Shown: positions 1 to 61,456 of the stretch, one piece after another | Layout: each line of letters opens with the position of its first letter | Position numbering within the stretch: position 1 is the stretch's first letter | Assembly (NCBI GenBank): GCA_024698685.1 | Contig: JAILQZ010000012.1 | Span: 1-61,456 of the forward strand | Direction of reading: 5' to 3' | Source of the DNA: a bacterium | GTDB taxonomy: Bacteria; Actinomycetota; Coriobacteriia; Coriobacteriales; CADBOM01 | Length of the DNA: 61,456 bases | Translations under genes and position numbers: made by a program | Notes under the pieces: generated by a model | Databases searched by the model: none | What the model saw: only the letters and a program-made list of their open reading frames with translations | Told to the model about the DNA's origin: nothing

Positions 1-2
1 AA

Positions 3-350
3 GCCCTTCCAATCATCGAGATCGTGCCGCACAGCGACTTCTACGATTTCGAGGCGAAGTACGCGGCGGGCGGCTCCGACCACATTTGCCCGGCGCGCAT
101 TCCCGACGATGTCGCGAAGAGATGCCAGGAGCAGGCGATCCTCGCCCATAAGGCGCTGGGCTGCAGGGGTCTTTCGAGGACCGACATGATCATCGACGCC
201 GACGGTATTCCCTGGACGCTCGAAACCAATACGATCCCGGGCATGACGGCGACCTCGCTCATCCCAGATGCCGCCAGAGCGGTCGGAATCAGCTTCGAGG
301 GTCTGTGTAGGCTTCTGATCGAATTGGCGCTTGAGAGCGCATCTGAGTAG
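3..350 (+). CDS. ddl: D-alanine--D-alanine ligase, C-terminal part (5' truncated by window)
   Basis: FYDFEAKY, GLSRTDM and LETNTIPGMTATSLIP motifs of the Ddl ATP-grasp C-terminus; TAG stop. Confidence 0.93.
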   Translation, partial: ALPIIEIVPHSDFYDFEAKYAAGGSDHICPARIPDDVAKRCQEQAILAHKALGCRGLSRTDMIIDADGIPWTLETNTIPGMTATSLIPDAARAVGISFEGLCRLLIELALESASE

Positions 351-402
351 CCCAGAGAGCCACTTCCAAAGCAGAAACAGCGCCGCAAAGCGCCAGTGTG
401 CG

Positions 403-1689
403 CTAGGCGATCGCCTGCAGCACAAGCAATGCCACAGTTAGCGCAATAATGACGACTATCGCGAGCTTGATCAAGAAGTTCGCGACCTTGCCATTGGCGT
501 AGTTGCCCATCAGACGCTTGTCCTTGAGCAGGATCAGGATGAAGATCAGCAGCACCGGCAGCAGCACGCCGTTGATGAACTGCGCGAGAAGCATGATGCC
601 CATCAGGTTCACGTTGGGGATCAGGACGATCAGGCACGAGAAGATCAGGATGGCGGTGAAGATGCTCTTGAACTGCGGCGCCTCGCTCCACTTGGTGCCG
701 ATGCCGCGCTCCCAACCGAACGCCTCGCAGACGACGTCGGATGTGGTAAGCGGGAGGATGCACGCGGCGAGCAGGGAAGCTGCGAGCAGGCCTGCCCCGA
801 AGAGGACGGTCGAGTATTTGCCGGCGATCGGCCCGAGAGCCATCGCAGCATCAGCCGCGTCGACGATTTCGGTGCCTTGCGGATGGAGCACAGCGCCGGT
901 GGTGAGGATGATGAACCACGCGACGACGCAACTCACGACAGCGCCGGTCACAACGTCGATCCTCTCGTAGAAGAGCTCCTTGACGCTCACGCCCTTGTCG
1001 ACGACGTTCGACTGCGTGAAGAAGATCATCCACGGCGCGATGGTGGTGCCGATGAGCGCGATGACCACCTCGAAGTAGTCGCTGGAGAGGGTGGCGTGCG
1101 GAACGACGGTGGAGGTGAGCGCCTCGCCCCAGTCGGGCCCCGCCAGGAAGCCCGCGAAGATGTATGTGATGAAGACGCATGAGATGACGAGGAAGACCTT
1201 CTCGACGCGCTGGTAGGAGCCCGCGTTGATCAGCAGCCACACGAAAAGCCCTGCTATCGGCACGGAAATGTACTTGCTGACCCCGAAGAGCTCCATAGCG
1301 GCAGCCACTCCGGCGAGCTCAGAGAACGTCGTCGCGGTGTTGGCGATGAGCAGCGCGAGCATGGCCAGCGCGGCAAGCCTGATGCCGAAGCGCTCGCGGA
1401 TGAGCGCCGAGAGCCCCTTGCCGGTCTTCGCGCCCATGCGCGCGGCGGCCTCTTGGACGATGATCAGGAAGATCATCATCACCGGGATGGTCCAAAGCGC
1501 CATGAAGCCGTAGTCCGCGCCGCAGATGGAGTACGTCGAGATGCCGCCCGCGTCGTTGCCGGCCATCGCGGCGACGACTCCCGGGCCCATGGCCGAGAGT
1601 ATGAGCATGAGCTTGCGGCGCTTCTTGGGCTCGGCGGGCTGGCCGGTGCCCTCCATGTGCGCCATCTGCTTCTTCTCGAGGTTCGCCAT
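403..1689 (-). CDS. NRAMP/SLC11-family divalent cation transporter, NRMT (Mg2+-transporting) type
   Basis: Multi-TM protein; TM1 GPG..AAMAGNDAGG (DAGG instead of DPGN) and TM6 GTTIAPW lacking the Met of Mn/Fe NRAMPs; GGAGG RBS. Confidence 0.88.
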   Translation of the reverse strand: MANLEKKQMAHMEGTGQPAEPKKRRKLMLILSAMGPGVVAAMAGNDAGGISTYSICGADYGFMALWTIPVMMIFLIIVQEAAARMGAKTGKGLSALIRERFGIRLAALAMLALLIANTATTFSELAGVAAAMELFGVSKYISVPIAGLFVWLLINAGSYQRVEKVFLVISCVFITYIFAGFLAGPDWGEALTSTVVPHATLSSDYFEVVIALIGTTIAPWMIFFTQSNVVDKGVSVKELFYERIDVVTGAVVSCVVAWFIILTTGAVLHPQGTEIVDAADAAMALGPIAGKYSTVLFGAGLLAASLLAACILPLTTSDVVCEAFGWERGIGTKWSEAPQFKSIFTAILIFSCLIVLIPNVNLMGIMLLAQFINGVLLPVLLIFILILLKDKRLMGNYANGKVANFLIKLAIVVIIALTVALLVLQAIA

Positions 1690-1707
1690 CCTGGTACCTC
1701 CGCAGGC

Positions 1708-3525
1708 TTACAGGCCCGACTGTCCTATCAGAACGGCCGCAGCGAGCTGAATGGCGATCGCTATGACCATGAGGATCAGCGATACGGGCAAGTCGCTGAG
1801 AATCTTGTCCTTGCGGTGCAGCACCAGCCCGATGGCGGAGAAGAGCGTTCCGAGCACGATGGTGACGAAGACGCAGATCATGAGCGGGAGAGCCAGGTTG
1901 GCGAAGGTTGCGATGCCAAGCGCGTATTCGGCGCTGAAGCGGTCGCCCGCGATGCCGAGGATCGCCGCTGCCAGAAGGCCGATTACGGCGGTCACAACCA
2001 GCGCGATGACGATGTTCCTGCCGAACAGCCGCCCGATCCCAGCGCTCTGGCCCTCGTCGATATCGATCAGCAGGTTGAGCGAGAGCGAGCCGACGACGTC
2101 GGCGATTATCAGCGAGATCGGCATGACGAGGATCTGCTCCGCGATGGAGTCGAACGCTCCCATGAGGAAGGCTCCGCCGGCGACAATCGCCCAGACGATG
2201 ACCCACATCATCCTGCGGAGGAACCAGGGAATCGCAGCGCGAAGGCCCTCGTTGGGCTGGGTCTTGCCCGCGCCCGCGAACATCAGGTCCTCATCGTACT
2301 CCTCCTCCATGACGTCGATCGCGTCGTCGATCGTGACGATGCCGAGCATCTTCCCGTCATCGACGACGGGAATCGCGAGGAGGTCATACTTCTGGATCAT
2401 CTCTGCGACTTCCTCCTGGTCGACCTCGGGGGATACGCTCACAATCTCGTTGGTGCTGATGTCACCGAGGGGCGTGTCCTGGTCGGCCAGCACGAGCTCG
2501 CGCAGAGAAACCGCGCCGCAGAGTCGCGAAAGCGAGTCTACCAGGTAGATGTAGTGCACCGACTCGTACTCCCTGCCGAGGTCGCGCACCTTGGCGATGG
2601 CCTCTTCGACGGTGGTGGCCTCGGAGGCGGTGATGAACTCAGTGGTCATGATTCCGCCGGCGCTCTTCTCCTTGTAGCCGAGAAGCGCGCGGATCCTGCG
2701 CTGGTCCTGCACTCCCATCAGCCACAGCAGGGCCTCCGCCTTCTCGTAGGGGAGGTCGCCGAGGATGTCTGCCGCGTCATCTGGATCCATCTGGGCGAGG
2801 AGCTCTGAAGCTCGATGCTCCGACATGTCCTCGATGAGGTCGCTCTGGAACTCGTCCTCGAGCTCTGCGACCGTGTCGGCTGCGTTCTGGCTGTCGAGGT
2901 GCTCGAAGACGCGCGCACGCTGCTGCGGGTCGAGCTGCTCGAGGATGTCCGCGATGTCGGCGGGGTGCAGCTCATGCAGGCGCTTGTGCGTCACCGAGAG
3001 CTTGACCTGCGAGAGGTCGCGGTCGACCAGGTCCATGTAGTTCCACGCGATGATCTGCTCCTTGAGCGGATGGCGGAAGAGCTTGGAGATGCCCACGACC
3101 GCCTTCTCGATGATCGGATGCAGGCCTCGCAGGATGCCCAGAACGCCGGTCTCGGCGCCTAGCAGTCTCAGGATGTTGCCGGACTGCGAGAGCTTGAGGT
3201 CGTTGACGCGAACGACCTTGAGCCCTTGCGTATCGACGATCTGCTTGTTGAGAAGGTCGCGCGCGAGCAACAGCTCGTCTGGCTGCAGATAGCTGAAGCG
3301 GATGTTGTGGCTCTCCAAGTTGAGCTTGATTCTCTCGCCGTCGAACTCATCGACGTACTTGCGCCAAGACACCATGAAAGGAGTCTTGGCAGGCCCAAGG
3401 AATGCCACTGATGTGATTCTCGGAAAAACCTCGCCGGTCGAGATGGCCAGATCGCTAACCTTGCCGATTTCCTCGCCGGTTGCATCCAGCACCGATATTC
3501 CCAGGAGTTGGGATAGATAAAGCAT
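1708..3525 (-). CDS. MgtE-like protein: PRC-barrel-like N-terminus, MgtE_N, CBS pair, divergent 5-TM C-terminus
   Basis: LHPADIADILEQL, MDPDDAADIL, SAGGIMTTEF, KYDLLAIPVVD..GIVTIDD motifs; GAGGAG RBS before ATG at 3525. Confidence 0.85.
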   Translation of the reverse strand: MLYLSQLLGISVLDATGEEIGKVSDLAISTGEVFPRITSVAFLGPAKTPFMVSWRKYVDEFDGERIKLNLESHNIRFSYLQPDELLLARDLLNKQIVDTQGLKVVRVNDLKLSQSGNILRLLGAETGVLGILRGLHPIIEKAVVGISKLFRHPLKEQIIAWNYMDLVDRDLSQVKLSVTHKRLHELHPADIADILEQLDPQQRARVFEHLDSQNAADTVAELEDEFQSDLIEDMSEHRASELLAQMDPDDAADILGDLPYEKAEALLWLMGVQDQRRIRALLGYKEKSAGGIMTTEFITASEATTVEEAIAKVRDLGREYESVHYIYLVDSLSRLCGAVSLRELVLADQDTPLGDISTNEIVSVSPEVDQEEVAEMIQKYDLLAIPVVDDGKMLGIVTIDDAIDVMEEEYDEDLMFAGAGKTQPNEGLRAAIPWFLRRMMWVIVWAIVAGGAFLMGAFDSIAEQILVMPISLIIADVVGSLSLNLLIDIDEGQSAGIGRLFGRNIVIALVVTAVIGLLAAAILGIAGDRFSAEYALGIATFANLALPLMICVFVTIVLGTLFSAIGLVLHRKDKILSDLPVSLILMVIAIAIQLAAAVLIGQSGL

Positions 3526-3552
3526 GATGAGTCTCCTCTTCAATTGCGTTCA

Positions 3553-3612
3553 CAGATGGCAGGGGAGCGATGAACCCGGCATCGCCGCCTCCGCTGATGC
3601 CCCAGCCACCTC
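3553..3612 (-). promoter_or_regulatory. Structured 5' UTR segment of the mgtE-like gene
   Basis: On the minus strand AGGUGGCUGGGG can pair with CCCCUGCCAUCU, enclosing GCAUC..GAUGC; starts at the leader ORF stop. Confidence 0.5.
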
Positions 3613-3659
3613 TAGAGGAGACCTAAGGGGCTAATGACTGTGACTGAAATCGTCCACAA
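3612..3659 (-). CDS. Putative 15-aa leader peptide MWTISVTVISPLGLL
   Basis: AGAAAGGG SD-like, then TTG TGG ACG ATT TCA GTC ACA GTC ATT AGC CCC TTA GGT CTC CTC TAG; an overlapping GTG frame gives MDDFSHSH (3657-3631). Confidence 0.5.
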   Translation of the reverse strand: MWTISVTVISPLGLL

Positions 3660-3766
3660 CAGCCCTTTCTTCTAGTAGCCCTTCTTGCTCGGCGCGCGCC
3701 CTTTGCGCCGCGCCTTCGAACCTATAGCGCGCCTAGGGCGCCGCAGCGCCCCAGCGCAAACCTCGC

Positions 3767-4030
3767 CTACTGGATGGTGTTGGCGAGCTTCATGATTCCA
3801 GACTTGCGGTTGGCAGCCTGGTTCTTGTGGATGACGCCCTTGGAGGCCGCCTTGTCGAGAAGCCTGCAAGCCTTGAGAGCAGCCTCGAGCGCAGTTTCTG
3901 CGTCCTCGGCAGCTACGGCGTCCTTGACCCTGCGGGTAGCGGTCTTGAGCTCCGACTTGATGGCCCTGTTGCGCATGCGTGCGATCTCGTTCGTGCGGTT
4001 GCGCTTCTTCTGACTCTTGATGTTTGCCAC
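3767..4030 (-). CDS. rpsT: 30S ribosomal protein S20
   Basis: [30 protein letters not shown]; GTG start. Confidence 0.98.
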
Positions 4031-4316
4031 GTCTTCGTTCCTTCCAAATGTGCTATATCGTTACAACACCTTCGTTGTAAAACTGCTATGCAGCAACGCG
4101 ATAGGCGCGCTGAATATCAAATTATGCACCAAGTCCCTTTCCATGATGGCGACGAAGCTGGTGTGAGTGGCAAAAACCCAAGGCAAGCGAACCTTTTTGA
4201 CGCGAAACCAGCCCAAAAAGGGGCATTTTTAGCGATTCTTGCGAGCTGATTGCGACAAACCGCCGAATATTTCAACCGCAAATAACGATTCAAGCGCCTC
4301 TCGTTGAATTCCCTCG

Positions 4317-4344
4317 TTGCCGAAAAAGCCAGATGCAGTAAAAT
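4317..4344 (+). promoter_or_regulatory. Sigma70-type promoter of rpsP operon
   Basis: TTGCCG-N16-TAAAAT. Confidence 0.55.
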
Positions 4345-4430
4345 CATCGTCTACGTGCTGGCAGTGCGGCGAAAAGAGAATCGAAGCCCAAGCCAGCCCA
4401 ATAAGCAAGAAGAAATTGAAGGAGATAGCT

Positions 4431-4757
4431 TTGGCAGTAAAGATTCGCCTTGCCCGTCATGGCGCAAAGAAGTATCCGTATTATCGCGTCGTCGTCATCG
4501 ACGGCCGCGCCCGTCGCGATGGCCGCGCCATCTGCGAGGTTGGCAGGTACAACCCCAACACCAACCCCAAGCTCGTCAAGCTCGACCTCGAGACCATCGA
4601 CGAGTGGATCGCCAAGGGTGCCCAGCCCACCGATGCAGTCGCTCGCCTCATCGAGATCGCCCGCGCCGGTGGCCCCACTCTCAAGTCCACCGAGGGCAAG
4701 CTCTCCAAGAAGGCAGCCAAGAAGGCCGCCGAGGCTGCAGCTGCAGATGCCGAGTAG
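4431..4757 (+). CDS. rpsP: 30S ribosomal protein S16
   Basis: [31 protein letters not shown]; TTG start after GAAGGAG; Lys/Ala-rich tail. Confidence 0.97.
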
Positions 4758-4809
4758 CCTGCGGGCCGCTTTCGCTTCCGCAGCAAGCCAGTAAGCAGAG
4801 GGATTTCAA

Positions 4810-5052
4810 ATGCCTAAGAACCCACAGCAAGCCTCTGGACTCGTCGAGATGCTGGTCCGCTCGCTCGTCGACGACCAGGACAGCGTCTCTGTCGTGACCA
4901 AGGAGGAGCATTCGGGCATCGTCATCGAGGTCACGGTGGCGCAGGAGGAGACCGGCAAGGTTATCGGCCGCCAGGGCCGCATCATCAAGGCCATCCGCAC
5001 GCTTGCGCGCGCAACCACAGACGATTCGGTCGAGGTCGAGGTTCTCGGATAA
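4810..5052 (+). CDS. khpA: KH-domain RNA-binding protein (KhpA/YlqC)
   Basis: GKVIGRQGRIIKAIRT motif; canonical position between rpsP and rimM. Confidence 0.92.
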   Translation: MPKNPQQASGLVEMLVRSLVDDQDSVSVVTKEEHSGIVIEVTVAQEETGKVIGRQGRIIKAIRTLARATTDDSVEVEVLG

Positions 5053-5060
5053 GGGAACCC

Positions 5061-5591
5061 GTGGCCAACAGCTATCGGAACATAGCCAAGGTAACCAAGA
5101 AGATCGGCAAAGCAGGGGAGGTCGCGATCGAACCGATCGGCGGCCTTCCTTTTCTGCTGCCCGAGGGCATGACGGTGCACCTCACCCCGCCAATCCTCGA
5201 CGGCATCAACCACTGCACGGTGGAGAGCGCTGAGCTCCGCGGCAACACCTGGGTCGTCAAGCTCTCGGGCTCCAACAGCGACACCGATGCCTTCTCGCTC
5301 GTCGGGCGCACCTGCCTCGTCCCATGCGATGAGCTCGGCGACTTCGAGGAGGAGGGCGACGAGGCGTACGACCTGATCGGCCTCTCCGTCATCGATAGTG
5401 CCGAGGGCTATCTCGGCGAAGTCGTCGAGGTGCTTCTCAGCTCCGAGCAGGCCACGCTCGTGGTGCAGCGCCCAGAGGGCGAGGGCGGCCGCGAACTGCT
5501 GATTCCCTTCGTCGATGAGTTCGTCAAGGGCATTGACGACGAGGCGATCGCGGTCGACCTGCCGCACGACCTGCTAACGCTCAACGGATAG
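5061..5591 (+). CDS. rimM: Ribosome maturation factor RimM
   Basis: DLIGLSV..G.V.EV, ELLIPFVDEFV motif; synteny. Confidence 0.9.
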   Translation: MANSYRNIAKVTKKIGKAGEVAIEPIGGLPFLLPEGMTVHLTPPILDGINHCTVESAELRGNTWVVKLSGSNSDTDAFSLVGRTCLVPCDELGDFEEEGDEAYDLIGLSVIDSAEGYLGEVVEVLLSSEQATLVVQRPEGEGGRELLIPFVDEFVKGIDDEAIAVDLPHDLLTLNG

Positions 5592-5668
5592 GGGAGGAAG
5601 GTTCCGGCACCCGTGTGAAGTCGAGGGAGGCTTGCCGCGAAGCGCTGCCCCGGAGGGAAGGAAGTATC

Positions 5669-6409
5669 ATGAGGATCGAGACGCTATCTGTTTTCCCACA
5701 CACGTTCGACTCCGTCATGCACGAGTCGATCATGAGACGCGCACAGGACAAGGACCTGCTCGAATTCGCCTCCCACGACCTGCGCGACTGGACCCACGAT
5801 GTCCATCGCACCACCGACGACGCGCCCTACGGCGGCGGACCCGGCCTGCTGATGAAGGTCGAGCCGATATTCGAGGCGCTCGACGAGCTGCTCGCCGAGG
5901 AGCCTGCGCTCGTCATCTTCACCACACCCACTGGCGAACCTTTCAACCAGTCGATAGCCGAGGAGCTCTCGCACGAGGAGCGCCTCCTCATCGTCTGCGG
6001 CCACTACGAGGGCTTCGATGAGCGCGCGCTGACGCTGGCTGATAGGTGCATCTCCGTCGGCGACTTCGTCCTCACGGGCGGCGAGCTTCCAGCGATGATC
6101 ATCGCCGACGCGGTCACGCGCCTGATTCCAGGCGTCCTCGGCGACGATATGTCGAGCCAGCTCGAGTCCTTCTCCGACGGGCTGCTCGAATACCCGCAAT
6201 ACACCAGGCCGGCATCCTACCGCGGCCTCGACGTGCCTGAGATCCTGCTTTCAGGCGATCATGCCAAGGTCGATGCTTGGAGGCGCCAAAAGGCCATCGA
6301 GAAGACCGCCGCGCTGCGCCCCGAGATGCTAGAGTACGCCAATCTCACCGACGAGGAGCGCGAGTACGCCAGGCGCCTTGTCGACGATCCCTTCGGCATG
6401 CTGGGCTAA
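5669..6409 (+). CDS. trmD: tRNA (guanine37-N1)-methyltransferase
   Basis: DDAPYGGGPG, CGHYEGFDER, SVGDFVLTGGE, LLEYPQYTRP. Confidence 0.98.
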   Translation: MRIETLSVFPHTFDSVMHESIMRRAQDKDLLEFASHDLRDWTHDVHRTTDDAPYGGGPGLLMKVEPIFEALDELLAEEPALVIFTTPTGEPFNQSIAEELSHEERLLIVCGHYEGFDERALTLADRCISVGDFVLTGGELPAMIIADAVTRLIPGVLGDDMSSQLESFSDGLLEYPQYTRPASYRGLDVPEILLSGDHAKVDAWRRQKAIEKTAALRPEMLEYANLTDEEREYARRLVDDPFGMLG

Positions 6410-6580
6410 GAATCTGCAGCGCGAGCGCGCCGTCACGCAACCGCAGCCTCACCGCCCGTCAAGCCCATCCAATGGATTGGGCGAATGCGCCGCTAGCCGC
6501 CGCGTTCCTGCGAGACATCATGCGATAGAATCAATTAGTTGTTCTGCAAACGAGCCTTGGAAGGGAAGAGGCGCGGACTG

Positions 6581-7135
6581 ATGATCTTGAAGACGGCAAG
6601 CAAGGCGGTACGCGGGCTGGTGGAGCTCATCATCATCCTCGTCGCCGCGTTCGCGCTCTCCATCCTCATCCGCACCTTCGTCTGCGAGGCGTATCAGGTG
6701 CCTTCGGGCTCGATGAACCCCACGATCGAGGAGGGCGACAGGATCCTCTCGCAGCGGGTCACGCTCTACAAGGGCGAGGCAGAGGTTGGCGACATCATCA
6801 CGTTCGACAGCCCGACCGACAGCTCGATGACGCTGGTCAAGCGCGTCATCGCCAAGGGTGGCGATGTCGTCGACGTCCACGACGGCAGCCTCTACGTGAA
6901 CGGCTTCCTTCAGGAGGAGGACTACGTCCACGGCAAGCCCACGTACGAGCTCGACAACCATCCGAGCGTCTCGATCTACTACCCCTACAAGGTGCCGGAG
7001 GGCCACGTGTGGGTGATGGGTGACAACAGGACGAATTCGTCCGACAGCAGATACTTTGGGCCTATCAGGGAGGACTCGATTACCGGAATCGTCTTCTTCC
7101 GGTTCTGGCCCTTTAACAGATTCGGAACGATGTAG
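6581..7135 (+). CDS. lepB: Signal peptidase I
   Basis: N-terminal TM, SGSMNPT (Ser), LVKRVIA (Lys), [14 protein letters not shown]. Confidence 0.95.
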
Positions 7136-7184
7136 GCTAGTGCGGCGTTGCGTCGGCGCGCCGCGGGAAGCGAAGGGAAGAGAA

Positions 7185-8113
<929 letters not shown>

Positions 8114-8117
<4 letters not shown>

Positions 8118-10192
8118 GCCAGGATACCAAGCTTCTGATCATGGAGATCGGCACCGAGGAGATTCCCGCCGAGCCGCTTAGCAACGCAACCAAGCAGTTG
8201 GCCGAGCTGGCAGCGAAGGCGCTCGACGAGAAGCGCCTCGAGCATGGCAAGGTCTCCACCTACTCCACCCCGCGCCGCATCATCCTCGAGGTCGAGGACG
8301 TGGCGTCGGAGTCCACTCCGCTCGAGCAGGTCTTCCGCGGACCCTCTGCCGACCGCGCATTCGATGCCGATGGCGCGCCCACCAAGGCCGCCTTGGGCTT
8401 CGCTCGCGGCAAGGGCGTTGCTGTCGAGGACCTCGTGCGCGAGAAGGAGGGCGATGTCGAGTACATCTACGCCAAGGTGAGCGTTCCCTCGCAGAGCGCC
8501 ACGGAGATTCTCGGCGAGGTTCTGCCTGGCCTCATCGGCGGCATCTATTGGAAGAAGTCGCAGCGCTGGGGCACCTGCCAGGCGCACTTCTCCAGGCCGA
8601 TTCGCTGGCTCGTCGCGCTCTACGGCTCCGATGTCGTGGAGTTCGAGTTCGCCAACCTCAAGTCCGGCCGCGTGAGCTATGGCCACCGCTTCCTCGCCCC
8701 CGAGCCGATCGAGCTCGCCGAGGCCTCCGAACTGCTGCCCGCGCTCACCAACGCCTACGTAGCCTACGACCAGAACGCCCGCGCCGCCGACATACGCGCG
8801 CAGATCGCCAGAATCGAGGAGGAGACCGGTCTCGTGGCCGAGGTTCCGCCGACGATCTTCCTCGAGGTCAACAACCTGGTCGAGTTTCCGACGGTCCTCG
8901 TCGGCCACTTCGACGAGGAGTTCCTCAACGTGCCCTCCGAGATCATCACCGACGCGATGCTCTCGCACCAGAGATACTTCCCGCTCTACAGCAAGGCAGG
9001 CGATCTCTCCTGCAAGTTCCTGCTCGTGAGCAACGGCAGCCCGAAGCGCAGCGAGACCATCGTGGAGGGCAACGAGCGCGTCGTTCGCGCCCGCCTCGCC
9101 GATGCCGCGTTCTTCTATCACGAAGACCTCAAGCACCCGCTCGAGCACTACGTCGACGGCCTTGCCGAGCAGGTCTTCCAGGAGAAGCTCGGCACGATGC
9201 GCGACAAGGTCAGCCGCATCGTCGCCCTCGCCGGCACGCTCGCCAGGCGCAGTGGAGCCGATGAGGCTACCGTCGAGCGCACGGAGCGCGCGGCCCTTCT
9301 CGCAAAGGCAGACCTCGTCACCAACGCGGTTGTCGAGTTCACCTCGCAGCAGGGTATCATGGGCGGCTACTACGCGCGCGCCTCGCATGAGCCCGAGGAA
9401 GTCGCCATCGCGATCGAGCAGCACTATCGCCCGAAGTTCGCCGGCGACGCGATTCCCGACAACGATGAGGGCAGGTTTGTCGCCCTCGCAGACAAGCTCG
9501 ACACCATCGCCGGGCTCTTCGCCATCGGCCAGCCCCCAACGGGCTCGAAGGACCCCTTCGCCCTCAGGCGCAGCGCCATCGGCATCATCGCGATTCTGCA
9601 GAGCGGCATCGATGTCAACCTCGGCGAGGCCATAGAGGCCGCGCTAGACGGCTATGCGGGCATCGAATTCGATCGCGTCGCGGTCAGCGCCCAGATCCGC
9701 GAGTTCTTTGCGGGCAGGCTCGCCACCATCGCCAAGGACCAGGGCTTCGACACCGAGGCCATCAACGCGGTCCTCGCGATCGACATCATCGAGCCCACCG
9801 TCGTCATCGCGCGCTGCGAGACCCTCACCCAGGCGCGCCATCAGGACGAGGAGCTCTTCGCCGACCTCGCCATCGCCTACAAGCGCGCGAACAACCTGCG
9901 CGACAAGGCGCTCGGAACCGAGTTCGACGAGTCGCTCGCCGGAAGCGAGGAGAAGGCGCTCATCGCGGCGATCTCCAGCGCCAAGGCTAGCATCGAGGCT
10001 GCTCTTGCAAGTGGGGACTACCCTGCGGCGATCAGCGCGCTGGCTGGCCTTCGCGCTCCGATCGATGCTTTCTTCGACGGCGTGATGGTCATGGACAAGG
10101 ACGAGGCGATCAAGGCGAACAGGCTAAGGCTGCTCAACAGCTTCGTGAGCGCGTTCGATGGCGTCGCGGATTTCGAGAAGCTCGCCAAGTAG
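8114..10192 (+). CDS. glyS: Glycine--tRNA ligase beta subunit
   Basis: [37 protein letters not shown]; ATGA overlap with glyQ. Confidence 0.97.
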
Positions 10193-10261
10193 CCGAGCTT
10201 TCAGACAGCAAGGAGGGGAGCCGTTCTGCATGGGCGGCTCCTTCCATAAGGGGAGGCAACG

Positions 10262-11041
10262 ATGCGCAAGGCCATCATCATAGCGGCGATAGTCATCGTC
10301 TGCGCCGTTGCCGCCTATATCCTCTGGCCGCGCAACAACGTGCCGCAGCACAGCTACGACTGGAGTCGGCTCGAGGGGACGGGCACGATCCGCTCCTACA
10401 CCGACGAGAACGGCAACGAGGCTCTGCTCGGCGTCGACGTCTCCCACCACAACCAGTACGTCAACTGGCCAGCTCTGGCGGAGGCAGGCGTGGACTTCGC
10501 GTACATCCGGTGCGGTTGGCGCGGCTACACGGCCGGCGAGATCCACATAGACCCGCTGGCTGGCCTGTACTACAACGGCGCGCGGGCCAACGGCATCACG
10601 GTTGCGATCTACTTCTTCTCTCAGGCGATCACCGTGGAGGAGGCGATCGAGGAGGCGGACTTCGCGTGCGACTTCGCCGACTCGCACAAGCTATCGCACG
10701 ACTTCCCGATAGCCTTCGACATGGAGGAGAACGGCGTGAGCGACGAGCGCATCGATCACCTGAGCACGCAAGAGCGCACCGACATCGCGATGGCGTTCTG
10801 CAAGAGGGTCGAGGAGCGCGGCTACGCGCCGATCATCTACGGCAACGAGAAGTGGCTCGATGGGAAATACGACCTCGAGACGATCTGCAACGCCTACGAC
10901 CTCTGGCTGGCCGAGTATTCCGACGTGCCAAAGCCGTCGCATATGTTCGCGATGTGGCAGTATTGCAGCGATGGCCAGATCGAGGGCAACACGAAGAACA
11001 TCGACATGAACCTGATGTTCCCGAAACCCGCAGAGGAGTAG
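10262..11041 (+). CDS. Membrane-anchored GH25 lysozyme/muramidase
   Basis: N-terminal hydrophobic anchor; GVDVSHHN, YFFSQA..EA..EA, FDME, WQY motifs. Confidence 0.9.
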   Translation: MRKAIIIAAIVIVCAVAAYILWPRNNVPQHSYDWSRLEGTGTIRSYTDENGNEALLGVDVSHHNQYVNWPALAEAGVDFAYIRCGWRGYTAGEIHIDPLAGLYYNGARANGITVAIYFFSQAITVEEAIEEADFACDFADSHKLSHDFPIAFDMEENGVSDERIDHLSTQERTDIAMAFCKRVEERGYAPIIYGNEKWLDGKYDLETICNAYDLWLAEYSDVPKPSHMFAMWQYCSDGQIEGNTKNIDMNLMFPKPAEE

Positions 11042-11082
11042 GGAAGCGGCAGCGCGAAAGGGCGCGATGACTCCAAGACAGC

Positions 11083-11820
11083 CTACATCCAGGGAGTCTT
11101 CACGTAGATATCGACAGGGAGGATCTCGAGGTCATCGAGGGGGTCCTCGTCGTCGCCATCGAGCGAAAGCCCCTCGTCCATCAGCGCCTTGACCTCCTCG
11201 GCGACGGAGCTGGTCGCCGTCACGAAGGCCAGCGGCAGTCCGCACTCGTGAGCCACTTCGGCGGCGAAGGGGATCGCGTCGAAGACGATGCTGGCGGTTG
11301 TGTCCACCCCAAGGTGCGTGTTGGCTGCGATGTCGGTGGCGCGCAGGCGGCTGATCTGCTCGATCTCGCGCAGCAGCTCGACGGTCTCGCTGACGCTGCG
11401 CGTCTGCAGCCTGCGCTGGTTGATGACGTAGATGAGGCGGTAGTCGTTCGCGGCGATGCGCTTGCTGAAGCGGCCGAGGGCGCTAGCGCCATCGGGATCG
11501 CCGCCAACGTCGATCAGCGCGATGCAGTCTCCGGCGGCTCCGCGTTCGATCGCGTTCATGATCGCGGGGCTCAGCGCGGGGTTGTCCAGCGTCGTGCCCG
11601 CGAAGTTCGGCGCGACCACCTCGACACCCGCATCCTCTAGCAGCTTGGTGGAGTCGGAGGCCCTGAAATAGGGGTTGACGATGTCGAGGTCGACGAGCAT
11701 GACGCGCTTGCCGTCGCGCGCGAGCTCGAGCGCCAGATTGATCGACAGGTTGGTCTTGCCGCAGCCATAATGCCCGGTGATCAGCGCGATTCCGCTCTCA
11801 AGCTCGTCCAAGAATCCCAT
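11083..11820 (-). CDS. MinD/ParA/CobQ-like P-loop ATPase
   Basis: GHYGCGKTN, DLDIVNPYFR, DVGGD motifs; AAGGAGG RBS. Confidence 0.85.
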   Translation of the reverse strand: MGFLDELESGIALITGHYGCGKTNLSINLALELARDGKRVMLVDLDIVNPYFRASDSTKLLEDAGVEVVAPNFAGTTLDNPALSPAIMNAIERGAAGDCIALIDVGGDPDGASALGRFSKRIAANDYRLIYVINQRRLQTRSVSETVELLREIEQISRLRATDIAANTHLGVDTTASIVFDAIPFAAEVAHECGLPLAFVTATSSVAEEVKALMDEGLSLDGDDEDPLDDLEILPVDIYVKTPWM

Positions 11821-11847
11821 CGAAGCCTCCTTCATAGCCAAAAACGG

Positions 11848-12729
11848 TTACAGGTAACATAGCATCGTAGGCTCGATCCAATACGCGAATTCCGTGTTCG
11901 GCGAGAACCGCTCAAGTTCCTTCATGCGCAGGTAGAGGTCGATTCCGTCGCCGACGTCATGCCAGAGGTCGGTGTAGGCGAAGTCGGCCGCGAGCCCCGG
12001 CAGCACGTGCTCGGCGAACTCGAAGGCATCAGCGCAGATGACGCGGATCTTCTCGCGCTCTTCGAACTGCGGGAGGATGTGTTCCTCGAAGAGCGCGATT
12101 ATGTCGCGGTTGATCTCGACGACGGTAACGCTTTCCACCTCGGGTTTGTGCGCGGCCATGTAGGCGAAATACCCCAGCCCAAGTCCGAAGGTCACGACGC
12201 GTCCCCGCGCTGCAGCGATAGCGCTGCGCTGCGAGGCGATCTCGTTGGGCGCCAGCGTCATCCATATCCTCCCGTTCTCGAGGATGCCCGGGAATTCGAA
12301 GGGCTCGTCGAAGAAGCCGATCTGCGCGATGACGCGCCCCTCCTCGGTGCAGACCATATCATCGCAGACAACCCCCTCGTAGGGCTCCAGCCGAAGCATC
12401 TCGAAGCGCCCGGTGCCGCGCTGCACCTGAGGAAGCGCGATGTTGGCGAAGTAGGGGTCGCTGCGGAATTCGCTCGCATCGAGCTGATGGATCATCTGCG
12501 GGAAGTAGTTCGCGTAGAACTCCGCGTCGGCGGGCTTGTCGGCGACATCGAGTCCGAGCAGCCCCGCCAGCGCCAGCGAGAAAGCCTCCTCCTTCGTGAT
12601 GCCGAACTCGAGCAGCGGCTCGATGTCCTCCGCGCCAAGGCTTTGAGGTGCGTCGTTGAGGTACATGCTCAGCAGGTTGAGCATCCTGTCGTTTTCAAGC
12701 ATCACTATGTCGCTTGCACTGCCTGGCAT
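11848..12729 (-). CDS. Spermidine-synthase-like SAM-dependent methyltransferase-fold protein
   Basis: WMTL.PNE, FGLGLGY, VTVVEIN, ADAF, TDLW motifs; start uncertain. Confidence 0.7.
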   Translation of the reverse strand: MPGSASDIVMLENDRMLNLLSMYLNDAPQSLGAEDIEPLLEFGITKEEAFSLALAGLLGLDVADKPADAEFYANYFPQMIHQLDASEFRSDPYFANIALPQVQRGTGRFEMLRLEPYEGVVCDDMVCTEEGRVIAQIGFFDEPFEFPGILENGRIWMTLAPNEIASQRSAIAAARGRVVTFGLGLGYFAYMAAHKPEVESVTVVEINRDIIALFEEHILPQFEEREKIRVICADAFEFAEHVLPGLAADFAYTDLWHDVGDGIDLYLRMKELERFSPNTEFAYWIEPTMLCYL

Positions 12730-12893
12730 TCTGTCCGTCCTGCGCTCCTTGCCAATCCGCATAGGCACTCGGGGCCAACGCGGGAAACCCTCTCCCAAGC
12801 TCGTGCGCCCACCCTGCTGATTATAGCCCTGAAAACTCGCCGAGTTGGATGCGCGGGCATCGAGCAACTGCGCTATACTGCTAATACCGCGAA

Positions 12894-12978
12894 GCCCGGG
12901 TGGCGGAATGGCAGACGCGGAGGTCTCAAAAACCTCTACCTTCGTGGTGTGTGGGTTCGACTCCCACCCCGGGCACCA
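12894..12978 (+). tRNA. tRNA-Leu(CAA)
   Basis: Acceptor GCCCGGG/CCCGGGC, D-loop GGAATGGCAGAC, anticodon arm GAGGT-CTCAAAA-ACCTC, long variable arm, GGTTCGACTCC, encoded CCA; TATACT at 12874. Confidence 0.97.
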
Positions 12979-12987
12979 AGCTCATGC

Positions 12988-13017
12988 AGCGCTGCCGAGA
13001 GGCGGCGCTTTCTCTTT
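12988..13017 (+). terminator. Intrinsic terminator of tRNA-Leu
   Basis: AGCGCTGCC-GAGA-GGCGGCGCT then T-rich tract. Confidence 0.75.
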
Positions 13018-13111
13018 GAGGGAGCAGGGGGCATCGAGAGCCAGCCCCTCTCTTTGAATTCAAGCGTGGTATATTGTTCTAGCCATGGTTTTTCGCATGA
13101 AGGAGTGAATT

Positions 13112-13666
13112 ATGGGCATCTACGACTACACGGTCAAAGCGCAAGACGGAAGCGATGTTTCGCTCGCCGATTACAAGGGCAAGGTCGTCCTGATCATGAA
13201 CACCGCCACGGGCTGCGGATTCACCCCGCAGTACGAGATACTCCAGCAGCTCTACGAGAGGTACAACGACAAGGGCTTCGAGATACTCGACTTCCCGTGC
13301 AACCAGTTCGGCCAGCAGGCGCCGGGCAGCGACGATGAGATCCACGAGTTCTGCACCTGCAAGTTCGGCGTGACCTTCCCGCAGTTCAAGAAGGTCGACG
13401 TCAACGGCCTCACCGCAGATCCCCTGTGGGCCTACATCACCTCGACCACCAAGTTCGAGAAGTTCACCGACGTGCCGCAGAACGAGCCCGTTGCCAAGCA
13501 GATGGAGCAGGTTGCGGAGATGATGGATCCCGACTGGAAGAACAACGGGAACATCAAGTGGAACTTCACCAAGTTCCTCTATGATCGCGACGGCAACTTC
13601 GTCGGCCGCTACGAGCCGCTGATCAGCTTCAACACGATCGCCGCCGACATCGACAAGGTCATCTAG
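13112..13666 (+). CDS. Glutathione peroxidase family (Cys type)
   Basis: NTATGCGFTPQY, FPCNQFG.Q, IKWNFTKFL. Confidence 0.95.
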   Translation: MGIYDYTVKAQDGSDVSLADYKGKVVLIMNTATGCGFTPQYEILQQLYERYNDKGFEILDFPCNQFGQQAPGSDDEIHEFCTCKFGVTFPQFKKVDVNGLTADPLWAYITSTTKFEKFTDVPQNEPVAKQMEQVAEMMDPDWKNNGNIKWNFTKFLYDRDGNFVGRYEPLISFNTIAADIDKVI

Positions 13667-13701
13667 GCTGCCAGCAACGCCATCGGCAACAAGCAGCAGC
13701 G

Positions 13702-13743
13702 AGCCGGGCTCATCCGCGTATTTGCATGATGGGTCCGGTTTTT
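13702..13743 (+). terminator. Intrinsic terminator after peroxidase
   Basis: AGCCGGGCTCATC..GATGGGTCCGGTT TTT. Confidence 0.65.
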
Positions 13744-13860
13744 GCACGCATGTGCATTTGTGGTTCGGGATAGTTGCCAAGTGCAATTCAACGCCAAATG
13801 GCCAACTATCCATCAAGGCCGCCCTCGCTGGCGGCCTTGCTTTGAAATACCATATGCAGC

Positions 13861-14877
13861 ATGGACAGCAAGAAGCATGGCAAGATCGGCATACTGATCA
13901 TCAACACCGGCACTCCCGATGACCCCAGCATCGAGGCCATTCAGAGGTATCTTGCCGAGTTTCTCATGGATCCGATGATCATCTCGGTGCCGCGCCCGAT
14001 CTGGCGCCCCATCCTCAATCTCTTCATCCTACCGCGACGCCCCAAGAAAACGATAGCGAGCTATCGGAAGATCTGGACCGAGAACGGCTCTCCCTTCACC
14101 CTCACATCCCAAGCGCAGCGCGATCTGCTCGCCGAAGAGCTTGCAAAGCGCGGCTTCAATGGGGGAGATTTCGAGGTTGGACTAGCAATGCGCTACGGTT
14201 CGATGAGCGTTGGGAAGGCGCTTTCGCAGCTCGAGAGCGCGGGCTGCGGCACCATCGTCGCCCTGCCGCTTTTTCCCCAGGAGACCAGGGCAACCGTCGG
14301 CACGTGCCTGAAGAAGGTTCGCGATGAGCTTGCCAAAGCAGCCAAGGGCGGTTGGAAGCCCGAGCTCATCGAAATCCCCTCGTATTCCGACCAACGTCCC
14401 TATATCGATGGCATGGTCGAGCTGATAGAGAGGCAATGGAACTACGAGCCGGGGTCGAAGCTGCTCTTCTCGTTCCACTCGACGCTCGTCGCGGACATCG
14501 AGGCGGGCGATCCCTATTGCGACCAGATCGAACCCGTCACCAAGGCGATAGCCTCTCGGCTCGGTATCGCGAGCGACGATTGCGCCATAGGCTACCAGTC
14601 GCGATTCGACACCCGCAAGTGGCTAAAGCCCTCAGTCGAGTCCGTTCTTGCCAGATGGGTCGATGCCGGCGCCAAGAACGTCGCAATCGCCTTCCCCGGC
14701 TTCGTGGCGGATTGCATCGAGACGCTCGTGGAGATTCCGCGCGTTGTCGAGGAGCTGCGCGCCGCGAAACCCGCTGCGCGTGAAGTCGAGTTCACCTATG
14801 TGAGCGCCCTGAACGAATCCCCGCAGCACATCGAGGCCCTCGCCAACGCCATCGAGGATGCGGTCTCTAACAGCTAG
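13861..14877 (+). CDS. hemH: Ferrochelatase
   Basis: NTGTP, RYL.EFLMDP, AMRYG, LPLFPQ, FSFHS, YQSRF..WL.P, FVADCIETL. Confidence 0.93.
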   Translation: MDSKKHGKIGILIINTGTPDDPSIEAIQRYLAEFLMDPMIISVPRPIWRPILNLFILPRRPKKTIASYRKIWTENGSPFTLTSQAQRDLLAEELAKRGFNGGDFEVGLAMRYGSMSVGKALSQLESAGCGTIVALPLFPQETRATVGTCLKKVRDELAKAAKGGWKPELIEIPSYSDQRPYIDGMVELIERQWNYEPGSKLLFSFHSTLVADIEAGDPYCDQIEPVTKAIASRLGIASDDCAIGYQSRFDTRKWLKPSVESVLARWVDAGAKNVAIAFPGFVADCIETLVEIPRVVEELRAAKPAAREVEFTYVSALNESPQHIEALANAIEDAVSNS

Positions 14878-14939
14878 CCCTGCAAGATAAGGGGCGCCCG
14901 CCAGGCGCCCCCAGTGCTTTAAGCCTATGCTCCGGCAAG

Positions 14940-15560
14940 CTATCCCTCCAGGATCTTGCGCGCGGCTTCCTTCTGCTCGATCAACGTGGCCATCTTGCAG
15001 GAATGCTCCAGCGAGGAGATGAGCTGGAGAGCGCTGCCGAGGCTCTTGGCGATGCAGAATGGCCCGTGGTTGCGGATGACCGCGATATTGCGCCCTGCCT
15101 CCACGAGATCGGCCATCTTCTGCGCGACTTCGGGGCTGCCGATGGTCTGCTTGGCCGTGATGACGGGCGTGGGCTCGGGCAGCAGGTACTTGCACTCGGA
15201 GTCGACAGAGGCGATCTCGTCGGAATAGAGCGAGAGCAGGGTGGTGTAGGCGGTGTGCGCATGGACGATCGCGCGCTGGCCGAACTCCTCGTCGGCAGCC
15301 GCGCATCTGCGGGCCATCGCGCGGTAGATGGCGCGGTGGACGATCAGCTCGCTCGAGCAATCCGCATCGCGCGGGTCCTCGTCGAGCCCTGTGCAGATCA
15401 CGTCACCGGCGCCGAGCCTTCCGAGCTGCGATCCCGTTCGCGTGATCCAGATGCTCTCCCCGTCGCACATGGAGAGGTTGCCGCCGTGGCTCGTTACAGC
15501 TCCAGAGAGGAAGAGGTCGCGCCCGATCTCGCCGAAGAGTTCGTCCATAGTGCTGGTCAT
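14940..15560 (-). CDS. Class II aldolase/adducin family protein
   Basis: GGNLS, ITRTGS, SSE..VH, IVHAH, NHG metal ligands. Confidence 0.88.
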   Translation of the reverse strand: MTSTMDELFGEIGRDLFLSGAVTSHGGNLSMCDGESIWITRTGSQLGRLGAGDVICTGLDEDPRDADCSSELIVHRAIYRAMARRCAAADEEFGQRAIVHAHTAYTTLLSLYSDEIASVDSECKYLLPEPTPVITAKQTIGSPEVAQKMADLVEAGRNIAVIRNHGPFCIAKSLGSALQLISSLEHSCKMATLIEQKEAARKILEG

Positions 15561-15850
15561 CTGCACATCCTTTCGCAATCCAACGCGCGCCGCAAAAGTG
15601 CGCCACGGCTATATGATACTCCTTCGAAAGCGCCGCTCAAACGCGGGAATCCGCGCCCGAAGGGCGTGCAGCGAACCGCTTGCGTGAACACGTGCGTTAA
15701 ACAACTTATGGCACGCTCAAAATTCAGCTGCACTGTGCAAAAATAACGGATTATGTGCATCGCACCAACCAAGGCATTTCATGCGCTGCATACGGTGTGA
15801 ATTATATGCAACGCATGCGTAGGAAATTGGAAACAGGAAGAGAGGCTATC

Positions 15851-16057
15851 ATGATCAGGATTGTGGTTGATAGCAAGTACTGCAAGGGATGCGGGCTATG
15901 CGTCAGCGTGTGCCCGAAGAAGATCCTCGAGCTCGACGCTTCCGTCATCAGCGAGAAGGGCTACCATCCCGTAAGGTGCATCGACGAGTCGCAGTGCGTC
16001 GGTTGCATGAGCTGCATGACGATGTGCCCGGACATCGCGATTCAGGTAGTGAGGTGA
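15851..16057 (+). CDS. 2x[4Fe-4S] ferredoxin, delta subunit of 2-oxoacid:ferredoxin oxidoreductase
   Basis: CKGCGLCVSVCP and CVGCMSCMTMCPD; first gene of operon. Confidence 0.92.
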   Translation: MIRIVVDSKYCKGCGLCVSVCPKKILELDASVISEKGYHPVRCIDESQCVGCMSCMTMCPDIAIQVVR

Positions 16058-16061
16058 CGAG

Positions 16062-17174
16062 ATGGTGCAGAATAAGGACAAGGTGCTGATGAAGGGTAAC
16101 GAGGCACTCGCCGAGTCCGCCGTCCGCGCGGGCTGCAGGTTCTTCTTCGGCTACCCGATCACCCCCCAGACCGAGGTCTCCGCATACCTCTCGAAGACGA
16201 TGCCGAAGGTCGGCGGACTCTTCCTGCAGGCCGAGTCCGAGGTTGCAGCAATCAACATGGTCTACGGCGCGGCCTCCGCAGGCGCTCGCGTCATGACCTC
16301 CTCGTCCTCGCCGGGCATCAGCCTCAAGAGCGAGGGCATCTCCTACATGTGCGGCGCCGACATGCCCTGCGTCATCATCAACGTCATGCGCGGCGGCCCG
16401 GGCCTCGGCGGCATCCAGCCCTCGCAGGCCGACTACTACCAGGCCACGCGCGGGCTCGGCCATGGCGACGCGTTCCTCATCGTCTACGCCCCCTCCACCG
16501 TTCAGGAGATGGCCGACTACGTGTACGCGGCATTCGACAAGGCCGACGAGTATCGCACCCCGGTGCTCATCCTCTCCGACGGCATGCTCGGCCAGATGAT
16601 GGAGCCGGTCGTTCTTCCCGAGCCGAAGGACGCCCCCACCGACAAGCCTTGGGCGACCACCGGCACCAAGATGGCGCGCAAGCACAACGTCACCAACTCG
16701 CTCTACCTCGACCCGCAGGAGCTCGAGGACACGATCGTCGAGCGTCAGGAGCGCTACAACAAGGTCAAGGAGAACGAGCAACGCTATGACGCGTACCTCA
16801 CCGAGGACGCCGACATCGTGGTCGTGGCCTACGGAGCCACCGCGCGCGTTGCCCGCAACGCCGTCAACGCCGCCCGTGCCAAGGGCATCAAGGCCGGCCT
16901 CCTCAGGCCGATCACCCTCTGGCCCTTCCCCGAGAAGATTCTCACCGAGCTCGCCGAGACCGCCAGCTCGTTCCTCTGCGTCGAGATGTCGATGGGCCAG
17001 ATGATCGATGACGTTCGCCTTTCGATCCACGACAGCAAGCCGGTCAACTTCTTTGGCCATACCGGCGGAATCATCCCGACGCCCGACGAGGTTCTCGCAT
17101 GCATCGAGAAGTCCGCGGCGGGGGAGACCTTCAACGTCGTTCCGTACAAGAGCAAGATGAAAGGGGGCGAGTAG
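16062..17174 (+). CDS. vorB: 2-oxoacid:ferredoxin oxidoreductase alpha subunit (VorB-like)
   Basis: KGNEA.AE, FFGYPITPQTE, QAESE, TSSSSPGISL, RGGPGLG. Confidence 0.88.
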   Translation: MVQNKDKVLMKGNEALAESAVRAGCRFFFGYPITPQTEVSAYLSKTMPKVGGLFLQAESEVAAINMVYGAASAGARVMTSSSSPGISLKSEGISYMCGADMPCVIINVMRGGPGLGGIQPSQADYYQATRGLGHGDAFLIVYAPSTVQEMADYVYAAFDKADEYRTPVLILSDGMLGQMMEPVVLPEPKDAPTDKPWATTGTKMARKHNVTNSLYLDPQELEDTIVERQERYNKVKENEQRYDAYLTEDADIVVVAYGATARVARNAVNAARAKGIKAGLLRPITLWPFPEKILTELAETASSFLCVEMSMGQMIDDVRLSIHDSKPVNFFGHTGGIIPTPDEVLACIEKSAAGETFNVVPYKSKMKGGE

Positions 17175-17175
17175 G

Positions 17176-17952
<777 letters not shown>

Positions 17953-17953
17953 A

Positions 17954-18487
17954 ATGGCAACCACCAGCGTTCTCCTCTCCGGCTTCGGCGGCCAGGGACT
18001 GCTTTTCGCCGGCAAGATGCTCGCATATTCCGGCCTCATGGAGAACAAGGAGGTCAGCTGGCTTCCCTCCTACGGCCCTGAGATGCGCGGCGGCACCGCA
18101 AGCTGCTCCGTGGTCATCTCCGACGAGCCCGTCGGCTCGCCGCTCGTCCTTGAGCCGGACATCCTCATCGCGATGAATCGCCCGTCGTTCCTGAAGTACA
18201 TCGGCACCGTCAAGCCTGGCGGGATCGCCATCATCGACTCGACGATGGTCGAGGATCGCCCCGAGCGCGACGACATCAGCTTCTACGCCGTTCCCGCGAC
18301 CCAGCTCGCTCAGGATTCGGGCCTCAAGGGCCTCGCCAACGTCATCCTGATCGGCAAGCTGGTCAAGGAGTCGGGCTGCGTCACCCCCGAGTCGCTCCAG
18401 GCTGCAGTGCCCAAGTGCGTATCCGCCAAGAGGCAGGAGCTCGTAGGCTACAACATGCAGGCGCTCGAGATCGGACAGGCGCAATAG
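17954..18487 (+). CDS. 2-oxoacid:ferredoxin oxidoreductase gamma subunit
   Basis: GFGGQG, PSYGPEMRGGTA. Confidence 0.93.
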   Translation: MATTSVLLSGFGGQGLLFAGKMLAYSGLMENKEVSWLPSYGPEMRGGTASCSVVISDEPVGSPLVLEPDILIAMNRPSFLKYIGTVKPGGIAIIDSTMVEDRPERDDISFYAVPATQLAQDSGLKGLANVILIGKLVKESGCVTPESLQAAVPKCVSAKRQELVGYNMQALEIGQAQ

Positions 18488-18588
18488 CGTAGCGGCAGAA
18501 TCGAAACTGGATTGCGGCGCCGCGTTAGCAGTAGAATGCAGATGCGGCGCCGCAGCTATATCGGAATCTCACCAAGGGAGGCGAGATC

Positions 18589-19170
18589 ATGAAGGAGAAA
18601 CTCAGCGAGCAGGAGAGGTTCAAGCAGCTGGCGATGAGGATCGCCGGGATCCGCGATGCCTGCGGCTATGAGGTCGAGGAGTTCGCGGAGATGCTGGAGG
18701 TGCCCCTCGAGACCTACTTGAAGTACGAGGAGACCGGCTACGACGTGCCCATCAGCACGCTGTTCCACATCGCCTCAATATGCGAGGTCGACCTCTCGGA
18801 GCTGATGACCGGCATCTCGGCGAAGCTCGACACCTACCAGGTCGTTCGCGCTGGCACCGGCAGGGAGGTCGAGAGGCTTCCGGGCTATCACTTCCAAGAT
18901 CTCGCCGATCGCTTCGCCGACAAGGTCTTCCAGCCGCTTCTCGTCACGATCAACCCCAACGACGCCGATGCCGAGCTCGTCTCGCACGCGGGCCACGAGT
19001 TCAACTACGTGCTCGAAGGGACGATCGTCCTCGTGCTGGCCGACCGCGAGCTCGCCCTCAACGCAGGCGACAGCGTCTACTTCAACCCGCAGATGCCCCA
19101 CGGGCAGCGCTGCGGCAGCGACGAGCCCGCCAAGTTCATCACGATCATCACCGAGAAGGCGATCGACTAG
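18589..19170 (+). CDS. XRE-family HTH + cupin transcriptional regulator
   Basis: N-terminal HTH (YLKYEETG.DVPIS.L), cupin H.G.EFNYVLEG..GDSVYF..PHG. Confidence 0.9.
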   Translation: MKEKLSEQERFKQLAMRIAGIRDACGYEVEEFAEMLEVPLETYLKYEETGYDVPISTLFHIASICEVDLSELMTGISAKLDTYQVVRAGTGREVERLPGYHFQDLADRFADKVFQPLLVTINPNDADAELVSHAGHEFNYVLEGTIVLVLADRELALNAGDSVYFNPQMPHGQRCGSDEPAKFITIITEKAID

Positions 19171-19209
19171 CCAGCCCACCCGCCTTCGCAGAGGAACGAA
19201 AGAATTCAA

Positions 19210-20901
19210 ATGGATCATATCCTGTCGAAATATTGCCCGCGCATCGAGTTCGATTCCTACGAGGACTTCTTCGAGAACTTCAGGATCGATGTGCCTAAGG
19301 ACTTCAACTTCGGCTACGACGTCATCGACGAGTGGGCGCGCGTGGAGCCCGAGAAGAAGGCGCTGCTGTGGTGCGATGACCACGGCGCCGAGCGCGAGTT
19401 CACCTTCACCGAGATCTCGCAGCTCTCGAATCGCATGGCCAACTCGCTGAGGTCGCTCGGCATCGGCAAGGGTGACGTCGTCCTGCTCATCCTGCGCCGT
19501 CGCTGGGAGTATTGGATCACCGCCGTCGCGCTGCACAAGCTCGGCGCCATCCTGATCCCCGGCTCGCTGCAGCTGACGAAGAAGGACATCGTCTACCGCG
19601 CCTCCTCCGCAGACGTCAAGATGATGATCTGCGTCGCCGACGATTACGTCATCGAGCAGACCGAGGCAGCCTTGCCCGAGGTGCCAAGCGTGCTCAACAA
19701 GGTCATTGTGGCCGGCAGCAGGGAGGGCTGGATCTCATATGATGAGCTGCTCGAGGGCGGCAGCCCCGAGTTCGAGCGTCCCATCGGAGACCAGCGCACC
19801 TGCAGCTCCGACACGATGCTCATCTATTTCACCTCGGGCACGACTGGCATGGCCAAGATGGTCATGCACAGCTTCGCCCATCCGCTGGGCCACATCATCA
19901 CCGCGAAGTATTGGCAGCAGGTGCGCGAGAACAAGCTGCATCTTTCCGTCTCCGATTCTGGCTGGGCCAAGTTCGGCTGGGGCAAGATCTACGGGCAGTG
20001 GATCGCCGGCGCTGAGCTCTTCGCCTACGACATGGACAAGTTCGTCCCGACTCGGCTCCTCCAGAAGATGCAGGACTACAAGCTGACCACCTTCTGCGCT
20101 CCGCCGACGATGTACCGCTTCATGCTGCAGGAGGACGTGGCCTCCTACGACCTCTCGTCGATCGTCAACTTCGCAACAGCCGGCGAGCCTCTCAACCCCG
20201 AGGTCACGAAGCAGTGGCGCGAGGCCACGGGCAAGACGATCCGCGAGGGGTTCGGCCAGAGCGAGGGGCCGGTGCTGCTCGCCAACTTCCCGTGGATCGA
20301 GCCGAAGCCCGGCTCGATGGGCAAGCCCTCGCCGCTGCTCAACATCAAATTGCTCGACGACGATGGCTTCGAGTGCGAAGACGGCGAGGAGGGCGCGATC
20401 TGCGTCACCCGTCTGCGCGAGGCTTACCCGCCAGGGCTCTTCGTCGGCTACTATAGGAATCCCGAGATGACCGCTGAGGCGGTTGGCGGGGATGTCTACA
20501 ACCTGCATGACATGGCCTGGCGCGATCCCGACGGCTACTTCACCTTCATCGGCCGCAACGACGACGTCATCAAGTGCTCGGGCTACCGCATCGGTCCGTT
20601 CGAGGTGGAGAGCGCGCTCATCGAGCATCCCGCCGTCGTCGAGTGCGCCGTCACCGCTGCTCCCGACCCGATTCGAGGCAACGTCGTCAAGGCGACGATC
20701 GTCCTCGCAGCGGGCTACGAGCCGAGCGACGGGCTCGTCAAGGAGCTGCAGACGCACGTCAAGAAGGCCACGGCTCCCTACAAGTATCCGCGCATCGTGG
20801 AGTTCGTCGACGAGCTGCCGAAGACGCTTGGCGGAAAGATCAAGCGCGCGCTGCTCCGCAAGGAGGCCGAGGAGGCCGCAAAGGCCGCTGAGAAGCTCTA
20901 G
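19210..20901 (+). CDS. AMP-forming short/medium-chain acyl-CoA synthetase
   Basis: YFTSGTTGMAK, EGFGQSE, GRNDDVIK.SGYRIGPFEVE, LPKT..GKI. Confidence 0.93.
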   Translation: MDHILSKYCPRIEFDSYEDFFENFRIDVPKDFNFGYDVIDEWARVEPEKKALLWCDDHGAEREFTFTEISQLSNRMANSLRSLGIGKGDVVLLILRRRWEYWITAVALHKLGAILIPGSLQLTKKDIVYRASSADVKMMICVADDYVIEQTEAALPEVPSVLNKVIVAGSREGWISYDELLEGGSPEFERPIGDQRTCSSDTMLIYFTSGTTGMAKMVMHSFAHPLGHIITAKYWQQVRENKLHLSVSDSGWAKFGWGKIYGQWIAGAELFAYDMDKFVPTRLLQKMQDYKLTTFCAPPTMYRFMLQEDVASYDLSSIVNFATAGEPLNPEVTKQWREATGKTIREGFGQSEGPVLLANFPWIEPKPGSMGKPSPLLNIKLLDDDGFECEDGEEGAICVTRLREAYPPGLFVGYYRNPEMTAEAVGGDVYNLHDMAWRDPDGYFTFIGRNDDVIKCSGYRIGPFEVESALIEHPAVVECAVTAAPDPIRGNVVKATIVLAAGYEPSDGLVKELQTHVKKATAPYKYPRIVEFVDELPKTLGGKIKRALLRKEAEEAAKAAEKL

Positions 20902-20943
20902 AATCGCCGCTAAGGCCCGATATCTTCATTGTTGTGAAACTAT

Positions 20944-20979
20944 AAGGCGCTGGCTCCAAAACGGAACCAGCGCCTTTTT
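20944..20979 (+). terminator. Intrinsic terminator between convergent acyl-CoA synthetase and Mop-1
   Basis: AAGGCGCTGG..CCAGCGCC TTTTT. Confidence 0.75.
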
Positions 20980-21037
20980 CATTGCGAGCCCGATTGGGCT
21001 TTGCCAGCGTATGGAGCGGTGTTGCCGCCGTTCGCCT

Positions 21038-23908
21038 CTAGACTACGACTGCGGGCTTGCCGCCACCCTCGACCGGGTTCTCGATGATGTCGTCGACCTC
21101 ATCCCAGAACTCCGAACCCATGTAGTAGGGATCGGGAGCGGGGACGGGCTCGCCGGCTGCGATGGCGTCGAGGCCGGCCTTGACCTTCTCCGGCTTGGCG
21201 GGGAGCTCGTAGATCCTGACGCCGCATGCATCGTCGATCGCGTTGAGGACGGCGACGTGGTCGGAGGACTGGAACATCTCGGAGCATCCGATTGAACCGT
21301 ACTCTGCGATCTCGCGATGATGGTCGAGGAACATGATCTCCATGTTGTCGGGGATGTCGGTGATCTCGGGAACTCCGCAGGCAAGCATGTTGCTATGCTT
21401 CTTGACATCGGAGTAGTCCTCGGTCAGCGCGAAGCCGATCGAGTGCGAGATTCCGCCGAAGCCCTGTCCGAGGACGGCATCGATGTTGCCGACCTTGCCG
21501 ATATCGACGGCAGCGGTGAATCCAACGACCTTGACCTTGCCCGTGGCCACCTCGACCTCGACCTCGGCCATGAAGAGCGCGTACATGTAGTGCGGCAGCG
21601 GGTTGCCCTGGCCGGTGTTGGGATCGAGCTCGCTGAGGCCCTCGATCGCGGAGTTGAGCCAGAAGCCCTCGTATGCGGTGTCGATGCCCTCGGCGACGCA
21701 CTCGTCATAGGTGCGATAGGTGCCGTCGTCCTTCTTGAGGGCCTTCATCATCGCGTTTGCCGCCTTGACGGAGGCATGCGAGTTCATGATGTGCGAACGC
21801 GAGCCTGCCGCGGGACCGGAGTCGGGGCAGAATTTGGAGTCGTTGGTGCGGATGACGACCTTGTCCGGGGTGATGCCCATGTCCTTGAGCGCCTCGGCCA
21901 CGACCATCTGGCTTCCTACCTGGCCGCCCTGGCCCATCTCCTCCCAGGTGTTGTAGACCTCGACCTTGCCATCGGGGCGCAGCTCGAGGCGGCATCCGGA
22001 ACCGTCGACCTGGCCGCCAGTGCAGGTGTAGCCGCCGAATGCGATGCCCACGCCGCGCTTCTTCTCAGGCGTGCTCTCGGCCTCGGCGCGAGCGCGCGCG
22101 GCCTCGTACTTCGGCTTCATGAGCTCGAGGAGCTCGGCATCGGTGATCTCGCGATACGGGCAGCCGGTGGTCTGGACATCGCCGAGGTGCGCGACGTTGA
22201 TCTCGCGGAACTCGAACGGGTCGATGCCGGCCTTGCGGGCGAGCATGTCGACGATCGACTCGCTGCCGGTGTAGGCCTGCGGGCAACCATAGCCGCGATA
22301 GGTGATGGTGTACGCGTGGTTGGTGGTTGCGCAGCGATTGAGGCCGGTGATCGTCGGGACCACATAGTGGAAGCCGTTGAAGATGGCCAGGCGCTGTAGG
22401 ATGCCGTTCGCGTAGGTGACGTAGGGGCCGGCGTCGATTCCGCAGTCATAGCGCAGACCGGTGATCTTTCCGTTCTCGTCGCAGCCGATAGCGTAGTTGC
22501 CGTTGTAGGGAGCGCGCTTGCCGCTGAAGTGTTGGAACTCCTCATAGCTCATCGACAGTGAGATCGGGCGACCGTCGAGGGCGATGGTCGCAACCGCCGC
22601 GAGGGCGAATCCGCAGGGGGACATGCCCCAGCCGAAGGTTCCGCCGACCGGGTTCTGAACGATGCGGACCTGATCGGGGGTCGCGCCGATGCCGGCGGAG
22701 ATCATTCCGCGGGTCTCGCCGATGCTCTGGCTCTTGCCGTGGATCGTGATCAGGCCATCGGGATCGATGTAGGCCTGCATGACGTCGCCTTCGATGGAGA
22801 GGTGCGGCTCACGCGTGGTGGAGAAGCTTCCCGATGCGGAGTAAGCGGAGCTCTCGATGATGTCATCGATGTTCTCGTAATCGCCCTTGAGAATCGGCTG
22901 GATGAGGAACTGGTTGGGGTCGTCGCCGAAGATCGGCATCGCGCCGGGGGCGACGGCCTCGACGTAGTTGTGGTACTCGGGGAGCTGCTCGAGCTCGACG
23001 GTGACCTTGGCGGCCGCTGCGCGAGCGTGCTCGTGGGTGTCGGCCGCGACCATCGCGACGACGTCGCCATAGCGATAGATGATGTCTCCAGCGAGGATGG
23101 GCTGCTTGATCGCGGTGTGCTTGTCGCGCGGATGGCCGACCGGAACGGTGAGGTCGTTGGTGCCCTTGATGTCATCGGCGGTGATTCCCTTGATGAAGCC
23201 GGGCATCTTCTCGGCCTCGGAGAAGTCGATCGAGAGGACCTTGGCGTGGAACGCCTTGCGAGGCTGGACGAGCGCGATGTAGATGGTCTCCTCGGGCATC
23301 TTCAGCGCGATGTCGTCGCCGTAGTCGCACAGGCCGGTGACCTTGGCCAGCGCATCGGGCCTCGGGATGGCGGAGCCGTAGAACTCGCCCTCGGGGGCCT
23401 TGTAGGTGATGTCGTCCATCGTCTTCTCGCCGCGCATGACCGCAGCCGCCTCCATGACGGCGTCGACGATCTGCTTGTAGCCAGTGCAGCGGCAGATGTT
23501 GCGGTGGGCCTTGAACCAGGCGCGCACCTCCTCACGCGTGGGCGAGGGGTTCTCCTGGAGCAGCTGATATGCCGAGACGATGAAGCCGGGGGTGCAGAAT
23601 CCGCACTGGACCGCGCCGCAGAAGATCCATGCCTGCTGCAGCGGATGCAGGTGCTGCGGGGTTCCGATTCCCTCGATCGTCGTGACCTCGCTGTACTCCG
23701 GGATAGCCTTGAGCTTGCGGGTGCAAGAGCGGACCACCTTGCCGTTGAGGATGACCGAGCAGGAGCCGCACACGCCGGTGCCGCAGCCTACCTTGACACC
23801 GGTCAACCCCAGGCGACGAAGCGCCGTGGAGAGGGTGTCCTTCTCGAGGTCGACGATCATCATGCGCTCGACGCCGTTGACCTTGAGCCAATACCTGTTG
23901 ATCTGCAT
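21038..23908 (-). CDS. Molybdopterin-dependent aldehyde oxidoreductase (Mop/xanthine oxidase family), paralog 1
   Basis: 2Fe-2S motifs GCGTGVCGSC..C and QCGFCTPG..CRCTGY; Mo domain GGTFG, YRGYG, AAGSR, GCSE; AAGGAGG RBS. Confidence 0.93.
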   Translation of the reverse strand: MQINRYWLKVNGVERMMIVDLEKDTLSTALRRLGLTGVKVGCGTGVCGSCSVILNGKVVRSCTRKLKAIPEYSEVTTIEGIGTPQHLHPLQQAWIFCGAVQCGFCTPGFIVSAYQLLQENPSPTREEVRAWFKAHRNICRCTGYKQIVDAVMEAAAVMRGEKTMDDITYKAPEGEFYGSAIPRPDALAKVTGLCDYGDDIALKMPEETIYIALVQPRKAFHAKVLSIDFSEAEKMPGFIKGITADDIKGTNDLTVPVGHPRDKHTAIKQPILAGDIIYRYGDVVAMVAADTHEHARAAAAKVTVELEQLPEYHNYVEAVAPGAMPIFGDDPNQFLIQPILKGDYENIDDIIESSAYSASGSFSTTREPHLSIEGDVMQAYIDPDGLITIHGKSQSIGETRGMISAGIGATPDQVRIVQNPVGGTFGWGMSPCGFALAAVATIALDGRPISLSMSYEEFQHFSGKRAPYNGNYAIGCDENGKITGLRYDCGIDAGPYVTYANGILQRLAIFNGFHYVVPTITGLNRCATTNHAYTITYRGYGCPQAYTGSESIVDMLARKAGIDPFEFREINVAHLGDVQTTGCPYREITDAELLELMKPKYEAARARAEAESTPEKKRGVGIAFGGYTCTGGQVDGSGCRLELRPDGKVEVYNTWEEMGQGGQVGSQMVVAEALKDMGITPDKVVIRTNDSKFCPDSGPAAGSRSHIMNSHASVKAANAMMKALKKDDGTYRTYDECVAEGIDTAYEGFWLNSAIEGLSELDPNTGQGNPLPHYMYALFMAEVEVEVATGKVKVVGFTAAVDIGKVGNIDAVLGQGFGGISHSIGFALTEDYSDVKKHSNMLACGVPEITDIPDNMEIMFLDHHREIAEYGSIGCSEMFQSSDHVAVLNAIDDACGVRIYELPAKPEKVKAGLDAIAAGEPVPAPDPYYMGSEFWDEVDDIIENPVEGGGKPAVVV

Positions 23909-24140
23909 AGAGTACCTCCTTCGTTCCCTTCCCAAACACCAGAGCCATTATCTTCGATACTGCGAAACGCGCTGCAAACTCTGCGATTCGCCAGAAACTA
24001 GACCAATCGGTGCATACATAATCCAATTCTATAACAGGTGAGGTTGCGTTTTGGTGCACATGAGCGCTTTTGCTTGGAAAAAATCATCCTATTTTGAGAT
24101 GCATTCGGAGGGGTTCGGCAGTTGCGGAAGCGCGGCCGAG

Positions 24141-24266
24141 CGCACCCTTGCTCGCTTGGATGAAATCGCAAAGATTTTGGATACGGACCCGCTGGATTGT
24201 GAGACAATGGTAAGGCTGGCCAAGACGATGGACCAGCCAAGAAAGCAAACCAGGGAGGTATCTTAA
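24141..24266 (+). pseudogene. Possible 3' remnant of a PucR/AdeR-type regulator
   Basis: RTLARLDEIAKILDTDPLDCETMVRL resembles the PucR C-terminal HTH end; stop abuts ald ATG. Confidence 0.25.
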
Positions 24267-25388
24267 ATGCGTATCGGATGTCCAACAGAAATCAAGTCGC
24301 AGGAATGCCGCGTGGGTGTCACGCCGGCCATGACGCATGCGTTTGCCGGAGCTGGCCACGAGGTCTTCATCCAGGCCGGAGCTGGTGTTGCCAGCGGCTT
24401 TTCAGATGAGGCCTATGCCAGCGCGGGAGCAACGATCCTGGCAACGGCTAAGGAAGTGTTCGACGCCTCGGATATGATCATCAAGGTCAAGGAGCCGCTG
24501 GAGTCGGAGTACGAGCTCTTCCATAAGGATCAGATCCTGTTCACGTATCTGCACCTTGCTCCAGACAGAAAGCAGACCGAGGCCCTTCTCAAGGCTGGCG
24601 TCATCGGAATCGCCTACGAGACCGTGCAGCTTGCCAACGGAGCCCTGCCTCTGCTCTCCTGCATGAGCGAGATCGCCGGTCGCATGGCGGTCCAGGTTGG
24701 CGCGCATCTTCTCGAGGCCACCTGCGGCGGCAGCGGAATCCTGCTCGGCGGCGTTTCCGGCGTCAAGTGCGGCCATGTGGTCATCATCGGCGGCGGCGTG
24801 GTTGGAACCAGCGCAGTGAAGATCGCCGTTGGCATGGGAGCTCGCGTGACGGTGCTGGACAACTCTGCGGCCCGTCTGCTCTACCTCACCGACATCTTCG
24901 GCAGCCGCATCCAGACCCTCATGAGCAACTCCTACAACATCGCCGAGGCTGTCAAGGAAGCGGACGTCGTGATCTCCTCGGTGCTGGTGCCCGGCGGAAA
25001 GACGCCCAAGCTGGTGACGGACGATATGGTCCATACCATGAAGCCCGGCTCGGTTCTGATCGACGTCGCTATCGACCAGGGCGGTGCCATCCCCTTCATC
25101 GACCGCATCACCACCCATGCGGATCCGTATTTCATCAAGGACGGATACGTCTGCTATAGCGTTGCGAACATGCCCGGCGCGGTGCCCCACACCTCCACCC
25201 TGGCGCTGACCAACGTGACGCTGCCCTATGCCCTCAAGATCGCCAACCTGGGAGCCGAGGAGGCCCTCAAGGCGGATCCGGCCCTCAAGGCGGGACTGAA
25301 CGTCTACAAGGGATTCATCACCTACGACGGCGTGAAGGAGGCCTTCCCCGACCTGCCCTTCAAGAGCGCTGACGAGGTGCTGGCCTAA
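24267..25388 (+). CDS. ald: Alanine dehydrogenase
   Basis: [47 protein letters not shown]. Confidence 0.96.
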
Positions 25389-25487
25389 AGCTTGCCGAGC
25401 GCTAAGCGCTCCATATGAAGAAGCGGGAGGCACGCCCAGCGGCGTGCCTCCCTTGTGTTGCAGGTTGGTGCCCTGGTTGTCGGACTG

Positions 25488-26003
25488 CTACTCCTCTGCG
25501 AGAGCCGTGGGTGCGCTGTAGACGCGAGCAGCATACTCCTTGTCGAGGTCGTAGAGGGCCTTGGCGTCGCCGCCGAAGAGCTTCATGTTCGAGATCATGT
25601 CGCTCGCGTTGGACTCCTCCTCGAGCTGCTCGTCGATAAACCAGCTGAGGAAGCTCTTGGTGCGATAGTCGTTGGCCGCCTCGGCCGCAGCGTAGATGTC
25701 GTTGATGAGGCTCGTGACATAGCGCTCATGCTCCAGAGCCGCCTCGAGGGGCTGGAGGAAGTCGGTGAAGGTCTTGTCGGGCTTGTCGATTGCGCCGAGG
25801 ACGATGGGGCAGTCGTTGTCGAGCAGGTACTTGCGGATGATGAGGGCGTGGTCACGCTCCTCCTGCGCCTGGATCGTGTACCAGTTCGCAAAGCCTTTGA
25901 GCCCCTCGATCTCGTAGTAGTCCGCGAAGGAGAGGTAGAGGTATCCGGAGTAGAGCTCCTTGTTGATCTGGTCGTTGAGAAGTTCGTAAACCTTTTTGTC
26001 CAT
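25488..26003 (-). CDS. ftnA: Non-heme ferritin
   Basis: QINKELYSGYLY, QAQEERDH, ALEHE..VT..I, WFIDEQLEEE. Confidence 0.93.
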   Translation of the reverse strand: MDKKVYELLNDQINKELYSGYLYLSFADYYEIEGLKGFANWYTIQAQEERDHALIIRKYLLDNDCPIVLGAIDKPDKTFTDFLQPLEAALEHERYVTSLINDIYAAAEAANDYRTKSFLSWFIDEQLEEESNASDMISNMKLFGGDAKALYDLDKEYAARVYSAPTALAEE

Positions 26004-26036
26004 TTTTCGCTCCTAACTGCGCCGCAGCGCTGTAGC

Positions 26037-26063
26037 TTGGCTTATGTGTACATCATAAGCCAA
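26037..26063. promoter_or_regulatory. Perfect inverted repeat upstream of ferritin, operator candidate
   Basis: TTGGCTTATG-N7-CATAAGCCAA, ending 33 bp before the ATG. Confidence 0.55.
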
Positions 26064-26110
26064 CTGCAAGGGGAATGGCGTGATATATACGGGAGGGGAG
26101 GAGCGGTGCC

Positions 26111-26755
26111 TCATGCATCGAGAAAGGCCAGCTTCTCCGCGCCGACTCCGATCAGCGCGCGGCCGTTGCTCAGCTCGTGGATCCGCGCGCAGACGAGCTC
26201 GCACTCGGATGCGGCGACGCGCAGTTCGAGGGTGACGATGTCGGTGAAGATGGTCTCCAGAACCTGCACGCCCCAACCTTCGAGCTGGGCGCGAAGCGGC
26301 TCGTATGCCGGGTATTCGATGCTGACCTCGATGTCGTTGCAAGGGACGCGCACCACGATGTGCGCCTCGGCAACCGCCAGCTGGGCGGCCTTCGTGTAGG
26401 CGCGCATGAGCCCGCCCTTGCCCAGCAGCGTGCCTCCGAAGACGCGCGCGACGACGCAGACCACGTCCTCGAGCTCGTGCCCCTTGAGGACGTTGAGTAC
26501 GGGCAGCCCCGCGGTGCCGTGCGGTTCCTTGGCGTCGGAGTAGTGCTCGAGTGCGGGCTCGCGCAGGATGTAGGCGGAGACGTAGTGGCGCGCCTCGGGA
26601 ACCTGCTCCATCACGGAATGCCGCAGCTCGATGGCCTCGCTCTCGCTTTCGACGTGCGCGACGTGGCCGTAGAAGACGCTCTTGCGGTCTTCGAATTCGG
26701 AGATGGCGACTGTGCCGGCTTCGACGGTGCGCAGCGGCTTAAGCGGAATCGGCAT
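26111..26755 (-). CDS. YigZ/IMPACT family protein
   Basis: KSVF, ARH..AY, EPHGTAG.P, R.FGGTLLG.GGL.RAY. Confidence 0.92.
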   Translation of the reverse strand: MPIPLKPLRTVEAGTVAISEFEDRKSVFYGHVAHVESESEAIELRHSVMEQVPEARHYVSAYILREPALEHYSDAKEPHGTAGLPVLNVLKGHELEDVVCVVARVFGGTLLGKGGLMRAYTKAAQLAVAEAHIVVRVPCNDIEVSIEYPAYEPLRAQLEGWGVQVLETIFTDIVTLELRVAASECELVCARIHELSNGRALIGVGAEKLAFLDA

Positions 26756-26782
26756 GGCGGCGAGGATAGATCGGCTAGGGCG

Positions 26783-27202
26783 CTACGGGCGGTAGATTGC
26801 GCAGTTGTTCGGCGTCTCGTACATCTCGATCTGCGAGACGGGATAGCCCTTGTCCGCGAGGCGCTCGAAGAAGTACTTCGCGAGGTTCTCCGAGGTGGTG
26901 CGGAAGGGGACGAAGTAGAGGCGGAAGCTCTCGCCCTCGAGCGCAGCGACCGTCTCCGGTGCGAGCGAACCCTCCTCGACGATGAAGGTGTGGTCGAGCT
27001 CGAGGGCCAGCGCGCGCACGTCGCGCTTGAATACGGTGAAGTCGACGACCATGTCCTTCATCGTGCCGCTTTCCTGCAGTTGGTCAACCTCGATGTAGGC
27101 GACGACGCGCCAACGATGGCCGTGGAGGTTCTCGCACTTGCCGTCGTAGTCGGTGAGGAAATGGGCCGAATCGAACGCGCTCTCGGTCTTCAGGCTATAC
27201 AT
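26783..27202 (-). CDS. queD: 6-carboxytetrahydropterin / 6-pyruvoyltetrahydropterin synthase family
   Basis: FDSAHFL, CENLHGH, DF..K, LDH, TSENLA, ETP. Confidence 0.85.
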   Translation of the reverse strand: MYSLKTESAFDSAHFLTDYDGKCENLHGHRWRVVAYIEVDQLQESGTMKDMVVDFTVFKRDVRALALELDHTFIVEEGSLAPETVAALEGESFRLYFVPFRTTSENLAKYFFERLADKGYPVSQIEMYETPNNCAIYRP

Positions 27203-28463
27203 TGGCATCTCCCTCGCTCAGGGGGTTGACTGCTTCGTCGGCTTTTCGCGCCGCTTCGATGTTACCCATAATCTTACGCCTTAGCAGCAAGAACACAATG
27301 AGCGAGATTGCGACGAAGCCCGCGAGGATCAGGTACATCGCGGAGTAGGCGCCGGCTTCGCTGGTGCCGATGCCGAGGAAGGCCTGGACTATCGCGCCTG
27401 CTGCGAACGGTCCGACGAATTGCGCGGCGTTGAATAGCAGGAAGAAGGTGTTGCCCGCAGTTCCGCTATGATCGCGCGTCTCGCTCTGGATGCACATCGC
27501 CTGGATTAGCGGCAGGCACGCGCCGTAGCCGCACGCGGAGACCACTGCAGCGCAGAGGAAGTGCCACAGCTGCGTGGACATCGAGATGACCACGAGCGCG
27601 CAGATGAAGAAGCATAGCCCCAGGATGACGATCTTCGGATAGCCCACGCGCTCGGCCAGCTTGCCGTATATCGGCCGTGTGGCGAGCAGCATTCCCGCGG
27701 CTATCGTGAAGTATGCGCCGATGCCTGCGACACCGAGGAGGTTGCCGTAGATCGCGAGCAACGAGATGATGCAGGCGTTGGCTGCCGAGAGCATGAAGAC
27801 GACGATCGCCGGGGGCAGCGACCTCGCCGAGATGATGCGGCTGAATGAGAAGCGGTAGGGAATGCGCGGCGACTGCTTAGGCTCCTTGGTGGCGAAGGCG
27901 AGGATGATGCCGAGCGCCATGAAGCAGGCGCAGACGCGGAAGGTGCCAGGATAGCCGATCGCGCCGATGATGAAGATGGCTGCAGCCGGGCCGAGCGCCT
28001 CTGCGAGCGCCTGTCCGAGCGAGAAGACGCTGATCCCCATGCCCACCTTGCCCTGCGGCAGGATCTCGCTGACCAGCGCGAGCGCAACAGGGCCCGTCAC
28101 CCCCATCGCGCAACCGTGCAGCATCCTGATGACGATCAGCCCGACCACCGAGTGGACGAAGCTGTAGGAGATGACGAGCACGCCGATGAAGGCTATGAAT
28201 CCCGCGAAGATCTTCTTTTTGGAGAAGCTGTCGAACGCAGGGGAAGCGAGCGGCCCGAAGATGATCGCGGTGATCGCGAAGGAGCCGGCGACGAAGCCGA
28301 TCAGCGTCGCCGACGCTCCGAGAGCCTTCGAGTAGAGCGGCAGCGTCGTGATGATCATCAGCTGCGAGAAGAGGTTGCAGAAGTTGGAGAGCGTAAGCGT
28401 GATGAAGGACCCGCTCCAGATGGTGCCGGAGCGGGTCCCTCGGCTTTGAGAGTTACGTGACAT
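27195..28463 (-). CDS. MFS transporter
   Basis: About 12 hydrophobic segments, IRMLHG, GKLAERVG loop; stop overlaps queD start. Confidence 0.88.
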   Translation of the reverse strand: MSRNSQSRGTRSGTIWSGSFITLTLSNFCNLFSQLMIITTLPLYSKALGASATLIGFVAGSFAITAIIFGPLASPAFDSFSKKKIFAGFIAFIGVLVISYSFVHSVVGLIVIRMLHGCAMGVTGPVALALVSEILPQGKVGMGISVFSLGQALAEALGPAAAIFIIGAIGYPGTFRVCACFMALGIILAFATKEPKQSPRIPYRFSFSRIISARSLPPAIVVFMLSAANACIISLLAIYGNLLGVAGIGAYFTIAAGMLLATRPIYGKLAERVGYPKIVILGLCFFICALVVISMSTQLWHFLCAAVVSACGYGACLPLIQAMCIQSETRDHSGTAGNTFFLLFNAAQFVGPFAAGAIVQAFLGIGTSEAGAYSAMYLILAGFVAISLIVFLLLRRKIMGNIEAARKADEAVNPLSEGDANV

Positions 28464-28496
28464 GTGCGGCCTTTGACGGGCAGGAAGGGGCAAGCG

Positions 28497-30188
28497 CTAG
28501 GCTTGCGACTCCTCCAATGCGCCTGTCGCAATGGCCTCGGCCTCAGCGGGCGCTTCGGCCTCGATGGCAGCTTCGGCCTCGGCGGGCTCTGCGGGCACGT
28601 ACGGATAGGTCTCGTTGTCGACGATGTAGTCGTCATCCATGTAGTGCTCGAATAGCTCGACGACGTCATCCGAAGGCGGCTTGGTGATCAGGCTGACGAC
28701 CACATTGACGATGAGCGCGAGCAGGAACGCGGGCAGCAGCTCGTAGATGTTGAAGATTCCGCCGTAGGCAGACTGCAGTGCGTTCCAGATGACGACGGTC
28801 GCGCCACCGGTGACCATGCCGCCGATGGCTCCAGCCATGTTGGCCCTCTTCCAGAAGAGGGAGAGGAGCATTACCGGGCCGAACGCGGCGCCGAAGCCAG
28901 CCCATGCATAGGAGACGATGTTGAAGATGTTCGAGTTCTGGTCGCGCGCGATGAACATTCCGAAGAGCAGCACCGCGACGAGAGCGCAGCGGGAGACGAA
29001 CATGACGGTGCGGTCGGAGGCGTCCTTCTTGATGACGCCCTTGAAGAGGTCGTTGGCGATCGAGCTGCCGACGATCAGCATGTAGGAGTCGGAGGAGCTC
29101 ATCGTCGCTGCGAAGATTCCGGAGACGACGACGCCGGTGACGACTGCCGGGAGGATCATCTTGGAGAGGACGACGAAGATGGTCTCGGCGCTGGATGCGG
29201 TGAGCAGCGTCGTCGGGATGATGGCGCGGCCGATGAGACCGATCAGGACCGCCGCGGCCAGGGAGATGATGACCCAGACGACCGCGATGCGGCGGGAGCG
29301 CTTGATGCTCTCGGGCTTCTCGATGCCCATGAAGCGGACGAGGACCTGCGGGACGCCGAAGTAGCCGAGACCCCAGGACATCGTGGAGATGATGGTGATG
29401 AAGCCGTAGCTAGCGGGCTCGCCGAAGAGCGGAGCGCCGTTCTGGACGACTTGGGTCACTCCGTCGGCGCCGAGGACAGGCGTTGCCATCGAGGTTGCGG
29501 AGAGGAATCCGGGGATGTCCTTGAGGAAGGCCACGGTGTTCTCGACCCCACCGGCTGCGGTGATCGAGCCGATGAAGATCACGAGGATGGCGACGATCAT
29601 CAGCAGGCCCTGGATGAGGTCGGTGGTGCAGACGGAGAGGTATCCGCCGGCGAAGGTGTAGATGAAGACGAGCAGCGCGCCGATAACCATCATCGTCCCG
29701 TAGTTCAGGTCGAACAGCGAGGCGAAGAGCTTGCCGCAGGTGGCGAAGCAGCTGCCGACGTAGACGCAGAAGAAGAGGAGGATGACGAGAGCCGCGATCG
29801 TCTTGATGATGCCCTTCGTGTCGCCGAAGCGGTTGGCGAAGAAGCTCGGGATGGTGATCGCGTTGTTGGCCTTCTGCGAGTACTTGCGCAGCCTCTTGGC
29901 CACGAAGAGCCAGTTGAGGTAGGTTCCGATGGCCAGTCCGATGGCGGTCCACATCGCATCGGACGCACCGCAGAAGTATGCGACGCCCGGCAGGCCCATC
30001 AGCAGCCATCCGCTCATGTCCGACGCCTCGGCCGAAAGCGCGGTTGCCCAGACGCCGATCTTGCGCCCTCCGAGGAAGTAGTTCTCGGAAGACTCGTTCG
30101 AACGCCTGGCGAAGTAGAATCCGATGATCAGGATCACGACGATGTAAATGCCCATCACGGCAAGCGTGATCATATCTCCATGACTCAT
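28497..30188 (-). CDS. putP: Sodium/proline symporter (SSS family)
   Basis: YFLGGR, ALSAEASDMSGWLLMGLPG, WGLGYFG.PQ.LVRFM, YAWAGFGAAFGP. Confidence 0.88.
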   Translation of the reverse strand: MSHGDMITLAVMGIYIVVILIIGFYFARRSNESSENYFLGGRKIGVWATALSAEASDMSGWLLMGLPGVAYFCGASDAMWTAIGLAIGTYLNWLFVAKRLRKYSQKANNAITIPSFFANRFGDTKGIIKTIAALVILLFFCVYVGSCFATCGKLFASLFDLNYGTMMVIGALLVFIYTFAGGYLSVCTTDLIQGLLMIVAILVIFIGSITAAGGVENTVAFLKDIPGFLSATSMATPVLGADGVTQVVQNGAPLFGEPASYGFITIISTMSWGLGYFGVPQVLVRFMGIEKPESIKRSRRIAVVWVIISLAAAVLIGLIGRAIIPTTLLTASSAETIFVVLSKMILPAVVTGVVVSGIFAATMSSSDSYMLIVGSSIANDLFKGVIKKDASDRTVMFVSRCALVAVLLFGMFIARDQNSNIFNIVSYAWAGFGAAFGPVMLLSLFWKRANMAGAIGGMVTGGATVVIWNALQSAYGGIFNIYELLPAFLLALIVNVVVSLITKPPSDDVVELFEHYMDDDYIVDNETYPYVPAEPAEAEAAIEAEAPAEAEAIATGALEESQA

Positions 30189-30274
30189 GATTCCTCCCAA
30201 GATCGAGCAATATCGAAGAAAATCAATAAAGATGTAGCAGCTATTCTATTGGATGAATGAGATTCTGTCCCGAT

Positions 30275-31531
30275 TTACTGGAAATACGGCCTGTATAAGT
30301 CGGTATGGCTCTTCGGGTCGTCGGGAAATAGAAGTGCATAAAGCTCGATGAAATAGTCATCGGTCATCGATGCGATGTAATCGACCACTATGTCATCGTG
30401 CGATTCCTGCGCATATTTGGGGTTGCGCGTCGACATGAACCAGGCGTTCATGTGCTCGGTGAAGATAGGCGATTCCTCGCGTCCGGCATCGAGGTCGTCG
30501 AGCAGCTTGTGGTAGAGCTCGCGCATCATCGGGAAGACGAATCGACGCAGCTTGCCCTCGCCCTCCTGGTCATACATGTAGATGGTCTCGTTGTTGAGGG
30601 CCTTCAGCCTGCGGATCTCGTCGGAGACCTCGACATCCATCGCGATGCGGTCGCACCCGATGCTGTTCTTGATGATGTTGAAGGTCGCGTTCTGGATCAG
30701 CATGCTGTTGTTGGAGCCCAGGAAGCTGTCGAGGTAGTACTCGCCCTTCGAGATGATTCCCACGTTGAGCGCATCCTGACGGTCCTTGCCGAGGTAGGCG
30801 AGGATGTCGCAGATGCGCACCACGCAGCCTTCGAGCGTGCTCGGGCGTAAAAACGAGCTGCGGCCGTTTTCGACGTAGCACGACTCCATGAGCTCGTCGA
30901 GCGCGTCGAAGCCATCGCAAGGCGAGGTGGTGTATTCTGCGAAGTTGTTCTCGCCGCAGTGGCAGAGGATTCCGTTGTAGGTCTGCAGCGAGAGGTTGCA
31001 GGGGGAGACGGTGCGCAGCGCGCGCACGCTGTGGACGTTGTGGTTGAAGTAGCGCCCGGTGCGCTCGTGGTAGATCTCGCTGAGGAAATGCTCGCCGGCG
31101 TGGCCGAAGGGGGTGTGCCCGGCATCGTGACCGAGCGCGATAGCCTCGATGAGAGCCCCGTTGAGCCGCAGCGCCTCGCCGATCTTGCGTGCGGTTTGCG
31201 CGACGAGCTGCACATGGAAGCCGCGCCGCGAGATGTCGTCGTCGCGGAAGAGCGAGAATACCTGCGTCTTATCGTTTCCCCTGTTGAAGAAGGGGTTGTT
31301 GATGATGCGGTCGACATCGGCCCTGAAGGACGGGCGGATGAACTCGAGGCCATCTGCGGCAACCTTGGATGGCTGCTCGTAGATGGCCTCTTCGTCTCTT
31401 GTGGCGAAGGTGGATAGGCGCGACTGCTTGGCTCGATAGTTCGACTCGATGAAGTCGATCTGGTCTTGGGTCAGCGTGAAGAAAGCCTCCTTGGCCTCCT
31501 GCTGCCTTGCCCTCTTGCCGTTGTCTGCCAT
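30275..31531 (-). CDS. HD-domain dNTP triphosphohydrolase (dGTPase-like)
   Basis: KTQVF, H..LVAQ, ALGHDAGHTPFGHAGE, HNVHSVR, DYIASMTDDY. Confidence 0.88.
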   Translation of the reverse strand: MADNGKRARQQEAKEAFFTLTQDQIDFIESNYRAKQSRLSTFATRDEEAIYEQPSKVAADGLEFIRPSFRADVDRIINNPFFNRGNDKTQVFSLFRDDDISRRGFHVQLVAQTARKIGEALRLNGALIEAIALGHDAGHTPFGHAGEHFLSEIYHERTGRYFNHNVHSVRALRTVSPCNLSLQTYNGILCHCGENNFAEYTTSPCDGFDALDELMESCYVENGRSSFLRPSTLEGCVVRICDILAYLGKDRQDALNVGIISKGEYYLDSFLGSNNSMLIQNATFNIIKNSIGCDRIAMDVEVSDEIRRLKALNNETIYMYDQEGEGKLRRFVFPMMRELYHKLLDDLDAGREESPIFTEHMNAWFMSTRNPKYAQESHDDIVVDYIASMTDDYFIELYALLFPDDPKSHTDLYRPYFQ

Positions 31532-31552
31532 GCGCCCCGATCCCCGCGCTTC

Positions 31553-32101
31553 CTAGAATGCCGCGATGAGCTCCTCGTTGGTGTAGGCGTCAGCGCCGTA
31601 GCACTCCTTGAGGTATGCGAGTCCGCCCTCGTACTGCTCCGGGGTGAAGGAGTTCAGGCACTCCTTGGCCGCGACGACGTCATAGCCGAGGCAATACGCG
31701 TCTGCCGAGGTATGGCGGCAGCACATATGGCAATGCAGGCCGGTGATGACGACGGTCTCGACGCCGAGCTCGCGAAGGAGGATATCGAGGTTGGTCTGGA
31801 AGAAGCCGGAATAGCGGCGCTTCGGGACGACGTAGTCGGCATCGCAGAGGCCGAGCTCGGGGATGACCTCGGCGCCAGGGGTTCCGACGATTGCGTGGTC
31901 GCCCCAGAGGGCCAGCTCGCGGTCGATGTCCTTGATGTGCGCGTCATTGCAGAAGATGACCGGCACGCCCTTCTCGCGTGCTGCCGCGAGAAGCTGTGCG
32001 GTGGGCTCTACGATGGCGGTTGCGAAGGGGCCGCCGAGCGGTCCGGTCACGAAGTCGTTGAGCATGTCCACTACGAGGATCGCTGGTTTCTTAAGCTCCA
32101 T
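31553..32101 (-). CDS. Isochorismatase/nicotinamidase-family cysteine hydrolase
   Basis: VVDMLNDF (Asp), KRRYSGF (Lys), HMCCRHT (Cys). Confidence 0.9.
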   Translation of the reverse strand: MELKKPAILVVDMLNDFVTGPLGGPFATAIVEPTAQLLAAAREKGVPVIFCNDAHIKDIDRELALWGDHAIVGTPGAEVIPELGLCDADYVVPKRRYSGFFQTNLDILLRELGVETVVITGLHCHMCCRHTSADAYCLGYDVVAAKECLNSFTPEQYEGGLAYLKECYGADAYTNEELIAAF

Positions 32102-32170
32102 GGTTTTCTCCTTCTCTCGTTGCTTTCGATTCGGTTGATTCGTTCCAATAACAATTCTAATGCGTTTTGC

Positions 32171-32374
32171 CTATTTGTCTTCGAGTTGTACCTCGGTTTC
32201 CGCCATTTGTCCGATTACAAGCTCGTAGGGGATGAATACCTGGCCGCAATTCGGGCACGCGTCGACATCGTTGGAGAACGAGACGCCCATGTACTCGAAG
32301 TTGGAGGAGATCTTCTCGAGAGGCACGTTGCACTTGCAGCAGATCAGCTCTCGCTCAGGGATTGGGACACCCAT
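32171..32374 (-). CDS. Small CxxC..CPxC protein (DVU_1557-like, Mop-associated)
   Basis: MGVPIPERELICCKCNV..F.YMG..F..CPNCGQVFIP.EL..G.M.E.E..LEDK; AAGGAGG RBS. Confidence 0.8.
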   Translation of the reverse strand: MGVPIPERELICCKCNVPLEKISSNFEYMGVSFSNDVDACPNCGQVFIPYELVIGQMAETEVQLEDK

Positions 32375-34635
32375 TGCTTCCCCTCCTTGATATGCATGCG
32401 GTGGCAGTATGCGTCGAGAATCTCCCATGCGCTGCCTTGCGGCCTGTACTTGACCCAATAGGTCATGAACCCGATCTGCAGATGGCCGATGAAGCAATCC
32501 TCTTCGGGGTAGTAGAGCTTTTGGTTGTGAGCCTCGCAGTGCGCAAGCGTTTGCGCGATGTCGCTGATGTAGATCCAGCGGTCGCTGATGGTCTGGGCGA
32601 GCTCGTCGCCGATGATCAGCTCGAGATCGCCGGTTTGGGGCTTGGGCTCGGAGGCTTCGCGGCCCCAGACGTTCGCCTCGAGCTCGCGCTTGGTGGCGAA
32701 GCGGTTCTCCCTGCGCTGGGTTAGCAGGGGAGACGCTGCGGTGGAGGGGTTGAGGCCCAGCGCGATGTCGAGGATGTGCGCGCAGTCTCCGCAGCTCGCA
32801 TGCAGCGTGTTGCGGCAGTTCGTGCAGTAGGTGACGATCGTGCGGCCCTCGCCCATCCTCTCGACGGCGCGCTTCGCGACGCTGTTCGCCATCTTGTCGT
32901 TGGCGAGCCGGTATTGGCCGCCCCAGCCGCAGCAGGCGGCCTCTCCGAGCGCGTCGTTCTCGCACGCCACGCGCAGGCCAGCCTTCTCGACGAGCCTCCT
33001 TGCGCCCTCGCGCGATGCGCTGTCGAGCCTGGTGGAGCAGGGGTGGAAGAGGCTGACCTCCTCACTGGATGCGACGGTCTTGCCGAGGCCGGCTTCGATG
33101 GCTTCCGCGAACTCGGGCAGCTCGTAGAGAGAGACGACTTGCGCCTCGGGGATCGCCTCGGCCAGCTGGAAGATGCAGCTGGTGCATGCGCAGATCAGCT
33201 TTGGCCTGTCAAGCGACTCCCATTCCTCGCGCAGCCTGCGCTGATGAGCCGCCCTGCCCGCCACGTTGCCTGCCCAATACTCCGGTGCTCCGCAGCAGGT
33301 GAGCATCAGCGAGGTGCCCGGGAGCGCCTTGCGCAGCAGCTCGTAGGTCTTGGTGACGTAGCGTGGGTCGGAGGCGCCGAGCTGGCAGCCAGGGAAGAAC
33401 GCGAATTCGCCGGGCTCGCTGCCGGGGCTGTCGATGAGCTGCGCAGCCTGCGACGTGGCCTCGGCCATGTCGCGCAGCCAGAACTCGGAGTAGGCCACCG
33501 GCATCGTGCCCTCCTCGAACATCTGGGCGCGCGCATCCTCGAAGACGGCGCGCACGTCGACTCCGTAGGGGCAGATGTCCTTGCAGATGCCGCAGAAATC
33601 GCAGCTGGCTACCATGCGCGTTGCCAGGCGCGTGTTGGAGGCGGGGGCAACCGTGCTGCGCACCGTCTCGGCCATGCGGTCGGGGTACTTGCTGAACTCG
33701 GGGATCAGCGGGCATTGCTTCATGCAGATGTCGCAGTCGCAAAGGAGGCATCGCTGCGCCTCGGCGAGGGCCTCCTCCATCGTGTACGCATCGCCCGCAG
33801 GCTCGATGCGCGGAGTTTCGACGAGAAGCGCCGGGTCGGGCTTGTTCGACTTCTCGCGCGGGGGGAACGTCAGGTCGAGGGTGCTGCCGGTGTTGATGTA
33901 CATCTCCATCATGTTGGCGGCCTCGTTGCCGTGCCTGACCGCCTCGGCAGGCGTGGAGCCTATCAGCGAGCCGCCGAAGAAGACGTTTCCGTTGACCATG
34001 AGAGGGGAGCGCCTGATGGCGCGCTCGAGCAGACCGAAGTCCTCGCCGCCGGCGCCGGTGGCCACGTAGATCGTCTGCGCATCGATCTCGCGCAGCTCCT
34101 CGAGCGTGGTTATGGGCGTCGAGAGCCTGAGCTCATAGCTCCTATGCTTGAACTGGTGCTCGATTTCGGAAAGGTAGATCTCCTTGTCGAGCAGCTGGGC
34201 GAGCGATCCGCCGACTTCGTCGCGCGCCTCGTAGAGCGTCACGTTGTACTTGCGCTCGGCGAGCCTGATGGCGCACGCCAAGCCGCTCAGCCCCGCACCG
34301 ATGATGGCGATGCGATGCTCCTTGGCGGGGACGTTGAGCTTGATGGGGTCGGTGCGCTTGGCGCTGTCGATGATCGCGCGCTCGATGCCTCGAAGGTTGA
34401 GCGGCGCGTCGGTCGAGTTGCGCTCGCAGACGCGCTCGCACGGGGCATCGCAGATGTTGCAGATGATCTTGGGAAAGATGACCGCATCGCGCAGCAGGCG
34501 ATAGGCCGAGTCGATCTTGCCGCGCTTGAAGCGCGCTATCAGCGTCTTGATATCGAGGTTGAAGGGGCAGTGCGCGGAGCACGCCGGCGGCTGGCCATGC
34601 GTGCAGTCCGCAAGCATCTTGGCATAGTCCTTCAT
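32344..34635 (-). CDS. FAD/NAD-binding, 4Fe-4S dicluster and CCG-domain oxidoreductase (Mop-associated)
   Basis: GltD-like N-terminus, GAGLSG, two CxxCxxCxxxCP, FFPGCQL, TCCGAP, CCGWGG. Confidence 0.85.
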   Translation of the reverse strand: MKDYAKMLADCTHGQPPACSAHCPFNLDIKTLIARFKRGKIDSAYRLLRDAVIFPKIICNICDAPCERVCERNSTDAPLNLRGIERAIIDSAKRTDPIKLNVPAKEHRIAIIGAGLSGLACAIRLAERKYNVTLYEARDEVGGSLAQLLDKEIYLSEIEHQFKHRSYELRLSTPITTLEELREIDAQTIYVATGAGGEDFGLLERAIRRSPLMVNGNVFFGGSLIGSTPAEAVRHGNEAANMMEMYINTGSTLDLTFPPREKSNKPDPALLVETPRIEPAGDAYTMEEALAEAQRCLLCDCDICMKQCPLIPEFSKYPDRMAETVRSTVAPASNTRLATRMVASCDFCGICKDICPYGVDVRAVFEDARAQMFEEGTMPVAYSEFWLRDMAEATSQAAQLIDSPGSEPGEFAFFPGCQLGASDPRYVTKTYELLRKALPGTSLMLTCCGAPEYWAGNVAGRAAHQRRLREEWESLDRPKLICACTSCIFQLAEAIPEAQVVSLYELPEFAEAIEAGLGKTVASSEEVSLFHPCSTRLDSASREGARRLVEKAGLRVACENDALGEAACCGWGGQYRLANDKMANSVAKRAVERMGEGRTIVTYCTNCRNTLHASCGDCAHILDIALGLNPSTAASPLLTQRRENRFATKRELEANVWGREASEPKPQTGDLELIIGDELAQTISDRWIYISDIAQTLAHCEAHNQKLYYPEEDCFIGHLQIGFMTYWVKYRPQGSAWEILDAYCHRMHIKEGKQWVSQSLSES

Positions 34636-34687
34636 GCGCACCCTCGCTGTTCGCCGGCATTTCCTTCGACTTTCGATTATACAGCCG

Positions 34688-34722
34688 AAAAAGAGCTCCC
34701 CGGCCTACGCCTTGGGGAGCTC
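34688..34722 (-). terminator. Intrinsic terminator after Mop-2
   Basis: GAGCTCCCC..GGGGAGCTC TTTTT on minus strand, followed by TATAAT (34676-34681) for the next gene. Confidence 0.7.
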
Positions 34723-34749
34723 CTCTCGCTTGGGGCATGTGCGGCAACG

Positions 34750-37626
34750 CTACATCTGCAGCATCGGGCTTCCCATGAGAGCCACGGGGTTCTCGACGAT
34801 CTCCTCGACCTCATCCCAGAACTCGGAGCCCATGTAGTACTCCTCGGGCTCGGGGCACGGCTGGCCAGCGGCTATCGCGTCGAGGCCGGCCTTGACCTTG
34901 TCGGGCGTTGCGGGAATCTCGTGGATCCTGACGCCGCATGCGTCGTCGATCGCGTTGAGGACGGCGACATGGTCGGAGGACTGGAACATCTCGGAGCAGC
35001 CGGAGGAGCCGAACTCCGCGTTGCTGCGCTCGTTGTTGCAGAACATGATCTCGATGTCATCGGGGATCATCTCGCAGTCGGGGATGCCCGCGCCGATCAT
35101 GTTGCCGTGCTTCTTGACGTCGGAGTAGTCCTCGGAAAGCGCGAAGCCGATCGAGTGCGAGATTCCTCCGAAGCCCTGGCCCAGCACCGAGTTGAGGTTG
35201 CCGACCCTGCCGATGTCGCAGATCGCCTTCATGCCGAGGACCTTGACCTTGCCCGTAGCGGTGTCGACCTCGACCTCGGCCAGGTAGATGGCGTACATGT
35301 AGGTGGGGATCGGCGAGCCGTTGCCGTCGTTCGGGTCGAGCTCGACGAGCCCGTCGATGTGGGCTCCGTTGATCCAGGTGCCCTCGTATGCGGTGTCGAT
35401 GCCCTCGGCGACGCACTCGTCATAGGTGCGGAACGTGCCGTCGTCCTTCTTGAGTGCCTTCATCATGTCATTGGCTGCGAGCACTACCGCGTGCGAGTTC
35501 ATCATGTGCGAGCGCGAGCCGGCTGCAGGGCCGGAGTCGGGGCAGAACTTCGTATCGTTGGTGCGGATGACGACTTGATCGGGGGTGATGCCCATCTCCT
35601 TGAGCGCCTGCGCGACGACGAGCTGGTTGCCCGCGTCGGCACCCTGGCCCATCTCCTCCCAGGTGTTGTAGACCTCGACCTTGCCATCGGGGCGCAGCTC
35701 GAGGCGGGCGCCCGCCATATCTCCGCCACCGGTGGTGCAGTTGTATCCTCCGAGCGCCAGTCCTACGCCGCGACGCTTCTCCGGAGTGCTCTCGGCCTCG
35801 GCTCGAGCCTTGGCCTCCTTGTAGAAGGGTTCGATGCGCTCGAGCAGCTCGGGGGAGCTGATCTCGAAGTAGGGATAGTTCGTCGTCATGAGGTCGCCAT
35901 TGTGAGCGACGTTGATCTTGCGGAACCCGAGCGGGTCGATGCCCACCTTGCGAGCGAGCATGTCGACGATCGCCTCGCCGCAGGAGTACGCCTGCGGGGA
36001 GCCGAAGCCGCGGTAGGTGGTGCAGAACGCATGGTTCGTGGTGGCTCCGCGCACGAGTCCGGTGATGTTGGGGATCACGTAGTGGAATCCGTTGAACAGG
36101 GCGAAGCGCTGGAGGATGCTGGTGAGCACCATCGGGTAGGCTCCGCCGTCGACGCCGAAGTCGTACTTGAACGCGGTGATCTTGCCGCTCTCATCGCACG
36201 CCATGGTCGCGTTGCTGTAGCTGGCTGCGCGCTTGCCGCTGAAGTGCTGGAACTCCTCCCAGCTCAGGGAGAGCGAGATCGGGCGTCCGTCGAGCGCCAG
36301 CGATGCCACCGCAGCCAGAGCGAAGCCGTTGAGGCCCATGCCCCAGCCGAAGGTGCCGCCGGTTGGGTTCAAGACAACGCGGATCTTGTCAGGGGGCAGG
36401 CCGATAGCCTGCGAGATCGCGAACTTGACCAGGTAGACGGCTTGCGCCTTGCAGTGGATCGTCAGCAGCCCGTCGGCGTCGACATAGGCCTGCATGACGT
36501 CGCCTTCGATCGACATGTGCGGCTCACGCGAGGTGGAGAAGCTGCTCGTGATGGAATAGGCGGAATCGTCGATGATCTCGTCGATGTTCTCGAAGTCGCC
36601 CTTGAAGACCGGCTGCACGATGAACTGGTTGGCATCGCCAGGATGGATGTCCATCGCGCCGGGAGCGACGGCCTCGACGTAGTTGTGGTACTCGGGGAGC
36701 TGCTCGAGCTCGACTTGGACCTTGGCGGCAGCGGCGCGCGCATGCTCCGGGGAGTCGGCCGCAACCATCGCGACGACGTCGCCGTAGCGGTAGATCGTCT
36801 CGCCGCAGAGGACGGGAGCGTTCAGGAACTTCTGCTTGTCGCGGGGATGGCGTGCGGGCATGCCGAGGTTGTTGGTGCCCTTGACATCGTCGGCCGTGAT
36901 CGCCTTGATGAAGCCGGGCATCTTCTCGGCTTCGGAGAAGTCGATCGAGAGGACCTTGGCATGATAGGCCTTGCGCGGCTGGACGATGGCGATGTAGATC
37001 GTCTCGTCGGGCATCTTCAGCGCGATGTCGTCGCCGTAGTCGCAAAGGCCGGTGACCTTGGCCAGCGCGTCGGGCCTCGGGATGGCCGAGCCGTAGAACT
37101 CGCCGTCCTCGGGCATCTTGTAGGTGATGTCGTCCATCGTCTTCTCGCCTCGCATGACCGCAGCGGCCTCCATGACGGCGTCGACGATCTGCTTGTAGCC
37201 GGTGCAGCGGCAGATGTTGCGGTGCTTCTTGAACCAGGCACGCACCTCCTCGCGCGTGGGCGAGGGGTTCTCAAGCAGCAGCTGGTAGGCCGAGACGATG
37301 AATCCAGGGGTGCAGAATCCGCACTGGACCGCTCCGCAGAAGATCCAGGCCTGTTGAAGCGGGTGAAGGTGCTGGGGCGTGCCGATGCCCTCGATCGTGG
37401 TGATCTCGCTGTACTCGGGCACCGCCTTGAGCTTGCGGGTGCAGGAGCGGATCACCTTGCCGTTGAGGATGACCGAGCAGGAGCCGCACATTCCGGTGCC
37501 GCATCCCACCTTGACGCCGGTCAGGCCCAGACGGCGCAGTGCCGTGGCTAGGGTGTCCTTCTCGAGGTCGACGATCATCATTCGGTCAACGCCGTTGACC
37601 TTTAGCCAGTATCTGTTGATTTGCAT
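34750..37626 (-). CDS. Molybdopterin-dependent aldehyde oxidoreductase (Mop family), paralog 2
   Basis: Same motifs as paralog 1 (YRGFG variant); colinear over full length. Confidence 0.93.
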   Translation of the reverse strand: MQINRYWLKVNGVDRMMIVDLEKDTLATALRRLGLTGVKVGCGTGMCGSCSVILNGKVIRSCTRKLKAVPEYSEITTIEGIGTPQHLHPLQQAWIFCGAVQCGFCTPGFIVSAYQLLLENPSPTREEVRAWFKKHRNICRCTGYKQIVDAVMEAAAVMRGEKTMDDITYKMPEDGEFYGSAIPRPDALAKVTGLCDYGDDIALKMPDETIYIAIVQPRKAYHAKVLSIDFSEAEKMPGFIKAITADDVKGTNNLGMPARHPRDKQKFLNAPVLCGETIYRYGDVVAMVAADSPEHARAAAAKVQVELEQLPEYHNYVEAVAPGAMDIHPGDANQFIVQPVFKGDFENIDEIIDDSAYSITSSFSTSREPHMSIEGDVMQAYVDADGLLTIHCKAQAVYLVKFAISQAIGLPPDKIRVVLNPTGGTFGWGMGLNGFALAAVASLALDGRPISLSLSWEEFQHFSGKRAASYSNATMACDESGKITAFKYDFGVDGGAYPMVLTSILQRFALFNGFHYVIPNITGLVRGATTNHAFCTTYRGFGSPQAYSCGEAIVDMLARKVGIDPLGFRKINVAHNGDLMTTNYPYFEISSPELLERIEPFYKEAKARAEAESTPEKRRGVGLALGGYNCTTGGGDMAGARLELRPDGKVEVYNTWEEMGQGADAGNQLVVAQALKEMGITPDQVVIRTNDTKFCPDSGPAAGSRSHMMNSHAVVLAANDMMKALKKDDGTFRTYDECVAEGIDTAYEGTWINGAHIDGLVELDPNDGNGSPIPTYMYAIYLAEVEVDTATGKVKVLGMKAICDIGRVGNLNSVLGQGFGGISHSIGFALSEDYSDVKKHGNMIGAGIPDCEMIPDDIEIMFCNNERSNAEFGSSGCSEMFQSSDHVAVLNAIDDACGVRIHEIPATPDKVKAGLDAIAAGQPCPEPEEYYMGSEFWDEVEEIVENPVALMGSPMLQM

Positions 37627-37831
37627 GTTTCTTCTCCCAAAAAAGTGACGCTATGAGCAAAAAAGCTGCTCGGTAGAAATTCACTCTAGCACAGCGCACA
37701 ATGGCGACCGCCAAGGATACGGCGAACTGCACGTCCGCACGTTTCCCTTTTTGGCGAATCCGAGCCATGAAGATGGTTTATAGTTTCAGCAGAGGAAAGC
37801 AAGCGCATAGAAAGCGGGAAGGAAGCCAGCT

Positions 37832-39841
37832 ATGAGCATCGAGAAGTACCCCCATCTTCTGTCGCCCCTGAAGGTGGGCAACGTGATATTCCGCAACCGC
37901 ATCTTCGCGGCCCCCAATGGCTGCCAATACCTCGACTACGGCAACCTGCCATCCGCAGCGGGTGCGGCCTTCTACGAGCGCAAGGCCATGGGTGGAGCGG
38001 CTGCAGTTGCGCTGGGAGAGTGCATCGTCGACTCCGCCACCGGTCAGGCCCACGCCTACCAGATCCTGCTCGACAACCCGCAGGCGTTGCCTCCGCTGGC
38101 CTCCGCGGCCACTGCGATCAACCGCCACGGCGCGATCTCCTGCATCCAGCTGCAGCATTGCGGAATGTTCTCGCATCTGGTCTACGAACGCGGCGGCCAG
38201 CTGCTGGGCCCAGTGGACATGGCGGTGCCGGACATGCACCATACCAACAACGACGGCCACGAGGTGGCCCGCGTATCCGTCGATGGCATGCGCCATGTGC
38301 GCGGGATGACGGAGGAGGAGATCGAGAAGCTCATCCGCGATTTCGGCAAGGCTGCGAAGCTGGTGAAGCAGGCGGGCTTCGGCATGGTGATGCTCCACGC
38401 CGGGCACGGCTGGGGCCTGGCGCAGTTCATCTCGCCCAACGTGAACACCCGCAACGACCGTTGGGGCGGCCCTGCTCTGGAGAACCGCATGCGGCTGCCG
38501 CTGGCGGTGATCGAGAGCGTGCGCAAGGCCGTCGGCCCAGGAGTCCCGATCGAGGTGCGCATCAGCGGCGCGGAGCGCATCGACACCGGCTACGACATCG
38601 ACGAGGGCATCGCCATCGCCAAGGCGCTCGACGGCAAGGCTGATATCATCCATGTCTCCGCTGGGCATCACGAGTCGCCCTACGCCACCACGATCACCCA
38701 TCCCGGCATGTTCCAGGAGGACGGCTGCAATGTGAAGTACGCGGCCGAGATCAAGAAGCACGTGCAGGCTCCCGTGGCCACTGTGGGCGCACTGACCGAC
38801 CCCGCCTTCTTGGAGGAGATCATCGCCTCTGGCAAGGCCGACATCGTGAGTCTGGGGCGTCAGATGCTGGCCGACCCCGACCTGCCCCTCAAGGCGCGCA
38901 TCGGCCGCGAAGACGACATCGATCGCTGCATGCGTTGCTGCGCCTGCTTCTCCAATAGCACGCGAACCCGCAGGCGAGCCTGCGCGATCAATCCCGAGAT
39001 CGGCCGCGAGCTGGAGGAGAGGTACGCCAAGCCGGCCGCCAACCTCAAGCGTGTGCTGGTGGTTGGAGGTGGAGTGGCCGGCATGGAGGCCGCTCTCACT
39101 GCAGCCAAGCGCGGCCACGAGGTCATCCTCTGCGAGGCCACCGGCCGTCTGGGCGGGGTTCTCAACTGCGAGGAGGCCGTGCCCTTCAAGGCGAGGCTGG
39201 CAGAGTACCTGCAGAGGCAGGCCCGTAGGGTGCAGGAGGCAGGCGTCGATGTGTGCCTGAACGCCCCGGTCACCCCTGGGTTGGCCAAAGAGCTTCAACC
39301 CGACGTCATCATCGCCGCTCTTGGAGCGCGCCCGGTCAAGCCCCCCATCCCGGGCATCGACGGCTCGAACGTCTTCGGCGCGGAGCACATCTACACCCGC
39401 CCGGAGGAGGCTGGCCAGCGCGTGGTTATACTCGGTGGCGGACTCGTCGGCATCGAGCTGGGCCTCTTTCTGGCCGACCTCGGTCGAAAGATCACGCTGG
39501 TGGAGATGCTGCCCGACTTCAATGACGGCGGCAACATGGTCCACATGAACAGCCTGCGCCTGCAGATCCCTGCGAAGGACCTCGACGTCCATCTCTCCAC
39601 GCGCGCGAAGGAGATCCGCCTCGATGGAGTGCTGGCAGAGTGCTCGGGAGAGGATGTTTTCTTCCCAGCGGACACCGTGGTCTACGCCGTGGGCCAGCGA
39701 CCCTTGAGCGAGGAGGCCCTGGCCCTCAACGACTGCGCCCCCGAGTTCTATGCGGTGGGCGATTGCCTTGGCGCTAGGAACATCCTCGCAGCCACCTCCG
39801 CGGCATACCAGGCAGCCTTGGATGCGGGGAGGCTCGCGTAG
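37832..39841 (+). CDS. NADH:flavin oxidoreductase (OYE barrel + 4Fe-4S + FAD; BaiCD/FadH-like)
   Basis: RNRI, QL.H.G, HAGHGW..QFISP..N.R.D.WGG..ENR, CMRCCAC..CAINP, GGGVAGMEAA. Confidence 0.92.
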   Translation: MSIEKYPHLLSPLKVGNVIFRNRIFAAPNGCQYLDYGNLPSAAGAAFYERKAMGGAAAVALGECIVDSATGQAHAYQILLDNPQALPPLASAATAINRHGAISCIQLQHCGMFSHLVYERGGQLLGPVDMAVPDMHHTNNDGHEVARVSVDGMRHVRGMTEEEIEKLIRDFGKAAKLVKQAGFGMVMLHAGHGWGLAQFISPNVNTRNDRWGGPALENRMRLPLAVIESVRKAVGPGVPIEVRISGAERIDTGYDIDEGIAIAKALDGKADIIHVSAGHHESPYATTITHPGMFQEDGCNVKYAAEIKKHVQAPVATVGALTDPAFLEEIIASGKADIVSLGRQMLADPDLPLKARIGREDDIDRCMRCCACFSNSTRTRRRACAINPEIGRELEERYAKPAANLKRVLVVGGGVAGMEAALTAAKRGHEVILCEATGRLGGVLNCEEAVPFKARLAEYLQRQARRVQEAGVDVCLNAPVTPGLAKELQPDVIIAALGARPVKPPIPGIDGSNVFGAEHIYTRPEEAGQRVVILGGGLVGIELGLFLADLGRKITLVEMLPDFNDGGNMVHMNSLRLQIPAKDLDVHLSTRAKEIRLDGVLAECSGEDVFFPADTVVYAVGQRPLSEEALALNDCAPEFYAVGDCLGARNILAATSAAYQAALDAGRLA

Positions 39842-39872
39842 GGTCAGCCCCATCGTTTGGCTGGAAATGAAG

Positions 39873-39911
39873 CGCCCCTTGCGGCCAAGCGGCTGCAAGG
39901 GGCGTCGTTTT
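39873..39911. terminator. Hairpin terminator between convergent genes
   Basis: CGCCCCTTGCGGCC-AAGC-GGCTGCAAGGGGCG then TCGTTTT. Confidence 0.65.
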
Positions 39912-39943
39912 GCATGTCGACCGGCTTGCGAGGGCAGCGCCGA

Positions 39944-41215
39944 CTACCTCATGCTGCGGAAGACCATGCCTGAGGGCAGCTTGGGATAGAAGAACGTCGC
40001 CTTCTGGGGCAGCACCTCGCCTTCGAGGGTGATGCTGCGGAGCTGGTCCATGCGAGTTGGGCGCAGGATGAAGACAACGTCGCTCCTGCCGTCCTCGAGG
40101 CGCGCGAGCAGGTCGGCCGCCTTGTCGGAGAAGGCGATGCGCTCGAGCGTCTTGACGTCGGCGGTGGATACGCCGAGCTGCGGCCAGATGACCAGCTCGT
40201 GCAGGATGGAGACGTCGAGCTCCTTCCACGCCATGCAGTGGTCGTTGGCGATGGCCTTGTCGAGGTCGACGTCGGGCTTGAGGGTGACGAGCTTGAGCGG
40301 CTGGCCGGCGAGGCCCATGAGGAAGCCCGGCCCATCGTAGGCGTTGAGGTCGTCGAGGCTGCCGTCGCGGATGTCGAAGTACTCCGAGATAGCCTCGCAG
40401 AAGGCGTTTGCGTCGAACTCGCTCTCAGCCTTGACTGCCCTGTGGTAGCCGAGAATGGCCAGCTGCGGGTCGTCCATGTTGGTCAGCGCGATCATCGTGC
40501 ATTCGGTCTTGCCGCCCCCCTCCTGCGCTGCGCGTGCGAAGTCGCGCAGCCTGAGGCCGACGGTGTACCTGTGGTGGCCGTCCGCGATGAAGATCTCCTC
40601 GCCGTCGAGCATCGCCACGGCGCGGGCGATGAAGTCGGGGTCGGTCATGACATGCAGCGTGCTGCGAACGCCCTTGGCATCGACCGCGGTTGCCGCGGGA
40701 GGCTGAGCCTTGGCCAGAGCGACGAGCTCGTCGTACTCGCTGGTTGCGTTCTGGTAGAGGCCGAAGACCTGGCTGTAGTTGACCCTCGAGGTGTTGATGA
40801 GGTTGAAGACGTTGTCGACGGTCTTGGGGAGCGTGTGCTCATGCGGCAGCACAACCCTCTCGTCGAAGGCGCAGAGCTTCATCTCGACGATGAAGCTGAT
40901 GCGGTTGTGGGAGACGCCGTCGATGTCGAACTCCTGCTCGAGGACGTAGATCGCCGGATCGGCCTCCTCCTTGACGACGCCCTCCTCGACCCACTTGGTC
41001 CAGGTGTTCTTCGAGCGCTGGAAGCTGCTGTTAGGGTCGTCGATGTCCATCGAGCCGTGCGCGAGCTCGAGCTCGACTACGCAATGCTCGTCGATGGCCG
41101 CGAGGGCGTCGCGCTCCTCGGTGGTCAGCACGTCGTATGGCGGGGCGCACAGCGTAGAGATGTCGGTCTCGTCGCTTGCATAGCGCCAACCCTTGAAAGC
41201 TGCAATCTGCACCAT
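39944..41215 (-). CDS. DUF1015 family protein
   Basis: APPYDV, PHEHT, IADGHHRY, PQKATFFYPK..SG. Confidence 0.92.
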   Translation of the reverse strand: MVQIAAFKGWRYASDETDISTLCAPPYDVLTTEERDALAAIDEHCVVELELAHGSMDIDDPNSSFQRSKNTWTKWVEEGVVKEEADPAIYVLEQEFDIDGVSHNRISFIVEMKLCAFDERVVLPHEHTLPKTVDNVFNLINTSRVNYSQVFGLYQNATSEYDELVALAKAQPPAATAVDAKGVRSTLHVMTDPDFIARAVAMLDGEEIFIADGHHRYTVGLRLRDFARAAQEGGGKTECTMIALTNMDDPQLAILGYHRAVKAESEFDANAFCEAISEYFDIRDGSLDDLNAYDGPGFLMGLAGQPLKLVTLKPDVDLDKAIANDHCMAWKELDVSILHELVIWPQLGVSTADVKTLERIAFSDKAADLLARLEDGRSDVVFILRPTRMDQLRSITLEGEVLPQKATFFYPKLPSGMVFRSMR

Positions 41216-41309
41216 GGCGTTTCCTTTCCCTTTGAAGCGAACGCGCCGTGTATCGCTATTGTTACGCGGCGCGTCCTCGAGTGCTTATACGTTCCTGCTC
41301 TAGTTAGAG

Positions 41310-42839
41310 CTACTTCATTCCCTTGAAGCTGTTGCCGATGCCGACCCAGTTCTCCGGATAGGGGAGATACCTGTAGTTGAACGACTCCTTCTTCCTATCG
41401 GCTGTTGCGACGGTCTTGTAGAAGCCGAAGCTCTGGAGGCCGAACGGTCCGCTGATCATGCCGGAACCCGACTGGGCGACTCCGCCATGGGCGGTGCGGC
41501 GGTTCATCGCCTGAACGAGCACGTCGTTGATGCAGCAGGAGCCGAAGGAGAGCTGCTCGGTGCAGTAGTAGTTGTTGCCCTTGAGGTTGGTGGTGAAGAG
41601 GTACATCGCCGGGCTGGAGCCGCGCTTGAAGATGGTGTCGACGGCCTCCCTGAGGTCCTGGTATGCGAGGACCAGGATGATCGGACCGACGTTCTCCTTC
41701 TTCAGCAGCGGGCTGTTGTTCGAGCCGACGAGAATGCAGGTGGGCTCGACTGCGAGGGTCTCGGCGTCGTACTTGCCTCCGAAGAGGAGCTTGTCGTTGG
41801 AGCCGACGTTGTCGATGATGTCGAGCGCCAGGCGGAACTCCTCCTTGTTGAAGAGCTTCGGGCAGTTGGGGCTGTCGATCGGATGGTCGCCGTAGGTGCT
41901 CTTCACATACTCCCACATGCGGTTGATGAGCGGCTTGTAGAGGCTCTCGTGCGCGAAGACGCAGGAGGGAGCGGTGCGCAGACGGCCGCCCTGGATGCAC
42001 TTGCCCCACATGATGCGCTTGCCGGCATGCCTGAGATCGGCGGTGTGGTCGACGATGACCGGGTTGTTGCCGTTGAGCTGCATCGTGACGGACGCGCCGA
42101 CCTTGCCAGCTGCCGCGGTGATCGCGTTGCGCTTCTCAGCGGGGCCGGTGTAGTAGACCTTTGCGAAGCCGGCTTCTGCGATGGCCGTATCGACCGACTC
42201 GTCGCCGACCGTGAACTTCAGGCAGTTCTCCTTGAAGACCGGGCCGATGATCTTCTCGATGATCTGGTTGGTCCTCTCGAAGTGCGATGGGTTCTTGATG
42301 GTGCCGGTGCATCCGGCGGCAAGCAGGTTGATTGCAGGAATCATGGCTGCAGCGAAGGGGCTGCGAGACGAGTTGATGACGCACGTTGCGCCGATGGGCT
42401 GCCAGACCTCCCTGAACCGGGTGCTCTTGAAGATCAGCCTGTCCATGATAGGCAGGTGGTTGCGCGTCCTGGTCCAGTCGCGGACGTTCTTGTTCATGCA
42501 CTTGAACTCGTAGTGGACGGGAGCGACCTCGGTGAGGAACGCCTCGAACTCGCTGATCTTGAGGTCTGCGGCGATTGCCGGGACGAGCTGGTTCTCAAAC
42601 TCCTTTAGGTTGAGTGAGAAGAAGGAGACCGCCTTCTCGCGCTCCTTGATCGGGTAGTTCAGACGATGGTTGAAGTACTGCGTTTGCTTTTGGCAGAGAT
42701 CCTTGGCGTATTCCGGGGTGATCTTGGCGACGTCGACCTTGCGGGCAAACTCTATGGCCTCGTCCTCGGCGCGCTTCTCGAGTCGCTCCGCACGCAGCTC
42801 TTTGTAAGTCTTCTTTTCGTTCTTCTTTTTCTTTGCCAT
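41310..42839 (-). CDS. Aldehyde dehydrogenase-fold protein (ALDH3-like), catalytic residues substituted
   Basis: ALDH3 scaffold (AD..A..RI.WGK, EPT, P.AMYLFT, SFG.CCIND, GGV..SG.G, RY.PY) but MQLNGNNP for LELGGKSP and QGGRLRTAP for NAGQTCIAP. Confidence 0.8.
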   Translation of the reverse strand: MAKKKKNEKKTYKELRAERLEKRAEDEAIEFARKVDVAKITPEYAKDLCQKQTQYFNHRLNYPIKEREKAVSFFSLNLKEFENQLVPAIAADLKISEFEAFLTEVAPVHYEFKCMNKNVRDWTRTRNHLPIMDRLIFKSTRFREVWQPIGATCVINSSRSPFAAAMIPAINLLAAGCTGTIKNPSHFERTNQIIEKIIGPVFKENCLKFTVGDESVDTAIAEAGFAKVYYTGPAEKRNAITAAAGKVGASVTMQLNGNNPVIVDHTADLRHAGKRIMWGKCIQGGRLRTAPSCVFAHESLYKPLINRMWEYVKSTYGDHPIDSPNCPKLFNKEEFRLALDIIDNVGSNDKLLFGGKYDAETLAVEPTCILVGSNNSPLLKKENVGPIILVLAYQDLREAVDTIFKRGSSPAMYLFTTNLKGNNYYCTEQLSFGSCCINDVLVQAMNRRTAHGGVAQSGSGMISGPFGLQSFGFYKTVATADRKKESFNYRYLPYPENWVGIGNSFKGMK

Positions 42840-42972
42840 GAACCCTCTCCTGCTCTTCGATGCTCGGAAAGTCTGCGAATTTCGTTTGACAAAATCATAA
42901 TTATAGACGTAAAGGCGTTATGGGATAATCTTTTGGACGCAGTTGACGCTATTTGTAGGACAAGTGAGGGAA

Positions 42973-44157
42973 TTGTCGCCAAATCTTCCAGATTCCATAC
43001 TCGCATCGGCTTCTCCACGCCGCCGCGAACTTCTTCGCGATGCGGGGGCGTCCTTCATTTGCATCGCCTCCAATTGCGATGAGTCTGTCGATTCGAGGCT
43101 GCCTGCTGACGAGCAGGCGGTTGCGATAGCCAAGGCCAAGGCGCACGACGTGCTGGCCGCCCTCGGCGGTGATGATGCGCATCCGATCATCGGCTGCGAC
43201 ACGATGGTCGTGCTCGACGGCGAGATCTTCAACAAGCCCGCAGATGCCGCAGATGCACGACGCATGCTGGGCGCGCTCAGCGGCAGGGCCCATCAGGTCA
43301 TCAGCGGGGTCTGCATCCTGTTCGCAGGGGGCGAGGTCTCCTTCTCGCAGACCACCTCGGTAACGTTCAGGGATCTTTCCAGCGGCGAGATCGCTGACTA
43401 CATAGCGACTGGCGAGCCGTTCGACAAGGCTGGCGGCTACGGGATCCAAGGGGACGCCTCGAGGTTCGTCGAGGGACTCGATGGCAGCTACAGCAACGTC
43501 GTGGGATTCCCAATTGAAAGCGTCGTCGAGATCCTTGCGGGCCTGGAGTGCGAGCCGATGGACAAGACGAAGATCCGCAAGGCAGCAAAGGCCGCGCGCA
43601 AGGCGATCGGCCCCGCGAAGCGCGCGGAGCTCTCGAGGCTCGCGTGCGAGCGTGTGATGGGAATGCCTGAGTTCCGCGAGGCCAGGAGCATCGCAGTCTA
43701 CAGCCCATTCGGAGCCGAGCTCTCGCTCGATGCGATGCTGCAGGCGCTGCCCGAGGGCAAGGAGATATCCGTTCCCGTCGTGCTCGGCGGGCGCGAGATG
43801 GAGTTCGTCGTCGTGAGTCCGGAGGATGTTTTGAGTCCGGCGGCAGGCGGTTCTGCGGTCAAGCCCGATTTCATAGCCAAGCCAGCCGATCGCGCGAGTC
43901 TGCCCGAGGAAACGAAGGTGCTCGGCGAGAGCGAGATCGACCTGATCGTAGCGCCTGGCGTTGCCTTCGATGAGCTCAACAACCGCATCGGCTACGGCGG
44001 AGGGTACTACGATACCTATCTGGCCCGCGCTAATCTCGGCGCCAAGATCATCGGCATGTTCTTCGACGAGCAGATGTTCCACGGGCACTTCGCAACCGAG
44101 AGCTTCGACATGCCGTTGCCTGCTATCGCGACGCCCACGAGGGTGATTCGCCTTTGA
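42973..44157 (+). CDS. Fusion: Maf nucleotide pyrophosphatase + 5-formyltetrahydrofolate cyclo-ligase
   Basis: ILASASPRRRELL, GCDT, DKAGGYGIQG then APGVAFD..RIGYGGGYYD in one frame; start uncertain (42943-42973). Confidence 0.85.
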   Translation: MSPNLPDSILASASPRRRELLRDAGASFICIASNCDESVDSRLPADEQAVAIAKAKAHDVLAALGGDDAHPIIGCDTMVVLDGEIFNKPADAADARRMLGALSGRAHQVISGVCILFAGGEVSFSQTTSVTFRDLSSGEIADYIATGEPFDKAGGYGIQGDASRFVEGLDGSYSNVVGFPIESVVEILAGLECEPMDKTKIRKAAKAARKAIGPAKRAELSRLACERVMGMPEFREARSIAVYSPFGAELSLDAMLQALPEGKEISVPVVLGGREMEFVVVSPEDVLSPAAGGSAVKPDFIAKPADRASLPEETKVLGESEIDLIVAPGVAFDELNNRIGYGGGYYDTYLARANLGAKIIGMFFDEQMFHGHFATESFDMPLPAIATPTRVIRL

Positions 44158-44189
44158 GCTACTAGGAGCCGTTTCCGCAGCGAATAGCC

Positions 44190-46292
44190 CTAATCGCTCA
44201 GGTCGAGCTCCCTCATCGCGAGCTCGTTTCGCAGCATGCGCGCCGATTCCTTCGAGAGCTTGCCGCTTTCCTCTAGGCGGCGGATCGCAACGCGCTCGGC
44301 ACGGATGGCGAAGTCCTCGAGGTCGGCATCGTCGCCCTCGCTGTACCTCGCGAAAATGAATCCCTCGTGGCCGGGGATGAGCTTCGATATGCTCGAGCTC
44401 GAGGCGAACTCGAGGATTCTGTTCTCATAGGAGCGCTTCATATTCATCAGGTCGTCGACGGAAGCGCAATGCGAAAGCGAGCCGGTCTCGATGGCCTCGT
44501 CGATCTTCCCGAGCGCATTCTCCCTGTTGTTGCGCTTGATCTTCTTGTAGCTGTCGACCCAGACCTCGGAGAAGCTGCGCTCCTTCTCGATCATGCGCGG
44601 CCATTTGGGCGGCAGCGCGGCGCCGGCCTTCCGCAGGGAGCGGCGTTCCTTGAGCAGGGTCCAGCAATGCTCGAAGCAATCGCGGAGGGCCTTCGCGTTC
44701 TCGACGAGGACGCTCATCGAGGCGAGCCTCGCGCGGGCCCGAGCTAGCGCGCAGACGAAGGAATAGCCGCATAGCGGGTTAACCTTGCGGGAGGCGACCA
44801 TGCTGAGCACGCTGTCGGTTTCCCAGGAGATCAGCATCATGATGAGGTCGATGTGGCGCTGCGGTTCGATGTCGTGCTCCTCGCGCAGCCTCCCGATTCG
44901 TCTCCGGTAGTGCGACACGATAGCGTTGATCGCCGCCTCGTTCTCGGGCGTGCGCCTCTCGCCCAGCGCGTCGATGATCTTCCGGTACTCCTCGATCATC
45001 AGCTCGGCCTCGCTGCTTTCCAGGCCTCCGTCATCGATGGGCTTTGGCAACAGCAGCGGCAGGATGAAGTTCGCAACCAGCAGCGTGAGCAGGATAACCC
45101 CACTGGCCAGGAAGAGGATGAGCTCGCGCTCGGGGAAGGGATCGCCGGTGATCAGCACGGCGGGTATAGACATGGCGATAGCGAAGGTGACGACTCCCTT
45201 GGCACCGGCAAGCGTCATGATCAGCGTCGACCTCAGCTTGTTCTTGGCGTAGGTGCCGGTCGAGATGTCGGAGCGGACGTCGTCGTTGGTCTTGATGGAG
45301 AGGACCCAGATGAACCTGACGGCGTAGAGCATGAGCGTGATGGCGACTACGAACAGGACCAGGCGCCAGTTTGGTATCGCGGGGTTGACCCATACGGTGG
45401 GCAGGATCTGCGGGAGCAGGATTCCCATCATCACGAACACGATGCTGTTGAGCGAGAAGGTCAGCGTGTTCCAGACGCTCTCCGAGACCACGCTGTCCTG
45501 CGCTCCCTTGGCCTTGTGCCTGTCGGAGGACATCGAGTACATGATGCCTGCGGTGACTACGGCGATGATCTCGCTGACATGGAAGAGGCTTGCGATCAGG
45601 AAGACGAGGAATGGGGTGATCACCTCGAAGATCGTGATGAAGGCGGGGTTGTCGAGGCCGATGTTGGCGATGCCGCGCATTATGAGGCCGCGAATGAACA
45701 TCAGCGCGATGCCGACGACTATGCCGCCTGCGAAGCTGACGAGCGTTGCGAGCGTGGCTGCGAAAAGCGAGAACGAGCCGATGACGATAGCGCGCAGTGC
45801 GAACTGGAATGAGACCAGGGAAGAGGCATCGTTCAGGAGCGCCTCTCCTGTGAGGAGGACCTGTTGCCTGTTGGAAATGGGCACGCGCTTGGTTAGCGCG
45901 GAGACCGCCACCGGGTCGGTTGGCCCGAGCGCCGCAGCGAAGGCGAATGCGGCGGCGAGCGGGATGGATGGGACGATTGCGTGGGTGAAGAAGCCGACGA
46001 TGATCGCGAGTGCGAAGACGAGTCCGACCGCCAGCGAGAGCACAGGGCCCTTCTGGTCCCAGAAGGTGCGCTTGTCGAGCTGGAAGCCATCGTCGAAGAG
46101 GATCGGCGCGATGAACAGGACCAGGAACAGCTCGGTGTCGAAGCCGGTGATCTTCGTGGTTGCGAAGATCGATATCAGCACGCCGAGGACTATCTGGATC
46201 AGAGGGGTGGAGACCTTAGGGAGGTAGTCGTTGACGACCACCGACACCAAGACGGCGATGAACATGGATATGACGAGAAGAAAGAGATCCAT
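44190..46292 (-). CDS. CPA1 Na+/H+ antiporter (NhaP/NhaK-like) with long C-terminal tail
   Basis: FIAPILF, ALGPTDPVAV, GEALLNDAS, G.KG.VT.A. Confidence 0.9.
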   Translation of the reverse strand: MDLFLLVISMFIAVLVSVVVNDYLPKVSTPLIQIVLGVLISIFATTKITGFDTELFLVLFIAPILFDDGFQLDKRTFWDQKGPVLSLAVGLVFALAIIVGFFTHAIVPSIPLAAAFAFAAALGPTDPVAVSALTKRVPISNRQQVLLTGEALLNDASSLVSFQFALRAIVIGSFSLFAATLATLVSFAGGIVVGIALMFIRGLIMRGIANIGLDNPAFITIFEVITPFLVFLIASLFHVSEIIAVVTAGIMYSMSSDRHKAKGAQDSVVSESVWNTLTFSLNSIVFVMMGILLPQILPTVWVNPAIPNWRLVLFVVAITLMLYAVRFIWVLSIKTNDDVRSDISTGTYAKNKLRSTLIMTLAGAKGVVTFAIAMSIPAVLITGDPFPERELILFLASGVILLTLLVANFILPLLLPKPIDDGGLESSEAELMIEEYRKIIDALGERRTPENEAAINAIVSHYRRRIGRLREEHDIEPQRHIDLIMMLISWETDSVLSMVASRKVNPLCGYSFVCALARARARLASMSVLVENAKALRDCFEHCWTLLKERRSLRKAGAALPPKWPRMIEKERSFSEVWVDSYKKIKRNNRENALGKIDEAIETGSLSHCASVDDLMNMKRSYENRILEFASSSSISKLIPGHEGFIFARYSEGDDADLEDFAIRAERVAIRRLEESGKLSKESARMLRNELAMRELDLSD

Positions 46293-46510
46293 TCCTCTCC
46301 TTCATGGTCGATGGCTTCTGCGTTTGCCCGCGATGCAGGCGCTTGCGGTGGTCGTGCAGCCGATGGCGCAGCCTGAGTCGGAAGATGCGCGGATGCGCGA
46401 AATGTTCCGATTACATTCTATCAAGCGGTCATTTGCTGCTAGCATAAAAACACGCAATATACGCATTTGCGCCGCGTGGCGCTGGCGCGTGAGGGGAGAG
46501 CAGGCGAAAC

Positions 46511-47689
46511 GTGGTCGATAGGATCAGGCTCGTGGAGAGGGCGCTCGGGACGAGCATCCTGACGCAGGGCGTCGTCATCGACGAGGGCATGTGCGTTGCC
46601 GCGAGGCATAGGCGCTGCGTCTGCTCTAAGTGCATCGATGCTTGCCCGCACGGCGCGCTTTCCATCGAGGGGCGCAGCGTGGTCTGCGACGCGTCGGCCT
46701 GCACCCACTGCGGAGCATGCATTAGCGCGTGCCCGACAGAGGCGATCGCCTCCACGCTGCTTTCGAAGAAGGACCTTCTGGCCAGGCTCGTCAGCTCTAT
46801 CGAGGCCACCGAGCGCAGGCCGGTGCTGGCTTGCTCGGAGGCTCTGGGCGCGCTAACGGCCGAAGGGCGCTTCGCCAATGACAGGGTTGTCGCTCTGCCG
46901 TGCCTCGACCGCATCGACGAGGCGTTGCTGCTGAGCGCGTTGGCCATGCACGGCAGCGAGGTCTCGCTTGTCTGCGGCAATTGCGAAGAATGCGAGATCG
47001 GTTGCGGCGCGTTCGGGCAGGTTTTGGCTTCCGTGCAGGGGATTCTCCAGCAAGCGGGGCTTGGCGAAGGGGTTCGCTTCGAGGCAGCTCGCGAGTTTCC
47101 GGCGCACGCATTCGGGGCGGAGAGCGTCGAGGCCGGCGAGCCGGATGAGCCATCCAAGGGACGCTCCTCGCTGAGCAGGCGCGAGCTGCTCTCCGGAACC
47201 AGGGGCAGGATCGCCAAGGCGGCCAGCGATGTTGCCGACGAGGTCATCGTGGGTTCGGCGCTCCACTCGATAGCCTCGCAGCTGGGGCTACTGGAGCCCG
47301 ATTCGCCGATTGTAGCCTCCTCGCGAGGGCAGGTGAGCGCATGGGCGATCGGCGCGCTGGCGGAGCCGCTGCTCTCCGGCGAGCGGCAGGACGAAGAGCG
47401 CGCGATGCACATCGCCTCATGCAGGGTGGATTCGCGGATCTTCGGGCTCCCGCAGATCGACTTCGGCAAGTGCCACAACTGCCATCTCTGCACCACGTAT
47501 TGCCCAACCGGCGCGCTGGCCAAGAGATCCGAGGGGCCGAAGGTTCTCGGCTTCGAGACAAGGCAGCATCTGTGCTGCCAGTGCTTGGCATGCGTCAACA
47601 TATGCAAGGTCGGGGCGCTCGAACTGAAGACCAGCGTGCGTCTCTCCGATGTGCTGCTCGAGAAGGCGCGCTGCCAGCTCTACGACTGA
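46511..47689 (+). CDS. Multi-[4Fe-4S] ferredoxin-like protein
   Basis: CxxCxxCxxxCP-type motifs at both termini, central PC..R and CxxC. Confidence 0.8.
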   Translation: MVDRIRLVERALGTSILTQGVVIDEGMCVAARHRRCVCSKCIDACPHGALSIEGRSVVCDASACTHCGACISACPTEAIASTLLSKKDLLARLVSSIEATERRPVLACSEALGALTAEGRFANDRVVALPCLDRIDEALLLSALAMHGSEVSLVCGNCEECEIGCGAFGQVLASVQGILQQAGLGEGVRFEAAREFPAHAFGAESVEAGEPDEPSKGRSSLSRRELLSGTRGRIAKAASDVADEVIVGSALHSIASQLGLLEPDSPIVASSRGQVSAWAIGALAEPLLSGERQDEERAMHIASCRVDSRIFGLPQIDFGKCHNCHLCTTYCPTGALAKRSEGPKVLGFETRQHLCCQCLACVNICKVGALELKTSVRLSDVLLEKARCQLYD

Positions 47690-47773
47690 TCGGCATCGGC
47701 AAGCCCGCCGCAAAACGAAGAAGCCCGAGCCTTCTGGCCCGGGCTTCCATGCTTCAAAGATGCAGGCAGGCTG

Positions 47774-49126
47774 CTACTCGAGCTCGTCCTCCTCTGCGTC
47801 GATCGCCTTGTAGGCGGGGCGCATGATGCGCTTGCCGGAGATGAGCTCCTCGAAGCGATGGGCGCTCCAACCGGCCATGCGCGCGCACGCGAAGAGCGGC
47901 GTGAAGAGGTCCTCCGGGATTCCGAGCATGCGGTAGACGAGGCCGCTGAACATGTCGATGTTCGGGCAGATCAGCTTGGACGTGTGCTTGGACTTGCCGA
48001 TGATCTTCGGGGACATGTCGGCGACCTTCTCCAGCAATGCGAATTCCGGCTCGAACTCGGTGCCTGCGGCAAGGCGACGAGCCCGCTCCCTGCAGATGTC
48101 GGCCCTGGGGTCGGAGAGGGTGTAGACCGCATGGCCCATTCCGTAGACCAGGCCCTGGCGGTCGAAGGCCTCCTTGTTGACGATCTTGCGAATGTAGTCG
48201 GCCACCTCGCCGTCGTCTTCCCAGTTGGAGACGTTGGCCTTGATGTCATCGAACATCTCCGAAACCTTGATGTTCGCACCGCCGTGCAGCGGGCCCTTGA
48301 GCGAGCCTATCGCGCCAGCGTAGGCGGAGTAGGGGTCGGTGCCGGAGGAGGTGAGGCAGCGGCAGGTGAAAGTCGAGTTGTTTCCACCGCCGTGCTCTGC
48401 GTGGATCATCAGCATGGTGTCGAGCATGCGCGCCTCTTCGTGCGTGAACTCGCGGTTCGCGCGCAGCATCGAGAGGATGGTTTCAGCGGTCGATTGGCCG
48501 GGGATGTACTGATGGATGATCATCGACTCGTTGTCGTAGTAGGAGCGCTTTGCGTAGTAGCCGAGCACTGCGATGCGCGGAAGGCGCGAGAGCAGCGAGA
48601 TGGCAACCTGCAGCTCGTGCTCTGGCGCGGTGCTCTCGGGGTTCTCGTCATAGGAGTAGAGGTTGGCGATGGAGCGCTCGAGGAGGTTCATGATGTTGCG
48701 CGTCGGAGGCTTCATGATGTAGTCGCCGATGAAGTGCTCGGGAAGGTCGCGGGAAACCCCGATCGATTCCTGGAACAGCTTGAGCCCCTTCTCCGACGGG
48801 CGCTTGCCGACGAGCAGCAGGTAGCAGATCTCCTCGAAGCCGAAGCGATCGGTTTCCTCGACCTCGCGCACGAGGTCCTTGATGTTATAGCCTCGGTAGG
48901 TCAGCTCGCCCTCGATGGGATACTTGTCGCCCTCGCTCACGAGGTATCCGTGAACGTTAGAGATCCTGGTGATGCCGACGACGACGCCGGTGCCATCGGA
49001 ATTCCTCAGGCCGCGCTTGACGCCGTATTGCTCAAAGAGTGCGGGGTCGACGGTGTTGCGCTCGATGTATCGCTGGATGAGAGCCTCACGCGATTCGGGT
49101 CTGATCGCAGGGAAGTGATTGGCCAT
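47774..49126 (-). CDS. gltA: Citrate synthase (citrate/2-methylcitrate synthase family)
   Basis: HAEHGGGNNSTF, GPLHGGAN, YGMGHAVY..SDPR, PNIDMFSG, AR.AGW.AH. Confidence 0.9.
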   Translation of the reverse strand: MANHFPAIRPESREALIQRYIERNTVDPALFEQYGVKRGLRNSDGTGVVVGITRISNVHGYLVSEGDKYPIEGELTYRGYNIKDLVREVEETDRFGFEEICYLLLVGKRPSEKGLKLFQESIGVSRDLPEHFIGDYIMKPPTRNIMNLLERSIANLYSYDENPESTAPEHELQVAISLLSRLPRIAVLGYYAKRSYYDNESMIIHQYIPGQSTAETILSMLRANREFTHEEARMLDTMLMIHAEHGGGNNSTFTCRCLTSSGTDPYSAYAGAIGSLKGPLHGGANIKVSEMFDDIKANVSNWEDDGEVADYIRKIVNKEAFDRQGLVYGMGHAVYTLSDPRADICRERARRLAAGTEFEPEFALLEKVADMSPKIIGKSKHTSKLICPNIDMFSGLVYRMLGIPEDLFTPLFACARMAGWSAHRFEELISGKRIMRPAYKAIDAEEDELE

Positions 49127-49438
49127 TTCCGCCCCCTTTCGAATTTTGCGAATGCTTATAGAAAATCCATTATAGGGCAACTCGATTGTTCATCGTCGTT
49201 AATACCGTGAGTGTTGGGCGCTACGGCTGGCAGCCGCGGCCGCGCTCTCGCCGCAGCGGTAGGGTTGCCACGGCAGACGGCAAGCATCCTCCTGACAAGC
49301 GCATTTTGACGGCGTTAGCGGCGCGATATCTGTAGCTTTCGTGACAAAATGGAATTAGCCGTTTTCAGGTGGCATAATATCTGAAACGCAAAGGGATTCA
49401 CCATTCGTCGGTTACGGAAAAGCAGGCGGTAGCAACAG

Positions 49439-49690
49439 ATGTTCATGCTTGTCGGAAATTTGTTCAGGATCTTCATAGGTGTCGGCATTGTCGCGGCCAT
49501 CGTAATCGTCGTCATGCTTTCAAGGGGCTCTAGGCGCTTCAAGGGTTCGGGCGGACGCGGCAGGATGAATTCGAGCCAGTCGGGCTCGAGCAAGTCCTAC
49601 ACCAACAGCACGCGCTCAAACTACCACGGCTCTCCCGACGATCTGGTAGAGGTTCCCATCATCGAGGTCAACGACGTCAAGGAAGACTAA
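49439..49690 (+). CDS. Small single-TM hypothetical protein
   Basis: N-terminal TM, basic then Ser/Gly-rich linker, acidic tail; host-like codons; CATAAT upstream. Confidence 0.6.
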   Translation: MFMLVGNLFRIFIGVGIVAAIVIVVMLSRGSRRFKGSGGRGRMNSSQSGSSKSYTNSTRSNYHGSPDDLVEVPIIEVNDVKED

Positions 49691-49741
49691 GCGGGCAGCA
49701 TATCCACCCGCTTCGACGTCGCTCTCTTTCCAGCACGATTC

Positions 49742-51130
49742 CTACGATTCGGTTTCCTTCTCGGCCTCTGCATTCGCCTCGGCTTCGGCCTCCTTCTTGC
49801 CCATGCCGAAGTTCTTGGGAAGCACCAGGTTCAGGATCACCGCCACGATGAACGAAAGCGCCACGCTGTTGCCGCCGAAGAGGCTCTGCAGCATCGCAGG
49901 GAAGATGTCGAACATTCCTGCGACCTGCGTGAATCCGATGCCGATGCCAAGGGCCGTCGCTGCGATGGTGAGGTTGCGCTGGGTGAAGCCAGCCTCGGAC
50001 ATCATCTGGAAGCCGCTGACGAGGATGCTGCCGAACATCATGATCGTGCAGCCGCCCAGCACGGCCTGCGGCACCGAGCTGAAGACCGAGCCGATGGCAG
50101 GCACGAAGCCTGCGAGCACGAGAACTGCGGCGCCGGTGGCGATAGCCTTGCGGTTGATCACGTGCGTCATCGAGATTAGGCCGATGTTCTGGCCGAACGA
50201 ATCGAGCGGCATCACGCCGAACACTCCCGAAAGCGAGCTCGTCAGGCCGTCGGCCACGATCGAGCCGGTCATCTCGTCCTTGGTGACCTCGCGGTCGAAC
50301 GAGACCTTGGCCACTGCGGTGGTGTCGCCGATGGTGTCGGTGGCGCTGACGATGTAGAGCAGCGTGATCGAGATGATCGCGCCGATGTCGAATTCGGGCG
50401 TGAACGGGAGGATCTCGGGAATCTGGATTACCGAGATGCCCTGGAAGACCGAGAAGTCGACCTTGCCCATGAAGATGGCCACTATGTAGCCCGCGATCAT
50501 GCCGAAGAGGATGGAGAGCGGCTTGAGCTTTCGCGGGGCGAGCGCCTGCCATCCGAGGCAGACGACCAGCGAGACGGTGCCGATGATGAAGTTGGGGGCG
50601 GTGGCGAAATCCTCGGCTCCAGCTCCGCCGGCGAAGGACTTGGCACCTACGGCGAGCAGTGAGAATCCGATGGTGGCAACCACGGTGCCCGCAACGACGG
50701 GCGTTATGAGCTTGATCCAGTACTTGGCGAAGAGACCGAGAACGCCCTCGACGATGCCGCCGATGATCACGGCGCCCACAACCACGCCGTAGCCCTGTGT
50801 GGCGGCGATGGTCGAGACCAGGGCAACGAACGACATCGCCACGCCCATGACGATCGGCATCCGAGCGCCGATCTTCCAGACTCCGAAGAGCTGGATGAAG
50901 GTGCCGATGCCCGCGCAGAGCATGGCGTTCTGCAGCAGCACGGTGGTTTGGATCGAATCGAATCCGGCAGCAGCGCAAACGAGAAGGATCGGCGCGAGGT
51001 TCGCGACGAACATCGTCAGCACGTGCTGGATTCCGTAGGGGATGCCTTGCCAGAATCTGATCTTGCCGTCCCACTTGCCTAGCTCGGCTGCAAGATCGCC
51101 CTTGGTGGCTTTCTTGGTATCGTCGCTCAT
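49742..51130 (-). CDS. NCS2/NAT nucleobase permease (xanthine/uric acid-like)
   Basis: G.QHVL.MF, G.R.PIVMG, SFGQNIGLISMT signature. Confidence 0.92.
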   Translation of the reverse strand: MSDDTKKATKGDLAAELGKWDGKIRFWQGIPYGIQHVLTMFVANLAPILLVCAAAGFDSIQTTVLLQNAMLCAGIGTFIQLFGVWKIGARMPIVMGVAMSFVALVSTIAATQGYGVVVGAVIIGGIVEGVLGLFAKYWIKLITPVVAGTVVATIGFSLLAVGAKSFAGGAGAEDFATAPNFIIGTVSLVVCLGWQALAPRKLKPLSILFGMIAGYIVAIFMGKVDFSVFQGISVIQIPEILPFTPEFDIGAIISITLLYIVSATDTIGDTTAVAKVSFDREVTKDEMTGSIVADGLTSSLSGVFGVMPLDSFGQNIGLISMTHVINRKAIATGAAVLVLAGFVPAIGSVFSSVPQAVLGGCTIMMFGSILVSGFQMMSEAGFTQRNLTIAATALGIGIGFTQVAGMFDIFPAMLQSLFGGNSVALSFIVAVILNLVLPKNFGMGKKEAEAEANAEAEKETES

Positions 51131-51184
51131 TTGAGCCCCAATCAACGGAGATGCAGTTAATTCATTTAACGGATGCCAACCCCC

Positions 51185-51212
51185 ATTTTAGTGCTGCTGC
51201 GCATTGCTGCAA
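51185..51212 (-). promoter_or_regulatory. Promoter of NCS2 permease
   Basis: TTGCAG-N16-TAAAAT; GTTAA-N5-TTAAC palindrome just downstream (51156-51170). Confidence 0.5.
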
Positions 51213-51215
51213 ATC

Positions 51216-51249
51216 AAAAGGCGCGTTCGGCCTCAACCGAGCGCGCCTT
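51216..51249 (-). terminator. Intrinsic terminator after UroD-family gene
   Basis: AAGGCGCGCTCGG..CCGAACGCGCC TTTT. Confidence 0.7.
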
Positions 51250-51281
51250 CACGCGAATGATTGCCTGAATGAATCGGCGGC

Positions 51282-52283
51282 CTAGAGGTTGTGCTCCTTC
51301 CAATAGACCTTGCTGTACTCGTCTATGCACTCGTTCATGTAGTCGTACACGCCGGGGAACGTGGAGACGCCCAGACCCTGGGAGGCGCCGGGGATGAAGT
51401 AGAGCGGACCGTTCTCGTCGCATGCGCGCTTGACCTGGTATTGGATCTCCTCCTTGGTCCAATCCGGATGGTCGACCGTTGCGGAGTTGATGCCGCCCAT
51501 GAAGGTGATCTGGCCGCCGTACTTCTCGATGCACTTGGGGATGTCGTTTTCGGTGAGGACGCCCTGCCAGACGTCGATGCCCATCTCGATCATGTAGGGG
51601 ACGATCGTAGCGGCAAAGGAGTCGGAGTGGTGCGCGATGAGCTCGACACCGCGGCTCTTCCAGTATCCGTAGACCTCCTTGTAGGGCTCGAGGAAGAACT
51701 CGGCGAACATGTCGGGGGAGACGAAGGTGGAGATCTGCGTGCCCCAGTCGTCGTGGTGGAATAGGCCGTCGGGATGCAGGTGGTCGCAAGTGACCCTCGC
51801 CAGCTCGAGCTCCCACTCGGTGATGTACTTGATGAGCTCCTTGAGCTCGTCGGGAGACTCGTAGAAGGCGCAGAGCACGTTGGAGATCTCGCACAGGTAG
51901 TGGCACATCTCGAAGATTCCGGGGGCGACGAAGGGCATCAGGAACTGCTGCTTGCGATCGATCTTCTCGGCCGCCTCGATGTCTTTCTCCCATTCGGCCT
52001 CGGAGAACTGCAGCGACGGAGCCTTGACGTACTCCTTCCAGTCGTCGATGTCCTTGACCAGAATCTTCTCGGGGGTGTGGACCGGGAAGGCACCGGGCTG
52101 GCCCTCTGCCCACGAAACAGTGACGCCCCAGTTGTTGACCTTGTTGAGCTCGCCGTACTTGGGGTTGTTGCGTGAGCGATGCGCGGCGGTGAAGATGATG
52201 CCGAATGCCTCGAACTGCTTGACGAAGCGCTCCGGCTTTCCGCCCTTCATTACTTCGATGAGGTTCTCGCGCGGTGTGAGCAT
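51282..52283 (-). CDS. UroD/MtaA-CmuA superfamily protein (corrinoid methyltransferase-like)
   Basis: MLTPREN, WGV.., GIFE.CH, HHDDWG, HHSDS, FMGGI. Confidence 0.82.
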   Translation of the reverse strand: MLTPRENLIEVMKGGKPERFVKQFEAFGIIFTAAHRSRNNPKYGELNKVNNWGVTVSWAEGQPGAFPVHTPEKILVKDIDDWKEYVKAPSLQFSEAEWEKDIEAAEKIDRKQQFLMPFVAPGIFEMCHYLCEISNVLCAFYESPDELKELIKYITEWELELARVTCDHLHPDGLFHHDDWGTQISTFVSPDMFAEFFLEPYKEVYGYWKSRGVELIAHHSDSFAATIVPYMIEMGIDVWQGVLTENDIPKCIEKYGGQITFMGGINSATVDHPDWTKEEIQYQVKRACDENGPLYFIPGASQGLGVSTFPGVYDYMNECIDEYSKVYWKEHNL

Positions 52284-52539
52284 ATGTTGACTCCTTTCAT
52301 CCCCCGCGCGCTTCCTTGCGCTTGTGCGCGCTGGGGGTTCCCAACCATTCGACAAGAGGGCACAAAAAAGAAAGCACGCCCTCTCACGTTGCTTTCCCCT
52401 TTCTTAGCAGAACATCTTACAATTGGCAAGCGCGCAAGCCTCTGCGGGAACCGATGAAGGCTGGCCTGCTCATGGCCTTTGAGGCATAATCGAATCAGCG
52501 CTCAGCCGGCATCCATTCGATTCGATACATGGGGCGGAC

Positions 52540-53376
52540 ATGATGTTCGAAAACCGAGAGCTGAAGACCGAATATGGCGAGATTCGCTATTGGGTGAGAG
52601 CCTCCGCTGGCCCCAATGCGCCTTGGCTAGTCTTCCTTCCCGGCCTCACCGCGGACCATCATCTGTTCGATCCTCAGTTAGAGCACTTCTCGCAGCGATT
52701 CAATTGCCTGACATGGGACCCGCCGAATCATGGCGTTTCTCGCCCTTGGACCGGGGGAATCGGGCTCGATGAGTGCGCCGAGCTGCTCAAGCGGATCATG
52801 GAGGAAGCCGGGGTTTCCAGCCCCGTGCTCGTTGGCCAGTCCAATGGCGGGTATCTCAGCCAGGCGTTCATGGAGCTTTATCCGGACGTTGCGGCGGGGT
52901 TCGTCTCGGTCGATTCCTGCCCGCTTAAACGCGAATACTATGCGGGCTGGGAGCTCTGGGCGCTCAAGCATACCTACGCAATGTACATGTGCATTCCCTG
53001 GGGCTTGCTCGTAGCGTGGGCTGGCAATGGGGTTGCCACCACTGATACGGGAAAGCAGTACATGAAAGGGCTGATGCGCAGCTACGAGAAGCGCGACTAC
53101 TGCAGGCTCGCCGCGCAAGGATACCGCGCTTTGGCCGAGGCTGTCGACGCGCGCCGTCCATATCAGATCGACTGCCCAGTGCAGCTCATCTGCGGAGAGG
53201 AGGATCGGGCGGGCTCTGCCAAGCGCTACAACCGCGAATGGACCGCTCGCGAGGGATTTCCGATGGCATGGATTCCCAACGCTGGCCATAACTCCACGCT
53301 GGACGCACCCGAGCGGGTCAACGCCGCCATCGATGCGTTTCTCGATAGGATTTTCGAGGGGATGCCGCGCGACTAG
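52540..53376 (+). CDS. Alpha/beta hydrolase
   Basis: FLPGL, D.P.HG.S, GQSNGG nucleophile elbow, GEED, AGHNS. Confidence 0.9.
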   Translation: MMFENRELKTEYGEIRYWVRASAGPNAPWLVFLPGLTADHHLFDPQLEHFSQRFNCLTWDPPNHGVSRPWTGGIGLDECAELLKRIMEEAGVSSPVLVGQSNGGYLSQAFMELYPDVAAGFVSVDSCPLKREYYAGWELWALKHTYAMYMCIPWGLLVAWAGNGVATTDTGKQYMKGLMRSYEKRDYCRLAAQGYRALAEAVDARRPYQIDCPVQLICGEEDRAGSAKRYNREWTAREGFPMAWIPNAGHNSTLDAPERVNAAIDAFLDRIFEGMPRD

Positions 53377-53414
53377 CGGGCTTTCTCGGGGCCTGGCCCG
53401 GCCAAGCGCGCAGG

Positions 53415-54197
53415 CTAGCTCCTGTAGCTTCTGAAGAAGGCCTGCGTCTCCGGATCGGTGGAGTTGTCCATAACCTCCTCTGGCGTGCCGTTCTCGGCAA
53501 CCTTGCCGTTGCGCAGCAGGATGATGCGGTCTGCCGCGCTGCGCGCGAAGTGCATCTCGTGCGTCGCCATGAGGATAGTAGCGCCCTGATCCTTGAGTTC
53601 CTCGACCATTTCGAGCACCTCGCCGACGAGCAGCGGGTCGAGCGCCGATGTGATCTCGTCGAGAAGCAGCAGCTCCGGATCCATCATGAGGGCGCGAACG
53701 ATCGCCACGCGCTGTTGCTGGCCGCCGGAGAGGCGGTCGGGGTATTCCTTGGCCTTATGGTCCATGCCGATGCGCTTGAGCAGCTCCATGGCCTTGTCGT
53801 TCGCGCGCTCCTTGTCCCAATTGAACACCTTGCGTGCGGCGAGCGTGACGTTCTTCAGCACCGACATGTGCGAGAAGAGGTTGAAGTGCTGGAAGACGAC
53901 GCCGATGCGAGCGCGGACCTCGTCCGAATCGACGCGCGGATCGGTGATGTCGAGATCACCCAGCCAAATTTGCCCGTCGCTGACCTGTTCGAGCAGGTTG
54001 ACGCACTTCATCAGCGTCGACTTGCCCGAGCCCGAAGCGCCGAGCATCGCGACGGTTTCGTGCTTGTTCACGTCGAACGAGATGTGGTCGAGCACGGTGT
54101 TGTCGCCAAAGCGCTTGACGACGTTGTCGATGCGCAGGACCGCCTTCTCCTCGCGTTGCTGCGGAGTGGCCGCGTTGGCTATGATCTCGTAAGCCAT
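53415..54197 (-). CDS. Polar amino acid ABC transporter ATP-binding protein
   Basis: GASGSGKST, LSGGQQQR, LLDEITSALDP, THEM. Confidence 0.95.
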   Translation of the reverse strand: MAYEIIANAATPQQREEKAVLRIDNVVKRFGDNTVLDHISFDVNKHETVAMLGASGSGKSTLMKCVNLLEQVSDGQIWLGDLDITDPRVDSDEVRARIGVVFQHFNLFSHMSVLKNVTLAARKVFNWDKERANDKAMELLKRIGMDHKAKEYPDRLSGGQQQRVAIVRALMMDPELLLLDEITSALDPLLVGEVLEMVEELKDQGATILMATHEMHFARSAADRIILLRNGKVAENGTPEEVMDNSTDPETQAFFRSYRS

Positions 54198-55057
54198 CAC
54201 ACCATTCCTCCAGTCTGCTCGCGCTTGCGGAGCTTTGCCGTGTACCAGTCGTTGATGATGACGAACGGGACGCTCAAGAGGATGAACAGGACGCTGGCAA
54301 CGATGTAGGGCGTGAAGTTGAAGGTGAGCGCAACCTGCACCTGGGCGGCGCGAACGGCGTCGATGGCGCCAAGCGTCGAGATCAAGCCGACGTCCTTCTG
54401 CATCGCGATGAAGTCGTTCATGAGGGCCGGGGCGATCTTGCGAAGCGCCTGCGGGATGATGACGAGCCTCACAGTTTGCCCGCTCGTGAGGCCGAGCGAT
54501 CTGGCCGAGGCGCGCTGCTGCGGGCTGACGTCTTGGAAGCCTGCGCGCAGAACCTCGGCGATATAGGCGGAGTAGGACATCGTGACAGCTATGGTGCCGA
54601 GGACCTCGACGGGAATGCGACCGAAGATTCCCAACCCCGGTATGCCGAAGCCGATGATGTACAGGACGACGAGCATCGGGATGCCTCGCATGATCGTCGT
54701 GTATGCCTGCGCGAGAATGCGCAAGGGGAAGAGCACTGCCGACTTGCTGATCCTGATGACGGCGATCAGGGTTCCTAAGACCGCGGTGCCGATAAGCGAG
54801 TAGATCAGCACTCGAACGTTGAGCCACAGGCCTTGGAGCACGATGGGGAATGACTTGGCGAACTGCTCCCCGCTGAAGAAGGTGTGCTGCACGCGCGGCC
54901 AGCCAGGGGCGAAATGCAGCGTGAGCATGATGGCCGCAGCGAGAACCAGCGTGCTTACGATGCTGATGATGATCGATCGAGTGCCTTGCCGCTTGCGGAA
55001 GGCCTGGCGCTCTTGTTCGACTGGGCTGACCGCGTAGACGGTCTCTTCTTTCCTCAC
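54197..55057 (-). CDS. Polar amino acid ABC transporter permease
   Basis: RGIP, AYIAEVLRAG..Q..ARSLGL..IIPQA, KD; TGATG overlap; GTG start tentative. Confidence 0.92.
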   Translation of the reverse strand: MRKEETVYAVSPVEQERQAFRKRQGTRSIIISIVSTLVLAAAIMLTLHFAPGWPRVQHTFFSGEQFAKSFPIVLQGLWLNVRVLIYSLIGTAVLGTLIAVIRISKSAVLFPLRILAQAYTTIMRGIPMLVVLYIIGFGIPGLGIFGRIPVEVLGTIAVTMSYSAYIAEVLRAGFQDVSPQQRASARSLGLTSGQTVRLVIIPQALRKIAPALMNDFIAMQKDVGLISTLGAIDAVRAAQVQVALTFNFTPYIVASVLFILLSVPFVIINDWYTAKLRKREQTGGMV

Positions 55058-55117
55058 CCTGCTACCACCTGATCGGGAAGCCTCCCGAGCGGGTTGCCCG
55101 GGAGGCTTGTGCAAAAA

Positions 55118-55996
55118 CTACTCTGCGAGAACCGGGACTTCGATGGTGTAGTCTGCCATCCACTCTTGGACGAGCTTGTCCAGCGTACCATCCTTCTGGA
55201 GCTCATCGACAGCGGCGGAGACGGCATCGGTCAGAGGGGAATCCTTCGGAAGCAGGAATGCCAGAGGATCGGCCTCGGATCCAGGGATCTGGCCGATGAG
55301 CTTGGCAGCTGCGAGCTCTTCCATCTCAGGATCTGCCATGTAGACAGCCGTTGGGGTGTCGAGGATGATTCCATCGATCTGATGTGCGTTCAGAGCGGCC
55401 GCGGCATCAGCGTTGGAGTTGAAGACCTGGATGTTCTTGTTGACCTTATCCATGCCCCAAGTGTAGGAGGTCGAGCCTGCCTCGGCGCCGAGAACGGCAT
55501 CTCCGAGCTCAGCGAGGCTCGTTGCATTCGCATACTTGTCGTGGCCAGGTGCGGCATCGACCACGATCGACTGAGAGGGCGTGAAGTACGGCGAGCTGAA
55601 GTCGACGGCTGCCTTGCGCTCCTCGGTGACGCTGAACTGCTGGATGTTCATATCCCAGTCCTTGGCACCAGGCGTGATGGCCTCATCGAATCCGGTGCGG
55701 ACCCAGACGACCTGATCCTTGCTGAAGCCCATCTTCTCGGCGACTGCATATGCGACGGCTGCCTCGAAGCCCTCTCCGGACTCCGGGGCATCATTCATGA
55801 CATACGGCGGCCAAGCGGGATTGCCCGTGGCAATCGTCAGCGTGCCGGGATTTACGGTGACATCGGCGACGCTTTCGCCCGATGCGGTCTTGCTGGCATC
55901 CTGGCCACCAGAGCATCCCGCCAGCGCGAGGGCTCCGACCAGTGCGAAGCATGCGCACAGGACGACGATCATCTTGCGTTTACTGAAACCAGACAT
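55118..55996 (-). CDS. Polar amino acid ABC substrate-binding lipoprotein
   Basis: Lipobox LAGC, GFE..VA, ERK..VDFS.PY, DGTL..L..W. Confidence 0.92.
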   Translation of the reverse strand: MSGFSKRKMIVVLCACFALVGALALAGCSGGQDASKTASGESVADVTVNPGTLTIATGNPAWPPYVMNDAPESGEGFEAAVAYAVAEKMGFSKDQVVWVRTGFDEAITPGAKDWDMNIQQFSVTEERKAAVDFSSPYFTPSQSIVVDAAPGHDKYANATSLAELGDAVLGAEAGSTSYTWGMDKVNKNIQVFNSNADAAAALNAHQIDGIILDTPTAVYMADPEMEELAAAKLIGQIPGSEADPLAFLLPKDSPLTDAVSAAVDELQKDGTLDKLVQEWMADYTIEVPVLAE

Positions 55997-56139
55997 AGCA
56001 AGTAACCTCCAAATCTCCCATTATTCGAATCTGCCCGCGCGACCTTGCTGTTTCGCGTGGTTTTCCAACAAGTACAAGAATACTCCAAAAGCCTGCGTTG
56101 TGCGGCGGGACCAGGGTTCAAATCGAGTGGATTTCAGGA

Positions 56140-56181
56140 GCAAAGCAAAGGAGGCCCGCAGCTTTGCAGAGCCTCCTTTGC
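56140..56181 (-). terminator. Hairpin terminator after lipoprotein gene
   Basis: GCAAAGGAGGC..GCCTCCTTTGC inverted repeat. Confidence 0.6.
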
Positions 56182-56203
56182 TTGCGATTTGCGAATTCGA
56201 GCG

Positions 56204-56746
56204 CTACTTCAGCGCGGCGCAATAGGCTGCGAGGTCGGCAGCTGGAATGCCGAAGTCCTCCTCGCCGCCAAGCGCGATGGCCATGACGGCATAGTCGTAG
56301 TCGCCGTTTGTCCAGATGACTTTGGCGGCCTTATCGGGAGCAGGGCCGAAGCATTTCACGCTGAGCCCCAAGCCATCGAGGGTTGCGTCCCATTCTTCCG
56401 CATATTTGTTGTAGTCGCCGGAGATATCACCGGCGTTCTCCTCGTCTATGTTCCCCTTGCGGACCACGATGTTCGCAGCGGGATACTCGTAGGTGACCTC
56501 GACCAGGCCCTCCATAGCGCGGTAGCTCACGGACACGGGCTCTCCAAGCCAGCTCTCAGGAGCCTCGACAGCTTGGAATTCCACACCGGCTACGGTTGCG
56601 GCCTGCTCGGCGCTCTCCGCGTCGGTCCAGGGGTTCGCGATCTCGGACTCGCCCTCTCCCTCTTCGGACGATCCGCCCGAGCAGGCCGCGAGGCCCAGGC
56701 AGCACAGCAGCGCTACGCATGATGCAACAATAAGAAGCTTCTTCAT
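56204..56746 (-). CDS. Hypothetical lipoprotein
   Basis: MKK signal, LAAC lipobox, IANPW and DISGDYNKY motifs; AAAGGAG RBS. Confidence 0.8.
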   Translation of the reverse strand: MKKLLIVASCVALLCCLGLAACSGGSSEEGEGESEIANPWTDAESAEQAATVAGVEFQAVEAPESWLGEPVSVSYRAMEGLVEVTYEYPAANIVVRKGNIDEENAGDISGDYNKYAEEWDATLDGLGLSVKCFGPAPDKAAKVIWTNGDYDYAVMAIALGGEEDFGIPAADLAAYCAALK

Positions 56747-56904
56747 CGCTACTCCTTTCAACGGGTTCCAATCGATGCCATACAGGTTCATTTTAGCTCA
56801 AAAGCGCAGGGAGCCGCCCGATGATTCGAGCGGCTCCCCGTTTCGATAAGGTGTATCTCGTGCCGGAATATCCGACATAGAGCGGCCTTGCGCCCAAGCG
56901 GGCT

Positions 56905-57357
56905 CTAGAGGCCGGTGTCCTCGCGGTCGACCCCGCCTTGCCCAAGAGCATCATCGAGGCTCGCGTCGGCTGCGGCCTGAGCCGCCTTGTCATAGGCGAT
57001 GATGTCCACCTTGCCCTGCGCGTCGTTTGCCGTGATGACAACATCGAACTCGCCGTTTGCATCGATGAAGTTGGCGATGTTGTCCTCGACGTCACCGTCG
57101 AAGACGACCTCGTCAGTGGCGGCGTTGGTGATCGTCACATGGAAAGAGCCCTTGTCGACGATGTGGTTGATGCAGATTCCCTCTTCTGGAGCGATGGTGA
57201 TGCTTCCGGTGCCGGAGCCCTCAGCCGTTCCTTCGGCAACTGCGTGAATGCCGGCATCGTCGGTCTCCACGCCGAGTTGCGATCTGCTGCATGCCGCGAG
57301 CGCAAGCGCCATCACCATGACCATTGCTGCAACGATTGCGAGGGTTCTCTTCTTCAC
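56905..57357 (-). CDS. Hypothetical lipoprotein
   Basis: GTG start, KKR signal, LAAC lipobox, beta-rich acidic mature part. Confidence 0.75.
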   Translation of the reverse strand: MKKRTLAIVAAMVMVMALALAACSRSQLGVETDDAGIHAVAEGTAEGSGTGSITIAPEEGICINHIVDKGSFHVTITNAATDEVVFDGDVEDNIANFIDANGEFDVVITANDAQGKVDIIAYDKAAQAAADASLDDALGQGGVDREDTGL

Positions 57358-57480
57358 GTCTGTCCTTCCTTTCCGTGCGGCTGAAAGCGCGTGCCTTGCA
57401 GCCAGCAAAAGCGGGCCGCACACGACTGCAGCCCGCCCCTATATGCTTTTACCTGCGGCTTTGCAGGGAGCCACCAGCTC

Positions 57481-57993
57481 CTAGCGTCCGCCGAAGAGCA
57501 GGCTTGCGATGTCTCCGAAGTCGAGGCCGCCGCCCTGCTGCGCTCCGCCTCCGCGCTTCATGGCCGCCTCATAGCCAGCCTGATAGCCCGCGTCGTAGTT
57601 GTTCTGGGCACTGGGTTGCTGGGAGCCGCCGCCGAAGAGCGAGCCGCCGAGGCTGAGAATGTTGGAGAGGATGTCGTCGCCAACGCCCTGGCTCATGTTG
57701 ACGCCAGCCGAGTGGCCGGAGCCAAGCAGCATATCGGCCATGCTGTGGACGCTGTTGTCGCTCGATCCGAGCAGCATCTGGGCGATGCCTGCGAGGTTGC
57801 CGAGGTCGATCTGCTGGCCGCGAGCCGCCGCAGCGGTTCCGGCGACGACCTGGCTGGCCTGCTCGCGAGAGATGTCCTGCAAGCCGGTGACGCCGCGAAT
57901 CGTCGAATACGGATGCTCGACGAGCTGCGAGAGAATGTCGGGCTCCTTCTGAGCGCTTCCCAAAAGCATCGAGATCATATCTTGGATATCCAT
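57481..57993 (-). CDS. Hypothetical Gly/Gln/Ser-rich protein
   Basis: GGGAGG RBS, host-like codons, GLDFGDIASLLFGG C-terminus. Confidence 0.7.
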   Translation of the reverse strand: MDIQDMISMLLGSAQKEPDILSQLVEHPYSTIRGVTGLQDISREQASQVVAGTAAAARGQQIDLGNLAGIAQMLLGSSDNSVHSMADMLLGSGHSAGVNMSQGVGDDILSNILSLGGSLFGGGSQQPSAQNNYDAGYQAGYEAAMKRGGGAQQGGGLDFGDIASLLFGGR

Positions 57994-58190
57994 GTGTCCT
58001 CCCTGGTTCTAGGTTCGCGGCCGAACCGGCCACGCTTGAATCGGTTGCTGAACGCTACACGAGGATTATACCGCGCCCGCAAATTCCGAAAGGCTTCAAT
58101 GAAATGTTTTTTAACCTTTTCAACTGCGTCGCTTCGCCTGCGGAAATTGGCTACCATATTGCATCGAAGGGGATCTTAAGGGGGGACGGC

Positions 58191-58991
58191 ATGATCTTCT
58201 ACTTCTCGGGAACGGGCAACAGCCTCTATGTAGCACGCGAGATAGCCTCCGCTCTCCGCGATGAGGCGCGCAGCATTCCACAGGCGATCCACGACGCTTC
58301 CAAGGCCTACGAGGGGGAGCGCATCGGAATCGTTGCGCCGCTGTACGGCTACGATGTGCCGGAGATGGTAAAGCGGTTCATGCGCGAGGCCGCCTTCGAC
58401 ACAGACTACCTCTTCTTCGTCTTCACCTATGGCAACCGCCATGGAATCTGCAGCGAGCTGGCGTGCAGCCGCATGGCTTCCCGCGGCATCGAGGTTGCGT
58501 ACACCGCCACGATCATCATGGCCGACAACTGGTTGCCCGGCTTCGATATGGACAGGCAGCGCATGGAGGACAAGGGCATCGAGGAAAACCTCGCGGCGAT
58601 CGTCTCCGACCTGTGCGGCAAGGTGCGCCGCATAGAGCGCGCAACCGAGGCTGGTCGGGCAGAGTTCGCCGAGTACCTCGAGCTTGGCATCGAGTACAGC
58701 GGAGAGACGCTGCAGGGCTTCCTGCACATGGTGGGGGAGCGCTGCGTGGGCTGCGGAACCTGCGCGCGGGTCTGCCCGGCTGGTTGCATCGCCTTGAAGG
58801 ACGGTAGAGCGCAGCGCGACTCGCTTGCAGGTCTGGGCTGCAACGGGTGCCTCGCTTGCATACACGCATGCCCCGCCCATGCCATAGAGATGGAGCTTCC
58901 CGAGATCAATCCCGCCGCCCGCTTCCGCAACGAGCATGTTGGCATTGCCGAGCTCATGGAGGCAAATTCGCAGTACAATTCGATAGATTAG
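58191..58991 (+). CDS. Flavodoxin + 4Fe-4S dicluster protein (EFR1 family)
   Basis: IFYFSGTGNS, TYG, CVGCGTCARVCP, CNGCLACIHACP. Confidence 0.9.
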   Translation: MIFYFSGTGNSLYVAREIASALRDEARSIPQAIHDASKAYEGERIGIVAPLYGYDVPEMVKRFMREAAFDTDYLFFVFTYGNRHGICSELACSRMASRGIEVAYTATIIMADNWLPGFDMDRQRMEDKGIEENLAAIVSDLCGKVRRIERATEAGRAEFAEYLELGIEYSGETLQGFLHMVGERCVGCGTCARVCPAGCIALKDGRAQRDSLAGLGCNGCLACIHACPAHAIEMELPEINPAARFRNEHVGIAELMEANSQYNSID

Positions 58992-59034
58992 GAACGGCTC
59001 TAGACAGGAACGGCTGAAAGAAAGGGGGATTTCA

Positions 59035-60543
59035 ATGGAAGCACTGGTTAACATAACCGACGCCATCGACGGTTACATGTATACCTACTTCCTGGTGTTC
59101 CTTCTCATCGGCACTGGAATCTACTTCACCATCAGGACGAAGGGAGTCCAGTTCCGCTACATCAAGGAGATGTTCAAGGTCATCACCGAGAAGAAGCACG
59201 TGGCCGGCAAGAAGTCGGTCTCGTCGTTCCAGGCGATGATGGTCTCGACGGCGAGTCGCGTCGGCACTGGCAACATCGCGGGAGTGGCGACGGCCATCGC
59301 GTTCGGAGGCCCGGGGGCTGTCTTCTGGATGTGGGTGATGGCGCTGATCAACGGTGCTTCCGCATTCGTCGAATCGACGCTCGCGCAGATCTGGAAGGTT
59401 CGTTCCGCCGAGGGGGAGTTCCGAGGCGGCCCTGCGTACTACATCCAGCAAGCGCTGCACAGCCGAACCCTAGGAGTCATATTCGCGGTTTCGCTGATCC
59501 TCTGCTTCGGCCTAGGATTCAACGGCCTGCAGACCTACAACATGAGCTCCGCGGTCATCCACTACGTTCCCAACTGGACCAGCACCATGGGTCCGATGGC
59601 CCTCGGCCTGCTCCTCGCAGTGGTAATGGCCTTCGTCCTCTTCGGCGGAACGCACCGCATCAGCTTCCTCACCTCGGTCATCGTCCCCATCATGGCCATC
59701 GGCTACCTGATCATGGCGATAGTGATCGCGGTCATGAACGCCGGCGCTCTGCCCGAGGTCTTCGGGATGATCTTCAGGGAGGCGTTCAACTTCAGCGCCA
59801 TAGCGGGCGGTTTCGCTGGCTCGATGATCGTTCAGGGCATCAAGCGCGGCCTTTTCTCCAATGAGGCGGGCATGGGTTCAGCTCCGAACGCTGCGGCTTC
59901 TGCGAGCGTTTCGCATCCTGTCAAGCAGGGTCTGGTCCAGACGCTCTCCGTCTTCATCGACACGATCCTCATCTGCACCTGCTCCGCGGTCATCATCATG
60001 GTCTTCGTCTCCGGCAACGTCGACATGACCCCATGGGGCGGAGCGGCCGAAGGGGTTGCCCTCGCCAACATGCCGCTTGTCCAAGCATCGATGTACAATG
60101 CGCTCGGCAACTTCGGCATCCATTTCATGACGGTCGCGATATTCGCCTTCGCGTTCTCGTCGCTGATCGGCAACTACTTCTACGCCGAGGCCAACCTCAA
60201 GTTCATTTCCACCAACAAGACCCTCCTCACCGTGTTCCGCATCCTCTGCTGCGTGGTCGTCTTCTTCGGAGCGCAGTCGAACCTGATTCTCGCGTGGAAC
60301 CTCGCAGACATCTTCATGGGCATCCAGGCGATCATAAACATCATCGTCATCCTGATATTGGGGAAGTGGGCCTTCAAGGCTCTGGACGATTACACGGCGC
60401 AGAAGAAGCAGGGGCTCAACCCCGTCTTCGTTGCCGACAACTTCCCGGACATGCCGAAGACCGAGTGCTGGCATGAGACTCGCGAGGAGCTTCATGACGT
60501 TGCCAGCGGAATCGTTTTCGGCGGTGGCGAGGAAGACGATTAG
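59035..60543 (+). CDS. Alanine/glycine:cation symporter (AGCS)
   Basis: RVGTGNIAGVA, GGPGAVFWMW, GGPAYY, RGLFSNEAGMGSAP. Confidence 0.95.
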   Translation: MEALVNITDAIDGYMYTYFLVFLLIGTGIYFTIRTKGVQFRYIKEMFKVITEKKHVAGKKSVSSFQAMMVSTASRVGTGNIAGVATAIAFGGPGAVFWMWVMALINGASAFVESTLAQIWKVRSAEGEFRGGPAYYIQQALHSRTLGVIFAVSLILCFGLGFNGLQTYNMSSAVIHYVPNWTSTMGPMALGLLLAVVMAFVLFGGTHRISFLTSVIVPIMAIGYLIMAIVIAVMNAGALPEVFGMIFREAFNFSAIAGGFAGSMIVQGIKRGLFSNEAGMGSAPNAAASASVSHPVKQGLVQTLSVFIDTILICTCSAVIIMVFVSGNVDMTPWGGAAEGVALANMPLVQASMYNALGNFGIHFMTVAIFAFAFSSLIGNYFYAEANLKFISTNKTLLTVFRILCCVVVFFGAQSNLILAWNLADIFMGIQAIINIIVILILGKWAFKALDDYTAQKKQGLNPVFVADNFPDMPKTECWHETREELHDVASGIVFGGGEEDD

Positions 60544-60619
60544 CACGAGACGGCAAGCGCGTCCAACGCGTGCGATTCGATCTCTAACGGCTGGGCGGCT
60601 GCTTATGCGGCCGCCTTCG

Positions 60620-61381
60620 CTATCGGGCGCAATCCCATACAAGCCCGTAGAGCTCGTTGCCAAGCAGCCATCCCTTTGCGGTGGGCGAGACGCTGCCGTC
60701 TCCGTTTAGCTGGGCCAGCTCCTTGGCCAGCGCCCCCTCGACCGCGGTGGCGAGCTCCGGGCATGCGGTTGCGAGCTGGTTCAGGGTGCTTTCGGGAAGT
60801 CCGCGCGACATGCGCAGGCCGAGCATGGCGTCTTCGCAGGCGGCCTCTCGCTCGCTGAGGAATTCGGTTTCCAGCGCGCCCTTTGCCAGGGAGATCCGCG
60901 CTCGGTGCGAGACAGCCGCCCTCTTCAGCAGCTCTTTGCAGTCTATGCCCTCCGACCAACAGTCGAGCGCGCCGCTCTCGAGCAGCTCTTCTAGGTCGGC
61001 TGCATCCAGCATGCTTGCCGCGCCGTAGCCGAGTCCGAGATAGGGTTTGCCGGTCCAATAGGCTGCGTTGTGCCTGCTCTCGCGTCCAGGCAGCGCGTAG
61101 CTCGCCACCTCGTAGCGGGCGAATCCGTGCGCCTCGAGCGTTTTGGCTGCAAGCTCCATATGGCGCGCCTGCACGTCCTCGTCGATATCGGGCAGCTGGC
61201 CGGCTTCGATGCGCGCGCAGAGCGGGGTGCCCTCCTCGATGGTCAGCGAGTAGACGCTCACATGCGTCACGCCTAGTTCGACGAGCTGCTCGATAGTTGA
61301 GATGAGCGATTCATCGCTTTGGCCCATGACCCCGCAGATCACATCTGCCGAGACGTTGTCGAGGTAGCTTTTGGCAAGCCG
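60620..61381 (-). CDS. hemW: HemW/HemN-like radical SAM protein, C-terminal part
   Basis: NVSAD.I.G..GQ, HVSVYSLTIEEGT, YEVASYA, SRHN..YW..YLGLG.GA, MLGLR; N-terminus absent. Confidence 0.8.
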   Translation of the reverse strand, partial: RLAKSYLDNVSADVICGVMGQSDESLISTIEQLVELGVTHVSVYSLTIEEGTPLCARIEAGQLPDIDEDVQARHMELAAKTLEAHGFARYEVASYALPGRESRHNAAYWTGKPYLGLGYGAASMLDAADLEELLESGALDCWSEGIDCKELLKRAAVSHRARISLAKGALETEFLSEREAACEDAMLGLRMSRGLPESTLNQLATACPELATAVEGALAKELAQLNGDGSVSPTAKGWLLGNELYGLVWDCAR

Positions 61382-61456
61382 GTCAACGGGCAGTGACGAT
61401 TCCATAACGCTTTCCTCGGGTATGAAATTGGCCACAGTGGCTATCGTGTTGTTCAC

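What the first reader, a model, noticed from the sequence alone, without database searches (positions are those of the whole stretch)
403..3525. MgtE sensor with a degenerate pore paired with an NRMT-type NRAMP: possible split sensor/transporter
Seen: the MgtE_N and CBS Mg2+-sensing domains are well conserved. The membrane part lacks the TM2 GGNxGxQ motif (reads ADVVGSLSL) and the TM5 DPA..P..T..D motif with the ion-binding Asp (reads DKILSDLPVSLILMVIA). A PRC-barrel-like extension is added at the N-terminus. An NRAMP with DAGG/GTTIAPW starts 18 bp downstream. Known: the TM5 Asp is essential for MgtE conduction, and DAGG-type NRAMPs (NRMT) carry Mg2+. Inference: the MgtE-like protein is a membrane-tethered regulator that gates the NRMT rather than a channel.
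Basis: partly seen in the sequence, partly recalled or inferred. Interest (0 to 1): 0.72.

Follow-up and report, generated by a model that had tools for sequence, protein, structure and literature searches.

The report
Pore-less MgtE partner of NRMT transporter
A two-gene operon pairs a magnesium-carrying NRAMP-type transporter with an MgtE look-alike that keeps the magnesium-sensing parts but has lost the channel's pore residues, so it is most likely a magnesium sensor for the transporter; the pairing itself was already reported in 2014.

Summary
On the minus strand, 1708..3525 encodes a 605-aa protein with a PRC-barrel module, MgtE_N, a CBS pair and five C-terminal helices. After 18 bp, 403..1689 encodes a close homologue of the solved Mg2+ transporter EleNRMT. 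The membrane part aligns helix for helix with Thermus MgtE. It lacks the TM2 GGNxGxQ motif, has Met586 where the essential pore Asp432 sits, and matches no Pfam MgtE model. All eight mapped cytosolic Mg2+ ligands of MgtE are kept. In 76 of 77 assessable related loci an NRMT gene follows directly. In 14 of them (12 labelled Eggerthellaceae) the partner ends after one membrane helix, so a pore is not needed for the shared role. The "regulator, not channel" reading is therefore partly supported. Binding and gating were not tested, because the complex prediction never ran. The membrane domain is not decaying (dN/dS 0.03) and carries an acidic stripe on TM2, so some ion-binding role remains possible. 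The pairing and the feedback-regulator idea were published by Shin et al. 2014. New here are the full-length, pore-altered, PRC-bearing form and the natural truncation series.

The parts
1708..3525 (-). MgtE-like gene (605 aa, P0001): PRC module, MgtE_N, CBS pair and a five-helix membrane domain without the canonical pore motifs
   Evidence: ORF and translation. Pfam and NCBIfam. Profile alignment to Thermus MgtE. All relatives start M-x-Y-L-S, which supports the ATG at 3525 over the TTG at 3543.
3533..3537 (-). AGGAG ribosome-binding site, 7 nt before the ATG of the MgtE-like gene
   Evidence: Read directly from the sequence.
3016..3525 (-). N-terminal PRC-barrel module (residues 1-170), one of the two best conserved parts of the protein
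   Evidence: Pfam PRC 2-33, plus a weak second PRC-like stretch at 86-140 (E 0.018). Mean pairwise identity 0.73. AF2 model of residues 1-178 has pLDDT 82.6; its best PDB matches are the PRC-barrel proteins CdpB1/CdpB2 (8qzo, E about 2e-4, 135-141 columns), then reaction-centre H subunits and RimM.
2668..2970 (-). MgtE_N domain (residues 186-286) with D217, D249 and D253 at the positions of Thermus E59, D91 and D95
   Evidence: Ligand roles from PMC5882242 passages.
2281..2667 (-). CBS pair and start of the plug helix (residues 287-415) with D381, D401, D404, E412 and D413 at the positions of Thermus D226, D247, D250, E258 and D259
1717..2244 (-). Five-helix membrane domain (residues 428-603). 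TM2 keeps P469, L472 and A475 and has D476. TM5 has M586 in place of the pore Asp.
   Evidence: AF2 helices 428-454, 458-488, 497-527, 534-571 and 578-603 with pLDDT about 90. Profile alignment. Column counts. No PF01769 match. Only 9 hits among 1.84 billion representatives.
1690..1707 (-). 18-nt spacer with GGAGG before the NRMT start codon
403..1689 (-). NRMT-type NRAMP (428 aa, P0002) with binding-site residues D46, G49, T215 and Q370
   Evidence: Pfam Nramp E 1.9e-84. 7qia EleNRMT E 2.7e-169, numbering offset 9. EleNRMT site residues D55, G58, T224, Q379 from PMC8806188 passages. Conserved across 121 aligned sequences.
378..395 (-). Terminator-like hairpin followed by a T-run, just after the NRMT stop codon
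   Evidence: Consensus scan. It was the only site found in 1..4300; shuffles give a mean of 2.6, so only its position speaks for it.

Best explanation
The two genes form one operon. The downstream gene is an NRMT, a Mg2+ (and Mn2+) uniporter of the NRAMP fold. The upstream gene descends from a full-length MgtE channel. It keeps the cytosolic Mg2+-sensing machinery (N domain, CBS pair, acidic plug helix) and the five-helix membrane fold, but has lost the canonical selectivity filter and carries an N-terminal PRC-barrel module.

It most likely no longer conducts Mg2+ itself. I propose that it sits in the membrane as a Mg2+ sensor that acts on the NRMT. When cytosolic Mg2+ rises, the acidic sites fill and the cytosolic domains close, as in MgtE. 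This state is then passed to the transporter, probably through the PRC module or the cytosolic face, to limit uptake.

Shown: the anatomy, the loss of the filter, the conservation of the ligands, the synteny and the natural truncations. Inferred: binding to NRMT, the direction of the effect (inhibition at high Mg2+), and the role of the PRC module.
For: 1. Filter lost. D432 aligns to M586 (109 of 116), and GGNxGxQ aligns to ADVVGSL. D432A/N are inactive in Thermus MgtE (PMC4241985 passages). There is no PF01769 match even at E<=10, and TIGR00400 scores below its cut-off.
2. Sensor kept. Counts are over 116 full-length relatives; ligand roles are from PMC5882242 passages. D91->D249, D95->D253, D247->D401, E258->E412 and D259->D413 are each 116 of 116. 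D250->D404 is D or E in 115. E59->D217 is E or D in 111. D226->D381 is D in 81.
3. Conservation is uneven. Mean pairwise identity is 0.73 (PRC), 0.76 (MgtE_N), 0.62 (CBS) and 0.31 (membrane domain).
4. Synteny. An NRMT gene lies directly downstream on the same strand in 76 of 80 related loci. Three of the other four are cut by a contig end, so 76 of 77 are assessable. By a heuristic start call, the gap is -1 to +22 nt in 61 of the 76.
5. Natural experiment. 14 loci, 12 of them labelled Eggerthellaceae (Eggerthella sinensis, Slackia piriformis, Gordonibacter, Raoultibacter and others), encode a 445-453-aa form with PRC, MgtE_N and CBS. It ends after one hydrophobic helix and is still followed by NRMT. 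These form two well-supported clades among long forms.
6. Link to Mg2+. An M-box riboswitch (127.9 bits) lies about 280 nt upstream of the long-form gene in L003.
7. EleNRMT is an uncoupled Mg2+ transporter (PMC8806188 passages). I infer that an uncoupled uniporter makes feedback control useful.
8. Shin et al. 2014 found the same kind of neighbour next to most NrmT genes. The A. capsulatum partner alone did not rescue a Mg2+-transport-deficient B. subtilis (PMC4072509 passages).
Against: - No evidence of contact between the two proteins was obtained.
- In Shin et al. 2014, co-expressing the A. capsulatum partner with its transporter did not change rescue.
- EleNRMT transports on its own in proteoliposomes.
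- The membrane domain is under purifying selection as strong as that on the PRC module. In 56 Collinsella-type genes dN/dS is 0.034 against 0.035 (1368 of 1540 pairs used; pairs are not independent). It therefore does more than a loose anchor would.
- TM2 keeps P469 and L472, whose Thermus equivalents line the M1 site.
- In most long forms TM2 carries acidic or polar residues at 476 (79% acidic), 477 (64%), 480, 484, 485 (72%) and 488 (84%). This could be an ion site or part of a pathway. Collinsella lacks the acids at 476/477.
- One locus (L075) has no NRMT within the 1859 nt that follow the gene.
- The sample is narrow. All 80 loci carry Coriobacteriia-like copies of the pair, and about 60 are Collinsella-type.
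Confidence: 0.55

Rival explanations
1. The long form is still an ion channel or transporter with a rewired pore. The acid has moved from TM5 to TM2 (D476 and the 476-488 stripe), and the protein works beside or in series with the NRMT, perhaps for another cation.
For: - Five helices with pLDDT about 90, and full-length MgtE chains as best fold matches (435-445 aligned columns, E about 1e-20).
- P469 and L472 are kept, and the TM2 stripe is acidic or polar in most of 116 relatives.
- dN/dS is 0.034 in the membrane domain.
Against: - The outer-leaflet halves of TM1, TM2 and TM5 are apolar, and Met replaces D432.
- Collinsella lacks the TM2 acids at 476/477.
- 14 loci have lost TM2-TM5 altogether yet keep the pairing.
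- The membrane part alone finds only 9 relatives in 1.84 billion representatives, and its mean identity is 0.31. This fits poorly with a conserved filter.
Confidence: 0.15
2. The protein is tied to NRMT but does not gate it. It may act as a metal chaperone or buffer, an assembly or stability factor, or a sensor for Mn2+ or nucleotides rather than Mg2+.
For: - Shin et al. 2014 named chaperone activity as an alternative, and found that the A. capsulatum transporter mainly carries Mn2+.
- CBS pairs often bind nucleotides; MgtE with ATP is among the matches (5x9h).
- PRC barrels are protein-binding modules; CdpB1/B2 and the reaction-centre H subunit are among the fold matches.
Against: - The exact acidic ligands of the MgtE gating sites are invariant. 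That is more than a buffer or chaperone would need.
- An M-box riboswitch upstream in L003 points to Mg2+.
Confidence: 0.2
3. The adjacency has no functional meaning. The MgtE-like protein regulates something else, and the operon structure is inherited by descent within one class.
For: - All 80 loci carry Coriobacteriia-like copies of the pair and many are close relatives, so the count overstates independent events.
- L075 lacks the neighbour.
Against: - Shin et al. 2014 saw the same pairing in other phyla, namely Clostridium and Acidobacterium.
- The pairing survives loss of four helices.
- Gaps are very short.
Confidence: 0.05

Closest known systems
NrmT-associated 'MgtE-like fragment' (Shin et al. 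2014, PLoS Genet, PMC4072509; e.g. A. capsulatum Acp2976)
   Same: A gene homologous to the MgtE cytoplasmic domain lies immediately upstream of an NRMT-type NRAMP. Some copies are under an M-box riboswitch, seen here in L003. The authors proposed it as a cytoplasmic feedback regulator.
   Different: [quoted passage not shown] Here the protein is 605 aa, with a complete five-helix MgtE-type membrane domain that has lost the filter. The window has no M-box. The PRC module is not mentioned in the passages I read.
MgtE Mg2+ channel (Thermus thermophilus, PDB 2yvx/2zy9/5x9h)
   Same: N domain, CBS pair, plug helix and five membrane helices align end to end. All eight mapped cytosolic Mg2+ ligands are kept. 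P321 and L324 of TM2 are kept.
   Different: There is no Asp at the D432 position and no GGNxGxQ. There is no PF01769 match, and the NCBIfam score is below its cut-off. A 170-residue PRC module is added at the N-terminus. The protein is always paired with an NRMT.
EleNRMT (Eggerthella lenta NRMT, PDB 7qia; Ramanadane et al. 2022, PMC8806188)
   Same: P0002 matches it at E 2.7e-169 over residues 19-427 and has the same site residues (D, G, T, Q).
   Different: EleNRMT was studied alone. The passages found for 'MgtE', 'operon', 'neighbor', 'adjacent' and 'genomic context' mention no partner. In the four Eggerthella-labelled loci fetched here the partner is the short one-helix form. The E. lenta locus itself was not among the 80 fetched.
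PRC-barrel proteins (CdpB1/CdpB2 of A. fulgidus 8qzo; reaction-centre H subunit; RimM)
   Same: The model of residues 1-178 matches them by fold (E about 2e-4 for 8qzo, 2e-3 and weaker for H subunits).
   Different: Sequence identity is 10-25%. Only the best of five models is confident: pLDDT is 82.6, and the other four range from 74.8 to 47.0. No functional link is shown.

Membership tests
MgtE Mg2+ channel (TIGR00400 / Pfam MgtE_N + CBS + PF01769) | MgtE_N domain and CBS pair | tested here: met
   PF03448 E 4e-30 and PF00571 E 4.7e-19. Thermus MgtE E 1.4e-43.
MgtE Mg2+ channel (TIGR00400 / Pfam MgtE_N + CBS + PF01769) | Membrane domain recognised as PF01769, and whole protein above the NCBIfam equivalog cut-off | tested here: not met
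   No PF01769 match, nor for residues 425-605 alone at E<=10. TIGR00400 scores 228.6 against a cut-off of 232.75.
MgtE Mg2+ channel (TIGR00400 / Pfam MgtE_N + CBS + PF01769) | Five membrane helices with the MgtE arrangement | tested here: met
   The profile aligns through chain positions 48-468 of 2yvx. AF2 predicts five helices. Foldseek aligns 435-445 columns to full-length MgtE chains. The global rmsd of about 18 A reflects domain placement in a monomer model.
MgtE Mg2+ channel (TIGR00400 / Pfam MgtE_N + CBS + PF01769) | Pore Asp of TM5 (Thermus D432), required for conduction | tested here: not met
   M586 (or V587 in the alternative register). Met in 109 of 116 relatives and no acidic residue at 583-592. 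The requirement is from PMC4241985 passages.
MgtE Mg2+ channel (TIGR00400 / Pfam MgtE_N + CBS + PF01769) | TM2 Gly-rich GGNxGxQ motif | tested here: not met
It reads A475-D476-V477-V478-G479-S480-L481. The Thermus chain shows it.
MgtE Mg2+ channel (TIGR00400 / Pfam MgtE_N + CBS + PF01769) | Mg2+ conduction | not testable with these tools
   Needs flux or complementation assays.
NrmT-associated MgtE-like accessory protein (Shin et al. 2014) | [quoted passage not shown] | tested here: met
   76 of 77 assessable relatives.
NrmT-associated MgtE-like accessory protein (Shin et al. 2014) | Small protein limited to the cytoplasmic domain | tested here: not met
   605 aa with five membrane helices. 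Short one-helix forms exist in 14 loci, 12 of them labelled Eggerthellaceae. Soluble forms of about 420 aa elsewhere are Atlas leads only.
NrmT-associated MgtE-like accessory protein (Shin et al. 2014) | M-box riboswitch upstream (in many members, not all) | tested here: not met
   No Rfam match in window 1..6000 at E<=1. Present in 1 of 23 related loci scanned, L003.
NRMT (NRAMP-related Mg2+ transporter), for the downstream gene | NRAMP fold with the NRMT binding-site signature (Asp, Gly in place of Asn, Thr in place of Ala/Met region, Gln) | tested here: met
   PF01566 E 1.9e-84. D46, G49, T215 and Q370 correspond to EleNRMT D55, G58, T224 and Q379. Conserved in alignment A3.
NRMT (NRAMP-related Mg2+ transporter), for the downstream gene | Mg2+ transport | not testable with these tools
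   Inferred from the close match to EleNRMT.

The most novel reading that the evidence does not exclude
The Coriobacteriia long form is a preserved intermediate in the conversion of an ion channel into a regulatory subunit of an unrelated transporter. In this reading a full-length MgtE lost its selectivity filter, kept its Mg2+ gating machinery and membrane fold, and now gates a LeuT-fold uniporter in trans. The series would run from the five-helix form, through the one-helix form (mainly Eggerthellaceae), to the soluble PRC-MgtE_N-CBS proteins of other phyla and the split genes of C. acetobutylicum, recording the stepwise loss of the channel body. The conserved acidic stripe on TM2 would then be an intramembrane Mg2+ sensing site, like Mg1 of MgtE, rather than a pore.
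Probability: 0.35. Interest if true: 0.7.

Novelty: new variant of a known kind. Interest (0 to 1): 0.5.

Why it matters
NRMTs are a fourth route of bacterial Mg2+ uptake, and EleNRMT is their structural model. EleNRMT is an uncoupled uniporter, so how cells stop it from overloading them with Mg2+ is an open question. The partner gene has been left uncharacterised since 2014.

This locus shows that in Coriobacteriia the partner is a whole MgtE-type membrane protein without the filter. In the Eggerthella-labelled loci fetched here, the partner is a one-helix membrane protein. That gives concrete constructs for a direct test of trans-gating. It may also be an example of a channel turned into a sensor subunit.

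If the partner proves irrelevant to transport, the finding reduces to a divergent MgtE paralogue.

Tried and rejected
- Complex prediction (NRMT full length plus partner residues 1-460, with alignments A3 and A2) never ran. The queue was reported full. The job was not sent on. The tool gave no usable answer. Contact between the two proteins therefore stayed unchecked.
- No M-box or other Rfam family in window 1..6000.
- The 'shorter' protein search returned mainly contig-end fragments. It does not show genuine split forms.
- Searching the membrane part alone against 1.84 billion representatives gave 9 hits and no canonical MgtE. Homology of that part to MgtE therefore rests on the profile alignment and the fold.
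- I considered the TTG at 3543 as the start and rejected it, because all relatives begin at the ATG position.
- I considered that the membrane domain is a decaying remnant and rejected it on dN/dS 0.034.
- I considered that the TM2 acids replace D432 in the whole family. This is not general, because Collinsella lacks them.
- No canonical MgtE or CorA gene was found among 36 other ORFs of the window scanned with Pfam.
As a result the reverse question (how many NRMT genes lack the partner), the pairing in other phyla, and the E. lenta locus itself were not checked.
- Figure S5 of Shin et al. 2014 (JPG) could not be seen. It may already show Coriobacteriia loci.
Full report
**What is there.** Two ORFs lie head to tail on the minus strand.
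- The first runs 1708..3525 (ATG, 605 aa, P0001). An AGGAG sits 7 nt before its start.
- The second runs 403..1689 (428 aa, P0002).
- An 18-nt spacer containing GGAGG separates them.
- A terminator-like hairpin with a T-run lies at 395..378 on the same strand, just after the second stop codon. It is the only such site in 1..4300, so only its position speaks for it.
- Upstream, across about 240 nt, is an rpsT-like ORF (3767..4030; named from its translation and my own knowledge).
- No Rfam family, and so no M-box, matches in 1..6000 at E<=1.

**The downstream gene is an NRMT.**
- Pfam Nramp matches at E 1.9e-84.
- The best solved relative is EleNRMT of Eggerthella lenta (7qia), at E 2.7e-169 over residues 19-427.
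- With the numbering offset of 9 seen in that alignment, P0002 D46, G49, T215 and Q370 are EleNRMT D55, G58, T224 and Q379. The eLife paper mutated these four binding-site residues (PMC8806188, passages).
- D46, G49 and Q370 are invariant and T215 nearly so in 121 aligned sequences.
- The same paper concludes that EleNRMT is an uncoupled Mg2+ transporter and that it works alone in proteoliposomes.

**The upstream gene is an MgtE relative without the canonical pore.**
- Pfam finds PRC (2-33), MgtE_N (186-286) and two CBS domains, but not the MgtE membrane family PF01769.
- Residues 425-605 alone give no PF01769 match even at E<=10.
- NCBIfam mgtE aligns over residues 172-576 but scores 228.6 bits, under its cut-off of 232.75.
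- A single-sequence search aligns Thermus MgtE only up to residue 470.
- A 26-sequence family profile aligns it through all five helices: profile 183-599 against chain positions 48-468 of 2yvx, E 7.9e-67.
- Chain numbers are native numbers plus 23. This is checked by P321, L324 and D432 falling on Pro, Leu and Asp.
- In that alignment P321 and L324 fall on P469 and L472. The segment G327-Q333 falls on A475-D476-V477-V478-G479-S480-L481. D432 falls on M586, or on V587 if the TM5 register is shifted by one so that D573 and P580 match D418 and P425.
- Asp432 is described as the sole widely conserved acidic pore residue, and D432A and D432N are inactive (PMC4241985, passages).
- An AlphaFold2 model has mean pLDDT 73. 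It predicts helices at 428-454, 458-488, 497-527, 534-571 and 578-603 with pLDDT near 90.
- Its best PDB matches are full-length MgtE chains, with 435-445 aligned columns and E about 1e-20. The global rmsd is large because the domains of a monomer model are placed differently.

**The sensor part is intact.** The NMR study of Thermus MgtE assigns E258 to Mg2, D259 to Mg3, D91/D247 to Mg4, D226/D250 to Mg5, D95 to Mg6 and E59 to Mg7 (PMC5882242, passages). The table gives the equivalent positions in 116 full-length relatives, out of the 120 in alignment A2.

| Thermus ligand | P0001 position | Count in 116 relatives |
|---|---|---|
| D91 | D249 | D in 116 |
| D95 | D253 | D in 116 |
| D247 | D401 | D in 116 |
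| E258 | E412 | E in 116 |
| D259 | D413 | D in 116 |
| D250 | D404 | D or E in 115 |
| E59 | D217 | E or D in 111 |
| D226 | D381 | D in 81 |

**Family and conservation.**
- The 120 best relatives are almost all about 600-670 aa; a few partial entries are shorter. Where sources name them, they come from Coriobacteriia. None carries PF01769 in its precomputed domains.
- Mean pairwise identity is 0.73 in the PRC module, 0.76 in MgtE_N, 0.62 in the CBS pair and 0.31 in the membrane domain.
- The membrane part alone finds only 9 proteins at E<=0.001 among 1.84 billion representatives, none a canonical MgtE.
- Yet it is not decaying. Among 56 Collinsella-type genes dN/dS is 0.034 for the membrane domain, 0.035 for the PRC module and 0.011 for MgtE_N plus CBS. 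This used 1368 of 1540 pairs with overall dS between 0.15 and 1.5, and the pairs are not independent.
- The best kept membrane positions are W434, R437, W441 and W445 in TM1, P469, L472 and A475 in TM2, and M586 in TM5.
- The inner half of TM2 carries a stripe of acidic or polar residues: 476 (79% acidic), 477 (64%), 480, 484, 485 (72%) and 488 (84%). The outer-leaflet halves are apolar.
- Collinsella has Ser-Arg at 476-477, so the stripe is not universal.

**Co-occurrence.**
- One scan of species-representative genomes with the family alignment matched at least 593 relatives and kept the best 80 loci. All but L005 are labelled Coriobacteriia or carry no class label, and about 60 are Collinsella-type. 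L005 is labelled Acidaminococcaceae, but its copy is Coriobacteriia-like.
- tblastn finds an NRMT directly downstream on the same strand in 76 of them.
- In L046 and L073 the locus ends inside the gene. In L076 it ends 102 nt after the gene.
- L075 has 1859 nt after the gene and no NRMT. So 76 of 77 assessable loci have the pair.
- With a heuristic start call, the gap is -1 to +22 nt in 61 of 76. It is -55 in 14, probably miscalled, and 216 in one.
- An M-box riboswitch (RF00380, 127.9 bits) lies at 5548-5718 of L003, before its long-form gene at 6001. The other 22 loci scanned have none.

**A natural truncation series.**
- In 14 loci (L004-L016 and L074) the partner is 445-453 aa. Twelve are labelled Eggerthellaceae, including Eggerthella sinensis, Slackia piriformis, Gordonibacter and Raoultibacter; L004 and L005 are not.
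- The three short forms scanned (L004, L008, L015) have PRC, MgtE_N and CBS.
- It ends after one hydrophobic helix, and the NRMT gene follows at once, leaving no room for TM2-TM5.
- These short forms keep the D249, D253, D401 and D404 positions but vary at E412/D413. In MgtE, E258 and D259 (the E412/D413 equivalents) form sites Mg2 and Mg3; from my own recollection, not from a call, these sites bridge the plug helix to the membrane domain.
- In a tree of the first 420 residues (35 rows) they form two fully supported clades among long forms. Two changes are needed, and one is not excluded. The root is at the midpoint only, so the order of events is not settled.
- Protein-atlas look-alikes of residues 1-420 are clusters of 413-425 aa with PRC, MgtE_N and CBS, found in Chloroflexota, Cryosericota, Acidobacteriota, Actinomycetota and Bacillota (scores 0.92-0.94). 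These are leads without alignments.
- They fit the 'small' partner that Shin et al. described next to most NrmT genes. They also suggest that the PRC module belongs to the whole accessory family rather than being special to this gene.

**The PRC module.**
- Modelled alone with 22 sequences, residues 1-178 reach pLDDT 82.6 and pTM 0.76 in the best model. The other four models range from 74.8 to 47.0.
- The best PDB matches are the PRC-barrel proteins CdpB1/CdpB2 of A. fulgidus (E about 2e-4, 135-141 columns). Reaction-centre H subunits, RimM and small PRC proteins follow.
- A second, weak PRC-like match covers 86-140 (E 0.018).
- That such barrels bind partner proteins, and that in reaction centres they cap the cytoplasmic face of membrane subunits, is established knowledge and not a result obtained here. 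It makes this module a candidate docking surface, by inference only.

**What is known already.**
- Shin et al. 2014 (PMC4072509; passages read, figures not seen) found that most NrmT genes have an adjacent gene homologous to the MgtE cytoplasmic domain. They speculated that it gives cytoplasmic feedback regulation or acts as a chaperone.
- They showed that the A. capsulatum partner alone does not rescue a Mg2+-transport-deficient B. subtilis, and that co-expression did not improve rescue.
- The EleNRMT paper does not mention a partner in the passages found for 'MgtE', 'operon', 'neighbor', 'adjacent' and 'genomic context'.
- Searches for 'PRC-barrel' with 'MgtE' gave 0 papers.
- Searches for 'MgtE-like' with 'Nramp' gave 10 papers, of which only Shin et al. 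is relevant by title and abstract.
- Searches for 'NrmT' with 'magnesium' from 2015 on matched 11 papers, of which 8 were listed. I searched one of them for the partner and it does not mention it.

**Verdict.** It remains untested on its central point, contact with and gating of the NRMT. The selection on the membrane domain and the TM2 acidic stripe also qualify it. The idea is not new. The full-length, filter-less, membrane-embedded form and the truncation series are.

Noticed in passing
window 32776..37551 (+): A 1591-aa open frame with no Pfam match. It is antisense to two real minus-strand genes: a Fer4/CCG flavoprotein at 32344..34641 and a xanthine-dehydrogenase-family molybdoenzyme at 34750..37626. 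It is an unusually long spurious ORF in GC-rich DNA.
   Followed up: yes
window 37778..39898 (-): A 706-aa open frame without Pfam matches. It is antisense to an Oxidored_FMN plus Pyr_redox_2 enzyme at 37832..39841 (+).
   Followed up: yes
L003 5548-5718: An M-box Mg2+ riboswitch (RF00380, 127.9 bits) lies about 280 nt upstream of a long-form MgtE-like gene in a Coriobacteriia MAG. It is the only one among 23 related loci scanned.
   Followed up: partly
L015 5754-5827; L009 5750-5823; L008 5740-5813; L013 5626-5699; L016 235-308; L005 5745-5836: A tRNA gene lies roughly 170-370 nt upstream of the short-form partner gene in several short-form loci, five of the six labelled Eggerthellaceae.
   Followed up: no
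L005 (CAVAWX010000018.1): The record is labelled Acidaminococcaceae (Bacillota), yet it carries a Coriobacteriia-like short-form partner and NRMT. In the tree it groups with L004 (uncultured Coriobacteriia) at 100/100. This suggests mis-binning or transfer.
   Followed up: no
L075 2733-4655: The one assessable relative (641 aa, 45% identity, long branch) without an NRMT gene downstream. The next ORF, 4609-5262, was not identified.
   Followed up: partly
L077 7845-8858: The NRMT match stops at residue 348 well inside the locus, unlike its Collinsella neighbours. The gene may be disrupted, or there may be an assembly problem.
   Followed up: no
proteins P0332 (189 aa, PRC) and P0348 (262 aa, MgtE_N + CBS): Both are listed with a longest contig of 26075 bases. 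They may be the two halves of a split partner gene on one contig.
   Followed up: no
window 21038..23935 (-) and 34750..37626 (-): Two paralogous xanthine-dehydrogenase-family molybdoenzymes with fused 2Fe-2S domains lie in one 61-kb window.
   Followed up: no

Follow-up and report, generated by a model that had tools for sequence, protein, structure and literature searches.

The window analyzed here is a 61,456-nt stretch of Coriobacteriales DNA, and the leader features described below all lie on its minus strand at 3530-3670, between rpsT and a gene that we refer to as the main gene (Table 1). The ATG of the main gene is at 3525. The MgtE membrane domain is not recognizable in the encoded PRC-MgtE_N-CBS protein, and its last 185 aa gave no meaningful Pfam match. 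The product of the second gene is an Nramp-family protein whose best solved relative is EleNRMT (PDB 7QIA; E 2.7e-169) and which possesses the NRMT-type DAGG and TTIAPW sites; PMC8806188 describes these sites as the Mg2+-type binding site, with the changes Asn to Gly, Ala to Thr, and Met to Ala. An NRMT homolog is found downstream of the main-gene ortholog in 78 of 79 related loci. Judged from domains and binding-site motifs, the window contains a two-gene Mg2+-uptake operon made up of a PRC-MgtE_N-CBS protein and an NRMT. The Mg2+-transport context that had been proposed in an earlier note, made from this DNA sequence alone, is thereby strengthened, as it is by the finding that in sister orders the leader stands directly behind an M-box (see below). 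A scan of 3450-3850 for sigma-70 promoters and intrinsic terminators found neither, and it is possible that the leader is cotranscribed with rpsT. Among small shares of public RNA runs, contigs of relatives cover only the conserved rpsT parts at 3784-4032, and nothing fell on the leader.

Table 1. Genes and leader features at the locus (window coordinates)
Feature	Position	Strand	Basis or remark
rpsT (ribosomal protein S20)	3767..4030	minus	upstream neighbor, context only
SD-like AGAAAGGG of leader ORF	3663..3670	minus	sequence
Region 1, GGGCUG (3' part of leader SD and spacer)	3665-3660	minus	pairs with UAGCCC at 3633-3628
TTG ORF MWTISVTVISPLGLL (then stop)	3612..3659	minus	nonconserved, probably no feature
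Conserved leader ORF, GTG GAC GAT TTC AGT CAC AGT CAT TAG, MDDFSHSH (then stop)	3631..3657	minus	conserved in relatives
Region 2, GCCCC-UUA-GGUCUCC, first base is the G of the leader stop codon	3617..3631	minus	pairs with region 1 or region 3
Anti-SD GGUCUCCUCU	3614..3623	minus	complementary to main SD region
Region 3, GGUGGCUGGGGC	3599..3610	minus	pairs with region 2 or region 4
Inner hairpin enclosed by helix 3:4, locus-specific	3566..3598	minus	predicted only
Region 4, CCCCUGCCAUCU, 3' arm of the 12-nt stem (helix 3:4)	3554..3565	minus	fold
Main gene SD region AGAGGAGACU	3530..3539	minus	paired with anti-SD in MFE
Main gene, 605 aa, PRC barrel, MgtE_N, two CBS, C-terminal membrane part	1708..3525	minus	Pfam domains
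Nramp-family gene, NRMT (Mg2+ transporter) type, second operon gene	403..1689	minus	

Two overlapping micro-ORFs start behind the SD-like AGAAAGGG, which lies 5 nt 5' of the GTG ORF; the latter ends 105 nt before the main ATG. When the sequence was checked, the SD-like stretch, both micro-ORFs and the 12-nt stem of the earlier note were all in the places it had given. The stem is formed by AGGUGGCUGGGG (3611-3600) and CCCCUGCCAUCU (3565-3554), which pair at 11 of 12 positions, the other being a U-U mismatch; the stem adjoins the stop of the TTG ORF (3612, with the stem running from 3611) and ends 28 nt before the ATG. Apart from one 60-nt stretch in genome G011 (73%, E 0.005), a DNA similarity search of 41 related genomes matched nothing but the rpsT and main-gene ends, which suggests that the leader evolves too fast for BLAST, and it was the G011 match that led to the conserved GTG ORF. 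In the upstream regions of the orthologous gene from three family members, the GTG frame lies in a conserved block, where it encodes MDDHSRGHRS (G006/L012), MDDHSHGHRS (G011), and MSDHPDSN (G008/L058), all peptides here being written up to their stop codon. The TTG start is missing in G006/L012 and G011, and just 5 of 90 distinct leaders have the frame of the TTG ORF (+1) open across the span of the leader ORF. The TTG ORF MWTISVTVISPLGLL, which the earlier note had taken as the leader peptide, is thus nonconserved and probably not a feature, whereas the GTG frame MDDFSHSH is a short ORF that has an SD of its own and keeps its frame in relatives, in front of the Mg2+-transport operon. The TTA codon of this segment falls inside the nonconserved TTG frame.

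The distribution of the GTG-type ORF was followed through the class Coriobacteriia. We evaluated 77 of 80 related loci, leaving out L001 and L011 (incomplete match) and L010 (only 55 nt upstream), and a micro-ORF was present at the same place in all 77. The peptides of the window's group follow the patterns M[NSRD][DEN]H(DH)PHS[NKT] and MNDHPHSSDHIHKP, and those of the Eggerthellaceae the pattern MKVRK[PSQH]KPHS[MNKSLR]. A covariance model built on the leaders of the related loci and run on 151 genomes of the class matched 35 of them, exactly once in each; the main-gene ortholog is present in 135 of the 151. The model scored the window, which was in its training set, only weakly at 3587-3675 (E 0.002, 23.4 bits), and a search of the window's own genome for further copies returned none besides the locus itself. 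Nine weaker matches of the model were examined and all lay in front of the orthologous main gene, eight of them with shorter ORFs, such as MKPHS[PQLT], MKPRPHSR, and MKPKPRPHSS, and the ninth, L136, with the Eggerthellaceae-type MKVRKHNNR. Sixty further upstream regions were then fetched from 20 families, and 51 of these contained a leader ORF (e.g., MTPSSP, MRPPSP, and MKPHSTQPR); the nine that did not were six from f16, two from f17, and L192 (f25). Over all sets, a leader ORF is found upstream of the orthologous PRC-MgtE_N-CBS gene in 160 of 169 regions, against none of 169 when the finder was run on the reverse complement and 1-4 of 169 on shuffled sequences. The 160 leaders reduce to 138 unique leaders, 90 distinct ORF sequences, and 55 distinct peptides, and the minimal form consists of six codons (e.g., MKPHSP and MTPSSP).

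The window ORF falls within the family limits for length (6-14 codons) and for position (50-360 nt upstream of the PRC-MgtE_N-CBS gene), and like the others it is preceded by an SD-like stretch. It does not have the Pro-x-Ser-x-stop ending and closes with S-H-S-H-stop, retaining Ser at -2 and having Ser in place of Pro at -4. The window's closest relatives also depart from the Pro-x-Ser motif; the endings in its own family are SHSH (the window), GHRS, and PDSN.

In the 138 unique leaders the start codon is GTG in 70, TTG in 61, and ATG in 7, and the stop codon is TAG in 95, TAA in 25, and TGA in 18. Since the peptides are 6, 8, 9, 10, 11, or 14 aa long, each change of length is in frame. Pro occupies position -4 in 125 of 138 leaders with a free third base (CCT 95, CCA 19, CCG 6, CCC 5) and Ser position -2 in 129 (AGT 126, AGC 3), although tuning of the ORF finder to the motif makes these frequencies partly circular. 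All 160 leaders have an SD-like stretch ahead of the start codon, one within 16 nt being a requirement of the finder. At the three variable sites of the 90 distinct ORF sequences, none of the 270 codons is a stop; the two alternative frames are open in 5 and 58 of these sequences. At the same time the synonymous sites of the ORF are nearly invariant in the Eggerthellaceae (GTT, CGA, CCT, CAC, AGT), and a four-pair small hairpin over the leader start codon is 97% paired; together with the dominance of AGT among the Ser codons, this indicates a strong constraint at the level of the RNA, which could by itself explain part of what looks like peptide conservation. Such constraint is what would be expected if the block were an RNA-only switch, refolding alone or with an ion, metabolite, or protein, and if the ORF were a by-product of conserved nucleotides, and the position of the start codon inside the conserved hairpin fits that reading as well. 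It accounts poorly, however, for the retention of a start and a stop through three start and three stop codons, for length variants that are all in frame and variable codons that are free of stops, for the free third base of the Pro codon, and for the SD-like stretch before every leader, subject to the finder's requirement. Several signs thus favor a translated frame, namely a start and stop kept while codons vary, in-frame lengths, the free Pro third base, and the SD-like stretch, and the RNA sequence is under constraint as well.

Covariation was tested on a MAFFT alignment of 67 unique leaders that was not fitted to any structure. RNAalifold recovered helix 2:3 from this alignment, and pair counts gave compensatory change in 8 of 8 pairs and 91.6% of cells paired, compared with 25-56% in slid controls. 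In relatives, 7 of 7 pairs of helix 3:4 likewise have compensatory change, the window's region 4 falling in gap columns of the alignment. Because helices 2:3 and 3:4 share columns 135-138, and column 136 covaries with both of its partners (81 and 157), the two helices are mutually exclusive. Complementarity between anti-SD and SD was examined with the 32 nt after the leader stop against the SD region in 69 unique pairs, which gave a mean of -17.7 kcal/mol for cognate and -14.2 kcal/mol for noncognate combinations, and pairing of region 1 with region 2 was examined with the leader SD region against the stop codon and the next 12 nt, which gave -10.1 and -8.5 kcal/mol, respectively. None of 500 shuffles reached the score of helix 2:3, none of 5,000 permutations was as low as the cognate mean in either duplex test, and the MFE of 112 of 138 leaders pairs at least 5 nt of the main SD with the 40-nt stretch behind the leader stop, compared with 40-51 of 138 when that stretch is shuffled, all of which are figures that overstate significance because related sequences are not independent. 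Individual loci (L063, L029, and L019) have anti-SD complements of 8-13 nt that include non-SD flanks, and the pairings hold across groups with completely different sequences. A second MAFFT alignment, of 40 leaders of the minimal type, returned only three pairs in RNAalifold and was used only to display the ORF block, since its variable arms are misaligned.

That all four pairings covary can be explained without a ribosome and in this respect suits the RNA-only switch. Against it, neither the 67- nor the 40-leader alignment contains an aptamer-like conserved multihelix junction or internal loop, and no Rfam family matched; together with the behavior of the reading frame, this leads us to regard a purely RNA-based device as unlikely. 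The covariation of helix 3:4 confirms the conservation in relatives of the stem described in the earlier note, which turns out to be one of two mutually exclusive helices near the ORF stop. The complementarity of GGUCUCCUCU to the main SD is a feature that the earlier note had missed.

The pairings of the family are present in the window, where helices 1:2, 2:3, and 3:4 can form and the anti-SD is complementary to the main SD. The leader stop adjoins region 2: in the window helix 2:3 begins with the G of UAG, and the gap is 0-5 nt in the 67-leader alignment. The anti-SD is within the 2:3 stem in the window and in the small apical loop of 2:3 in most relatives. The predicted MFE of the window leader (-59.6 kcal/mol) comprises helix 1:2 around the ORF, helix 3:4 with its inner hairpin, and a 10-bp anti-SD:SD helix, the duplex of the anti-SD with the main SD being calculated at -19.6 kcal/mol. 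When helix 2:3 is forced (-52.7 kcal/mol), the 10-bp anti-SD:SD helix is not formed and the main SD is engaged only in a short local hairpin. The state with 3:4 and anti-SD:SD is thus ~7 kcal/mol more stable than the 2:3 state, and it stays the MFE even with the ORF and region 1 masked. For a nascent transcript that extends only to 3590, helix 2:3 is the MFE; it is displaced once region 4 (3565-3554) has been made. Because 2:3 is thermodynamically inferior in the window, an open state would have to be kinetic. Taken alone, the fold of the 251-nt region is modest: its z of -2.45, with 4 of 200 shuffles folding as well, would be compatible with chance ORFs and a chance stem in an ordinary, functionless intergenic region, as GC-rich DNA often contains short ORFs and GC-rich stems. 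Conservation, covariation, and association with a single operon across at least 20 families make such an origin scarcely credible, and 3530-3670 is very probably a conserved cis-regulatory switch that hides the main SD.

The anatomy of this switch resembles that of the trp and ermC leaders, in which a leader ORF is followed by mutually exclusive 1:2, 2:3, and 3:4 helices and the leader stop adjoins segment 2, so that a terminating ribosome covers segment 2. The window leader shares the ORF, the exclusive 1:2/2:3/3:4 helices, and a stop next to segment 2. It differs from both in having no runs of a regulatory amino-acid codon. Unlike that of trp, helix 3:4 of the window is not an intrinsic terminator, region 4 being followed by GUGAACGCAAUUG and not by a U tract. 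Unlike in ermC, the SD is not within helix 3:4 and pairs instead with an anti-SD situated between segments 2 and 3. Since 3450-3850 contains no terminator-like site, the output is predicted to be translational.

We propose that with no ribosome on the leader, 1:2, 3:4, and anti-SD:SD would form and the main ribosome-binding site would be closed. A ribosome reading through to the leader stop would cover region 2, as expected for a terminating ribosome of the usual footprint size, and the closed state would return. A ribosome pausing or dropping off at or before the P-x-S codons would occupy region 1 but not region 2; when the conserved Pro codon is in the P site, the edge of the ribosome would come just to the stop codon, and region 2 would likewise be free. 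Free region 2 would pair with region 3, tying up the anti-SD and opening the main SD. The signal in this scheme would be the Mg2+ state of the cell, read through the performance of the ribosome on a very short nascent chain, as in MgtL and MgtQ. Leader translation, the Mg2+ signal, and the sign of the regulation are the parts of the scheme that we infer: leader translation probably drives the switch, and Mg2+ as the signal is a tentative suggestion to which we give somewhat less than even weight, made because a single Mg2+-uptake operon is served, because the leader first accompanies and then replaces an M-box, and because MgtL and MgtQ provide precedents. The explanation as a whole, a trp/erm-like ribosome-dependent attenuator with a translational output and with Mg2+ guessed from context, is the one we favor and consider reasonably probable. 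Its weak points are the inferior stability of 2:3 in the window, the Ser that stands in the window peptide at the position of the family's Pro, the RNA-level constraint on the ORF, and a D/E/P pattern that only part of the peptides display.

Control of the opposite sign is possible in the folding model. In the fold calculation the main SD becomes free when 3651-3619 is masked to mimic a ribosome standing at the stop. A reading in which a ribosome at the leader stop masks the anti-SD was ranked lower, as the distance from the first base of UAG to the start of the anti-SD is 10 nt in the window and greater in most relatives; with the usual footprint size, such a distance is at or beyond the edge of the ribosome.

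The earlier note had likewise proposed a ribosome-dependent attenuator, in which the leader controls the stem. Its anatomy is borne out by the exclusive, covarying helices, and the part that did not stand is the stem alone as output, because a separate anti-SD is predicted to sequester the SD. Its interpretation is accordingly supported in part: the idea was right, the ORF was the wrong one, the anti-SD was missed, and the Mg2+ signal is conjectural.

MgtL, the leader peptide of enterobacterial mgtA, likewise comes from a tiny ORF located in the 5' leader of a gene for a Mg2+ importer, and alternative stem-loops overlap this ORF or follow it; the window combines these same elements of the MgtL/MgtQ type, a short ORF before a Mg2+ importer gene and alternative stem-loops. 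According to bioRxiv 10.1101/2021.02.02.429294, the EPDP close to the N terminus of MgtL causes translation to abort when Mg2+ is low, and abortive or slow translation in this part of the ORF serves as the sign of low Mg2+. There is no sequence likeness between EPDP and the P-x-S-x-stop or MDDFSHSH of the leaders described here, the phylum differs, transcription termination operates in MgtL whereas SD sequestration is predicted here, and many Coriobacteriia leader peptides are basic and not acidic. Two or more D/E/P residues are found at residues 2-7 in 33 of 55 distinct peptides and one or none in the other 22; Asp2 and Asp3 are the only such residues near the N terminus of the window peptide. 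Given these counts and the basic character of the Eggerthellaceae-type leader peptide, the IRD analogy is only partial. MgtQ is closer in size, being an 8-aa ORF between Salmonella mgtC and mgtB in which Asp2 and Glu5 are needed to free the mgtB RBS (PMC8092293). The window ORF also has eight codons and acidic N-terminal residues (Asp2 and Asp3, compared with the Asp2 and Glu5 required in MgtQ), and in MgtQ translation of the ORF controls a Mg2+-transporter RBS held in an inhibitory stem-loop, as described in PMC8092293. In contrast to the window leader, MgtQ is intergenic inside an operon and not in a 5' leader, its sequence is unrelated, and the four-segment arrangement and separate anti-SD do not appear in the abstract of PMC8092293.

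The other known regulator to be compared is the M-box (ykoK, RF00380), a metal-binding aptamer with a terminator and without an ORF, and thus a different RNA, which controls homologs of the same main gene; it stands upstream of the leader in sister orders and alone in other classes. The earlier note had recognized no M-box here and had proposed an Rfam scan, and the scan of 3300-4100 agreed, matching no family even at E ≤ 10, including the M-box (gathering score 44 bits). The same scan found M-boxes of 55-139 bits in 35 of the 60 fetched upstream regions and therefore detects M-boxes when they are present. With Rfam 15 at E ≤ 1, seven loci of different groups matched only the M-box and tRNAs.

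An M-box lies directly upstream of the leader in 34 of the 51 leader-bearing regions among the 60, and L192 has an M-box without a leader; an M-box was present in 5 of 5 distant loci tested. In orders other than the Coriobacteriales, the M-box riboswitch and its terminator directly precede the leader ORF. Among the Coriobacteriales regions of the 60 (f13 and f5), an M-box was found in 0 of 13, and the window has none either. Outside the class, 301 genomes of the phylum were searched and 20 upstream regions of homologs with 33-60% identity were fetched; a leader ORF was detected in none of the 20 and an M-box alone in 8. As read from these sequences, the operon exists in three states: with the M-box alone (outside the class), with the M-box and the leader (sister orders), and with the leader alone (Coriobacteriales, including the window).

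This distribution bears on a further alternative, that the leader is translated and reports something other than Mg2+, such as general translation capacity, the supply of Pro- or His-tRNA, or a drug or metabolite acting on the ribosome, or that translational coupling unmasks the SD constitutively. In sister orders the M-box just upstream already senses Mg2+, and a second module could add another input; moreover, it is Pro and Ser that are conserved, peptides of the window's group are rich in His, and D/E/P-rich peptides make up only part of the family. On the other hand, the element is tied to one operon with one match per genome, the operon has no link to His or Pro metabolism, and the Coriobacteriales kept the leader and lost the M-box, so that their operon would otherwise have no Mg2+ control. 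We judge a non-Mg2+ input to be quite improbable. A histidine-sensing attenuator in particular was rejected as the main reading, the operon having no histidine link. Position -3 is occupied across the family by H, S, P, F, V, L, Q, and other residues, and His is therefore not conserved. The His-rich peptides of the window's group had been the reason for considering it.

A stronger version of the Mg2+ reading holds that the P-x-S micropeptide is a dedicated ribosome-based sensor of the Mg2+ state that arose behind the M-box in early Coriobacteriia and fully replaced it in the Coriobacteriales, with a stalling or abortion motif (Pro at -4, Ser at -2 before the stop) unlike that of any described arrest peptide. 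We regard this version as doubtful; if true, it would represent a hand-over from a metal-binding riboswitch to a nascent-peptide sensor. In any event the three states form a natural series for studying how a ribosome-based sensor comes to supplement or replace a riboswitch, and for what reason.

Full-text searches of the literature found no leader ORF or uORF described for NRMT, mgtE-like, or Coriobacteriia genes, and the terms "riboswitch," "operon," and "CBS" are absent from the NRMT paper (PMC8806188). In the main text of a 2024 survey of 50 genomes, Thioalkalivibrio is the only taxon for which an "mgtE motif" is reported, and Coriobacteriia are not named; the supplementary alignments of the survey could contain a related motif (PMC11109978). 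Within the literature searched, we rate the leader switch as not in print and as a further form of ribosome-dependent leader control. With it, leader-peptide control of Mg2+ uptake would be known for the first time outside the Proteobacteria, and the NRMT class would have its first described regulatory element besides the M-box. The six-codon minimal form could serve as a compact model of very short nascent chains acting on the ribosome, and the gene beside NRMT, a copy of the MgtE cytosolic domain, is a constant partner worth study. The leader is present in the cultured human-gut genera Eggerthella, Gordonibacter, Adlercreutzia, Slackia, and Senegalimassilia, which makes direct testing feasible.

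The PRC, MgtE_N and CBS domain gene that follows the leader is succeeded by an EleNRMT-like Nramp gene in the window operon and in 78 of 79 related loci (L002-L080). The protein encoded by this first gene may act with NRMT as its regulatory partner. The text of the NRMT paper (PMC8806188) mentions neither an operon nor CBS. In the Eggerthellaceae the first protein is about 410-420 aa long and its C terminus lies just past the CBS pair; the proteins of the window's group extend about 185 aa beyond this form as a membrane segment, for which no Pfam family was found.

Coordinates of features in the window
Feature	Positions	Strand
Operon of the PRC, MgtE_N and CBS gene and the NRMT-type Nramp gene	403-3525	minus
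GC-rich hairpins between rpsT and the leader	3690-3766	

The hairpins between rpsT and the leader lack a T run. A scan of window positions 3450-3850 found no sigma-70-like promoter, and the window leader may therefore be cotranscribed with rpsT. At other loci, tRNA genes occupy the upstream position in place of rpsT.

Many long-spacer Eggerthellaceae leaders (L015, L025, L032, L040, L047, L053, L079, and others) share a conserved block, TTGACA-NAG-ATTTTAC, positioned between helix 3:4 and the ribosome-binding site of the first gene and absent from short-spacer loci. A second promoter and a protein-binding site are both conceivable roles for this block. Two leaders, with the peptides MKVRKHNNR-stop (L136) and MRLVSH-stop (L191), retain the ORF and the helices and lack the Pro-x-Ser ending; these natural variants are of use in asking whether the leader peptide matters.

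Another conserved block is common to the upstream regions of six homologs from outside the Coriobacteriia (L205, L213, L214, L216, L217, and L219). A terminator-like hairpin that carries a T run closes this block, which matches no Rfam family at the gathering score and may be a different, undescribed leader of the homologous gene. Neither the leader ORF nor an M-box is present at the more distant copies of the first gene (L173-L179 and L198, families f16 and f17; 43-64% identity). At most of these loci (the f17 pair, L173, L174, and L176), the preceding gene ends within a few tens of bases of the copy.
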